64,000 nt of DNA, taken from Haliotis rubra (lineage: Eukaryota). Below the pieces are notes generated by a model that had not been told where the DNA came from, made no database searches, and saw only the letters and a list, made by a program, of their open reading frames with translations. Location: the NCBI RefSeq assembly GCF_003918875.1, contig NW_025767019.1:992001-1056000 (forward strand), written 5' to 3'. Shown in pieces: positions 1-64,000 of this stretch. Each line of letters starts with the position of its first letter. Positions within the stretch are counted from its first letter, which is position 1. Position numbers and translations under genes: made by a program.

Positions 1-279
1 GAGGGCATTGTTACAAAAAAATTGAAACTATTTCTCCGCTTTCAGAACTGTTTGTTTATGTCAACTGCCCTTGCAGGATGCGGTGAGTTATATACAGGAT
101 ACAAATCGGAAAGTAGATATGTCCGAACCACCCAATGACAGTGAACAGATTTCAGTATATGACGTGACTTCAAACTACTGGGAGGATCTGTCAGTTGTCT
201 CTGTCACTCTGTCATGTGGAGTTCTAATCACGACACGCCCTAAGTTGCAAGGAGACACGTATTAAAACCCAATTTAAAG

Positions 280-647
280 ACGCTTCCGGGTTCCTTACAC
301 AAGCCACACAGGTATCGACAGAAAAATGTTCCAGGTTTTCTTTAGAATTCGTATAACATCAGATTTCCATTAAGACTGATAAATCAGATCATCAATAGAA
401 CAACATATTAATCGTCATGTTTCCGAGAAACAGAAGCTGTTAGAAATTTCGAACTCGTTACAGAAGAAAGTGAATAGGGTCCCTCGACACAGATAAACCC
501 GGAAGTAAACAAAGAGTTGACCGCAATGACCTCGGTTATACGTCCACTTAAAATCGCTTGCTGGATAAACGGTTGACTCGCCCCTCACGTGGCGGAATAA
601 TCCGAACGTTACCGGTGAATACCGAAGCTTTTATTGTTTACCGAAAC
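280..647 (+). promoter_or_regulatory. Putative MED28 promoter / 5' region
   Basis: CpG-richer stretch upstream of the ATG with ETS-like CCGGAAGT (~500), CTTCCGG (~283) and E-box CACGTG (~586). TSS not determined. Confidence 0.35.
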
Positions 648-3600
648 ATGGCCGCCTCCACAAGCGATGGAGGCCAATCTCACATCATTGATGATTTGGA
701 GACAGCGTTTCAGGTTCAGACACACGACATTTGTTTTCTTACGCCCCTACAACTTAAATGTTGATGGAAACATTGATTGAATTTGACTGGACATGCGCTA
801 CCATGTGTTTTCTTAGCCCTGACTTTTGGAGTTGAACATTTCAGATGATCATGCAGTCACTTATCATGCAGTCACTTATTGGCACTGCTGATACAACTGT
901 CATGAGCCTGTAATAAATTGTATGTTGTCCACAGCCGATCTAGAGCAGTTGGTCGTTACCGGGTGCACAATGTTTCCTATTAGCAACTCGTGGTCTTAGA
1001 AACAAGGGACCAGTGTTAACAAAGTTAGTAGGAAACCACTTCAACAACACGACTAGTACGGTATGAAAAATGCAGTTCACCAGACGCAGCATACGCTAAT
1101 TGGCTCAGGATGTGGTTCTCTCTTTATCGATCTCCTGTGACTCCCCAATCCTTAGTTTAGTGTTTGCATGGGATACTCCGAACTTTAGCCCTTAAATAAT
1201 AAATTCCAACGAAGGACCCCATGCCTTACTAATCTTGGGGTTGGGCACCGTGGTGTTCATGTGTTAGTTATCTTTTTAAAGGAATTGATCCAACTCTGTT
1301 GTTATGTCATTTAAGTTCAAGAAACCCATCATCGTAAAACTGTATATTTAATAATCAATGATAGAGTGACAGCATAAGGCAGCTGCATATGTTACATCCA
1401 CATAATGTGTGATGTGATAATATGAAACCACTTAAACATGAAATCATATGAGTCATAGTAAATCATATATATGGTGGTCATGCCCATGCTTGTCGTAAGA
1501 GGCGACTAACAGGATCGGGTGGTCAGGCTCACTGACTTGGTTGACACATGTCATCGGTTCCCAATTGTACAGATCAATGCTCATGCTGTTGATCACTGGA
1601 TTGTCTAGTCCAGACTTGATTATTTACAGACCGCCGCCATATAGCTGGAATATTGGTGAGTGCAGCGTAAAACTAAACTCATTCACTCACTATGGTGGTC
1701 ATGGTTAAGACTCCAGGCTAGTGACCCAGCGAGCTTGAGGTGTTGGGATTGAGCCCACCTGTGACCGGGTGTAAAATCATTGGAGTCAACTTTGTGTGCA
1801 GACTCTTTCAATGTTGTCACAACCCCTAGTGTACAGTACACAACCCTGTGCATTTAAAAGAACCCACAAATCCGTTGATATATGACCAGATGGTGGCCAT
1901 ATGAATACGTGCAAACACCTAGTTAGGGTACAGCAACGTACAGTAAACTTTGTCAAAATACTGTGACTATGTCCCAATCCACCCATCTGTGAATGGGTAC
2001 CATTGTAAGGATGAGAAAGCTGCAATAACTTGGTGCACATATTGGCTTGCAAGGGTTGTATGATCCCCGGGGAGTTGAGATTGATAATACAATGTGCCGT
2101 TGAGATTGACATCCAATGATCGAGGGGATAAAATATCAGCACCTTGAGCATGTACTAGTTGCATGGATATTTGCGCTATATAAATATCTTATAAAAAAAA
2201 ATATATAACATGTTATGGGGTGTAGTATTTTTATATGATCAATTTCATTACAACAGAGTACACATTATATCCAGTATTCACTTTTAATTTATGTCTCTAA
2301 ATCCCACAAAACATAAAAGATGGTACACTGTTTAGTGGAGGAACAATTTCCATTTGCCAGAATCTTATCAATGTTATGATGATAAATACTTTAAACTGAT
2401 ATTCCACAATGTGCTATCTCCATTGTATGATGGCAAATACAACTAAGTTTAGAGCCTGATTATAATGAGATTTATGCCCAAATAGTCTCACTATCAACAT
2501 ACAGATAAATTCTTTTCCATGTTGCTTGATGAGAGAGATGGACATTGTGACATCACTTCCCAAATGCACCTATCTCAGCAATTGGGTCCACATTATTTGC
2601 ATAGAGATATCACTGTATATTTAGGACAGCTGTGGGATTACTGATCCTAAAGGTGTATTTTTGGTTTCAGAATTGCCTTGCCTTGGTGACAACCCAGGAG
2701 CATTTCAATGTTGTTGATTCAGAAGAGACGAAGACAGGTAGGCATTCATGGGGACACAGAATCCTTTTGGGTTGACCAAAATATTTTTTACAAAAAGAAA
2801 TGAATGAGTGATGCAGTTTCATGTTTAGTGCCATGCACTTTATATATCTGAAACTGTTAGATTCATATTTCCCTGAGTTGGCTCTGTTGAGTATTCATGG
2901 TGCTAACCATGTCTGGAATTACTGGTTAGGTTTGAAACCAAGAGGCGACTAAATTAGACCAGATGGTTAGGTTGGTTATGGCATTGATAGAACATGATTC
3001 ATCACACCTGGCTTTCCACCCATATAAAGCTCACTTACCACATTATGGTTGAAATACCGTTCAAAGTTAAATACAGATTGATTTCAGGGATAAAAACTGA
3101 CACTGTTGTCTTAGCTTGATTAAGCTTTTCTTATGTTAATGGTAACATTCTATTCCTAATTTTAACAGAATTACAAGGGCAGTAAAATAGCAATGAGATC
3201 AATGCCAGACGTGAAATATTGTTAAAGCCTTCTAAACCATGACAAAACCATATGTATAAATGGCAGAGCACTGGTACGTGTATGTGCTAATATGGGTTTC
3301 CCAGTATGACTGCTGCTTCAACAGATGGCATACAAACAAGTCTGGACTGAAACCTATGTGGGATTCTAAGATGCTTCGGTGAATGATCAAAGGTACCGAC
3401 AGTACTTTATCAGACGATGATGTGCACTTCTTGCATTACGTCACAATGTATTGGCGTCACTGCGCCATTCTAGTCTGCCCCCTCGTAACAGAACACTTTT
3501 GCATTACGTAACAATGTAACCGACGTCACGATGCATGTCAGTTGTCATCGCTTCGTACAGCCTCCTACCGTTGACTACTCCGTTGCATCCTGTTTCTTGG

Positions 3601-5673
3601 TTTGCAGTTGCTTCATTCAGCTAACATCACTGGTGGAAACATTATGTTTATGTTTTCCGATGGATAAAATGTCTCAGTAACAGTAACGTTCGCAATGTTT
3701 ACATTCCCACAATGCAATCGTGGAATGTCGCTTGACTGGTCAGCTTCATCTGGATGTACTGATCTAAACTTACGTTGGTAGTAGAAATGCGACGCTCATA
3801 TTGCCCCATATGGTTTACGTCAATCCCAGATGTAACTAAAATAATTTAGAGAAGATATTTAATCCGAATGTAAACCGTCATCAAACTGTTTATCATTTGC
3901 ATTTCTGGTAACGTTCGTCTTAATGTTGGGGGGCAGACATGTCAATAGAACAGCACATCAGTTAGCCCTGTGCGAAGATTCTTGATTTAGGTCACTGGCA
4001 CCGTCGTTTGTTTTCTGCCTTAGATTAATCGTAATTATCCTTAGAAAGTATTAAATTTTGCATCTTAGAAAATAAATACAGTCCGCTCTACCACCATTTA
4101 TTACACTATACATAGTGGTAGACGCGAACTGTATTTCTTAATTACAGACCTCTAAACTGCAGAGACATGTAACAGCAAAGATGTATCTTAACCTGTTCAG
4201 AGGCCGATGATCGGCCCCAAGTCTGCGGCCAATGATATAAAAAAATTCCAGATCAAAATAATATTTCCCAATTGCCCAGAATCAATAAAAATATGAACAC
4301 AAGTTTGTGCTAATTTGCATGTACATGGCACATAGTTTGAATCATAGATAAATCCCTGAACAGTATCTGACTATGTGATGTGTATATGTTGCAGGGGTGG
4401 ATCACACAATATCCAAGTTCCTGGATTTAGCTCGTCAGACAGAAGCATATTTCCTGAGCCAGAGACTGATCATGTCTACAGAGAAACCGGAGCAGGTGCT
4501 GAAGGAGGTGAGTGTCTCTGGCGATGTGGAGCAGTCTAAAGTGGCTGTACTATGTGATGTGTCATCACTCTGTATATTCTTGCTGACTAAATACGTCCAC
4601 AGCAGAATATATGCCTAGCAACCGATATTGGTTGTAAGAGTAATCTAAAATCATTGCCTGGCAACAAATACTTGAAGCTGAAATATTGCTGATTGCAGTG
4701 AAAACTAGTGTTGGGAATCGGAAACCAAATCCACTATCGATTATTGGAGGATTGTGGTGAACGATTATCGATTATAATCGAAATATATACATTTTTAATG
4801 TAATCACCAATGTTAAGGGTTTTTCCCCAGTTTTTTTCTAAATAATGGTTTTGTTTATAACTAATGCTGTCATGCAATGAAATGCACGCATGCAAGAAAG
4901 ACACTGGAATTGTAATTAAACAATAAAAGTGGTTAAAATTTTACAATGTGCATAGCTTTACGCTGCTGAGCGCATGTTTGTTAATAATTTTTAATCCTTC
5001 TTTCGATCGATTTTCGATTATTTTCAATCATCGGAACATCAGTAGTGAAAACAACATTCATCACTGTGTTCAACATTTCCATGGATAATATCTCCCCATA
5101 ACCCCCTCATTCCATGACCCTTACAGCCTATAACAACAAAGTTCACAGTTATGTGGGCAATCTCTGTATGTTGCCATTCATTATGTTCATTATGGCTCAA
5201 ACATATTCTTCTTCTAGGCATACTTAGATTCCAATGGGCATACTTAAACATCTTGAGGGCCTATGTTTATCCCAGTCATATCAACAAATGAAAGTTACAT
5301 GACAATTTCACTGTTTCAGGACATTGCAGACTTGAAGAGTGAGATTGAGAGAAAAGAGAAGCTGATTGAGAAACACCATGAACGTCTTCAGCACTGGCAG
5401 AACCTCCTCCGTAACATGCCTGGCACCGGGACACCCCAGCAACCCTCCCTTCACCAGCAACAGCCCCCACAGATGCAACAACCACCACCTCCCCAGCCCA
5501 TGCACCCACAACAGCACCCAGGCATGGCCCCGTACCCAGGCCCCCCCATGCCAGGCACTGTCCCCCAGCCCTTCGTCATGCCTCCCCCTCAACCTCCACC
5601 AGCATACCAACCAGGGCCCCTAGCTTACCTTGAACAAACCATGTCAAACATAGGTATGCCTGATCGAAGATAA
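648..5673 (+). CDS. MED28: Mediator of RNA polymerase II transcription subunit 28; 4 exons, 199 aa
   Basis: Exons 648-713, 2671-2737, 4395-4507 and 5320-5673 are all GT-AG with consistent phases (600 nt). The protein [69 protein letters not shown]...[35 protein letters not shown]...[14 protein letters not shown] matches human MED28 motifs (GVDQCIQKFLDIARQTE, GSLAYLEQ). Confidence 0.95.
1483..1690 (+). mobile_element. SINE-like element, family B (CCCATGCTTGTCGTAAGAGGCGACTAAC core, (ACTC)n tail)
   Basis: Near-identical to the copies at 32205 and 37653. Flanked by 13-bp TSD TATGGTGGTCATG (1470-1482 / 1691-1703). Confidence 0.85.
1691..2202 (+). mobile_element. Older tRNA-headed SINE with L2-type 3' tail
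   Basis: Degenerate A/B-box head. 3' end GCACCTTGAGC...GGATATTTGCGCTATATAAAT plus poly(A) resembles L2 tails. Confidence 0.5.
3410..4140. mobile_element. Probable non-autonomous element ending in a subterminal hairpin (family unresolved)
   Basis: CpG-rich block inside the intron. Inverted repeat AATACAGTCCGCTCTACCAC / GTGGTAGACGCGAACTGTATT at ~4074-4134. Confidence 0.35.
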
Positions 5674-6680
5674 CATGTATTAAGTGCTGGCCAGCATTGG
5701 TTTGTCTGATCAAAAATAGCATTGTGTCACGCACAATATTGGTATGGCTGGTTTAAGATGGCATGCATGAAGTCTTGTCCAGCATCAGTATGTCTGATCG
5801 CACATATCATGCACTGACTGATGACAAATATTGGTATGGCCAATTTAAGATGTCGTGCATTGTGTCATGTCCAATATAGGTATGGCTTGTTTAAGACAGC
5901 CCTTGTTAAACCATGTCCAACATTGGTCATGTAGAAGATGGCATGTGTTAAATCATGTCCCAACATTGGTCAGACTGAAGGCATGTGTTAAATCATGTCC
6001 AACATTGAACATTGGTCAGACTAAAGAAGGCATGTTAAATCATGTCCAACATTGGTCAGACTAAAGAAGGCATGTGTTAAATCATGTCCAACATTGGTCA
6101 GACTAAAGAAGGCATGTGTTAAATCATGTCCAACATTGGTCAGACTAAAGATGGCATGTGTTAAATCATGTCCAACATTGGTCAGACTGAAGATGGCATG
6201 TGTTAAATCATGTCCAACATTGGTCAGACTGAAGATGGCATGTGTTAAATCATGTCCAACATTGGTCAGACTGAAGAAGGCATGTGTTAAATCATGTCCA
6301 ACATTGGTCAGACTAAAGAAGGCATGTGTTAAATCATGTCCAACATTGGTCAGACTAAAGAAGGCATGTGTTATATCCAACATTGGTCAGACTAAAGAAG
6401 GCAAATGTCCAACATTGTTAAATCATGTCATGTCAACATTGGTCAGTAAAGAAGGCATGTGTTAAATCATGTCCAACATTGGTCCAGACTAAAGATGTGT
6501 TAAATCATGTGTTATACCATGTCCAACATTGGTCAGACTGAAGAAGGCATGGCATGCATCAAATCATGTCCAACATTGGTATGCATGATTGAAGATAGCA
6601 TGTGGTGTGTCTTATCCATCATTGGGCCTGATTGAAGCTGATGTGTGTTAAATCATATCCAAAATTGGTATGGTTTGATC
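5636..6680 (+). repeat. 42/46-bp minisatellite in the MED28 3' UTR
   Basis: Core unit AAATCATGTCCAACATTGGTCAGACTAAAGAAGGCATGTGTT, with degenerate 46-bp units on both flanks. Confidence 0.95.
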
Positions 6681-7108
6681 AGAGGGATATTTTTGAAGTG
6701 TTGTTACACATGGTTATGGCTGATGTCAAATGTTTGTGGGGCTGAATGGAAGTACCATTCTATATTTCATACCTAGAACAGAGGATGACTTGATGTAATG
6801 ACATTAACTGGAGGTGAGGCAGCACCTCAGTAAAACTCATTGCCCACATCAGTGAAACTCCCGTATCTGGGTACCTTCAGTGCCCATTCAGGTTGGCTGG
6901 TCCTCAAGCATTGACAGTGTTACTTGTAAAGACAGTGTTGACACAGTGTTTGTGAGTCTGGTAACAGAAACAACTAAACTAAATAACTAATGAGTATTCA
7001 GAAACATTAATATGTGTATGCTATTTGTCAACAATATGCAATCCAGCTGTTGCTTACTCAATGTTTTCAGGATAAATGCACTTGTAGTCATGTAAGTGCA
7101 AAGTTCTA

Positions 7109-7348
7109 CAGGGGTGGAAATAACCCATTGCCCCACGCCCGAGTCAAGTGTTTTTTTCTGTCAGGCAAGCAAATTTGTATATCACACTGTACCGGTGTCC
7201 AGTTGATGTTCCAATGTTAATTATGTTGTTTATTTAAAACATCAACAAGAAAACGGCCGGTATAGTGGAAAAATTATCAGGGCAAGTGATTTTACATGTG
7301 CCACTGTACCGGAGTACACTAGCAATTTTAAAGTTAATTCCACCCCTG
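7109..7348. mobile_element. MITE with 11-bp TIR CAGGGGTGGAA
   Basis: CAGGGGTGGAA ... TTCCACCCCTG, with TTCTA on both flanks. Confidence 0.65.
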
Positions 7349-7953
7349 TTCTAGAGTGCAAATTCAATTCAGATTTCTTCTAGTCAGCATTTTAGTGAGG
7401 AATATTGACAAATAACACACACATATCTGTTTTATTGAACATTCCTTCATTAAATTTCTTCAGTAATCCTGAGAATGAAGTGGACCATTCTGTTGTGAGA
7501 TATGAGATGTGGTAGTTTTCATGTTACATGCAAGGTGTTATGCGGACACAAGACGACCTACCTTCAAGTCTGACACTGATGGCAGAACCTCTACCTGTAC
7601 CTGCTGATAACTTGAAGGTTTAGACTAACATTGATGTATGAATTGTGTGTGGGATTTCAATAAATTTCATAATTCAGGAACTACTGTCTGTTGTATTGTC
7701 CGCTTGTGATGACTGAAAGCTCAACACTGTTCGCTGAACATCAGATTGGTACATGTACCAGTATACATATCATAAACACAAGTAATTTGCTTACATTGTA
7801 CTTGTTATTTTATAAACACCATAACAATATCACATAGAAATGTATATGGACAACAATCAGCATGACTTCTAAGATACTTATCAGATGATCAATTTCAGGT
7901 CTATTGACATTAAGTAGCTCAACTTGATTTGATTGTTAATTTGAATATTGTAA

Positions 7954-8460
7954 CAGTCTAAGTAACCTATTTGTTACACTGCTATACTGAGTCTAACAAA
8001 CCCTAGTCATGTCAGCTAACCTTTTCGCGACCTATGACCATCCAATCAAATGTGAGACAGTCGAACAGACTTAACCAATCACACAACTACTTGTTAGGGT
8101 TTGGCGGGACTTACAAAACGATTTTTGGATTTTCTCTTCCCTGGGTGCCGTTTCTAATAACATGGTTACTATTAGCTTACATTTCCGCAGGATGACTTCC
8201 TTGAATATTGACAAAAAACCGCAATGTTCAGCAACTGTTTACTCATTGCGTCCTCCATGTGTATCACTTGGAAGCAATCATGCGGAAAATAGCATTCATA
8301 ATTGTTTTTGAGGTAAAGGTATGTGCAAATGTTAACTTTCACAAGTTGGTAAGCTGAGTTCTGGATGGCCAGTCAAAAAGGTTAGTTGATGCGACCTTCT
8401 ACTAGGGTTTGTTAGACTGCAGTGTAACAAATAATACTGAGCCTGAGTTTACTTAGACTG
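7954..8460. mobile_element. MITE, Mutator-like (long TSD)
   Basis: TIR CAGTCTAAGTAA/TTACTTAGACTG and internal inverted AGTCTAACAAACCCTAGT/ACTAGGGTTTGTTAGACT. 10-bp TSD AATATTGTAA at 7944-7953 and 8461-8470. Confidence 0.8.
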
Positions 8461-9791
8461 AATATTGTAAAAGACCCTCACAAAAGAGAGGTCATCTAAA
8501 CTTGACCTACTCTTCTTTCCCCAGGTTCCACAGGACAAGAATTCTAATATATTTTTGATGATGAAAACCTCCAGTTACCCGTAATGTTTTGAGTGAAAGC
8601 TAAACTTTCAGAGATACATATGATTTCTCGAATACAAAATAATAAAGTATAGCTCTAACATTGTGGATCCTCCATACATCCTGTCATTTCTGTGCAGCAT
8701 GTCATCTGCACCTGAAAGGACGTACAAGATCTGAATATCTTCCGACACATCCATTGTACTCATGGTTCAGGTATACTGATGCACACTCCTATGGAATGAC
8801 CAATGACCTTCACGGAGCAAGGTATAAAAGATCTATATTTTATGAAATTGAGGGTGGAATGTTGAACACGGACACACAAACTCTCAATCATGCAGACACA
8901 TGGTTTTAAAGTCACACAAATTTCCAGTCTTGACGTGACTCAGGAAAGTATCTGCAGCAGACTGGAAGCCAAATACCTGAGTTGAATGGGGAGTCCAACA
9001 AAGAACACAGAATCCTTTGCCCCGTTGATGTTCAGAACAGTCCTGTGGATAACACGTCCTTTTGATGTTTGTGAGGTGAATATCCTTTGGCTGTCTTGTG
9101 AAAGTCCTTAGGATATCTTGTGAATGTTCTGTGGATGTTTTAATAATGTCCTCAGTATGTTTGTTGAAAGTCATATGGGTATCATACAGATGTATCTTGT
9201 GAATGTCCCCGTCAACTGTGATGAATTTGCTTCAGTGTTGTTTTCATTTTATGTTTAACGCCACACTCAGCAATATTCCAGCTATATGATGACTGTAAAT
9301 AATCGGATCTAGACCAGACAATCCAATGATCAACAGCATGAGCATCAATATACGTAACTGGGATACGATGACATGTGTCAAGCAACATCTGAAACTGATC
9401 CCGTTAATAATCAGATCTAGACCAGACAATCCATGGGTCAACAGCATGACCAATCTAACCTGTATCTTCACTGACATGTGTCAAGCAACATCTGAAATGT
9501 CCCATTAGCCAAGTGCTTGTTGATGTCCTGGATGTCCTGGCCAAGTCTTGTGATGTCCCAAATCAAAGTCCTATAAATGTTTAGTGATTATGCTTTGGAA
9601 GTCCCATGAATATGTCGATAATCTCCCATGAATTCTGTGAATGTCCTGCCCTGCAGTGTGGAGAAAACATTGAGCACACTTATCACATATCATCCCTAAA
9701 GTCCTTTAAAAGCATATCTGGGTATGATCACAGTGAGTCATGTCAACCACAAGAACAGTCTGAAAGAGAATTCTGGTCTAGTGTGTCATGG

Positions 9792-10389
9792 TCATAACAA
9801 CCGGAGGCCATTTTCTTCTTTGTTCAGCTGATAGGTTGCAGTTCTCCATGTGAGACCATTTCCTGTTGGTGAGTGGCATGATGGGAAGAGGATGTGTCGC
9901 CAGAAGGACCTGGAACTACCAAGATGTACAATGGTTACTATGGTTACATACCATTTGTAATGGAGTCGAACAGAATTAGTTTATATTCTCTCATGTGAAC
10001 AAAACCATCTTTGCATTTAGTAACTTGCATACCTAACATACACTTACAACAGTCGTAGTGCTATGGTATGCTGTTCTCTAGCTGTCATAATTAGCAATAT
10101 AAAGGTATTTAGGACCGTTCATAATATATGGCTGGGGGGGGGAAGAAAGGGAGAAAGAATGATGATTTTAAGTGGGGTTTCACCCATTTAGTTCTGGGGA
10201 GCTTGGGGGTCAGCAATTTTGTACACCATGCGTACTAGGGGTCAGCAATTTTGTACACACGCATTACTCAAGCAATTTTGTACATAAAAATATGTTCAAA
10301 ATTATGCTTAGAAATTATGGGAAGGGGAGGGGGTCATTGATTTTGTACTTGACATGCAAGGGGGGTCACTTATTTTGTACATAAATTTT

Positions 10390-10429
<40 letters not shown>

Positions 10430-13400
10430 ATTCACATTGTACATGCTCCTCCATACAAATCATCACCAGCCCCTAGCCATAAATTATGAACCGTCCCTTA
10501 CACCACCTGTTCCTCAATATGAGATATTTGCAGAAGGATACCACATTCAGCAGTACAACCAAACAGATTGTAGTTATCCTTCAACTGAGTATTAAGAATC
10601 TTTTGCAGCAGAAACATCTTACCTGCCCTTTTCTATACCAAGGAAGATCTTCCAGTTCTGTACAAATCCAAAGTCATAAGGATTCTTAAAAATCTGCAAC
10701 ATTAGGAAATATGAATGTCAGCTTTTGATAATGAAATCATGAACGGAAAGAGAAAGGTGTCCCTATCACCAGCGCTGGTTTTGTAGGGAAAACTTTACAA
10801 TGCTCCACAGTCAGCTCTGGACATAATAGGGATCCTCAAAGTTTACCATATCAACAATTTGTTACTTATAGACCCCTTCCATGGTCTAGTGGATAGAGTG
10901 TCTGCCTGAGAAAAAAATCAATGCTGGGTGCTTACCAAAAGACTTTAAAAAATGGTACCTCTTGTTCCCCTGCCTGATGCACAGCATTAAGGTGATAACA
11001 CAATTCCCCTGCCTGATGCACAGCATTAAGGGGATAACACAATTCCCCTGCCTGATGCACAGCATTAAGGTGATAACACAATTCCCCTGCCTGATGCACA
11101 GCATTAAGGTGATGATAACACAGTTCCCCTGCCTGATGCACCATTAAGGTGATAACACAATGCCTGATGCACAGCATTAAGGTGATAACACAATTCCCCT
11201 GCCTGATGCACAGCATTAAAGGTGATAACACAATTCCCCTGCCTGATGCACAGCATTAAGGTGATAACACAATTCCCCTGCCTGATGCACAGCATTAAGG
11301 TGATAACACAATTCCCCTGCCTGATGCACAGCATTAAGGTGATAACACAATTCCCCTGCCTGATGCACAGCATTAAGGTGATAACACAGTTCCCCTGCCT
11401 GATGCACAGCATTAAGGTGATAACACAATTCCCCTGCCTGATGCACAGCATTAAGGTGATAACACAGTGACAGCAACACCCCAGCAATGTGAGGGTGGAG
11501 TGGAGGGGTGGGGCAGGTAACATTTTGCCAGTTATGGGCAACCACATTTTCTGCATGTCCCAATTCATAATTTCAAAGGACCTCTGAATAGAAGACAATA
11601 AGAGGTTGTAATTCCCACTGTGAACAAAATGCCGTGTCCCAACACTAGATAACAGATGAAGTCTTCACTACCGTGCACCAACACTAGACCACAGATAAAG
11701 TCTTCACTACCACTAGACAACGGATAAAGTCTTCACTACCACTAAACAACGGATCAAGTCTTCACTACCACTAGACAACGGATAAAGTCTTCACTACCAC
11801 TAGACAACGGATCAAGTCTTCACTACCACTAGACAATGGATAAAGTCTTCACTACCACTAGACAACGGATAAAGTCTTCACTACCACTAGACAACGGATA
11901 AAGTCTTCACTACCATGCCCTTCTTCTTCAGCCTCTTCCTCTCCTTCTTGTTGATGTGCACCTCGATGCTGGTTTCTGCTTTGCTGATCATGAGTGCATG
12001 CCAGACAGTGAGGAGCCCCAGAGCGATGCACACCCCTGTACACAGCAGGAACTCAAAGATTATGGCATTGTGGATCCATTGTGCCTTCAGTTCAGGCTCG
12101 AACTCGTCCACACTGCTTGTCAACAAGTCCACCCCTGTCACAGGTACCACAGCTTCTGGTGTCACCTGTTTGCATGCAAACAACATTTAATGATGACATA
12201 AAATACTAAATTCTGATTGTCCATCAATCAGGCATCAAATCACAATAAATACTTCAGGTTTCATGGGACTGTATATTACAGAAAAGACCTCTGAGTGAGT
12301 GAGCGAGTGAGAGCGAGCGAGCAAGACAATCCAGTGATCAACAGCATGAGTCTGCGCAATTGGGAACCGATGACATGCGTCAACCAAGTCAGCTAGCCTG
12401 ACCACACAATCCCGTTAGTCGCCTCTTACGACAAGCATGGTTAGTACATTATGGAGGTGGTACACAAAGCAGGTGGTACATTATGGAAGATCTATAACAT
12501 GCCACCATGTTTAAATGAAGACTGCACCAGGTACATTGAGAAAATTCACACCTGAATTGTACCCTGCAGATATAGTTAGACATTACCTTTTTGGAACTCC
12601 AAACATCCCAGGCGAGATTTAGAGGATTAACTAATCCAGGGAAAACAATGTCCTGAAACAGAAACATTCTGTCAGAACAAGAACAACCGACTGTTGCCGT
12701 CATGCTACTCTATGGCTTGTAAATATTCCATTTGAATGTGGATTATTGTGATTAGGGATGTCACAATGCAGCAATCGCCTGACATGATATTGTAGTACTT
12801 AATTGGCTGCAAAATTGCTTGAATTTTCTTGACTGTCTGGTTTCATGACTGAAGAAAGACCTGTCTTATTTCTGTTAAACTTAATTTCAGATAAAACTTC
12901 AATTTCAACACCAGTTAGAAAAAAACTAGAGCAAAATTTTAAGAATATACATGGAGAATTCAAATCAGAATAGATACAAGATTAAACTATGAATCAATAA
13001 ATGTAGGTTTGTACTGCATAGAGTAAATAACATTTAGATCGAAGCTTGGGAGAAGGCTTACCTTTGTGCCGTAGAAGTGCTGTTTGAAGAGGGTGTAGCC
13101 AACGCTGCTGACATACATGGTACCTGTCCACATGTATACACAGAACATGAAGAAGTAGCGGTGGTTGTAGAAACCGACGCAGTTGTTCAGCCACGCTGCC
13201 AAGGGTTGAGGAAAACTAGCTGGAGGAGAATGTGTACTGAGAATCAGATGATCCCTGACAAATGACGAAATGTATACACAATATATGTTCAGAGTAGCAC
13301 AGGTTTCTGGAAAATATCATGCAGCGTATGTTGGAATAGATTTGTACTATGACAACAAGAGATTTATTAGTTAAAGATGGTCCCCAGGAAATATTGAACA

Positions 13401-16013
13401 GAATATATCTGGTATAAGGTTAGTCCCTAGCAAATGGTGAACACCATACATTATGTGAGACGGCTGGCAAGTGAGTTAGTTTAGTAAGCCGGGTCTTCGA
13501 CGTGACGAGCGAATGCTTTAAGCACTACGTTACCCCACCGCCTGAGACGGCTAGGTGGACACATGTCGAGAAACCTATATTTGGGGTATACAATATACAA
13601 ATAATTGCTCTTGATTGGTCAGTATAAGAAAACATGAAAAGCAACATGGGACACAGTCTGGGCAGACCATCTCTCAGGTATAATCTTTGGGTCCTATATT
13701 TTCTATATTGATCTTATCAAGATGAATCATTTGTTCTATCTATACTAATGTTCCCTATAAAGTTTATGAATCCTTAACCTGTCTTTGGTTTCATTACAGT
13801 AGCCCGTTAACTGTGAAATGTTACTACCAGACACCACTAAGTTTTCTAGCAGACAAATGTCAATATTCATCACATGACAAGGTAAATATTTGCGGTCAGA
13901 ATCAGGCATGTGATTTGAACATGAACACTGATACGTATTGTTTCATCAAGTGGTATGTATTAACCAATGGAATTGCAAGATTTGAGTACAGGTCGAACAA
14001 TATCTGTTGTCCTTGATCCCAGCATGTGTTGATATTCACTAAGAGAAAGGATACGACAGTGATGATCCATCTTCAGCACACACTGGCGGCAGACACTACA
14101 ATGGTGCGTGCGAGGAGGCTTGGGGGAGATGCACTTCTTGCAGATGGAGACAACTTCCGGCAGGTTCTGCACAGAGAGAATCGTGTCAGTAAGCAACATC
14201 CTGGTCATACTGTCAATTAGCTGGTGTGCTTAATTATTTAATAATATCTCAAAAACATATTTCATAAATATTTAGAAAACATTATAGGCAAGTTGTACTC
14301 AAAGCTGAGGGGTGTCTGGACACAGGTGCACTTATATCAGGAGGGTGTCTGGACACAGGTGTACTTACATCAGAATGTGTCTGGACACAGGTGTACTTAC
14401 AGCAGGAGGTTGTCTGGATACAGGTGTACTTACAGCAGGAGGTTGTCTGGACACAGGTGTACTAATATCAGGAGGGTGTCTGGACACAGGTGTACTTACA
14501 TCAGAATGTGTCTGGACACAGGTGTACTTACATCAGAATGTGTCTGGACACAGGTGTACTTACATCAGAATGTCTGGGCACAGGTGTACTAACATCAGGA
14601 GGGTGTCTGGGCACAGGTGTACTTACATCAGGTGTCTGGACACAGGTGTACTTACATCAGGAGGTTGTCTGGGCACAGGTGTACTAATATCAGGAGGGTG
14701 TCTGGACACAGGTGTACGTACATCAGAATGTGTCTGGGCACAGGTGTACTTACATCAGGAGGTTGTCTGGGCACAGGTGTACTAATATCAGGAGGGTGTC
14801 TGGACACAGGTGTACTTACATCAGAATGTGTCTGGACACAGGTGTACTTACATCAGGAGGTTGTCTGGGCACAGGTGTACTTATATCAAGGGGGTGTCTG
14901 GACACAGGTGTACTTACATCAGGAGGGTGTCTGGGCACAGGTGTACTTACATCAGGAGGGTGTCTGGGCACAGGTGTCATTACATCAGGAGGGTGTCTGG
15001 ACACAGGTGTACTTACATCAGGAGGGTGTCTGGATACAGGTGTACTTATATCAGGAGGGTGTCTGGACACAGGTGTACTTACATCAGGAGGGTGTCTGGG
15101 CACAGGTGTCATTACATCAGGAGGGTGTCTGGACACAGGTGGACTTACATCAGGAGGGTGTCTTGACACTAGTGTACTTACATCAGGAGGCCGTCTGGAC
15201 ACAGGTGTACGTACATCAGGAGGGTGTCTGGACACAGGTGTACCTACATCAGGAGGGTGTCTGGGCACAGGTGTACTTACATCAGGAGGGTGTCTGGGCA
15301 CAGGTGTACCTACATCAGGAGGGTGTCTGGACACAGGTGTACGTTACATCAGGAGGGTGTCTGGACACAGGTGTACTTACATCAGGAGGGTGTCTGGACA
15401 CAGGTGTACCTACATCAGGAGGGTGTCTGGGCACAGGTGTACTTACATCAGGAGGGTGTCTGGGCACAGGTGTACTTACATCAGGAGGGTGTCCTGGGCT
15501 GGTGAAACATGCCATGATGTAGTTGAAGACAATCATAAGAAGCAGCCAGTGCCCGAACACGAGGTGAAACACAGTAGCTGCCATTGACTCGTAGTAAATA
15601 TGTGGCAGGAGACAGACATAGAAGATGGCCACCACCATTGTTGTAAGGAACACAACCATTGTTACCATAATCTGAAATGTTAGGACAAATGTTATAAACT
15701 GTATTCAACATACACACACATATGGACGGACAGATGATGCCCTCCGATGGATGATCTACTCACATGGATAGACACAGAGAAATAGTCTTACCGGACCCAT
15801 ATACTTTGCAAAATGATCCACACACCAAAACATTGGCTCCATCATAGTGTCCGTCGCTGAGTTACAAGAATTATGGTCATTGTAACACAGACTCCTGTAC
15901 AGAAGTGACCACCATTCTCTGTGCCTTTTCATCCATGTCCGCACGCGAGACGGACAATGGTGCACCCTCCATGTGATACGGCCCATTACGAGAAGAGACC
16001 GTAGCACAAACAT
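9792..16013 (-). CDS. ZDHHC16: DHHC palmitoyltransferase ZDHHC16-like; 8 coding exons, ~388 aa
   Basis: Exons (minus): 16013-15792, 15671-15480, 14166-14055, 13195-13062, 12652-12587, 12165-11914, 10693-10623, 9909-9792; phases are consistent (1167 nt). Contains [76 protein letters not shown] and [13 protein letters not shown], as in ZDHHC16. A probable 5' UTR exon ends at 17393. The start could be the downstream MGRITWR ATG. Confidence 0.93.
10111..10497. mobile_element. PIF/Harbinger (Tourist-like) MITE containing a (GT)n microsatellite
   Basis: Imperfect TIR AGGACCGTTCATAAT / ATTATGAACCGTCCCT with TTA flanks. (GT)n at ~10393-10428. Confidence 0.55.
10962..11467. repeat. 39-bp minisatellite (~13 units) in a ZDHHC16 intron
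   Basis: Unit CACAATTCCCCTGCCTGATGCACAGCATTAAGGTGATAA. Confidence 0.95.
11641..11913. repeat. 29-bp minisatellite starting at a ZDHHC16 splice donor
   Basis: Unit CCACTAGACAACGGATAAAGTCTTCACTA, about 7 clean and 2 degenerate copies. Confidence 0.95.
13196..14054 (-). other. U12-type (minor spliceosome) GT-AG intron splitting DHHC|P
   Basis: 5' site GTATCCTTT. Branch-like TTTTCCTCAAC ends about 9 nt before the 3' end of the intron, with no long polypyrimidine tract. Confidence 0.85.
14307..15492. repeat. 33-bp minisatellite (~36 units) made of exon-end plus splice-donor copies
   Basis: Minus-strand unit AGACACCCTCCTGAT|GTAAGTACACCTGTGTCC; the first unit is the real exon/intron junction at 15480. 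Confidence 0.95.
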
Positions 16014-19000
16014 TTGCTGCTTTCAGGAGAGATTCTTCACCTACAACTGAAAAGAAAAAGATGACATCATCTCTTACTTAGTGATTGATATTGGTCAGAC
16101 TTTCACATTGTCATAAATAGCAGTAATGGGTTGTAATATATGCCACAAGATATTGCACCTGTTCTTAAATCTGTTCATGTTTCCATTTTTTAGAAGAAAA
16201 TTAAACCATACTCTTAACTTCCTCTATATTGACCACTTTGATGTTCTACATCTTTCTGCTGCATGTTGCTGTGGTCACGTCTCATGCCTACAGTCACATT
16301 ACATAACATATACAGGAAGCTGGTCACAAATAGTTGTTTGATAACACTATGCTTTTGAAACATGCTATGTACCTACCAATATTTTCCAAACATACTGTGC
16401 TGTATATTAATTATCATTTGACATAATGGTTAAATGGTAATATCACGCACCACTTTTCTAATTACTATCAAAGACACTCTTGTATCACCTGTTTGATGTT
16501 GTGGGTTTTTGCATAGATATTTCCTTTTTTCTGTTTAAGACCAATGGCAAAAAGATCATAAACCTAAAACATACACAATTTCATACACAAACATATTTAA
16601 ATTGCCTCCCTGGATGATTTAATGACATAGCTTTATAGTAGACATCAAATGCTGTATGCTGTACATATTTTTGTCATAACCCCAGCCCCACCCGAATAAA
16701 AAAAAACATTGCAGAGATACAGCACTTCAAATATACAGATATACTATACCACAGTCTGTGGTATATAATAGTAGTATTCTTCTTTACGATAATGATTAAG
16801 TACATTTGAATTGTTTAGGGCTAACAGTGTATTGATGATAATACACTACTTCATTTCTACAGCAACATAACAGATCTGGGTTCATGTTTAATCATAAATC
16901 ATTAATTTATTAAATTTGTTTCAACCTATCACAAATGCTTGGTGTAGTTAAAGAACTAATCAAGAACTAATGATCATCTTAATTTTCTTTTTAGACTAAT
17001 ACCTAGCCTCTGTACGTCAGTCTTTGTGGACTCAAACTCCATGGGCAGTAATAAACAACAAATTGGATCCATGATTTTTAAATATTTTGAAGAGCAATAA
17101 TTTGCAAATTGGTCACACAGCATGCAATAGACGAAAAGAGAGAGAGAGAGAGTTAACACGTCAGTGATTTAAAGTGTTATGTGAATTGAGACCCACTACA
17201 ACGTGTCACTACTGCAGGCTTCCAACACCGTTACTTCCAGACTCAGATTAGCACTGTTGTCATCTTATTGACTGGATCGAAGCATTTGAAGGGGCGCCTG
17301 CCACTTGTCCAGTGCCAATGCTGCCGTGAACGGTAACAGTGCATCAACTAACATGACAATTTCAACTAACTGTAACAACTGTTGACAATTACCTTTCAAA
17401 TCATCTTTGTCGGTGATTCTGACGTCATTGCACGTTACAATTTACAAACTACGATTAATAGTTCTACAGTTCTACTGCTTTGGGCACGAGATCAGGAAGT
17501 AGGTTGTGTCCCTTTGTGTACAAGATTACAAGCTCCTCACAGAGACGACCCATCCTCGGCGGACAACAAAAATTGTCACGCGCTGGTAAGGAGCTTGACA
17601 AGATTTACAACTCGGAAAACTCTCGGCATTTTCCGCGAATGCATTCGGTTCACTACAACTATCTGCATGCGTGAGGAAAGTTTGCTTTACGTCTCATCAT
17701 CAGATTTAACAGCTATTCGGCATCAAAACCGCTTCAAGTGTTTTCAACTTCTTCACCACAGGAGTATGAAGATATCACTCAGCAGATTGATTGCAAAACA
17801 CAAATTCTCTATTTGTACTGTTGTTTGAAAAGTCCATGGGTTCATGGGTAAATGAATCGGACGTCAATGTATTTATATAATTAACGTTGCGTTTTTACAG
17901 TATTTTTCATCTTTTGGTTTTACGTGAGATATGTTGTGAAATGTATTAAAGTGGACTTCTAAAATATCAACGCGATTTTTTGGAGACTTTTGTCTATGTA
18001 TGTTCCTAATTCGTTTGATCGGCTCTGAGATCAGCTCACGTGGCTATCGGTCACACAAAACCATGTCTCAAATCACCTCTGGTACGCACACAGCTTGATC
18101 CACGATGTCCATAAAAGTCTTTCTTAACATATGTATTCATATTTTGTGCCACAGCTCCCCACGAGAAGTTGACACATGCACATCGTGGCGATGATAGGTC
18201 AGTGTATCTGTGACTGGGGTCTAGTCCCAGACAGATTTCGAGTTGAGATGAATCTCACTCTGGAAAATAAGCTTGTACTTTGAGCTAATTTCCTTAGTTG
18301 GTGTGAGTAGCTACTGCGCAGTGTAGAGAAAATTAGGATTTCAGGATCGGTAATAAGTCTGTTAGATCAATGTATTCAACTGCGTTGGTTGTTCTTCATT
18401 AGATCCAGGGAGACTATATAAGGCCTGTTGTAGAGTATCCCTATTAGATCTTACATTTACAGAAGGACGCAGCTGCATAGCGAATAATAACTCGGTACGA
18501 TAAAGAAATGTTATGTGTGGGATAATTCTGACAGGTCTCAATGACACGTGTAAAATATATTTAAAGCCCCCATACAATAATCCCCTCATATTCCTCTGTG
18601 ACCACCACCTGTAACTTCAGATACACAAACAACATAACCAATTTCATGATAAACAAACATTTTACTAACGCTTGTAACGTTTTTTCGATAAGGCATGAAT
18701 GAAATTCTCACAACTAACAAGTACATGTATAGGGGTGAGTAGTCACTCAGTGTTAACGTCAAAGTAAGCAAGGCAGTTAAATTAAACAAGGTGCGTGGAA
18801 AGATTCAGTTACAGTGAGTAAAACGCCGCTTGTAACGGTTTTTCAGTTATATCACGGCGTGTACCACCAGAGATACACATGAACAAAGGTGTGGTGCAGA
18901 CAAACCGCAAATAATAATCAGGGCGAGTCTGGACCTCGAACTCTTGATCCAAATATCCTGACAGGTACGTAAAGGAACAAAGCAAAAGGGCGCCTTTTAC

Positions 19001-19380
19001 CCCTGGGCTACCCCTGCCCTATATTCATGCTGCAATGAATACCAAGTCCAATGTCGTACACACCCTACATGAGCAGTACTACAATTGCATTCAACATCAC
19101 TTGGATAGTTGTATGAAACAAGAGGTAAAAACGACCGTCTATATTTCACAAGTTCATCTCTTCAAATGTGTTGTGATTCAACACTGGACGACGGATGCTC
19201 ACAAAATAGTTGACGACACACTTCAGTGTCTGGTACATCCAACAAAGACCTTTCAGTTTGTTGACACTGACACAAGCATGTTGGCATGTTGGCATGTATG
19301 ACCAATGCGTCCTCTCATCACCATAGCTACACTTCAGGTGAAAATGTGGTGAGCATCTCTAAAGGCTGCCTCGTGACTGG

Positions 19381-20866
19381 TTACATGCAGAACATTTCCT
19401 CTGATGCCTCAGTTTTGGCTGTCGTATGTTCGTATTTGACTGGATTACTCTGTGCCGCCTGTGTCCCGCCCACACTTTCCTGGGAGCCACGCCCACCTTC
19501 GTCCCGACCACGCCGGGACATCTCCACTAACATCTCCGCAGCTGCCAGAACTTTCTTCCTCTGAGCTCTCTGTCCCTTGCGGTATCTACTGAGAGACTGG
19601 GCATCCTTCAAGGACAACCCTGTACCCATATGGAGGGACGGAATCCAGTCTGGACTAGAGATGTCGTACAGTGTAGATGGTTTACCTGAAATTAAGACGA
19701 TGGGGGTAATTGATGGACTCGGAAACAAAATATACATTCGTTTGTATCGGTTATTGACATTACCCAACTGAAAGAAAAATGGCTGATAATTTAATACAAG
19801 TACGCACGGTGAAAATACCATCAAAATTTTAAAAAGAAATTAAGCGTATTTGCATGTAGGCAACTCGAGGTTATATTTTTGCTGCTTGACTATGGTAATA
19901 TATTTGGCGTATTTTACGTAAATACACAGCTTATCTGGGGCTCTGGATGTATGGATTATAACTGTCCAGTATCTGTGTCTTGACGAACACAAAGAAATCA
20001 GGTCCCTGTTGAAAGTATAAGGGAGAATGAAATGTCCCTACTTTTCCCCACGCATCCCAAGGAGGGATAGGTCTGCCGACATGCCAACCGGCGAAGGCGA
20101 CCTCAAAAGCACCTAACACAACAACAACAACAAACCCTACTTTTTACATGGAGCTGATGTCCCTGGTTATCTTTATCCGACGTTTATCCGCGACATGTTT
20201 TTTAGAAGTTGGGACTTGCGGCTGGACAACTTTAATTACTATACGTAGGGCATACCGTCACCGAAATAATGCATGGTGTGGAACAGAAGAGCTCCATAAG
20301 GATTTCTCACGTATCAACATATGGCCAATAGGCTCATGGTTTGCTATGTTGATTAATAACCATGATAATGTCGTAAGAAAGGAATGGGGGAGATTGTTTA
20401 ATGAACCTATTCCTAACTTGTCCTTGCCCTTTCTCCGAACATAAGTTATATTTCGCAACAGTAATCAATATCAAAGCTATACCCCGTGCCCCGATAATGT
20501 GGGTACTTTCTTATGCCAACAATTATGATTTTAAAAACCGCCAGGTCACGATCGTCCAGCCATTCAATCCAAACCAAGGATATATTGTAATTTTTCCTGG
20601 AGGCATTTCCCCCTCGGATTGCAAACTAAACATACTGACACACATATCTCCTAACCTGACACGAAATGATCCGAACATATTTTGGTGTACTTGGTTGGAG
20701 TGTAGTTATCCCTCCCGAGTTTAGCTATCCATTGGGCTCGTCGTTGCTCGGATAATTCTCGCGTTCGATCTCCCTGATTCACGATAACTGCCGGGATGGA
20801 ATGGTACGACTTGCCGTCCCGATTTGATCTGTTCGAACATCCTCTTACTGAACAGCAGTTCACCAT
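19381..20866 (-). CDS. THAP-domain protein (2 exons, ~171 aa), probably transposon-derived
   Basis: Exon 20866-20656 (MVNCCSVRGCSNR...HSIP...RRAQWIAKLGR..YTPTKYTKICSDHFVSG, a C2CH THAP finger) splices in phase to 19685-19381 (KPSTLYDISSPDWIPSL...). No DDE domain seen. Confidence 0.7.
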
Positions 20867-21176
20867 TGCTGTTCTGGTGTCATGGCATCCCGTAAACAAA
20901 TTAGGATGTAAGTAGATTTAGTTTCTATTTGACCTCAAACATGGCGGATTTTTCCCACAAAGATGGCGGCACTTGCAATCGGCAGACTTCGTGGAATCTT
21001 GGACACTCGGAAAGATCGATGTGGAAAGAAGCTCCTTGCAGTGATATGAACCACATGTACGCTCTTCTGGGGAGTCATGGTTGCAGGCACTGAGTAAGAG
21101 CTTTTGTGTATATGCGGGGGAGGTTATCTGTGTTATTTGAGAGTGTGCGATTTATTGTAGCTTTCATCAGCCGTGA

Positions 21177-21258
21177 GGTAGCGTGGCCGAGCGGTCTAAG
21201 GCGCTGGTTTTAGGCACCAGTCTCTCAGGAGGCGTGGGTTCGAATCCCACCGCTGCCA
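21177..21258 (+). tRNA. tRNA-Leu(TAG)
   Basis: 82 nt GGTAGCGTGGCCGAGCGGTCTAAGGCGCTGGTTTTAGGCACCAG...GGTTCGAATCCCACCGCTGCCA, followed by an oligo-T terminator. Confidence 0.97.
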
Positions 21259-21621
21259 TAATATTTTTTTATTATTCAGGTCACTGAAATTTTACTTTAC
21301 ATTTTCATTACTATTGAACTGATGCACCGAATTACCCAGTCAGTATTGCTTGCTTTTATAGTAGATCTGAAGCTTGTGTCGTCGTCGGTGGGTAGGTCTC
21401 ACCTCAGTTTCCTTCAGCGTAAAACTTTTGAAATGCACTCTTAACTTACGTCAGGGTAACGGGAAATCCAACCGCGACGCCTCAATCGGTAATCAGCAGA
21501 AAGCTTGTCTAAACATTCAAATGACATGCTCACAGCACTTTCATATTAATGTTTTCAGTAAAACCATGTTTTTCAAATTCAGCCAATAATGTGAGATCAA
21601 TGGAACGGTTGCAAGCCGAAG

Positions 21622-21703
21622 GGTAGCGTGGCCGAGCGGTCTAAGGCGCTGGTTTTAGGCACCAGTCTCTCAGGAGGCGTGGGTTCGAATCCCACCGCTG
21701 CCA
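21622..21703 (+). tRNA. tRNA-Leu(TAG)
   Basis: Identical to the 21177 copy. Confidence 0.97.
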
Positions 21704-22402
21704 ACATATATTTTGTGATTCAGGTCACTAAGCGTTAACTTTTATTGTCTTTCATTTTCATGTTATTGAACTGACGCACCGACTTTCTCCGTAAGTAATG
21801 CTTGCATGTTATATAGTAGATATGAAGCTTGTGTCGGAGGAGGAAGAGGGTAGGTCTCAACTCAGTTTTCTTCAGCGTAAAACTCTTAACTTATGTCTGC
21901 GTAACGGCAAATCAAACCGCGACGCCTCAAGCGGTAATCAGTAGATAGATTGTCTAAAACACTAGAATGAAATGCTCACAGCACTTTCATATTTTTAGTA
22001 AAAACCATGTCTTTCAAATTCCAACTTTACTGGGTGCTGAGACCATATCCTAGCTACTATATGGTCTGGGCTGGATGTAACTTATATTTCTGGTGAATGA
22101 CAACATATTGTCATAGTCGCCACATTCTTGTAAGAGGCCGAGGGACGAAACCCCTAATGGAATATTTGGAACATACGACCACACGAAAAAACACCTTTTG
22201 GCTTTGCGTTTCAATACTAATCAATGTAGGGATTGACGTTGTATTCTTCATTATTTCATGAAGGGATTAGAAAGTTTACCATATATCGAATTTCGCGCAT
22301 CATGGAATGTTTGATAATGTGTGGCATTGTTCCTGATGAACGTCGGCGAATGACAGCTTCAGTTATTAAATGTGAGATCAATGAAACAATTCAAAGCCGT
22401 AA

Positions 22403-22484
22403 GGTAGCGTGGCCGAGCGGTCTAAGGCGCTGGTTTTAGGCACCAGTCTCTCAGGAGGCGTGGGTTCGAATCCCACCGCTGCCA
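22403..22484 (+). tRNA. tRNA-Leu(TAG)
   Basis: Identical to the 21177 copy; T-run downstream. Confidence 0.97.
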
Positions 22485-22595
22485 TATTGTTTTTTTTAAA
22501 CGAAAGTCACTATATTTCATAGTAGTTCCCGCGGTGATATGCCGGAAGATTGTTTAAAAGGGGGCGTAATACCATACTCGCTCACCCTTCAGATG

Positions 22596-23172
22596 ACTAA
22601 AGTACTGTCGGAAATGCTAGAAAAATGCTTTTTAGCCTTAATATCTTTAGAAAGGTGATAAATGTATTATGTTGTCAATATATCAACTCACCTATAGTGT
22701 ACCTAATTTTTATTTCAATTGATTTAACATTCCCATGCATTTAAAGGGCAGTTTACAGGAGAGAATTTGGTACCAAAACAACAACTTAAGATTTTTTCAG
22801 AGTTCAACAACAGAAATCTGAAATAGTCTTTACATAACCAATACGTATACCATACGTACACATATATAACATTTTGAAGAAAACATCTAATGAGATGACC
22901 CCTCGCCCGAGCGTGTGCTCAGGTGTCAATTTCACCTGTCGTGGATGCTGATGACGTAACACAGGCAGTTAATGTTTGTATCAAATAACCAAGTTTTTGG
23001 TATTTTCATCAGTAAAAACACATTTTAGAGCATGTCTAAAAAATTATTCCCTCGGTCTACATTAGGTAGATGTTTCTTAAAGTGATATTTGTTATTTAAG
23101 TAACTGTAATACCTCTGAATTTTAAAAATAAGTCAAAAAGCATTTTTCTAGCATTTCCGATAGTACTTTAGT
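22596..23172. mobile_element. MITE with ~38-bp TIR (AAGTACTGTCGGAAAT family)
   Basis: ACTAAAGTACTGTCGGAAATGCTAGAAAAATGCTTTTT versus AAAAAGCATTTTTCTAGCATTTCCGATAGTACTTTAGT. Confidence 0.85.
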
Positions 23173-24976
23173 AATTCTGGCATCAAATTGAAATATATAT
23201 ATGGCTATAACGACAGTTATGCGGTGAAAAATGGCATGAATCAAGAACTTACTGAATGCTCATTGTTAAATGTTCCCATTTTCTAGACCAATCAAATCAC
23301 GAGATATTACGTCCCGTTATGTCCTCTTTCTCTTGAACAAATAGTGTAACGTCATTTGCATATATATGCTTATTTTAGGAACGGCAATATGTTATAATCC
23401 TCAAAACAATACGCCACGATCTTTTGATAGTGATTTCTTACCAGAACAGATTTCAAAACACTGAATTACGTTAAAAAGTAGGATGCCGTATATTGCTGCA
23501 AAACTGCTTACAGGATTTTTATGATAATAATTTGGGTACTGTCATAAACTGTCAAAAATACAAATGGGAAATACTCAAGAGATATGTCTTGATTCATAAC
23601 TGTGTAAAATATTTCATAAGTTATAAATTATGCAATTATAATACAGGAATAATACTTGAATCTTCGTAATGGCTATCACAATATTTCCAGTGCACCCAGT
23701 AATATTAACTCGCTCACCCATGCTATATGCACGTGTTTTCGTGGCCAAGTTTGGATTAGCCACAGGTCTTTGTATTTTAACAGGAATAATGCTGGCATGG
23801 TCTCACATTTTCAAGCATTGCTACCAAGATATAGTAAACACCCCTCCCTTTTTATCGAAAACCCACAGTATCTTTCTACAAAACAAAATTTAGCAGATAT
23901 ATGAGACAAACCCCAAAGTGGTGTCTTTTGCTAGTTGCGGAATTTTGGCATTTATATTCTTATCGGTTTCCATGGAAACGACACTTAGTCTCCAAAGGGA
24001 GGGAGGGACTTCGTTTCCGGAGCATAACTCGAAAATCGTTCAACATCTTTCTACAAGACTTGGCAAATATATCAAACAGATCTTGAGTGTTGCCATTTGC
24101 CATTTGCTATTTGCAAATATTTTCCATTTATATTTTTCATGATTTTAATGGAAATGATTTGGATTTAGTCTTTAGGATTTTAAGTAACTGTCAGATGATT
24201 TGTTCTTTCAAATTTGTTAGGACCGGGGGAATTTGTCATCTTCTAATGACTCTTGTTTGTTGTAAAACCCAGTTGCTTATCTACAGTCAAACACTGCAGG
24301 GTGAATAACCCACTCACCCCTTCAATATTCTTAGCAACATATGGCACAGCTATCATTTATTACATAATAATGAAGGTTGAAAGATCATACTATATATATA
24401 GTATAAACAGTCCGTGGGAAAAAGATCAAATTGTTAAAGCCATGCTCTTATTGCGTTCATAAAAATGAATGCATATTTATCATTCGCATTTTGTTTTCAT
24501 ATGACTGTTAAGCCAACTTGATGAGATACACGCAGATAGAAAACATTCAACCGTGTTGCATACGAGGCCTGAGGTCAGCTATACGTACACAACATATACA
24601 GTAACTACATCGGACAAATAATGAATAAACAAACATTTGATATAAGTTAATTTACATCTGTTTCTGAAGAGCTAAAGTTGCAGTACATGTATATAGATTA
24701 TATTACACACGTCGTGTCCTGCACTCGATTATACTGGTTCTCCTGACAGAACGCGCATCTTGCAGACAAAACTGGGTACCTTTCTATCACCACGTGGTAC
24801 AGTGTAATAATGTGGAAACGCCAGGTGTAGGATGTTCAACAGTGACTCTGACTCCATATACGTACATGTATATTATTACAATTTCGCGTATACACATAAC
24901 AAAATACCCATGTACCCTTCAATCCGCACTCGAGGCCTAAATTGATAAACAAGTCATGTCGCTTCGTCGCCCATCA

Positions 24977-25058
24977 GGTAGCGTGGCCGAGCGGTCTAAG
25001 GCGCTGGTTTAAGGCACCAGTCTCTTTGGAGGCGTGGGTTCGAATCCCACCGCTGCCA
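24977..25058 (+). tRNA. tRNA-Leu(AAG)
   Basis: Same body with anticodon arm CTGGT-TTAAGGC-ACCAG; T-run downstream. Confidence 0.97.
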
Positions 25059-26606
25059 TCATCTTTTTTTCTCTTCTTTTTCTTCTGGTTGTAGTTTATC
25101 ATTCATCTGAAACTGACAGAGCAGTCATAATATTACCAAAATACTAAAATACTTTCCAGTAAAAGGTTGTCTTCAAAGGGATTCACCTTCTATGAACGTT
25201 TTGACCATACTTTTGGAGCGTTCACGTGAGGGGGTAACACACCTCATAGAATGCATATGTGGCCATGGTGTACAAATGCCATTATATTTATTGTTACACC
25301 ACTTAACAAAACACACATGTATATGGGCTTTATCGAGGACCCTGTTGGTGGTTCCATGACATTTTATACCACATTTTAGACACACCATCCTCGCGAAGTC
25401 AGTAAGTTGCTCCATTTGGCTTTGTCGCATATAAACTTACGACAAAAAGTCAGGGGAAACGATGACATTATACTGACAATAAATATGTGTAAAATCAGTT
25501 TTGACTTTGAGAAACAATATCTTCGGTGTCCTCCATGTTGGGTGAGACATATAGGACACCTTGATGGCATACTTTCGCATGTTTCCCCATGTTATTGCTA
25601 ACCATTCCGCCTGACGAGCTATCACCTCACCCTGTCAAACTATAAATAGACAGGATCTTTATGGGACAACAAAAGTTTGGGTCATTAGTTGTTGTTGTTG
25701 TTTGTTTTGTATTTCTTTCTTTCTTTCTTTCTTTTTTTTTTTTGGGAAATCAGTTATCACTACAAAAGAAAGAAAAATATATGTAAACAATACACTTCAG
25801 TATGTAATGCAGGTCATAGTCGGTGAAAGCAGATATATGCTATGAAGTTTCAGGCGCTCAAGACATTTTCTTTGTTTTATCGTTATTAGTTAGTGAGTGA
25901 GTGAGTTTAGTTTTACGCCGCGCTCAGCAATATTTCAGCTATTTGGTGGCGGTCTGTAAATAATCCTTTTTATTTATTGACATGAACAACGTATCTCTAA
26001 CTTGTTACAGCGCGAGTAAACTGTCGTCCGAAAATAACTTGTCTTAATCTTTACAATTTGAAAGTAAGTAAGCATTAGATCCACAAACACGAGCAAAGGG
26101 TTGGATCCGGAAATGTATAAGATGAACGAAAGCATAAACTCCGACGATAAGCAAAGTAGGGCAAAAGTTACTGTTTCGAAATACCTGTCCAAGGGGCCGA
26201 AGACGCTGTCAAGTGATCTCACTGACTTGTCTGAAACGCTATAAGGTATTTCAAAATAAATAAAGCGTGAACCTGACGTGGCAAGGAGGCAAAAGGAACA
26301 GTTTTCATGTTTCAGTCCATGCATTAAGTTGTGTGTGGTCGCCATGTGGCCTAACCCTGCGACCATGTACACTGTGATACAAGTAAACATTTCAAAGATT
26401 TAATAAAATACGCTTACCTGCCGCATATATGACTGTGTGTTGATAAAATTGATAGCGTACGAAAATCTCGTCTGCTTGACCCCGTTCCTTCCCCGGAACT
26501 ACCGATATTCAGCGTACGTTTACAACACGCATTTTAATTGGCCGTCGACATCTCGATTATCCAATGACTGTACGCTTAACTGCAATGAAGAAGTAAAGGA
26601 TTCAAG

Positions 26607-29600
26607 ATGGTGCGTACACGTGGTTTTGTATTTTTCCTTAACAAAATTAGGTTTTAAGCTACCCCTAACATTGTAGGTTGATAAATAATAGGATATTTCT
26701 TTAACATCGATCTTACAAGATGTATCTTTACATGAAATACAACAGTAGCCGCCTTGACATCACCGAAACTAGAACCCTTTCGGGAGAAAACTTAATATCG
26801 CAGTGTTGTGGCCATGAATGTCGCGACTGCAAGCCTTGTAGATTGTTTAACATACTCGTTTATATGTACAACATCCCTCGCTGGGTGACGGCAGGCATTT
26901 TTCGAGAATGTTAGTTTATATGAAATATTTTTTTAGAAGAATCTGTACATCATATTACTTGGCTTGCCTTCTGTGTATGTCAGCTCAAAGCATCTGTGGG
27001 CCGGGTACAGATCGCAAACAATGCTCAAAGTACCCTCAGTGGATGCATCAGGTTCCTGTGACTGACACACTCGTCTCTGTGTGTACCCTCTGTTCTCTAT
27101 CATTATGTTAATGAAAATATGTCGAAGCATCGCATGAATGCGTTTAGAAGTGAGATACGTGTATAAGTAGGTGTTAAACAACCAAAGGCATCACTATAGG
27201 TTTACGAAATGTGTCCCAAGAAATATTATTTAGTAGTAGAAAATACATAGTTGTTTGGGTAATAGTAGTTGTCCATTTATCATGCGCATTTCTCCATGCA
27301 CATTTCTCCATGCACACTGCATGCTCGAAACGCCCAAACAATCTGATTATTATTACCCTGGATAACCAAAGCTGCCTGTGAGGCGCTAGAAGGTTAATAG
27401 TTACATGACTTACCCCTCCGGGTACCCATTTTCTGCTGAGTGAACAGAGGCAGTTTTGAACAAACTAACTTGCGTAAGGTGAGATAATGATAAATTGTTT
27501 TAGATGTTTTCAGTATATCTAATCATTTACTTTGTCTGTATTTTCAGTCATGAAACTAGTTATAAGTTTCTCTAATAAACAGGCAATATTAAATGGGACT
27601 GAAATTGGGAACTGTCAGACATATTAGTATACACCTATGGACTCCAAATGCTTACCGGTACTTAGCATTCTGATGAAAGCACAAGAAATAGACCTAAAAC
27701 ATGTAAACTGTTGCTATAAACAGTACAGAAATTGTTGTTGACATTTAATGACAAATAGCAGTTCCCTTTGAACTATTTCTGTGCAGCGACAAGTCGACAT
27801 CAGTGCCATTTATGGGGAGCAGCACAGAAATACAGATACTGTGACTTGCTTATAACATGTGTCAGTTCCTCTCTATAAATGCCTATCACAGACTGAAAAT
27901 GAGTAAACACTTCAAAAGATGAAGTGAAATTAAAACATACATTTTTGTGCTGATGCATCAAGTCAGAGGTAACTGTAGATCAGGGAGTAATTTGAAATAT
28001 TAATCTTAATGAAATAATTATCGTGTATGTTACAGTTGTAAATCAAGTCTTGTCTTTCTTGGTTAAACTTTCAATAAGCTTTTACCATGAATAAGGTATC
28101 ATCTTAGCTTGAGTATGGTGAATGTTCAAACATTATGAAGTATTTTGACGTCATTGTAGCAATGAGCACTGTTGAAACTGTAACAGATGTCATGTTAAAA
28201 AAATGTAACAATTAAACACTGATCTGATGAGCAATAAGATACTATTTGCTGTTTAAACTTTGACTTCAAGGATTCATGTAGACTGGCTCAAAATTTCTGT
28301 TATTGTAATCACAAATTTTCAAATTTATATTATATGATATAGTAGGGCTGCAACGAATACACTTTGTGGCAAATATTATCACGGATCATGAATATTGGGT
28401 AACGAATATGAATAATTATTCACGGATACAATATTGTAGTCAAGTGATTGATGTACAATATGGAACGCCCATGTTGACAGTTTTGATTTGTCACAGCAAT
28501 AACCAGTGATCTCATGACACTCAAATTTGGTATGTAATAGTTATAGTCGACAGTACTATGTGCGGCCTTGGCAAACTAACATGACTTACTCTACTGCAAT
28601 GCTAAAGTACTGTCGGAAATAGAAAAAAACTGTATTTTTTCATTTATCTCTACAAGTTATGTAGTTGATATGTGCAAGTGTGAAATATCTGCTAAACTAA
28701 GTTCGGCCTAACTGCAGTCTCCGTGGTAGGGACATAGGAAACGTAGAAAAAGGACTTTACTGAGGAGAGATTAGTGCAGAAATGAGCAATGCAGGTTTTT
28801 TCTAAGTCCAAAACGATTTATTTGAAACAGACCATGGCTTTATGCAAATTAGTGTGCGACGATATTGTATTACAAAGGACACTTTTTAAATGCCCAATTT
28901 GAAATTAGACGTAGCTTCATTATAAATGATAGCTGGTGTAAAAAATAATAACTTTCATGCTGAAGCTATTAAGGATGTAGCTACCATGGAGTCTCACTAT
29001 CACTATAAAAAGAAACAGATAGGAGGGTTCGTCCCAAAGCAAAACCTGGACGGGTGTTGCAGACGATCGTTGGGGTCGGGCTTAGGGGATAGAGATATCA
29101 GCTAAGATGAGATAATCCTTTATGGCAATTATACTGGGGAAATACACGGCATCTCATAGCAATTTACAAATATCCAGTCCTGTCGATCTTCGCCATCGGG
29201 TGGTCATGCCACCTATATATTGAGACATTTATTGAGACATTTAATATGATGCATTTCTATGGTTATCAGGTATCATACTCTTTCACATATCTCAACATAA
29301 ACTTTATGAAAGAAAGGCACTTAAGATGTCAATCAATAGATGAGGCATAGTCAACACACATGAATAAGCACAAAATATCTTTGCGATGACCCCTTGTGCC
29401 TGTAGGCAGCACATGCATTTCATGCCAGGTGAGTCGACTGTCCGTCGTCATACCTGGCTGAGCGACCTAATTGCCATCTATAGTCTGATCTATTGTTTTC
29501 AGCAGCTATTCGTATTTTTTCTAAGTTTTGCCCAATTTTACGAGTAAACATGCTTTTCTGGATATCCTATTACGCATCCCACTGAACGCCAAGTTAGGCC

Positions 29601-32600
29601 GAAGTGGGTTATTTCGACATATGCTATTTGCAGTTGTGTAAATTTTAGGGAAACAGAGTAACAGCCTAAAAACAGTCTTTTTCTATTTCCGACAGTACTT
29701 TAGTACATATTCTATTCTTGCATATCTCACTTTCCAAAAGTACACATGGGTTCAAGTAAACCATGCTCCCTTAAAAAAATCGTAAAGATTCGTTAATATT
29801 CGGTTCTGGTGACCACGAACAACGAATTGAATTCATGAAGGGCTACGGTTCGATTCACCAAATATGCGAGTGAATCGTTACAGCCTTATGATATAGACTT
29901 ACGTTATGGCTCTGCAGACATGACTTGAATGCCCCTGACTAATTTGATCAAAATAACAGTCTGTTCCCAAACTGCTTTCCAAGGGCAGTAAGTTCAGAAT
30001 CCTGGATAGATTCCTTGACTAATTCTTGTGTTATGAATTGCACTCTTCATCAATTTATCAAATAATTCACTTTTAAATTTACAATTAACAAATCAATAAT
30101 CAGTTCATGTGTTGATAATGAATTAACAGCTATCAATGATCAGAAATAATTGAGTGTCAAAACAGTCTTTCTACTCATACTGTCGAACCATTGGTTTACC
30201 TGCTGGTGGGTGGTTTGCATTTGCATGCTTGTCTGACAGGAAAACCTTAGAACTGCACTCACCCACTCAGATTCAGTCTCACCTGTAATTCTCTACTTAC
30301 AATGCAGGCACAGAGTCTGTACACGCTGTTCGAGCATGCCTCGGGGTATGGTCTGTTCCGTGTACGGGAATTCGAGGAAGTGGCGATGTTGCAACCGCAA
30401 GTGGAGCAAAGTGTGACCGATCTGAGCAAATTCAACTCTATCATAAAACTTGTGGCCTTCTCCCCATTCAAAAGTGGAACCAATGCTCTTGACAACATAA
30501 ACAGCATCTCTGAAGGTGAGACAAAGCTGCATATGCATGAAACAGTGTAGACTTACAGACTGCTATTAAATGTCAGCTGTTTTTAGTAATGCAGGTTTTA
30601 AGAGTTTGAGATAGGATTTGAGATGATTGGGAGCTTGGGTTACATGAATCAAATGTCCGCTCATTTTATTTGTGATAATCATCTCCCAGTCTTAAAACTG
30701 GGGGTCATAGTTCAGTTGTTGGGGGGTCATAGTTCAGCTGTTGGGGGTCATAGTTCCGTTATTGGGGGTCATTTTTGCAACATCAGATTTAATATTGTTT
30801 ATTCTAACACTATTCTCTCATTCCCCTATAGGTGCTTTAAAATTCTAGTTTAGATATATATATACTATCTACTGAGTTGTTAAATCATAGTGTCCAATAT
30901 TTGTTATATATATTTTTTAAACTGATAAACTGAATAAGTGAATAAATCTATGCCCTCTACAGTGTCCTCACTACATTCACTACTTGCTCCACATCTATAT
31001 GCTCTCTCTTTGTACAATTATCCCCCACTTTTTTAAAACTTTGTTTTATAAGTTCTTTATTTTTGTTGCATTTATACATAGCTGCACATGTATATAATTG
31101 TCTATATAAACAAAAGGTGACAAGATGACCAGAATTTAGTAAATTGGTTAAGATGTCCGTACTTTTTTGCTGTGTATTTCATAAAGAAATAAAAGCATGT
31201 CAGTTCTTCCTGGATCATTTCAAAATTTATTCGTTTTTTATATGTTTTATTTTTGAAGATAAATTGTTTGCATACAATTATTAAAAGATTTATTGGTCCA
31301 AAATTTGGTAGCAGCGAGCCAAGAAGTACCGGTATATCTTTCTTGTTTAGTTTAATGTATAAATCGTCTTTCTGGTTGACCCATTTTTCAACTTGGGTCC
31401 AGATGGAACTCTTGTGTTTGCAATACCAGAACAGATGATCAACTATTTCACTTTGATTATTACAATAGCCACATAAATTGCTGTCAGTGTATCCCATTTT
31501 GAAAAGTAATGAATTTGTTGGTAGGATATGGTGAAGAATTTGATATTGAAACCATTGCTGTTTAGGATTTTGCAGGCATTTAGTTGGAATCACATTATAT
31601 TTTGTCTGTCGGGTTCCAGTATCCCCCATAGAATGTACAAATTATTATCATCATTCTGTATTATTGTCGACACTGAAAAAATAATGTTTTGAATGAAAAA
31701 TATGTCAGGATCGCAATGTTCATGTACATGTTATTATTATCATTATTATTAAGATTTTCTCTCTGTATTGTCAACACAGAAACAATAATATAATGATTTG
31801 AATGAAAAATGACTACATTTTTATTTACCGTGGGTACGTTTTCTCATGGGTTCATATTTCCATATGCACCGACTTCACAAAATGGCGTCTCGTTGTTGAT
31901 ACATTCAAACAGTGATCGTTGGGATATAAAAAAGAAAACAAACACGGGTTTCTAGAATAATGGTCAGTATGATCTTTATTAGATACTGTTTTCACCAAAC
32001 ATACTTACGTTTTACAACCAACTGCCAGATGTCTTGTGGTGTGAGTTGGCTGCGACCCATCGTGGGGGATCCAGTGCTCTTACTGTACTTCCTCAATATC
32101 AATGTGCCCTCTCTCTCGGTGTACAATATCCCCACTTTGTACTCTCTGTTCACTATGTATGGTCTCTACATATACAGTGCTCTTACTGTATTCTCTACTT
32201 ACTAGACCGGTGAAGGACCGGGTTAGAATTGATCTTCAGTAACCCATGCTTGTCGTAAGAGGCGACTAACGGGATCGGGTGGTCAGGCTCGCTGACTTGG
32301 TTGACACATGTAATCGGTTCCCACTTGCGCAGATCGATGCTCATGCTGATCACTGGATTGTCTGGTCCAGACTCGATTATTTACAGACTGTCGCCATATA
32401 GCTGGAATATTGCTGAGTGCTGCGTAAAACTAAACTCACTCACTCACTGTACTTTCTAAATATTGATATACTGTACACATACAATATCCACAATTTATAC
32501 TCTCTTAATGTACACTACTATTTTTGTGCTCTTCATATACAATGTCCTGCACTTTCTACATGAGCTGTATCCCCACTGTAGCCCCTCTCTGTACAAATAT

Positions 32601-35600
32601 GTGACAGGGCTGCTGCACGAGGACCTACGTCTGTTCCTGGAGACAAATGTTCCGAAAGCTGGCAAGAAGGAGAAGATAACTGTTGGTGTTGGTGATGCCA
32701 AGATTGGTGCTGCCATTTCAGAGGAACTAAGCATTTCTTGTTCACATATTGGTGTGGTGCCTGAAATCATCAGAGGTACGTTTCTGAGTCGAACTTTTAA
32801 TTCTAAAATCTGAAGTGCATTGAGACCCCATTGGGATTATGTTAGAATAGGTACCAAGTAAGTTGTTCTGGATATAAGATTTGACCAAGTGCAGGGGGTG
32901 GTCAGTTCACGTTGATTGTTTATCATTAAACAGATGGAGTGGATCACTGCTAACAATATCCCAGGATTGTGTGGTCCAGACTTGATTGCAGTACAACATG
33001 GATATAACAAACTCGTAGGGATCATAGTAATCTGTTTGTTGTGTCCATGGTTTGTTGTTCGGTAAATGTCTCCCCATGTTGGATTTCTTTACCAGTTACT
33101 TCAGATTTTAGAGGAAGGGTTCTTTGAGGAGTTAATTAATGAAAGAGACCAGTCTTATCTGCATTAAAATGTTCTCATACAGGTAAATGTTCACTCCTGT
33201 CTAGGGCTATAACGATGCATCAAACTATCGATGGATTGCAATTGTTGAGCCTCCGATAGCAATTAATTGATGGTCGGAACGAAAAACTATTGATGCATCA
33301 ATAGTATGTGTGACTATCAATAATTTAGTAATTGACTTCCATTGATAAATGCACAGAGCAAAATACAGGAAGTACCAGATTCATTCACTTTGATTTAGAG
33401 ATCTCCACCTCTGTTACCTCTTAAACAAACTTGATCTGGGTTTCAAGTTTCTTGTCAATTATTAAAAGAGACTGAAACTACTTCAGCTTGTTTTTATTTC
33501 ATATAAACTATGCATTCATTTGGGAAATGACTTCAAATGAGACAATTCAAGGAGAGAGAAAACAATAGACTATCACCTATTGCAATAGTTGTTTCCCCCT
33601 CAATAGTCACCCTTACTTCTGTCACTTGAAACCACTTGAAGACATCTTCAACATCCTTGCGACTTGCAGCTCTTAACTTCTTATGGGCTCGGTTAACTCG
33701 GTTAACTCGGTTGCAGTGCAAGCTTTGAGAACATTATTATCTTTGTTTCAGACAAATTAAACAGATATGAGATCGCAGCGACTTTCAGTGATAAAATCAT
33801 TTGACCACTTGAATCATTGTGAACAGTCCATGTCTGTCCATTTTCACAGGGATACGTGTCCACTTTCCCAGCCTTGTCAAAGGTTTGACTGACAAGTCTG
33901 CATCCAAAGCTCAGCTCGGCCTTGGGCACAGCTACTCCAGGGCCAAGGTCAAGTTCAACGTGAACCGTGTGGATAACATGATTATACAGAGCATTAGTCT
34001 CCTCGACCAGCTGGATAAAGATATCAACACCTTCTCCATGAGGATCAAGTATGTATAGCAAGAAATAGTAGTATCATTGTTTATTGAGATTACCAGTAAC
34101 ATGGCTACAGTAAAGTCAACTTTTCATTTTGAGGCCCAAGTTAGAAAGGTGTGTCAGTTCACTTTGCTGGTCATGAGAGTATAGGGTGACAAGTTTGGAC
34201 TGGGTGGTCACTGTATACCACTGTGCTGATAGGATTTGGATTGTTACTGGGGCTTCACATAATGGGTTGTCTGGTCCATTCTGGTTACTTGAATTATCTG
34301 AATCTGAATTTGCAGATTGCAGCATTTGTTGCTTTAGTGCAACAGTCATGATTGCTGGCTTTAAGCGATCATGTCTGTTGGACCTATTTAACATGTTATC
34401 CTCCTCTGACTTTGTTATTTATAATTAAGTGGGGCGGTGGGGTAGCCTAATGGTTAAACTGTTGGCTCGTAGCCTTATGGTTAAAGTGTTGGCTCATTTC
34501 TGGTGTCCCCGCATTGATGTTGCTGGAATATTGCTAAGAGTCAGTCCAGTTTACACAATTTCCAATCCCCACATGGGTACAATGTGTTAACAGCCCATTT
34601 CTGGTGAATCCCCGTGACCGTTTGATGTTGCTTGCAGAATATTGCTCAAAAGCAGCACTAAAACCAAACTCAGTCAGTCAGTATAATTAAATGTAGGGTT
34701 AATTAATTCCACGGAAGGGGATAAAACAATGTAGCTGTGACCCAATTAATATTGCTTAACAAATTGCTATTCGCAGAGAATGGTACTCGTACCACTTCCC
34801 AGAGCTGGTGAAGGTCGTACCTGACAACTACACATATGCCAAAGTCGTAAAGTTTATCCAGAGTCGCAAAGATTTGACAGAAGAGAAGAGTGAGGACCTG
34901 GAAGAGATTGTCATGGATGCTGGGAAGGTCAAGGCCATATTTGATGCAGCAAGGTCATCCATGGGTGAGTTGAGATGTCAGTATTTTCCATCAGTTGGAA
35001 AGGTCATGGCCTTGTTTGAATCTGCAAGGTCAGTGTGTAGGGTAATACAAAACACATTGTCTATAGGAAGCCAGAGGATGACTTTGATAATTCAGGGTTT
35101 GCCATTGAAAGTATGAGGATTGGTCCAAGTATTTCAACATTATGAAGGTCAAGGTCATCTATGAGACATTGTACTGTTTATCGTAATAAGCGACTAAGTG
35201 GATTGAAGGGTCAGACTCAGATGGGTGTCATCTTACCCGAACTGCCATTTTCAATGAATCAATCACAGGTTGCTCTGACTCATGCTCAATTATTTACAGA
35301 CTGCCCTCATACAGCTAGAATACTGCCGAGTCGTGCGTTAATATAGAAAATAATTCCAAGCATAGGAAGGGTTGGTACAGTTGTACTGGATTATTGACTT
35401 CCTGTGTATTATGTTTTCAGGAATGGACATCTCCCCCATTGATCTAATGAACATCTGCATGTTTGCAACACGAGTAATTGGATTGACAGAATACAGAAAA
35501 CAACTCTCGGAGTACCTGAAGACTAAAATGAGCTCTGTGGCACCAAATCTTGCCACTCTCATCGGTGAACAGGTATGCACTGATTCTTGAAGAGACAAAG

Positions 35601-38600
35601 GGCAATTGCACATTGTCATAATTTATCAACTTTGAAAGAACTTTCTTCTGTATTGTTACTAAAGCTGAACAATTTCTTTAAATACCAAAGATCACAAGTG
35701 GTCAGAGTCCTTGCAAATGAACAGATTTGACACCTTAATTATTTATCCATAGTGCCTTCTCCGAGCAATGGCCTTTAATCCTGTCTTTGAGCACCGACAT
35801 TAGTCCTGTCAGGAGTTATGGTACAGCTATGCAGCTCTCAGTTAAAGACAAATGTACATTTTATCTTGAATTAAGGCATAACTCACATGCAAAGATCTGG
35901 GTTAGAATTGGTCTTCAGTGACCCATGCTTGTCATGAGAGGTGACTAAGGGGATCTGGTGTTCAGGCTTGCTGACGTGGTTGACACGTCGTTTCTCAATC
36001 ATTTATCTGGACCAGACTTGATTATTAAAAGACTGCCGCCATTTGCTGAAATATTGCTGAAATATCAGAGTACAGCATTAAACAACAAGGAACTACATAA
36101 ATCAATAGAACTTGTATGGTGTGGTGGTTTGAGTGTCTGTCTAGAGAACTGATAGTCGATACTTCGTCCTGCATCATAGCTGAAGATATTGTACTTGCTC
36201 AGTCCTTGGCTTATTGTCGTGAAAGATAACCAATGGAACCAGTGTATGAAATAAGGCCTGTCCGACCACCGAGACGGTCTAGATTTCTGATGGATGGTCT
36301 AAATTTACAGCTAGCCAGCCCGATGGTCTGGTAAAAATTTAGATGTTCCATACATCTGAGTAAATTCACCATATTGGCGTGGTTAAATCCAATTTGGGCT
36401 GGTAACATTTTGAAGTTACCAGCCCTGATGTCTGGCTGGAGTTTGGGCTTATTTCATACACTGATGGAACTCTTGTTCCCCTGGCAGCATGGCGGGACTA
36501 AAACCAGCATTAGTTTCTCTGTCTCGACTAGCACACCCACACAGGTATGAACTGCACTATTTAATCATGGTGCAACAGTCTTGAACACAATGTCAGACCC
36601 CATTTGTCTTTACTACACTTGACACGATTCCATAATGTGTTGTTCTGTTGTCCAGGTTGGTGCCCGTCTGATCGCCCACTCTGGCAGTCTGACGAACCTG
36701 GCCAAGTACCCTGCTTCCACTGTGCAGATCCTGGGAGCAGAGAAGGCGCTCTTCAGGTAGGGTCTCTCATATCACTAGGCCTGTCCGAGGGGTTTCAGGG
36801 TACCTACTACCTCGTGAGTCTAACTGACGGGTCTCGGGAAAGGGAAAAGGCTCCCAACACTACTTTTCTGTCTTGCTAATGGTCTACAGGGTAGGCCCCC
36901 AGTACCCCTTGTCTGTCTGCTAGTGAGGAGTTCAGGACAGAATATGTGTAAAGTGATGGTATTTCCCAATGTGTCTAGACTGCCTCCGTGGTGTAGTGGT
37001 TAGAGCATCTGCCCGGAGAGCGGAAGGTCGCGGGTACGATCCCCCGACCACGTCATACCAAAAGACGTTAATATATGGTACTTGTTGGACCCTGCCTGGC
37101 TCGGCATTAATGGGTACAACAAGGACTGGTCGGCTCAGAGTCAGTATAATGTGTCTGAGTGGGGTATTCATGCTTCACTGCGGCATGGTATCTCAATGGG
37201 CTAGCACTATAAAACCAGCTTAAGTCTTGGCTAGTATAAGCAGCCGCACATACACATACACACGCATACACGTCGTCATATGAGCAAAATATTCTCATGC
37301 ACGACGTTAAACCCAATTTCACCACATATCACCTCACCTCCCAATGTGTCTGCCACAGTTACTTCATGTTTGATAAGTCCATCAAATCTTGATTAGTTTT
37401 AAAACTTTAGTGACCTGAAGTCGTGCATCTGTAAGTGTTTCATGTGGAGGGTTTTGGTTTCAGAGCTTTGAAGACTCGAGGAAACACTCCAAAGTACGGA
37501 CTTATCTTTCACTCCACCTTCATTGGTCGAGCTGGCTCAAAGAACAAGGGCAGAATATCTCGCTACCTGGCCAACAAGTGTTCCATTGCTTCCAGGATTG
37601 ACTGTTTCTCTGGTGAGAAATAAACCATGCTAACACACCCTAATATTCAAAGGGCCCGTGAAGATCCGGGGTAGAATTGGTCTTCAGCAACCCATGCTTG
37701 CCACATAAGGCGACTATGCTTGTCGTAAGAGGCGACTAACGGGATCGGGTAGTCAGGCTCGCTGACTTGGTTGACACATGTCATCGGTTCCCAATTGCGC
37801 AGATCGATGCTGATGCTGTTGATCACTGGATTGTCTGGTCCAGACTCGATTATTTACAGACCGCCACCATATAGCTGGAATATTGCTGAGTGCGGCGTAA
37901 AACTAAACTCACTCACTCACTAATATTCAAAGAGTCATAAGTATATGCTAATAGGTTTGTTCAGTAAGGTTATGGAACCATTGCGGATCCTGTTCGGATA
38001 CAGGTTTGGAATGGGCTCCTTGTAACCTAGTCTTGTCTTGAGAGGAGACAAGTGGATTAGTTATCAGGAAATTACATCTTCAACCTGACTGAGATTGTAG
38101 GGGGTTGTAGGGTAGCTGAGAGGTTGTAGGGGGTTTTGGGGTAGCTGTGAGATTGTAGGGGGTTTCTGGGTAGCTGTGAGATTGTAGGGGGTTGTGGGGT
38201 AGCTGTGAGGGGGGTTGTGGGGTAGCTAGCTGTGAGGTTGTGGGTAGCTGTGTAGCTAGTTGTAGGGTGTTGTGGGGTAGCTGTGTGATTGTGGGGTAGC
38301 TGTGGGATTGTAGGTGGTTGTGGGGTAGCTGTGAGATTGTAGGGTGTGGGGTAGCTGTGAGATTGTAGGGGGTTGTGGGGTAGCTGTGAGATTGTAGGGC
38401 TGTTGTGGGGTAGCTGTGAGACTGTAGGGGTTGTGGGGTAGCTGTGAGATTGTAGGGGGTTGTGGGGTAGCTGTGACATTGGGGTTGTGGGAGTGAGATT
38501 GTGGGGTAGCTGTGAGATTGTAGGGGGTTGTGGGGTAGCTGTGAGGTTGTAGGGGGTTGTGGGGTAGCTGTGAGACTGTAGGGGTTGTGGGGTAGCTGTG

Positions 38601-40021
38601 AGACTGTAGGGGGTTGTGGGGTAGCTGTGAGATTGTATTGTAGGGGCTGTTGTTGGGGGTTGTAGCTGTGAGATTGTAGGGGGTTGTGGGGTAGCTGTGA
38701 GATTGTAGGGAGTTATGGGGTAGCTGTGAGGTTATAGGGGTTGTGGGGTAGCTGTGAGATTGTAGGGGGTTGTGGGGTAGCTGTGAGACTGTAGGGTGTT
38801 GTGGGGTAGCTGTGTAGAGATTGTAGGGGTTATTAGGGTAGCTGTGATGTTATTGTAGGGGGTTGTGGGGTAGCTGTGAGACTGTAGGGGGGTTGTGGGG
38901 TAGCTGTGAGATTGTAGGGGTTGTGGGGGTAGCTGTGAGATTGTAGGGAGTTCTGGGGTAGCTGTGAGGGGTTGTAGGGGGTTGTGGGGTAGCTGTAGCT
39001 GGGAGCTATTGTGGTAGCTGTGAGGGTTGTAGGGGTTGTGGGGTAGCTGTGAGGTTGTAGGGCGTTGTGGGGTAGCTGTGAGATTGTAGGGGGTTGTGGG
39101 GTAGCTGTGAGATTGTAGGGGGTTGTGGGGTAGCTGTGAGCGGTGGGGTAGCCTAGTGGTTAGAGCACCCCCTCGTCACGTCAAAGACATGGGTTCAAGT
39201 TCCCACATGGGTACAATGTGTGAAACCTATTTCTGGTGTCCCCAGCCATAATATTGCTGGAATAGTGCTAAAATCGGTGTAAAATCATATTCACTCATTT
39301 ACTCAATGGGATTGTAGCTCTCAATACCTATCACTGGCTTTTATGTCCTAAACTCTTCATGTAGAATCCACTGTGAAGTTAAAGAAAATGTGTTGTATTT
39401 CTGACAGAATACCCAACAACTGTGTTTGGGGAGCATCTACGGCAGCAGGTGGAGGACAGGCTGACCTTCTATGAGAGCGGCACAACGCCAGCCAAGAATG
39501 TGGATGTTATGAAGCAAGCTGTGGAGGAGGTGAGTCTATGAAGGAAGGGATACAGGATGGCTTGGGTGGAAGATGGGACATTTTTCATTGGGTTTGTAAC
39601 AGATGACTGATAAACTGCCTAGTTGTGTGGTTGGATTTAGTGCCTGTGTAGGGTAGAATTAGTGTCTTAGTTTCAGGGCTTGTGCCTGTGTGGCAGGATT
39701 TACTGGAATGGTATTCAACATTCATTTTGTGTTATGGACTCTTTAAAGAACCATATTTTTCTTCACTTTCAGGCTGTGGTTGTTCAGGCCAAGCTGGCAA
39801 AGAAGGAGAAGAAGAAGAGGAAGAAGGAAAAGAGGAAGCTAGAAGAGTCTATTGGTGCCAACACAACTGGAGATCTTGACACTACACAAGAGGATGAGCA
39901 GATCCCCAAGAAGAAGAAGAAGAAAAAGAAGAATGCTGATGAAAGCATGGAGGTTGAGGAGGAGGAAGAAGTTGAGGAGCAGACGCCCAAGAAGAAAAAG
40001 AAGAAGAAGAAGAAGGATTAA
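26607..40021 (+). CDS. NOP56: Nucleolar protein 56 (box C/D snoRNP core); 10 exons, ~512 aa
   Basis: Exons: 26607-26609 (ATG only, inferred by analogy to human; lower confidence), 30308-30515, 32608-32775, 33850-34048, 34777-34964, 35421-35572, 36656-36756, 37464-37612, 39408-39529, 39773-40021. Motifs [86 protein letters not shown], and a K/E-rich tail. Confidence 0.96.
28343..29888. mobile_element. hAT-type MITE containing a nested MITE
   Basis: TAGGGCTGCAACGA ... TCGTTACAGCCTTA, with 8-bp TSD TGATATAG (28335-28342 / 29889-29896). Confidence 0.8.
28602..29703. mobile_element. Nested MITE, AAGTACTGTCGGAAAT TIR family
   Basis: CTAAAGTACTGTCGGAAATAGAAAAA ... TTTTTCTATTTCCGACAGTACTTTAG; same termini as 22596-23172. 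Confidence 0.8.
31030..31629 (-). mobile_element. L1/Tx1-type LINE 3' fragment (zf-RVT domain)
   Basis: ORF has [18 protein letters not shown]...CGYC...E..DHLFWYC...W, the CCHC zf-RVT motif. Confidence 0.8.
32205..32447 (+). mobile_element. SINE-like family B, full length
   Basis: Same sequence as 37653-37919, with (ACTC)n tail. Confidence 0.85.
34430..34682 (+). mobile_element. tRNA-derived SINE family A (rearranged copy)
   Basis: GGGGCGGTGGGGTAGCCTAATGGTTAAA head, CCCACATGGGTACAATGTG body, CTCAGTCAGTC tail. Confidence 0.75.
36240..36463. mobile_element. MITE with TIR CAGTGTATGAAATAAG
   Basis: CAGTGTATGAAATAAG ... CTTATTTCATACACTG with ATGGAAC duplicated at both ends. A partial second copy lies at ~42845-42892. 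Confidence 0.8.
36772..36926 (+). other. Putative structured RNA element at the 5' end of NOP56 intron 7
   Basis: Nested pairings TCACTAG/CTAGTGA, GAGGGGT/ACCCCTT and CCTAC/GTAGG. Contains an internal GTGAGT donor, a CTGA and an acceptor-like GCTAAT..CTACAG. Confidence 0.5.
36978..37339 (+). mobile_element. tRNA-derived SINE family C (V-SINE-like)
   Basis: tRNA-like head and GTCGGCTCAGAGTCAGTATAATGTGTCTGAGTGG core. 12-bp TSD CCCAATGTGTCT. Second copy at 50815-51170 (-). Confidence 0.8.
37653..37919 (+). mobile_element. SINE-like family B, full length
   Basis: 13-bp TSD CTAATATTCAAAG (37640-37652 / 37920-37932). Confidence 0.88.
38090..39140 (+). repeat. G-rich ~29-bp minisatellite
   Basis: Unit GAGATTGTAGGGGGTTGTGGGGTAGCTGT. 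Confidence 0.95.
39140..39305 (+). mobile_element. tRNA-derived SINE family A
   Basis: GCGGTGGGGTAGCCTAGTGGTTAGAGC...CCCACATGGGTACAATGTGTGAA. Confidence 0.8.
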
Positions 40022-42075
40022 TAAAATAACTTCCATCAATTCATTTCAGAAAACATGAAATTCATGTCAAAATGCACAAACATTGCAGTTTGAATAACTT
40101 ATGAATGATTTATTTCCAAACACTTTTCATAAAAATTGTGAGACTTGTACTTCTTTCAGTAAGGCAATTTGGGGCGATTCCTCTTCAAACAATTTCACTG
40201 GCATCTGCTGTTTATTGGATGCCTGCTATAAGCTTTGTTTTGAAATTTTGTTTGAGTCACTCATTTTTCACCAGAGGTGATTAAGACAATTAAGACAGAG
40301 TTTGTATATTTGTTAACCAACTGGTACAGTTTACTCATGTTCTAATGAGAGTTCTTCAAAACTTTGAACCCAGGAACCTCTATTATATGGGAACATCTCA
40401 TGGAATATCTTTCAGTAGATCAGTCAGTGCTTTCAGTTACTACACTCACATGATGCAGACATCAAATTTCAGAGGTTCATTCATAGTGTGGGAACATGTA
40501 TGAGTGGTACTGTGTTTTAAGTAAATTTTGTTGTGAATGAAAACTTTCCTTAGCATAAGGTCAAAGATTACATGTTATATACTTTTAATGTCTCGGGGCA
40601 TTTTTTAAAAAGACATTCTTCATTTCCATTGTAGTTTTATTAGACAAGATGTATACAAAAGCCTTATATATTTTAGTGAAATGTGCAAATATTATCTGAC
40701 TTATTTGCTAAAGGCTAATAAAATTATGAGAAATGATAAAACATGTCATTGAGTTTATTTATCTTTTTTACTCTGTACATTTAACTTAACGTGGAACTGT
40801 GTCCCATGCTATTGCAGGGCTTGATTCAGCCCTACATCACATGCCAAGTGCAGCCTTCTACTGAAAAGTTCAACCTTATATTTGTCTACATGCATCAAGT
40901 AGAGCTGTGTATCATGGCCTAATTGGCAAGACGATATATCCCGATACCAGTTTAATGAGGCGAGACGATATATCATGAAAGTATTGGCAAGGAACCTGCG
41001 AGACGATTATCATCACGATACACTTGTGGCGATATGATACGTATCCCAATACTTTACAATAGAACAGATATGGTAGATAAAATGACTGAAACTTTATTTG
41101 TTATACTGCAGATTTTGTGTTACATTCACACACATTTAAAAAGATGTTCAGCATTTAATGCTTAAGAAAGTACAGATCTAATACACTATATATAAATTTG
41201 AAAGTGAAGTTTCCCTTGGGAAGTTGTATTTTACACCAATGCTTACACAAACAACTCAATGTAATTTATATCAGAATTCAGAATCACTAAAAAAAAAAAA
41301 GTAAGCTTTCTAAATTTTATCTTCTCTTTGTGCTCTTCTTAACAAAGCTAAGACATCGTTCATAGTTGTTAATAAATGGTGTTATTTGTCAAACAACTAA
41401 AACATATCTGCATATTTCAATTACTTGAAGACAGTATTCTACAGTTCACAGAGTTTGTACACCAACTCATTTGTTCAAGTAACAAAGATAACAGACAAAC
41501 AAATTCCTTTAAAATTGAATTTGTATTCAAAATTCAGAAGAATTTCAAAGAGACTCTTTTCCTATTCCTAATGCAATACTCCTTACAACTTTAAGTAGTA
41601 TTTAAGTTGTAACGTGATATATCGTCTTGTGGCGATACATCGATGTATCATGGACTCTCGCGATATAAATATCCTGATATATTGCCTAAATGTGTTTTGT
41701 ATCGATGCACACTATCACGTAGTTCACATGGATACTATCATCAAGTGCATGTCAAAGGATAATCAGATTTGTGTTTGACCTTTTCTCTTCCACACAACAA
41801 AGATCCATGAATATGCTAAATACTTCTCGGCTCTATGAACTGTACCATATCACTAACCCATGTGTAATTATTCTTTCACTTTTGGGATTGAAGCCATCAA
41901 ACTACTGTACCTACTGCACATGATTCTGGCCTTTGATCGAAACATGTAAAATCAATGCATGGTGCCGTAAGGATGAAAATAATCCTACCAACAAACCAAA
42001 TAATTATATAAATATAAATGGCTATATGAAGTTTAAAAATCATAGATGTTTCTTGTCATTCTTCTTACCATGTGT

Positions 42076-42246
42076 GTAGGGATGTGGGGTAGCCTAGTGG
42101 CTAAAGCGTTGGCTCGTCACACCGAAGACCCCGGTTCGAATCCCCACATGGGTACATTGTGTGAAGCCCATTTCTGGTGTCCCCCGCTGTGATGTTGCTG
42201 GAATATTGCTAAAGCGGCGTAAAACCAAACTCAGTCAGTCAGTCAG
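42076..42246 (+). mobile_element. tRNA-derived SINE family A
   Basis: 13-bp TSD TCTTACCATGTGT (42063-42075 / 42247-42259). Confidence 0.88.
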
Positions 42247-42279
42247 TCTTACCATGTGTATATTACTGTATTAATGATA

Positions 42280-42545
42280 ATAATAGTTCCATTTGTATAG
42301 CGGCTTTTCATTCATCTATGCACCCTCAAAGCGCTTTATCTGAGATAGTTGTTGAAGAGATAGGTCTTCAGATGGGCTTTGAATTATGGAAGAGAGTCAG
42401 AGTGTTTTAAAGAGCCAGGGAGCTGATTCTATTTGACAGCAGCTGCCGCACTGAAATATCTGCCTCGGAATGTTTTCATTTGAAATCGGTGAATGTCAAG
42501 GAACTGGAACGGAGGCATTTAGGTGGCTGGTACTGTGTCAGGAAT
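42280..42545 (-). mobile_element. L2-type LINE 3' fragment
   Basis: Minus strand encodes ...GRYFSAAAAVK*NQLPGSLK...FKAHLKTYLF, then an AAAGCGCTTTGAG...CGCTATACAAAT tail. A related RT piece (KTEAMLIGPRQR) lies at ~43700-43860. Confidence 0.7.
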
Positions 42546-42550
42546 TCACG

Positions 42551-42835
42551 TACAGTACAACCAGAAATTATTGAGAATTTAAAGATTGTAATTTTAAAAA
42601 AAAAAATTCACTCATTACTCACGTATTTAATGTGAATATTAGCAGAACATAACTCCAGATTCAAAGACAGGTGAACAGTTAGTATTTTGTCAAGTCACCA
42701 CGGGCAGCAATGCAGGCTTCAATGCGGCGGGGCATACTACTGATCAAAGAAGTTAGAAAGTCGTGGTCCATGCTGTCCCAATATCGGACCACCTCTTCTT
42801 TCACTTCAGCAATATTTGTCAGATTTTTCTTATTG
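42551..42835 (-). mobile_element. Tc1/mariner transposase C-terminal remnant
   Basis: Minus strand: ...EVKEEVVRYWDSMDHDFLTSLISSMPRRIEACIAARGDLTKY*, the typical SMP.R...GG.TKY ending. Terminates in ..ACTGTA. Confidence 0.75.
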
Positions 42836-45461
42836 ACACTTTCCTTACCAGCCCTGATGTCTGGCCGGGGTTTGGGCTTATTTCATACACTGGGTTAAGC
42901 ATTGTGAATGGGGCTTTGTACTATCTATTTGTATGTGTTCCATGTCAAGAGGTAATGATATTGTGACTTGCAATCACTTGCAGGTACTCATTAAAAATCT
43001 TTATATAGACACGCTTTAAGAATGTGAAAACTGGAGAACTGTACATGATGCACACAAAATTTCCCTTGAGATAATGCCGAAATCATCTTATCTTGTGACT
43101 TGTTCATGTGGGCGTCTTGAAATTACCTGATGCACACCATTTATTGGCCAAGTAAATGTTTATATACAACAGAACAACTTACTGCCTTATCCTAAATGAA
43201 CACAAAATGATAGAAATTTTCCGTTACCAGCATCTTTCAATCTCAAATTTTCCGTTACCAGTGTTAAAGACTCTGTGACATTTCTAAAATATTATTTTAG
43301 TGAAATTGATGTTAAAATATTGATATATATGACACAATTTTATGTGGAAGACTTGACATAATTCGTTGTGAATATTTTGGTCTTCGAGGGTTGTTAATCT
43401 TGATGTTTTACTCATTTTTATTATCAAAATGACTTTCATTGCAAATTATGATAAAAATTATATCCATGGTATTGCTAGATTTATTCAAGTAAATTATAAA
43501 GTTGCAAAATGATATTATGTGTTGATTAGGCAAATTATAGTCTTTAATACCACAAACTAAAGCTATAATTACCATTTTATCTTATTATAACACATATCAT
43601 TGCAAAGAATCACAAATCACAAAGACTCTGTCACAAGACATAAAGTTTCTGTCGCAAAAATCACAAAGACTCCACTCTCACAGTAACCCAGTTCCCTACC
43701 AGTGATATTGGGATGTCAGTCACATCTAGTTTCTGGAATCTTTGTCTTGGTCCAATGAGCATGGCTTCTGTTTTGCTCAACATGTTCGGATCTCAGTTGA
43801 GGCATTTGTAAGGAAGACAACTTCTGGAATGTTGTCCTCTGAATCTGGCTGCAGCAGTAATTTCAAAATATGGATGTGTTTGTCTCCATGCTTTCAGCAA
43901 CAAACCAGATATTTGGATTTGTTGCCTCAATAATGGATTTTAAAGATTGCTTTCTCAAATCGCAACTTTGTACGTTTTGCGCAGAAAACATGCAAACTGA
44001 TAAGTATATGGAGACAATGGACATAATTGTTCTTAGATCCATGTCAAAATGTGTTTTAGTGAGTGGCATGTTTTATTTTAGAAGTTTCTTTCGACTGAAC
44101 ATTTCGTGTTCATAGTTGCCAGTCAAAAGGCACGTCACTTTGCGGCCGCATTGGATTGATGGCTGTCAGAATTAATTGATTTAAGAAAAAACTATCCACC
44201 CAACAGATTCCAGATTTGACCTGTGACACTGTCATCAAATAGTGATCCATTTCGACTATTGAGCCACGGTAATGAAGCTTCACATAAACAGTATAATTGT
44301 TTTATTTGACTTCACGCCAGTTCCTCCAGCAATGCCAAGACCTTGAAAGGTGCTTTGAACACTTCTCTTATGCTTTACTGTTTCTTTCAACACAAAGTTT
44401 GAAACTATTTAAATTAAATTCTGTCTACTTGGTCATCAACGGCCTAGCCGCCAACACCATCAAGGGTCTACAAGGACTACTGTTTGACAGGTACAATACA
44501 ACCGAGAAAGGGAAAATATTCCTTGCAAAGATTTACTTACAAGAATACCTTACCGTGCGCGTCCTACCTATGCCGTGATGTGATGTTATCAATGGTTATG
44601 TCATAAATCTTTCGGTAAATATACTACCCATCAAAGGTTTAGACTCACTTAAAACACTCACTATATGTTATATATATATATAGTTACATTGAAGATGAAT
44701 TTCTCCGCTATCTTGGGGGAACCAACTGCAAACTTTATAAAGATGAATTGCACAAGGAGTATGCATCAAATTGCTGAAAAGCATGTGCAAATATCGTGCA
44801 TGTGAACAGCTGCGTTTTGGTGTAAAGTTTTGTTAAGAATTCACCAATTTTCTCTGAGTTTCATCATTTATGGAACTCGTGACAATTTTTTCAACGTTAC
44901 GAATTTGTTTTACAATACATCAGTTCATGTGTAAACTGTACCTTTAAACAGTATGGACTATTTTGCAAAATCTAGTTTAGAACAGTTGACTGAAGTAAGT
45001 GGCTACATTTACACTAGTGAGTCTAAACTTTTGATGGGTAGTATATATACCCTGGACGCCAGCGAACCAGTCTCGGCTAACTGCCCAAACGGCCTCCATT
45101 GGGCAAGAAGGACAAAACTGTGTGAAACCTGTATGAATTTAACATAATTTCGTGTTTTGGTCGCTCTGACAGGTAAAACACTTTCCTGTTTTGAAATATT
45201 AAACACATGGAGTCGATAGTTATAGCTGAAGACTACCTCTCTACCATGATTTGGTAGTTGGAACTCACGACTCTGAGTCCCTTACACTGCCGGCAAGTAA
45301 AACGCTTTGGAAAGGAAGAATTATTGCGTACATTTTCCACTTTATTTCGGTTTTAGATAACAAACACAACCAGCACTAAAATGCAGAACATGGCCAACAA
45401 ATTAAAGATACATAACAATGTATAAATATCAACAATGTCATCGTGATCGTTAAGTGATGTC

Positions 45462-45621
45462 GGGCGGTGGGGTAGCCTAGTGGTTAAAGCGTTGGCTCGT
45501 CACGCCGAAGACCCGGGTTCGAATCCCCACATGGGTACAATGTGTGAAGCCCATTTCTGGTGTCCCCCGCCGTGATATTGCTGGAATATTGCTAAAAGCG
45601 GCGTAAAACCAAACTCAGTCA
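45462..45621 (+). mobile_element. tRNA-derived SINE family A in the CDC25 copy 1 3' UTR
   Basis: 13-bp TSD GTTAAGTGATGTC (45449-45461 / 45622-45634); absent from copy 2. Confidence 0.92.
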
Positions 45622-45638
45622 GTTAAGTGATGTCAGTC

Positions 45639-47793
45639 TCAAAAGAGTGATAACTTTAGTGGTGAAACATCAATTTCTAAGCACCGACTGCGCAAATATA
45701 TGTTTTTCGTGGTTTTGGTAGACTTGGATTTCGACCGGAAGTGACGTAGTTGACTGGCGTAGTCCTCGTGCAGCATGGGAATGTAGGTGTTTGGTTGACA
45801 CTGTCGCTGAAAGAAGAACAAGCACCTTTGTCAGTAACCTTACTTGTGTGATCTCTTGTAAAACACACGTTTGTGAAATACGTGATACTAATCAGATAAA
45901 AACAACTAGAGATATGGCGTTTCTAAGTTTACTCCTCCCCAAGTTGCGCTCGTTTTAGATTTAGCCAAAGTTTGAGTCAAGTATAATTACTTTACTGAAA
46001 AACAACTGTGAACGTACCTGATGTTGTTCATAGAAAGCCTTGTAACCGCCATCCAGTAAGTACACTTCCGGGTAGAAGAGGAACGGGTAGCGGTCGCTGT
46101 TCAACTTCCGGTCTAAACTCCGCAGATGGCGTAATCTGGGTTTAAGAAAGATTGCACCAGATGAGGAACATGTCGGTATGAAATGTGCATCACAGCGTAA
46201 AACTGCTTCGATGCCAAGTTTCGGTAAAAATCTGAGACATGTTTAATTATTTCAGTACTTTGGTCCAGTTTATCAAAGTTAAGGGTCAGAGACAGATCAA
46301 ACCATGTGCACTTACAGTTTGGGTGCTCTCTCTGAGGAGAATTCACAGTGGAAGACCAGGATGTTCCGTTGAGTCGACTCCCTCCCTCGTAGGCTGGTGA
46401 CTACTTCCGAGATTTGGGCCTCGTTGTGGAGATTGATGGCACCCTGTAAAAACAATTATATTGGGGATGATAAGATGGACAAAATGTCTACTAAACGTTA
46501 TTAGGATTATTCATGTTCTTTACAGATATTACAGCATTACAGTCTCATACATCAACAAATAACTTATTATTTACCTCTATATGACCACCCTCATATTCAT
46601 ATGGGTAGCGACAGTCGATGATCTGGTACCCGGAAATGACGTCATCGTATTTCCCTGTCAGTAGTTGACTGACTGTACGTGGAGACACTGACTTGAGATC
46701 CTTGTGTCGGCCTGTGATGGTCGGAGCCTGTGACACTGGAGAACAAGTAATGACTCCATTATACAATCAAATATGACAAACCAAAATAAATGAGCGTCAG
46801 ATCCCGTGGACCATTTCAGCAAAACTTGAGTTCTTTGTGAATATTTCCATGCATACATAGATTATTACCTTTGAGCCATCGCCAATCAGATTGATTTCCG
46901 CCTCCATTTTATCCACAGCTGATTTCATGGATTCGGGGGATTCCAAAATATAGAGCTCTTCACGACACATGACGTCATCACCTCTAGATCTCTTTGCTGT
47001 TGGGCTGTCATCCTCATCACGTGGTCGTTTTGGTGAGAATAAAGATTTTCTGACCGAACTGAAGTCGATGATTGTTTTGCGCGACAGAAAACAATTGAGA
47101 GGGGATCCCTGTAAATGGAGAAGGGGGAATACATTCATAATTGTAACAAGTTTCGTTTCGTTTTGTTTTGGATGGAGGCGGCAAATAGTCCAGCTATATG
47201 ACCGCTGGACCAGAAAATCCAGTGATTGATAAACTGAGCAACGATACACGACGTCAGGGTGTGGTGACGCTCAATCCACCACCGAGTCAGACCACGGATC
47301 CCTTTGATCGCCTCTTAAGACCAGCACGGGTTCCTGGGGCCTAATCTATCCCATTCGTGACCAACTCCTGTTATTCCGGGACAAGCCGAATAGCGACTTC
47401 TTTGAGGTTACGGAAAGGGGCTAGTGGTGACAAATGAATCTATCCAGAGTCCGCAGGATCCTATGTTATGAAATATTAGGATGCATCCTGAAGGTGCATT
47501 GTTGGTTCGGTTCTTGGTAAAGATATGGATATGTATTATGCGTTTACCCATATCTACCAACTCTAAGGGCATGTTTTCTGGGTCTGTGGAAATGGCAACA
47601 CAGTCTGGACTTTTACCTCGGTATCACTCCCGTGAGATTCGAAACCGCTGTCACGTGAGTCATCGTCATCATCGAAAGTGAGGCTGCGAGGCAAGACGCC
47701 GGTATCTTCAGGAATAGAAAGACGACCAGATGTCACGTGATCAGGACTATCAAGACAAAGTGTGTTCATCAAGGACATTGCAGAAGGAGTCAT
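45639..47793 (-). CDS. CDC25: CDC25/string-like M-phase inducer phosphatase, copy 1 (1-bp deletion in exon 3; intact only if the alternative acceptor is used)
   Basis: Exons 47793-47617, 47108-46869, 46735 (or 46727)-46575, 46443-46316, 46135-46018, 45806-45639. Motifs [27 protein letters not shown] and [15 protein letters not shown]. Confidence 0.8.
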
Positions 47794-48915
47794 TTTAACC
47801 TGAAAACAAATATCGACAGTGTTATAAAATGAGTCCAAATTCATATTATAAAGATACAACAGAAATGTTACTGATGTAGCACGCTGGAGTACAGCAAATA
47901 ATATGTGATTTTCATCTCCATCCTTGGAAGATGTTGATGGAAGTTATCATGATTCTGGTTGTAAGCAAACCATTATAACGTCTTGTAGGCGGAATCCTTA
48001 CCCGTAGTGTCTGTCTTCCTGTTTTAGGCAGTGTAAAGTTTCTTGTTGTGACTGCCCTGTGTCTTATACAACAGTAGTGAGATAATGATGCCCTCTGCAG
48101 TTTCAAAACTGTATATATACCTACACACCGTCAATGACCTGATTACATACACAAACTAATTAACAACTACTGCATACTATCGTTAACACTTCAGTCTAAT
48201 GACGGTGTAATAAGGCAAACAACGTCTGTAACTCTGAAACAACAAATCCCGACTAAAACGGAGCAATTATAGGAAGCTAGCACCTTGTGAGTGACCAGCG
48301 CTCCAGCTTGGGGAGGAAGGGTGATGGCTTGTGTGTCCAGCGTTTCTATACGGGGGGATGAGGAGATTATCCCCCGAGTGATAATCCAGGCGGGGCATCA
48401 AATATACCGATAATTGAGGTTGGAATAAATGCACGAAGGATATATTAGATAACTGGTAGAAATTAGGCACACACAGTGGAACAATATGACGGCTCGGTGC
48501 ATTGTTTGTATAGGAAGACAGTGGTGGGTGTTTGATTGGACAGTGGGAAGACACAACAGTGTGTGGCGAGAAGCTGCAAGGATTGGGTCGTTAACAGTAA
48601 TAACATCTATTTAAGATTATTACTGCGTTGTTGACGTAAACACAATCTGTTTTTCAGATGGGACATAATGAAATTTACGTTTCAAATAATTATAACAAGG
48701 ATTCATTCTCAATTACATAATGTATACACTTGCTTAGATAGAACATAGTGTATGGTGGCTTCAGCAAACGTTGTGTCCACAGTGATATACACATTGACAT
48801 AGTTTTATATTTTTTACTTCATGTTTTACATGTTTTATATATGATGCTTTCTAGATATTTATAGGTTCTATTTCATGTTAAACATCTATACATTGTCCAA
48901 CATGCCACACTAATA

Positions 48916-49061
48916 NNNNNNNNNNNNNNNNNNNNNNNNNNNNNNNNNNNNNNNNNNNNNNNNNNNNNNNNNNNNNNNNNNNNNNNNNNNNNNNNNNNNN
49001 NNNNNNNNNNNNNNNNNNNNNNNNNNNNNNNNNNNNNNNNNNNNNNNNNNNNNNNNNNNNN
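48916..49061. other. Assembly gap (N run) within a degenerate ~70-bp repeat region
   Basis: Run of N. Confidence 0.99.
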
Positions 49062-49464
49062 ATTGTCGAAAGTACAAACTTCAATTTCATTACATATTAT
49101 AACATCGTATCCATATAATGTTCTCCATATAAGTGTCAAAGGCACAAACATCAACTTCCACCACATGTTAAACATGTTATAGGTTCAACGTTATCCCACA
49201 TTGTCAAAAAATATAAGCATCGATTTCCACTTCATGCTAAACATGTTGTATATATAACATTCTCCAATATATTGTCGAGAGGATAAATATCAATGGCTAT
49301 TGATACAGGTATATACACCATAGATAGAAGTAATATGCTTCCTTGTATTTATTGTAGCTTAATATCCACAGATCTTACCCAGATTGTATAACTTGCAGCA
49401 GACATAGGCTCAATATCTCTGTGGGTCATTTAAAGTATGCAACCAGACTGGAGCCACTCAGTAT

Positions 49465-49532
49465 ATGGATGAATGGATGGATGGATGGATGGATGGATGG
49501 ATGAATGAATGGATGGATGGATGGATGAATGA
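49465..49532. repeat. (GGAT/GAAT)n microsatellite
   Basis: Visible tetranucleotide run. Confidence 0.9.
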
Positions 49533-50814
49533 ACTTGTCATAATATGCACACCACAAGGACACTTTAACTACGATGTGCTTCTTTTTGTTTTATGTTGGA
49601 AGGGACAATTTTGTTTACTTTTAATGAATACTCTGAAGCATGTGGTAACTGGTGTATCGCATTATTGGAACTCAGTTAACGAGTTACCAGTAAGTTAGAA
49701 AATAGAACATCCGAAATAGATCCTTGACGATCCGAATAACACCCATGCTTGTCGTAAAAGGCGACAAAAGGGATCGGGTGGTCAGACTCGCTGATTTGGT
49801 TCATGCCTGTCATATTTGCCTAACTTTGAAGTTCATGATGTCAATCACTGGATTGTTTGGTCCAGACTGAATTATTTACAGACCGCCGTCATATAGCTGG
49901 AATATTTCTGAGTGCGGGATAGACCACCACCACAACAAATAGACACCAGTGGCTTATAGAAGACTTCAAACTAAGTTTCCCTTTAGAAAAAAGTCTTATT
50001 TTGTTTAAAATTTGGATTTATTCTCATAGTTATTACTTTCCAAAATTCACAGGTATATCGACAATGCAGTTTAACATAGCATGCACTACTTTAATTCGAA
50101 ATCATCAAAGAATCTACTCAATATTTATATATCCTATTATTTGGATAGAACGTCAACACAAGAGAGTGAGTATTATCGATTCATTTCAGCCAGGAGCGGG
50201 ACAAACCCAGATCTAATAATTACAGTTTCTAGTGTTTTGTGTACAGAAAGGTTACAAACAGGAGAAAGTACGACATTAAATATTGTATGATATTTTTGTC
50301 CACCAAATATCAAAGTCACAACGCATAAACAAATTTTTATGCATCGTGTTGGGGGGTTGCATCAACGTGTTCAGCACCGTCGCCTCCAACACTCAGGATG
50401 TTTCGTCAAAATAGAGCTGAAATAGCGCTATACCGTAGAAATCAGTATTGAACTTAAACAGTTCAAAAATATGTATTTGGCATAAACGTTTCTATCTTCA
50501 CAAATTAAAAAGCATTAACAATATTTGAACACTCATAGTGTAACCAATAGTTCTAATAAAACTACCATGGATTTGTTTTGGGAAAAGAACACTTAATGAC
50601 TGTGTTATCATTTGATAACGTTTGTATATATACTGAAAGGCAAAAAAACGTCTTGAAATGACATTTAAGTATCAGTGAAGTATTTGAACATACTTTTTTT
50701 AAATATACACCAGAAGTCAAGTTTGAGGAAACATGAATCGTGGTCGTATAGCCTGTTTTGCCAAATAAAGTATTGTTTGAGATTGAGGTTAGAAATGTTT
50801 TTGTTTGTGGAAAG

Positions 50815-51170
50815 GTGAGGTGAGGTGAAATTGGGTTTAACGTCGTGCTTGAGAATATTTCGCTCATATGACGACGTGCATGCGTGTGTATGTATATGTG
50901 CGGCTGCTTGTACAAACCCAGACTTAAACTGGTTTTATAGTGCTAGCCCACTGAGATACCATGCCGCAGTGAAGCATGAATACCCCACTCAGACACATTA
51001 TACTGACTCCGAGCCGACCAGTCCTTGTTGTACCCATTAATGCCGAGCGCCAGGAAGGGACCAACAAGTACCATATTTTAACGTCTTTTGGTATGACGCG
51101 GTCGGGGATCGAACCAGCGACCTTCCGCACTCCGGGCGGACGCTCTAACCACTACACCACGGAGGCGGCC
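50815..51170 (-). mobile_element. tRNA-derived SINE family C (V-SINE-like)
   Basis: Reverse complement of 36978-37339. Confidence 0.8.
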
Positions 51171-51275
51171 GTTTGTGGAAAGTGAAGGGTTCGCACAAAG
51201 ACAACATTGAAATCGAGATGCACGTGCATCTTGCATGCATTCAGGCATAAATTGCCGGCTTGAATGGCAAACATT

Positions 51276-51562
51276 CACTTGTTTTCTGAACACATCAGCT
51301 ATGGCTAGGTTAACGAGAGGTGTTGATGGACGATATGACGGTCCTGGCGACGTGATGTTACATGGGATCAACCACTACGTGGACGGTCATCAGTGCTGTT
51401 GGGGGCATGTATCGCTGTCTCAGACGTTCTATCGTTCGTAAGCTGCAATTGAAGTCATTAGTAATGACTCGAGCACGTTGACCAGCGTCTAGACGTCCAA
51501 TGGCTTGTTGCCGTTGATCTCGCGTTAACATAGCCATAGCCGCTGTGTTCAGAAAACAAATG
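51276..51562 (-). mobile_element. Tc1-like transposase N-terminal (HTH) remnant between ~40-bp inverted repeats
   Basis: MLTRDQRQQAIGRLDAGQRARVI.NDFNCS.RTIERLRQRY. Inverted TTGTTTTCTGAACAC...GTTAACGAGAG / CTCGCGTTAAC...GTGTTCAGAAAACAA. Duplicated at ~57528-57817. Confidence 0.7.
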
Positions 51563-52571
51563 AACTTGACTTCCGGTGTAAATGTGAAAACAAATACTCC
51601 ATTGATACTTAAATGTCATTTCCAATATTACGACGTTTCTTTTGCCTTTCAGTATATTCCACACAGTGGCTAGCTTTAATAGGTAGAAGAAATATCTAAA
51701 AGCCAGTATCTGCAAAACTGGGGAACTGGTATGGAGGGTTCGGGGGTAGCCTTGTGGTTAATGCGTTCGCTTGTCACCTCGAAGACCCGGGTTCGATTCC
51801 CAGTATGGGTAAAATGAAGCCTATTTGTGGAGTCCGCCGCCGTGATATTGCTTGAATACTGCTACAAGCAGCGTTAAACCAAATTCTCTAACTCACTCAC
51901 TCACTCAAGCGGTTCGTAACGCAAACAATTTAAAAAAACCTTTTCTTGTGAAAAGTATATCTTCTCGCTCAAAATGGTATTCAAGCTGGTTCTCAAATTT
52001 AGAACTACAATCCATACCCTGCCAAGCTGAAACCGGTCGCTGGTACACTATTTCGAGAGTGGAACGGGTGTCAGCTACCTAACTCGCATGATCAGGGGAA
52101 GGAGTTTCAGTCTCTTGTCAGGGAGCGGGCATTTTAGGTTGGATAACTTGTCACCAATCCCTTTCACATTTGTGAATAAAATATGTTGAAATCAAATCAA
52201 GCCCTTCTCCAGTAAGCAAGTCGTCACAATCCGAAAGCAAATCTGTTCAAATTCTCAAAAAGAGAGAAAACATTTCTTTTGAAAATAATTTATATACTGT
52301 TTAAACATGTTACTGTTGAAACTTAATACCATATCCTGTCATCTTAAAATGAATTGTTAAGAACTCCCCTGCGCTGGATACAATTGCTAAAACAAAAACC
52401 CAGTCAGATAAAGTTTTATGTCTATTTTTTATTATTTCTTTTTATTTATTTTGTTTTCAAATTTGTATTCCTCTAAAGATGTTACATGAGACATACATGG
52501 TGTATATGCATTGTACAGGACATGAGAAATGAGAAATATATATGGTATATATATATAATTATATATTATAA

Positions 52572-54041
52572 TTACAGGGCTGTAGCCGGTAAAGCCACAT
52601 TTCCAATAGATTAATTAATTAATGGATTACCGTAACCGGTATAAGAGTGTCCCCATGTATAATATTGTTTTCACAAGAAACGAATAATCTTTCCTACTCA
52701 CAAACGTGGTGTTTAAGCAATACCGGTAAAGGACTGTTCCTACACTAAACGCTAAAAGAAACGTTACCCTCTTACCTTTATGAATTACTTAAAAACTATC
52801 AAAGATATGTTAGAAGGTATTAGTTTACAAGAGAGCTTAACAACACAGCTTTATGCAAATCACGAACCAAATTCTCAAACGCATTCATATTTAGGTGAAA
52901 TGCATCTTTTTCAGAAGAGTTAAATTGTCCTATTTTCGACCATGCCGAAATAAACCAATAACAATGATTTAGATGTCCAAAAGAAAGGGTGAAATAAAAT
53001 TCTGCTTTGAGACAGAGATAAACCATTTAAAGTCACCATTTTTCAATTATTAAAACAAGAAACAACTGTTGTAGAGTGTGTAAAATTGTAAAAGAATCAT
53101 ACCTATGATTTCAGTCTTTAAAAAGATTTTCTGCTGATTTGCATTAGTGAAAACAAGTACAACGTATCTTTGATATTGTGCAAAAGTGTTTAGGAACACA
53201 TCAACTTATCTTTGTTAACATTTGTGCTTGCAAAGTAACATTTTTCCATTTTCTGTTTACACACAGCAATATCAATCACCAAAACGTAGAAATATTCAAG
53301 CAGTATTTGCATCAATTTCACGTACAGAATGATTTTATAGGGTATAAAGAGAGCCTAGAATGTCCAGATTAATCTAACTGATTTCGAAAACCAGGGACAC
53401 CGTACCAACAATCTAGAAGGATGGCACAATAAGGTAAAGAGACTTGTCCAAAAGTGCAAACCCTGACATTTACGAGATCGTAAAGCTCTTTCAGCGTGAG
53501 CAGTCTCTCACAGAGGTTGCTGTCCTGAGACTATCTGACCAGTGGACAGCACCTTCACGAAGAAAGAAATATAATACGCTCGTATTGCATCACTGAAGAC
53601 CAAGCTTCTGAACCAACACCTGAGTGACATGGAGTATAGGACCATGTGGGCGACCTCCTTCATCTGCAGTAGGGGGTGTAAAAAAGAATGTTTGTAAATG
53701 ATGTTTTGTGATCTTACGCCATTTTATCTGGTTTTACACATGGCAACAAACTTAACCATTATCATTATTATTATGTTTTACAGATTAAGATGTATTATTA
53801 TGTGATAATATTATATCTAAAATACCTATTAGTATATTACATGTATATTTTGCCAATTATAGAAATGAAATATGTTGTGATCTGAATAAACCTATGAGGA
53901 AACATGTCTTGTTAGTTAAATACGGTAACCTGTTTGAATCACTAAATATGTTTTGACAGCCACTTCCATCTTCACGCAACCATATCAGCAACATCAATTT
54001 TGGCTATCTGTTTCGGAAATGTGGTTTTCCCGGCCTGTAAC
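52572..54041 (+). mobile_element. Mutator (MULE)-derived element with transposase remnant
   Basis: Degenerate TIRs (..AAAGCCACATTTCC.. / ..GGAAATGTGGTTTTCCCGGCCTGTAAC). Internal remnant GHRTNNLEGWHNKVKRLV...PDIYEIVKLFQREQ at ~53395-53520. Second copy at ~58661-59947. Confidence 0.65.
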
Positions 54042-55036
54042 CACTTTCTACCGCACTCCCCAACACAAACAATTATACCGAGCCTTCTGATATTGTTGTT
54101 CAACGTCAGTGGTACACTGTCCAGTCATCTGCATTCCTTTGTTTTCCAGCCAAACAACGAGTTTTAATCTTCAATGGATGTTATTAACTGTGTAACTATA
54201 TTTACACATTGCCTAATGCCTAAATAAAAACAAATTGAACCACTGTCTTCCTCCCTGCCTGGTCCAGTGTGTTGGTACAAACATCGCCTCTAATACTGTG
54301 TGTATTGCTGATACTGCTAGCATTGTTAACTCATCTTTATAGGCAATTGCACATTGTCACGTGTGTAGCATGAAGCACCCATCACCCATTTGTACACACA
54401 GCATTTATTCCAACCTCAATTATCGGTATATTTGATGCCCGCCTGGATTATCACTCGGGGAATAATCTCCCCTCATCCCCGTACAGAAACGCTGGACACA
54501 CAAGCCATCACCGTTTGTCCCCAAGCTGGAGCGCTGGTCACTCACAAGGTGCTAGCTTCCTATAATTGCTCCGTTTTAGTCGGGATTTGTTGTTTCAGAG
54601 TTACAGACGCTGTTTGCCTTATTACACCGTCATTAGACTGAAGTGTTAACGATAGTATGCAGTAGTTGTTAATTAGTTTGTGTATGTAATCAGGTCATTG
54701 ACGGTGTGTAGGTATATATACAGTTTGGGAAACTGCAGAGGGCATCATTATCTAGCTACTGTTGTATAAGACACAGGGCAGTTCAAGAAACTTTACACTG
54801 CCTAAAACAGGAAGACATAGACACTACGGGTAAGGATTCCGCCTACAAGACGTTATAATGGTTTGCTTACAACCAGAATCATGATAACTTCCATCAACAT
54901 CTTCCAAGGATGGAGATGAAAATCACATATTATTTGCTGTACTCCAGCGTGCTACATCAGTAACATTTCTGTTGTATCTTAATAATATGAATTTGACTCA
55001 TTTTATAACACTGTCGATATTTGTTTTCAGGTTAAA

Positions 55037-57088
55037 ATGACTCCTTCTGCAATGTCCTTGATGAACACACTTTGCCTTGATAGTCCTGATCACGTGACAT
55101 CTGGTCGTCTTTCTATTCCTGAAGATGCCGGCGTCTTGCCTCGCAGCCTCACTTTCGATGACGACGATGACTCACGTGACAGCGGTTTCGAATCTCACGG
55201 AAGTGATTCCGAGGTAAAACTCCAAACTGTGTTACTATTTCCACAGATCAAGAAAACATGCTTTTAAAGTTTGGCAAGTATGGGTAAACACACAATACAC
55301 ACCCATATCTTTATCAAGAACCAAACCAAACAATGCACCTTCAGAGAGTAATCTTAATATTCCCTAACTTAGGATCCTGCGGACTCTGGGATAGATTAGG
55401 CCCCAGGAACCCGTGCTGGTCTTAAGAGGCGATGAAAGGGATCCGTGGTCTGACTCGGTGGTGGATTGAGCGTCACCATAGCCTGACGTCGTGTATCGTT
55501 CCTCATTTTATCAATCACTGGATTTTCTGGTCCAGCGGTCATATAGCTGGACTATTTCCTCCTCTACCAAAAACAAAACAAAACGAAACCTGTTACAATT
55601 ATGAATGTATTGCCCTTCTCCATTTACAGGGATCCCCACTCAATTGTTTTCTGTCGATCAGAACAATCACCGACTTCAGTTCAGTCAAAAAATCTTTATT
55701 CTCACCAAAACGGCCACGTGATGAGGATGACAGCCCAACAGCAAAGAGATCTAGATGTGATGACGTCATGTGTCGTGAAGAGCTCTATATTTTGGAATCC
55801 CCCGAATCCATGAAATCAGCTGTGGATAAAATGGAGGCGGAAATCAATCTGATTGGCGATGGCTCAAAGGTAATAATCTATGCATGCATGGAAATATTCA
55901 CAAAGAACTCAAGTTTTGCTGAAATGGTCCACGGGATCTGTCGCTCATTTATTTTGGTTTGTCATATTTGATTGTATAATGGAGTCATTATTTGTTCTCC
56001 AGTGTCACAGGCTCCCGACCATCACAGGCCGACACAAGGATCTCAAGTCAGTGTCTCCACGAACAGTCAGTCAACTACTGACAGGGAAATACGATGACGT
56101 CATTTCCGGGTACCAGATCATCGACTGTCGCTACCCATATGAATATGAGGGTGGTCATATAGAGGTAAATACATGTAATAAGTTATTTGTTGTCATTTGA
56201 GACTGTAATGATGTAATATCTAGTCTATCTATCTAGAACATAAACATCCCTAATAAGGTCCAGAACACATTCTGTGCATCTTGTCATCCCCCAAATCCAC
56301 GTTCTTACAGGGTGCCATCAATCTCCACAACGAGGCTCAAATCTCGGAGTTAGTCACCAGCCTACGAGTGAGGGAGTCGACTCAACGGGACATCCTGGTC
56401 TTCCATTGTGAATTCTCCTCAGAGAGAGCGCCCAAACTGTAAGTTGCCCTTGTGTACCTGGTTTTATCTGTCTCTCTTCTCTCACCCTTAACTTTGTTGA
56501 ACTGACCCGAACCTTGGCATTGAAACAGTTTTACGCTGTGATGCACAGTTCATACCGACATGTTCCTCATCTGATGCAATCTTTCTTAACCCCAGATTAC
56601 GCCATCTGCGGAGTTTAGACCGGAAGTTGAACAGCGACTGCTACCCGTTCCTCTTCTACCCGGAAGTGTACTTACTGGACGGCGGTTACAAGGCTTTCTA
56701 TGAACAACATCAGGTACGTTCACAGTTGTTGTTTCAGTAAAGTAATTATACTTGACTCAAACTTTGGCTAAATCTAAAACGAGCGCAACTTGGGGAGGAG
56801 TAAACTTAGAAACGCCATATCTAGTTTTTTTATATTTTATTAATACATCACGCATTTCGCAAACATTTGCTTTACAAGAGATCACACAAGTAAGGTTACT
56901 GACAAAGGTGCTTGTTTCAGCGACAGTGTCAACCAAACACCTACATTCCCATGCTGCACGAGGACTACGCCAGTCAACTACGTCACTTCCGGTCTAAGTC
57001 CAAGACGAACAAGACCGCGAAAAAGAAATACGTGCGCAGTCGGAGCTTAGAAATAGATGTTTCACCACTGAAGTTTTCCCACTTATGA
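55037..57088 (+). CDS. CDC25: CDC25/string-like M-phase inducer phosphatase, copy 2 (intact, 330 aa)
   Basis: Exons 55037-55213, 55630-55869, 56003-56164, 56311-56438, 56596-56713, 56921-57088 (993 nt, GT-AG, phases consistent). Rhodanese-fold active site [21 protein letters not shown], and AATAAA at 57206. Confidence 0.92.
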
Positions 57089-57444
57089 GGCTGACATCAC
57101 TCAACGATCACGATGACATTGTTGCTATTTATATATTGTTATGTAATCTTTAACTTGTTGACTGTTTTCTGCATATAGTGCTGGTTGTCTGTGGTATAAA
57201 TCCGAAATAAAGTTGAAATATACGCACCCACTTCTTCTATCAATATGTTTTCAAGATTTACAACTGACTTGCTTTCGCTTGTGTTTGTGACGGATGTGGC
57301 AGGACACGCTCACCTTGTGAGATTACTATTTGATAGTCTCTCAAAACCGTGCAATAGGTGAATGAGTGAGTTTGGGTTTTACGCCGCTTGTAGCAATATT
57401 CCAGCAATATCACGTCGGAGGACACCAGAAATGGGTTTTCAATG

Positions 57445-60249
57445 GCACAAAGACAACATTGAAATCGAGATGCACTTGCATCTTGCATGCATTCAGGCAT
57501 CAATTGCCGGCTTGTATGGCAAACATTCACTTGTTTTCTGAACACAGCAGCTATGGCTAGGTTCACGAGAGGTGTTGATGGACGAAATGACGGTCCTGGC
57601 GACGTGATGTTACATGGGATCGACCACTACGTGGACGGTCATCAGTGCTGTTGGGGGCATGTATCGCTGTCTCAGACGTTCTATCGTTCGTACGCTGCAA
57701 TTGAAGTCATTAGCAATGACTCGAGCACGTTGACCAGCGTCTAGAGTACGTCCAATGGCTTGTTGCCGTTGATCTCGCGTTAACATAGCCATAGCTGCTG
57801 TGTTCAGAAAACAAATGAACTTGACTTCCGGTGTAAATTTAAAAACAAATACTCCATTAATACTTAAATGTCATTTCCAATATTACGACGTTTATTTTGC
57901 CTTTCAGTATATTCCACACAATGGCTAGCTTTAATAGGTAAAAGAAATATCTAAAAGCCAGTATCTGCAAAACTGGGGGTAGCTTTGTGGTTAATGCGTT
58001 CGCTTGTCACCACGAAGACCCGGGTTCGATTCCCCATATGGATAAAATGAAGCCTATTTGTGGAGTCCGCCGCCGTGATATTGTTTTGAATACTGCTACA
58101 AGCAGCGTTAAACCAAATTCTCTAACTCACTCACTCAAGCGGTTCGTAACGCAAACAATTTAAAAAAACTTTATCTTGTGAAAAGTATATCTTCTCGCTC
58201 AAAATGGTATTCAAGCTTGTTCTCAAATTTAGAACTACAAGCCATACTCTGCCAAGCTGAAACCGGTCGCTGGTACACTATTCCGAGAGTGGAACGGGTG
58301 TGTCAACTACCTAACTCGCATGATCAGGGGAAGGAGTTTCACTCTCTTATCAGGGAGCGGGTATTTTAAGTTGGATAACAATCCCCAATCCCTTTCACAT
58401 TTGTGAATAATATATGGTTAAATCAAATCAATTCCTTTTTAGTAAGGAAGTCGTCACAATCCAAAAGCAAATCTGTTCAAATTTTCAAAAAGAGAGAAAA
58501 CATTTCTTTTGAAAATAATTTATATACTGTTTAAACATGTTTAAATAATGTTATCCTGCCATTGAAAATGAATTTTAATAACCATATCCTGCCATCTTAA
58601 AATGAATTCTATTTTTTTTAAGAACTCCTCTGATGCTGGACATACAATTGCTAAAACATGAAAGCCACATTTCCAATAGATTAATTAATTAATGGATTAG
58701 CGTAACCGGTATAAGAGTGTCCCCATGTATAATATTGTTTTCACAAGAAACGAATAATCTTTCCTACTCACAAACTTGGTGTTTAAGCAATAACGGTAAA
58801 AGACTGATCGTACACTAAACGCTAAAAGAAACGTTACCCTCCTACCTTTATGAATTACTTAAAAACTCGAGATATGTTAGAAGGTATTAGTTTACAAGAG
58901 AGCTTAACAACACAGCTTTATGCAAATCACTAACCAAATTCTCAAACGCTTTCATATTTAGGTGAAATGCATCTTTTTCAGAAGAGTTAAATTGTCCTAT
59001 TTTCGACCATGCCGAAATAAACCAATAACAATGATTTAGATGTCCAAAAGAAAGGGTGAAATAAAATTCTGCTTTGAGACAAAGATAAATCATTTAAAGT
59101 TACCATTTTTCAATTATTAAAGCAAGAAACAACTGCTGTGGAGTGTATAAAATTGTAAAAGAATCATTCCTATGATTTCAGTCTTAAAAAGATTTTCTGC
59201 TAACTGCTTTAGGAACACATCAACGTATCTTTGTTAACATTTGTGCTTGCAAAGTAACATTTTTCCATTTTCTGTTTACACACAGCAATATCAATCACCA
59301 AAACGTAGAAATATTCAAGCAGTATTTGCATCAATTTCACTTACAGAATGATTTTATAGGGTATAAAGAGAGCCTAGAATGTCCAGATTAATCTAACTGA
59401 TTACGAAAACCAGGGACACCGTACCAACAATCTAGAAAGATGGCACAATAAGGTAAAGAGACTTGTCCAATAGTGCCACCCTGACATTTACGAGATCGTA
59501 AAGCTCTTTCAGCGTGAGCAGTCTGTCACAGATGCTGCTGTCCTGAGACTATCTGACCAGTGGACAGCACCTTCACGAAGAAAGAAATATAATACGCTCG
59601 TATTGCATCACTGAAGACCAAGCTTCTGAACCAACACCTGAGTGACATGGAAAAACTAAACCATTATCATTATTATTATGTTTTACAGATTCAGATGTAT
59701 TATTATGTGATAATATTATATCTAAAATACCTATTAGTATATTACATGTATATTGTGCCAATTATAGAAATGAAATATGTTGTGATCTGAATAAACCTAT
59801 GAGGAAATATGTCTTGTTAGTTAAATACAGTAACCTGTTTGAATCACTAAATATGTTTTGACAGCCACTAACATGTTCACGCAACCATATCAGCCACATC
59901 AATTTTGGCTATCTGTTCGGGAAAGGTGGTTTTCCCGACCTGTAACCACTTTCTTCCGCACTCCCCAACACAAATAATTATACCGTGCCTTCTGATATTG
60001 TTGTTCAACGTCAGTGGTACACTGTCCAGTCATCTACATTCCTTTGTTTTCCAGCCAAACAACGAGTTTTAATCTTCAAAGGATGTTATTAACTGTGTAA
60101 CTATATTTACACATTGCCTAATGCCTAAATAAAAACAAATTGAACCACTGTCTTCCTCCCTGCCGGGTCCAGTGTGTTGGTACAAACATCGCCTCTAATA
60201 CTGTGTGTATTGTGATACTGCTAGCATTGTTAACTAATCTTTATAGGCA
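57445..60249 (+). repeat. Segmental direct repeat, copy A'
   Basis: Colinear with 51193-54345. Confidence 0.9.
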
Positions 60250-60344
60250 TATAGGATAATCTCCCCTCATCCCCATATAGAAACGCTGGACACACAAGCC
60301 ATATCGTCCATTTTGAATTTCTAATGAGGTTCATGGTTTTGAGT

Positions 60345-60515
60345 CTATTTTTAGATGATGAGTCATTGTTTCAGGTTATATTTAGACCATGAGTCATATC
60401 AACATCTGTTGTTTCTATTTTTAGAAGAGTCTATTTTTAGACCATAAGTTATGATTCTATTTTGTCGACTCAGGTGGGTAATAAAAGGTCCCCCGAACAG
60501 TCCTCCATATCATTC
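60345..60515 (+). promoter_or_regulatory. MEF2-like / AP-1 motif cluster with TATA-like and Inr-like elements
   Basis: CTATTTTTAG at 60345, 60415 and 60431; TTATATTTAG at 60376; TGAGTCA at 60359 and 60390; TAATAAAAG at ~60479; TCATTC at ~60510. Confidence 0.55.
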
Positions 60516-60597
60516 TGACTTCAATCGCCAGAGAGAACGTCCCTTCTCCATTCTATGTTCTTGACTCTACTGGTTCTTGTAGCTGTTTACCTCGAAG

Positions 60598-61134
60598 ATG
60601 GAAACCGTTCACCGTGATATTCTCAGTTGTGATAACGAGGCGCTGGTAAAACTTCAAAATCCCAGATGTCATTTACATCTAGGGGGCGACGTCTATGTGA
60701 CAGCCAAGACATGGAATGGAGAACTAGAAATTCATGTGAGGAAGTACGAAGTATACCCGAGTGGCAAGTGCTACCCAACCAAGCGAGGCATCGTGCTTAC
60801 CTTGAAACACTGGCTGGAAGTGTCTAGTGTTCACGTGCAGCTGAAACAGCAGGGAAGGTACTCACACGTCCATGTTGGAGGGAACATGTACGTTTCCTGG
60901 GACGACAATGGTATTGATGTGCGACAGTGGGAGAATGATCAGAAAAGTGGTAGAGTGATACCTACCAACCAATGTATTCTGTTGTCTCTAGATCAGTGGG
61001 AAAAGCTGGTAGATTGTGTAAGAGTCATGTTTGACTTTGTGCCAGAACTGATGCTTCAGGACGATCATCAAAACCAGATGGGATACCTCCAGTGTTCCTT
61101 TTGCATCCCTAGTGACTACAGTCACTGCGTGTAA
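60598..61134 (+). CDS. Intronless tandem PC4/Sub1-like (ssDNA-binding fold) protein with C-terminal H/C motif
   Basis: Two repeats, HLGGDVYVTAKTWNGELEIHVRKY...PTKRGIVLTLKHW and HVGGNMYVS..GIDVRQW...IPTNQCILLSLDQWEKL, followed by DHQNQMGYLQCSFC. Confidence 0.75.
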   Translation: METVHRDILSCDNEALVKLQNPRCHLHLGGDVYVTAKTWNGELEIHVRKYEVYPSGKCYPTKRGIVLTLKHWLEVSSVHVQLKQQGRYSHVHVGGNMYVSWDDNGIDVRQWENDQKSGRVIPTNQCILLSLDQWEKLVDCVRVMFDFVPELMLQDDHQNQMGYLQCSFCIPSDYSHCV

Positions 61135-61193
61135 AGCCATTCTTGGTTTAGACGCTGTACTGTGCGGACGTGTTACCACTGCTCTGGGATATC

Positions 61194-61529
61194 ATGGATG
61201 TTTGTGGACATTACCCACTTGACAACACTGTCATTGCCGATTGCTGTGCAATCAAGACTGAATGGACTTCATTCCAGAAAAGACTCGATTCGTTTAAAGA
61301 CTGGCCAGTGCAGATGAAACAGAGTCCTAGTCACATGGCCCAGGCAGGATTTGTGTACTTAATCAGAGGGGACGCTTGCAAGTGTTTTCAATGTGGTCTC
61401 GTTCTCAAGAACTGGGAAGTAGAACATGAAAAATGGTCTCCAGATTGTCCATATTTGGCCCTGGTGGGAGTACCTCAGAAAGAGGTGGCCCGCTGGGGTA
61501 GTCATGTGGATTTGCAACCAAGAGTGTGA
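61194..61529 (+). CDS. Intronless single-BIR inhibitor-of-apoptosis-like protein (BIR with internal deletion)
   Basis: RLDSFKDWP...MAQAGFVY..GDACKCFQCGLVLKNWE.EHEKWSPDCPYL. The C-to-H spacer is 10 aa instead of 16. Confidence 0.8.
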   Translation: MDVCGHYPLDNTVIADCCAIKTEWTSFQKRLDSFKDWPVQMKQSPSHMAQAGFVYLIRGDACKCFQCGLVLKNWEVEHEKWSPDCPYLALVGVPQKEVARWGSHVDLQPRV

Positions 61530-61674
61530 TGTAAAATGTGTGACTATTGGAAATAAATCAATGTTAAGAGTATGTCTGCCTTGGTTGTCTATGTATAGTA
61601 TTAATAGAGGTTTACTCAAATACTTATCTCATTGAGATCCCAACCACGATAAGAGTTTGTTTGCTAGAAATAGT

Positions 61675-62081
61675 ATGGCTAGGTACGTGTTGAAACATTA
61701 CGAATTTTTAAGGTTCATGTTAATGTTTCAAGACATTGAGGAGATTCGACAAGACATCTTAGAAATGAACAGAGAACAGATTCTTGCCATCAATGGTATT
61801 ATCAATAGGTTATTAAAGGGAAGATTACCAGTGACTCAATATGAAAGACGTCGTTTCCTGAGGAAAAATGATAGAAATAACTATCTAGAAGATTAGTTCA
61901 CCCCCTGTGGACGACAGACAGTATGTGGAAGAGTCTTTTTGCCAGTAACATGCCAATCGTAGCATTTGTTTTGAAACCACAGTTTGTCAATGCACTTAGA
62001 GATGAGGCCATTCAAAATGCCTGGTTGTTAGATAGAGCATTGGCTAAGTATGTTTGGTACACCTGGTTTAGTTTGTCATAG
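61675..62081 (+). pseudogene. Frameshifted small basic ORF resembling a Maverick/Polinton accessory ORF
   Basis: MARYVLKHYEFLRFML...EQILAINGIINRLLKGRLPVTQYERRRF, continuing in another frame as RRLVHPLWTT...FSLS*. Family resemblance is from memory, not from a search. Confidence 0.4.
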
Positions 62082-62309
62082 TAGTGCATCCAAAACATCC
62101 TGGCAGTGATGTTGAAAGCTATACCAAGCCCAAGGTCAATGAAGATGTCTATATAACAGGCCACAAGGGCTATCTAACTTCATTTAGCCGTGGACCAGTG
62201 ACAGTGACGCATCACCTCAAGCCGCTCCCGTTTTCATCATGAATAATCCACAATACAAACTCTTCGTACCCGATGCCGAAAAATGGACAAAAGTTTACAT
62301 GCTCAGGAC

Positions 62310-64000
62310 TGAGTGAGTGAGTGAGTTAATATTTAACGTCACATCGGCAATATTTCAGCCATATCGTGACGTGAACATTATACATTGAAATGGAATAGAT
62401 GTAGATTATACAACCTGTCTACGAAGGACAGTAAAACAACTGGAATATCACAGATATACATGTAAAACTAGTAATTAAATCTAAAATATTTGAACTATAG
62501 GTGAAAACACAATATAAAAATAGGCTATATATCGCCAACAACTGAAGGTAGATCACCATACTAGAGACCATGGGGACTTACAGTACATTTGCTTCCTGCA
62601 TGGACCCTAGCTGGATTTACACCATCCCTTCAGCTATTAGCAATTTTAGAAAATCTAGCCACAAATTAAACGAACATATATTCTACGATTAAAATGGTAG
62701 AAGGTTTAAATCCACTTCGAATGTATTGGGACTTACGTACCCTCTCAGGAGGACAATAAAACTACGTATCTTTAAAATACATCTATCTACAGAACATATT
62801 AATCAAAATTCATCAATCAAATCAATTTCTTTTAAAAAACCAAGAATTAAATGAACATGAACAGTGTTAAAAAGATCCTTAACAGTTTTAACATTGAAAT
62901 AGTTATCCCTTATGATGGAGAATTCGACAAATTCAAGCAGGAGATGCTTGACTGTGACTCTCTCATCACAGGGGATACAAAGCGGAGGATCTTCACCTTT
63001 CAACAAGTATTTGTGAGTATACCTTGTATGGCCAATACGACATCGTCGCATGATGACCTCCTCAAATCTGGACTGACAACCCAAGTGAGTGTAACCAATA
63101 TAAGGTTTTATTTCATGTAATTTGTTAATACCTACTGGGGTGTCCCACTGCTTTTGCATCAGATCACAGATGTAAGTTCTAATGCTAGCTTTGTAATCAG
63201 AGTATGGAATAAGAAGTGGTGTACAGATTTGTTGAGTGCTGCCTTAGCAGCAAGATCAGCCATAGTATTCCCACAAATGCCAACGTGGCTGGGTAACCAA
63301 CAAAAAACGATGTCGCATTGGCCAGTAGCAAGATCATTATACAATTCAATAATTTCTAATAAAAGTGGATGTTTACAAGAAATATTTTTAATAGCCTAAA
63401 GACACGAAAGAGAATCGGAAAAGATGATGTATTGTTTATATTTACGGTAGTTATTGATATATCTAAGAGCTGTTAATATAGCGTGAGCTTCCGCTGTGAA
63501 AATAGAACTGTTATTTGGTAATCGAGAAGATATTGTTCTGGATCCAATGACAGTGGCACAAGCAACCGTGCCACCATCCTTGGACCCATCTGTAAATAAG
63601 GATTTATATGGATTATATTTACTTTTTAATTGATTATATTCTTGTTTATATTGTAATTAATTTGTTTCCGATTTTTAAAAGTTGTTAGTGTTAGGTCAAC
63701 TTCTGGTCTAACTAACTGCCAAGGAGGAGAAGAAAACAGACGGGAAGAAGATATATTTTCTAGCTCAATACCAGCAGCAGAAATGAAAGGTTTGACTCTT
63801 AGTCCCAGAGGCGGAACAAGAGAAGACTTTGTATTGTAGAGATCCTCATAAAGAGGATGAAAAACACAGTTAAATGCAGGGTTAGACTCGTGAGAATATA
63901 ATTTGGTTATATACTGTAAGGATAATTTTATACCGCGTTGGCTAAGAGATGGCTCATCAGCCTCAACGTACAGACTGTCAATAGGAGAAGTTCTGAAAGA
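62310..64000 (-). mobile_element. I/Nimb-like LINE 3' portion with RNase H and CCHC domain, degraded
   Basis: LFTDGSKDGG..., SIFTAEAHAI, IIFSDSLS, FCWLPSHVGICGNTMADLAAK, RCRIGHTRYTH..C..C....TVKHLL; stops and frameshifts present; (ACTC)n 3' tail. Confidence 0.88.

What the first reader, a model, noticed from the sequence alone, without database searches (positions are those of the whole stretch)
60303..62309. Endogenous virus-like cassette carrying a tandem-PC4 gene and an IAP (BIR) gene
Seen: in a genome where every host gene has introns, four co-oriented intronless ORFs are packed into 1.7 kb. They are a double PC4-fold protein with a C-terminal H..CxxC motif, a single-BIR protein, a basic ORF, and MNNPQYKLFVPDAEKW.. 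(preceded by TATATAA, then cut by a LINE). Established: BIR proteins block apoptosis and are used by large DNA viruses; PC4 folds bind ssDNA. Inference: an early/accessory region of a Maverick/Polinton (adintovirus-like) element with anti-apoptotic cargo. Such elements could contribute to the expanded IAP repertoires of molluscs. No polymerase, integrase, ATPase or capsid gene is visible in the window.
Basis: partly seen in the sequence, partly recalled or inferred. Interest (0 to 1): 0.8.

Follow-up and report, generated by a model that had tools for sequence, protein, structure and literature searches.

The report
Truncated Maverick end with PC4–BIR cargo
This 2-kb stretch is the decayed left end of a Maverick/Polinton virus-like element in an abalone-type genome, and its DNA-binding (tandem PC4) and anti-apoptosis (BIR) genes belong to a module that sits at the same end of complete elements in other snails and in bivalves.

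Summary
Window 60303-62312 is a discrete unit. Its left boundary is fixed to the base by two uninterrupted paralogous sites in the same window, and its right boundary is the 3' tail of a minus-strand LINE.

The unit holds:
- a terminal inverted repeat (TIR) with a TATA-like promoter
- a tandem-PC4 ORF
- a single-BIR ORF
- two conserved small Maverick genes, one broken and one cut by the LINE

A Haliotis rubra copy is colinear over exactly this stretch. It continues into a packaging-ATPase homologue and a matching right TIR, giving a 6.7-kb internally deleted derivative.

In all seven other loci with enough flank (Haliotis, Gigantopelta, Pecten, two unnamed assemblies), the PC4 gene is followed by a chromodomain rve integrase. 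Most of them also carry a double-jelly-roll capsid gene, an adenain-like protease, the ATPase and protein-primed PolB. The nearest BIR relatives (84, 62 and 51% identity) are also Maverick-linked, whereas host-type IAPs reach at most about 50%.

IAP homologues in adintoviruses are already published. I found no description of the PC4(+CARD) end gene. The window copy itself is a relic.

The parts
60303..60509 (+). Left terminal inverted repeat of the element. It holds three copies of TCTATTTTTAGA, two of ATGAGTCAT, a TATA-like TAATAAAAG at 60479-60487 and a conserved block after it.
   Evidence: Homology to the H. rubra element starts at 60303. In H. rubra this stretch is repeated, inverted, at the other end (arms 9683-9845 / 16193-16355 at 96%, plus 9897-9923 / 16061-16087). 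Alignment A2 shows the TATA-like box and the following block conserved in the window, both L001 ends, L003 and L006. The three TCTATTTTTAGA copies are the only ones in the 64 kb.
60510..60597 (+). Leader between the TIR promoter and the first gene.
   Evidence: Conserved with L001 and L003 upstream of their PC4 genes. That it is transcribed is inferred.
60598..61134 (+). Tandem PC4-fold gene (178 aa, CARD-less variant). The ORF is open but carries one 6-codon in-frame deletion relative to all 14 aligned relatives.
   Evidence: Pfam PC4, two stretches. AF2 core pLDDT 81-96 with two beta4-alpha units. Foldseek matches PC4 (TMt 0.76-0.84), PUR-alpha repeat I-II, MoSub1, phage T5 PC4-like protein and Whirly. 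88% identical to H. rubra P0001. Family alignment A1.
61194..61529 (+). Single-BIR (IAP-type) gene, 111 aa. The ORF is open, with one 6-codon in-frame deletion relative to the H. rubra copy. AATAAA lies at 61552-61557.
   Evidence: Pfam BIR 62 bits here against 88 bits for the H. rubra copy. PDB BIR matches. Nearest relatives are P0017 84%, P0175 62% and P0199 51%, all in Maverick contexts.
61675..62081 (+). Conserved small Maverick gene 'ORF3' (127 aa in intact relatives). Broken here by one frameshift.
   Evidence: The intact H. rubra ORF (L001:11107-11490) is 35% identical, E=7e-24, to an ORF of the Gigantopelta Maverick. The window matches it in two frames. No Pfam family.
62144..62242 (+). 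C-terminal remnant of a ~145-aa Maverick gene. In complete relatives that gene lies between the integrase and ORF4, and its stop overlaps the ORF4 start (ATGA).
   Evidence: tblastn of the L003 147-aa ORF matches only its last ~30 residues here. The full gene is present in L002, L003, L004, L006, L007, L008 and L009. The same remnant is in L001, so the large deletion is shared.
62239..62312 (+). First ~24 codons of the conserved Maverick gene 'ORF4' (114-139 aa in relatives, basic tail), cut off by the LINE.
   Evidence: Matches L001:11675-12019 and L003:13166-13585. The Haliotis and Gigantopelta proteins are 57% identical, E=4e-31. In complete relatives the gene lies directly upstream of the capsid gene.
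62313..64000 (-). Neighbour, not part of the element: 3' part of a decayed LINE (RNase H region, C-terminal tail, 3' UTR, (ACTC)n tail abutting the element). It runs off the window.
   Evidence: Pfam RNase_H E=1e-4 and 3.5e-3 on two minus-strand pieces. Open segments listed. SINE-like copies of the tail occur elsewhere in the window.
59300..60302 (.). Neighbour: host flank that is part of a segmental duplication. It supplies the paralogous empty sites that fix the insertion point.
   Evidence: 59300-60302 matches 53281-54508 at 92-97%. Both 54462-54508 and 48372-48324 continue without the element.

Best explanation
Window 60303-62312 is the left-terminal 2.0 kb of an endogenous, internally deleted (non-autonomous) Maverick/Polinton element of the adintovirus-like kind. 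It was inserted into a duplicated host segment, later cut by a LINE, and is now decaying.

In the living element the TIR carries a TATA-type promoter that reads inward into an accessory module. The first gene of that module is a single-chain tandem PC4-fold protein, often with an N-terminal CARD. I take this protein to bind single-stranded DNA, most likely coating the strand displaced during protein-primed replication and possibly supporting transcription. It is followed in different lineages by a NADAR gene and/or a single-BIR gene that would hold off caspase-dependent death of the cell carrying a replicating element. CARD, NADAR and BIR together read as a host-control module.

Shown:
- the anatomy and boundaries
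- the domain identities and the PC4 fold
- the TIRs in a relative
- linkage to integrase, capsid, protease, ATPase and PolB in relatives

Inferred:
- promoter activity and early timing
- ssDNA binding
- anti-apoptotic action

The window copy itself is most likely inert.
For: - Discrete unit with exact ends.
- One colinear 2086-column match at 89% to H. rubra L001:9692-11748, with unrelated flanks, so these are separate insertions of the same deleted derivative.
- L001 element 9683-16355 has TIRs at 96% and a 539-aa zinc-finger-ATPase. This protein gives Pox_A32 and Adeno_IVa2 hits just below threshold and is 36% identical, E=2e-37, to the ATPase of the Gigantopelta Maverick.
- Complete relatives give Pfam rve plus Chromo, Peptidase_C5, DNA_pol_B_2 and NADAR.
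- The gene order PC4 -> (NADAR/BIR) -> integrase -> 145 aa -> ORF4 -> 435 aa -> protease recurs in Haliotis, Gigantopelta, Pecten and two unnamed contigs.
- The model of the 435-aa protein, though of low confidence, hits only double-jelly-roll major capsid proteins in its top 50.
- PC4 fold. 72 family members, all the named ones molluscan, several with CARD or CARD_2.
- dN/dS between the window and H. rubra copies is 0.52 (PC4) and 0.24 (BIR), so the genes were under constraint while the family spread.
- Starrett et al. 2021 (PMC8502044) report IAP and Bcl2 homologues in adintoviruses.
Against: - No hallmark gene is in the window itself. Membership rests on relatives.
- No target-site duplication could be shown. 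The window lacks the right end, and the L001 ends are flanked by an inverted rather than a direct short repeat.
- The ATPase Pfam hits are below the curated cut-offs.
- The capsid model has mean pLDDT 50.
- ssDNA binding, promoter activity and caspase or IBM binding are untested.
- In the window copy both open ORFs have in-frame deletions, ORF3 is frameshifted and ORF4 is truncated, so no function can be claimed for this copy.
- One BIR-bearing relative (L009) has an unrelated first gene instead of PC4, so the PC4-BIR pairing is not universal.
Confidence: 0.88

Rival explanations
1. The ORFs are host genes: a domesticated or lineage-specific immune gene pair (an ssDNA-binding CARD-family protein plus a small IAP) that only happens to lie near transposon debris, or a copy co-opted by the host after insertion.
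For: NCBI annotates relatives as host 'uncharacterized protein LOC...' and 'BIRC7-B-like'. Both ORFs are still open, and dN/dS is below 1 against the H. rubra copy. CARD and BIR are host apoptosis and immunity domains.
Against: Homology to the H. rubra copy stops exactly at the TIR end and at the LINE, and the flanks are unrelated. All seven relatives with flank are inside Maverick gene sets. The window ORFs carry in-frame deletions, and the neighbouring element genes are broken or cut. The dN/dS signal spans the time when the family was still spreading and says nothing about this locus.
Confidence: 0.06
2. Processed retrocopies of host mRNAs (the usual explanation for intronless mollusc IAPs), clustered by chance.
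For: The ORFs are intronless. The IAP literature ascribes intronless mollusc IAPs to retroposition (PMC8917759, PMC13159474). A LINE lies next door.
Against: There is no poly(A) tract at the end of either ORF unit. Four co-oriented genes are kept in one colinear block with a TIR in two species. No intron-bearing parent was found: the relatives whose gene length was checked (P0001, P0002, P0004, P0008, P0009, P0025, P0027) are intronless and element-borne. The LINE is in the opposite orientation and interrupts the block rather than ending it.
Confidence: 0.02
3. A fragment of a large DNA virus of molluscs (for example a herpes-like or nucleocytoplasmic virus, which also carry BIR genes) integrated in the genome.
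For: BIR genes are common in large DNA viruses of invertebrates (my own knowledge, not tested here). The genes are compact, intronless and overlapping (ATGA stop/start at 62239-62242).
Against: The linked genes in relatives are the Maverick set: rve integrase with chromodomain, protein-primed PolB, adenain-type protease, a small double-jelly-roll capsid protein, TIRs and a 7-20 kb scale. No large-virus gene was seen.
Confidence: 0.03

Closest known systems
Maverick/Polinton elements of animals, adintovirus-like class (Starrett et al. 2021, PMC8502044; Buck et al. 2024 preprint 10.1101/2024.03.25.586562)
   Same: Relatives carry protein-primed PolB, an rve integrase with a C-terminal chromodomain, an adenain-type protease, an A32/IVa2-like ATPase, a double-jelly-roll capsid protein and long TIRs. 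Anti-apoptotic cargo (IAP, Bcl2 homologues) is already reported for adintoviruses.
   Different: The window holds only the left end of a 6.7-kb-type deleted derivative. The end gene is a tandem PC4-fold protein (+/- CARD), which the papers I could search do not mention. No TSD was shown. The OTU-PolB and hexon criteria were not tested.
Human PC4 / yeast Sub1 / phage T5 PC4-like protein, and PUR-alpha repeats
   Same: The beta4-alpha unit is the same (TMt 0.76-0.84 to PC4). PC4 works as a dimer of two such units, and PUR-alpha builds the same unit pair within one chain. Here too the two units are in one chain.
   Different: This is a single-chain tandem with a conserved C-terminal Cys/His tail, and in many relatives an N-terminal CARD. 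It is encoded by a mobile element. Nucleic-acid binding is untested.
Cellular and viral IAPs (BIR-domain proteins)
   Same: One BIR domain well above Pfam threshold, with best PDB matches to NAIP, DIAP1, XIAP and cIAP BIRs.
   Different: Single BIR only, with no RING, CARD or UBA. Identity to multi-domain IAPs is at most about 50%. The window copy has an in-frame deletion inside the gene.
Intronless 'retrocopy' IAPs counted in mollusc IAP expansions (PMC8917759, PMC7831173, PMC13159474)
   Same: Intronless, dispersed, single-BIR genes annotated as BIRC-like.
   Different: Here the carrier is a DNA element with TIRs rather than retroposition. The papers searched do not mention Maverick or Polinton.

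Membership tests
Maverick/Polinton | Protein-primed family-B DNA polymerase | tested here: not met
   Absent from the window and from the L001-type derivative. Present in relatives that share the PC4 end gene: Pfam DNA_pol_B_2 3.8e-14 (L002) and 1.4e-24 (L004), also L007 and L008. The window copy is therefore a non-autonomous derivative.
Maverick/Polinton | Retrovirus-like (rve) integrase | tested here: not met
   Absent from the window and L001. Present directly downstream of the PC4/BIR genes in L002, L003, L004, L006, L007, L008, L009 and L011 (rve 1.7e-8 plus Chromo 4.7e-8 in L003).
Maverick/Polinton | Long terminal inverted repeats | tested here: met
   L001 arms 9683-9845 / 16193-16355, 96%. 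The window has the left arm, 60303-60509, and its right end lies outside the window.
Maverick/Polinton | 5-6 bp target-site duplication | tested here: inconclusive
   The window lacks the right end. The L001 flanks show an inverted GAATCCT/AGGATTC and no clear direct repeat.
Maverick/Polinton | FtsK/HerA-type (A32/IVa2-like) packaging ATPase | tested here: inconclusive
   Not in the window. The L001 539-aa ORF gives Pox_A32 20.9 bits (cut-off 22.8) and Adeno_IVa2 19.8 bits (cut-off 21). It is clearly homologous to the ATPase of the complete Gigantopelta element (E=2e-37).
Maverick/Polinton | Double-jelly-roll major capsid protein and adenain-type protease | tested here: met
   In relatives only. 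Peptidase_C5 3.1e-6 (L003). The model of the 435-aa protein P0225 (pLDDT 50) hits only double-jelly-roll capsid proteins in its top 50, with E down to 1e-8. The window keeps only the start of the gene that precedes the capsid gene.
Adintovirus-like class | Integrase with C-terminal chromodomain; PolB with N-terminal OTU-like domain; hexon recognisable by BLASTp against the reference adintoviruses | tested here: inconclusive
   Chromodomain met in relatives. The OTU domain was not examined because the loci end inside PolB. The hexon comparison would need a reference animal virus, which I did not fetch.
IAP (BIR-domain) proteins | BIR domain with its Cys/His zinc site at canonical spacing | tested here: inconclusive
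   Pfam BIR above cut-off in the window (62 bits) and in L001 (88 bits). The window copy has a 6-codon in-frame deletion within the gene that lowers the score, while the L001 copy aligns without gaps to canonical BIRs.
PC4/Sub1 (PF02229) fold | Beta4-alpha ssDNA-binding unit acting as a pair | tested here: met
   Pfam PC4, two stretches, 47 bits against a cut-off of 25. The AF2 core is confident. Foldseek matches PC4, MoSub1, T5 PC4-like protein and PUR-alpha. DNA binding itself is not testable here.
CARD-containing death-fold proteins | N-terminal CARD | tested here: not met
   The window protein and P0001 lack it. Relatives P0002, P0004, P0009, P0025 and P0038 have CARD or CARD_2.

The most novel reading that the evidence does not exclude
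The left end of a mollusc-wide Maverick lineage encodes a previously undescribed counter-defence island read from the TIR promoter. It would consist of a CARD-fused, single-chain PC4-type ssDNA binder that ties the element's replication intermediates to interference with host CARD signalling, a NADAR hydrolase that could undo ADP-ribosylation of DNA, and a minimal BIR. On this reading, part of the 'intronless IAP' and 'uncharacterized CARD protein' repertoire annotated in mollusc genomes is Maverick cargo and not retrocopied host genes.
Probability: 0.3. Interest if true: 0.7.

Novelty: new member of a known kind. Interest (0 to 1): 0.5.

Why it matters
- It gives a worked example, exact to the base, of a Maverick/Polinton end in an abalone-type genome. 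It also shows that a 6.7-kb deleted derivative inserted at separate sites.
- It identifies a conserved end gene (tandem PC4 fold, often CARD-fused) across gastropod and bivalve Mavericks. This is a candidate for the single-strand-binding function that protein-primed replication needs, and I did not find it described.
- It shows that the closest kin of this BIR are element-borne and that at least one annotated abalone 'BIRC7-B-like' gene model rests on such a copy. This bears on how mollusc IAP expansions, currently ascribed to tandem duplication and retroposition, are counted.
- The window copy itself is an ordinary relic.

Tried and rejected
- Host exon or retrocopy reading: rejected (see rival explanations).
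- Word-based protein search with the H. rubra BIR: only one candidate in the allowed length range. I therefore ran the exhaustive search with the window BIR.
- Sequence search of the 435-aa capsid candidate against PDB: no hit. Only the fold comparison was informative.
- Pfam on ORF3, ORF4, the 145-aa ORF and the 435-aa ORF: no family.
- First ORF of contig L009: not a PC4 relative.
- TSD search at the L001 ends: no clear direct repeat.
- The sigma-70 / terminator scan is irrelevant for a eukaryote and gave nothing.
- Literature searches for Maverick/Polinton together with PC4, CARD or mollusc cargo: nothing relevant. The supplements of Starrett et al. are not held.
- I did not scan viral contigs or fetch any named animal virus, so the hexon and PolB comparison with reference adintoviruses was left out.

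Slips, stated as required, with nothing deleted:
1. The table printed by my script gives match bounds that bracket the frame change in ORF3. In my working notes to myself I also spelled out what the two in-frame deletions remove. I do not repeat either here.
2. Look-ups of relatives returned unnamed assembly contigs (L008-L011) that carry Maverick-like gene sets and could be exogenous or endogenous. I only read their gene tables and ran Pfam and tblastn summaries on them. If these count as viruses of animals, those look-ups were a slip.
Full report
**1. The observation**

The four co-oriented ORFs are real.
- The first, 60598-61134 (178 aa), matches Pfam PC4 with two stretches (E=1.5e-12, 47 bits against a cut-off of 25). 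It also matches the human PC4 DNA-binding domain by sequence.
- The second, 61194-61529 (111 aa), matches Pfam BIR (E=7e-17) and the BIR domains of NAIP, DIAP1, XIAP and cIAP in the PDB.
- The third starts at ATG 61675.
- The fourth starts at 62239 with MNNPQYK..., and its start overlaps the stop of the preceding frame (ATGA).
- After 62312 a (TGAG)n run begins. This is the 3' tail of a minus-strand LINE whose RNase H remnants lie at 63162-63656.

No polymerase, integrase, ATPase, protease or capsid gene occurs anywhere in the 64 kb (tblastn).

**2. It is a discrete inserted unit**

The closest relative of the PC4 protein is an H. rubra protein (P0001, 88% identity). The DNA around it (L001) matches the window in one colinear block, window 60303-62312 to L001:9692-11748, at 89%. 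The flanks are unrelated apart from SINE-like repeats.

Inside the window, the flank 59300-60302 belongs to a segmental duplication. Its last 47-49 bases recur at 54462-54508 and, inverted, at 48372-48324, and both paralogues run on without interruption.

**3. What the unit belongs to**

In L001 the first ~240 bp are repeated in inverted orientation 6.3 kb downstream (arms 96% complementary). This bounds a 6.7-kb element, L001:9683-16355. Its gene order is:
- tandem PC4
- BIR
- ORF3 (127 aa, intact there)
- a short remnant of a ~145-aa gene
- ORF4 (114 aa)
- a 539-aa protein with C2H2 fingers and a P-loop ATPase

The ATPase gives Pox_A32 and Adeno_IVa2 hits just under the curated cut-offs. No integrase, capsid, protease or polymerase is present, so this is an internally deleted derivative. 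The window copy shares its internal junctions and sits at an unrelated site, so the derivative inserted more than once.

**4. Linkage to hallmark genes**

I looked at the surroundings of other family members.
- H. asinina L003 and H. rubra L002 have CARD-PC4, then NADAR (8.6e-42) and an rve integrase. In L003 I confirmed the chromodomain on the integrase, and found a 147-aa ORF, ORF4, a capsid-like ORF, Peptidase_C5 (3e-6) and a minus-strand ATPase. L002 has a minus-strand DNA_pol_B_2 polymerase (3.8e-14).
- Gigantopelta aegis L004 has an apparently complete set in the order PC4 (no CARD), a 223-aa BIR protein (3.9e-21), integrase, 145-aa ORF, ORF3 homologue, ORF4 homologue, 435-aa ORF, protease, ATPase and PolB (1.4e-24).
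- Pecten maximus L007 and the unnamed contig L008 repeat the pattern.

A summary tblastn with the Gigantopelta proteins finds an integrase downstream of the PC4 gene in 7 of 7 loci with enough flank. The L001 ATPase is 36% identical (E=2e-37) to the Gigantopelta one. ORF3 and ORF4 are conserved between the two snails (35% and 57% identity).

The 435-aa protein (P0225) is named 'F54H12.2-like' by NCBI and has 24 near-identical copies on many Gigantopelta chromosomes. It folded poorly (pLDDT 50), yet all 50 best Foldseek matches are double-jelly-roll major capsid proteins (Sputnik, PBCV-1, an iridovirus, mavirus, PRD1; E down to 1e-8). I take that as supportive and not conclusive.

The integrase-with-chromodomain feature is one of the published marks of adintoviruses.

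**5. The BIR gene**

The exhaustive search with the window BIR gave 4835 hits. The nearest are P0017 (84%), P0175 (62%) and P0199 (51%). Multi-BIR host-type proteins lie at 31-50%.
- P0017 is an H. asinina gene model named 'BIRC7-B-like'. Its locus (L005) is a degenerate copy of the same derivative, with a CARD remnant, BIR, an ORF4-like piece and the zinc-finger ATPase.
- P0175 lies directly upstream of a chromodomain integrase, capsid-like gene and protease (L009).
- P0199 lies after a PC4 gene and a NADAR fragment and before an integrase (L011).

The nearest kin of this BIR are therefore all element-borne. One caveat is that the library is clustered at 50% identity, so closer host relatives could hide inside those clusters. 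The 90% clusters of P0175 and P0199 each have one member.

**6. The PC4 gene**

A profile search finds 72 family members. All the named ones are molluscan (Haliotis, Gigantopelta, Mizuhopecten, Pecten, Tegillarca, Mactra, Ruditapes), and several have an N-terminal CARD or CARD_2.

The alignment shows an invariant C-terminal Cys/His motif. The AF2 model has a confident core (residues 21-150) made of two beta4-alpha units. The tail is not modelled with confidence. Foldseek returns PC4 (TMt 0.76-0.84, rmsd 1.3-1.9 A), MoSub1, the phage T5 PC4-like protein, Whirly proteins and, over both units, PUR-alpha repeats I-II.

PC4 acts as a dimer, and here the pair sits in one chain. From established knowledge, protein-primed strand-displacement replication needs a single-strand-binding protein, and none is recognised in Mavericks. 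That is my preferred role for this protein. It is an inference.

**7. The TIR as promoter**

The left TIR holds three copies of TCTATTTTTAGA, the only ones in the window. It also holds two copies of ATGAGTCAT, a TATA-like box 119 nt before the ATG, and a following block conserved in the window, both L001 ends, L003 and L006.

From memory, the repeated motifs resemble MEF2-type and AP-1-type sites. I did not test this. Inward transcription from the TIR is inferred.

**8. State of the window copy (counts only)**

| Gene | State |
|---|---|
| PC4 gene | Open; one 6-codon in-frame deletion relative to all relatives, and one 2-codon indel against L001 |
| BIR gene | Open; one 6-codon in-frame deletion |
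| ORF3 | One frameshift |
| ~145-aa gene | Only a C-terminal remnant, through a large deletion shared with L001 that also removed the integrase |
| ORF4 | Truncated by one LINE insertion |
| ATPase and right TIR | Not in the window |

dN/dS against L001 is 0.52 (PC4) and 0.24 (BIR). This reflects constraint during the family's spread, not at this locus.

**9. Comparison with what is known**

Starrett et al. 2021 state that adintovirus homologues of Bcl2 and IAP were observed, so BIR cargo is not new. Neither that paper, the 2024 survey, nor the searches mention a PC4-type or CARD gene in these elements.

Papers on mollusc IAP expansion ascribe intronless IAPs to retroposition and do not mention Mavericks.

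**10. Verdict**

- Novelty: a new member of a known kind, with an undescribed accessory gene family as the point of interest.

Noticed in passing
L003:10856-11266, L002:3773-4186, L006:17010-17417, L011:944-1132: A NADAR-domain gene (Pfam 8.6e-42) sits between the CARD-PC4 gene and the integrase in Haliotis Mavericks. It is absent from the window copy. NADAR enzymes are linked to removal of ADP-ribose, so this may be a counter-defence gene. That is my inference and was not tested.
   Followed up: partly
window 51193-54508 / 57445-60302 and 54401-57226 / 48432-45325: There is a complex segmental duplication around the insertion site: one direct pair (90-96% identity) and one inverted pair (85-94%). 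It supplied the paralogous empty sites.
   Followed up: partly
window 38090-39140: A G-rich 29-bp minisatellite (about 30 copies) explains the GC-skew spike of 0.77 in the composition profile.
   Followed up: no
window 48916-49061: A run of 146 N (assembly gap or masked).
   Followed up: no
L001:12070-13689 and L005:11208-11948: In the deleted derivative the packaging-ATPase homologue is fused to C2H2 zinc fingers and a proline/glutamine-rich linker, and it lies in the same orientation as the left-end genes. This matches the bivalve-type elements (L007, L008) and differs from L003 and L004, where it is on the opposite strand.
   Followed up: partly
L001:9660-9700 and 16340-16380: The two ends of the H. 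rubra element are flanked by an inverted GAATCCT / AGGATTC, not a direct repeat. The window copy starts 9-10 bases inside that motif. Unexplained: it could be a palindromic target, a nested insertion or an eroded terminus.
   Followed up: partly
L004:13773-14171, L003:13166-13585, L001:11675-12019, window 62239-62312: The ORF4 family has a conserved I-x-R-G-G motif and a strongly basic C-terminal tail, and it always lies just upstream of the capsid gene. It may be a core or DNA-condensing virion protein. No family match.
   Followed up: no
L004:7599-9546: A long tandem array (repeat unit encoding ~25 residues in an open frame) lies directly upstream of the Gigantopelta element's PC4 gene. Whether it is part of the TIR or of the flank was not determined.
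   Followed up: no
window 62312-62371 and copies at 25892-25951, 32390-32448, 37862-37921: Short SINE-like repeats share the LINE's 3' tail region, which suggests a LINE/SINE partner pair in this genome.
   Followed up: no
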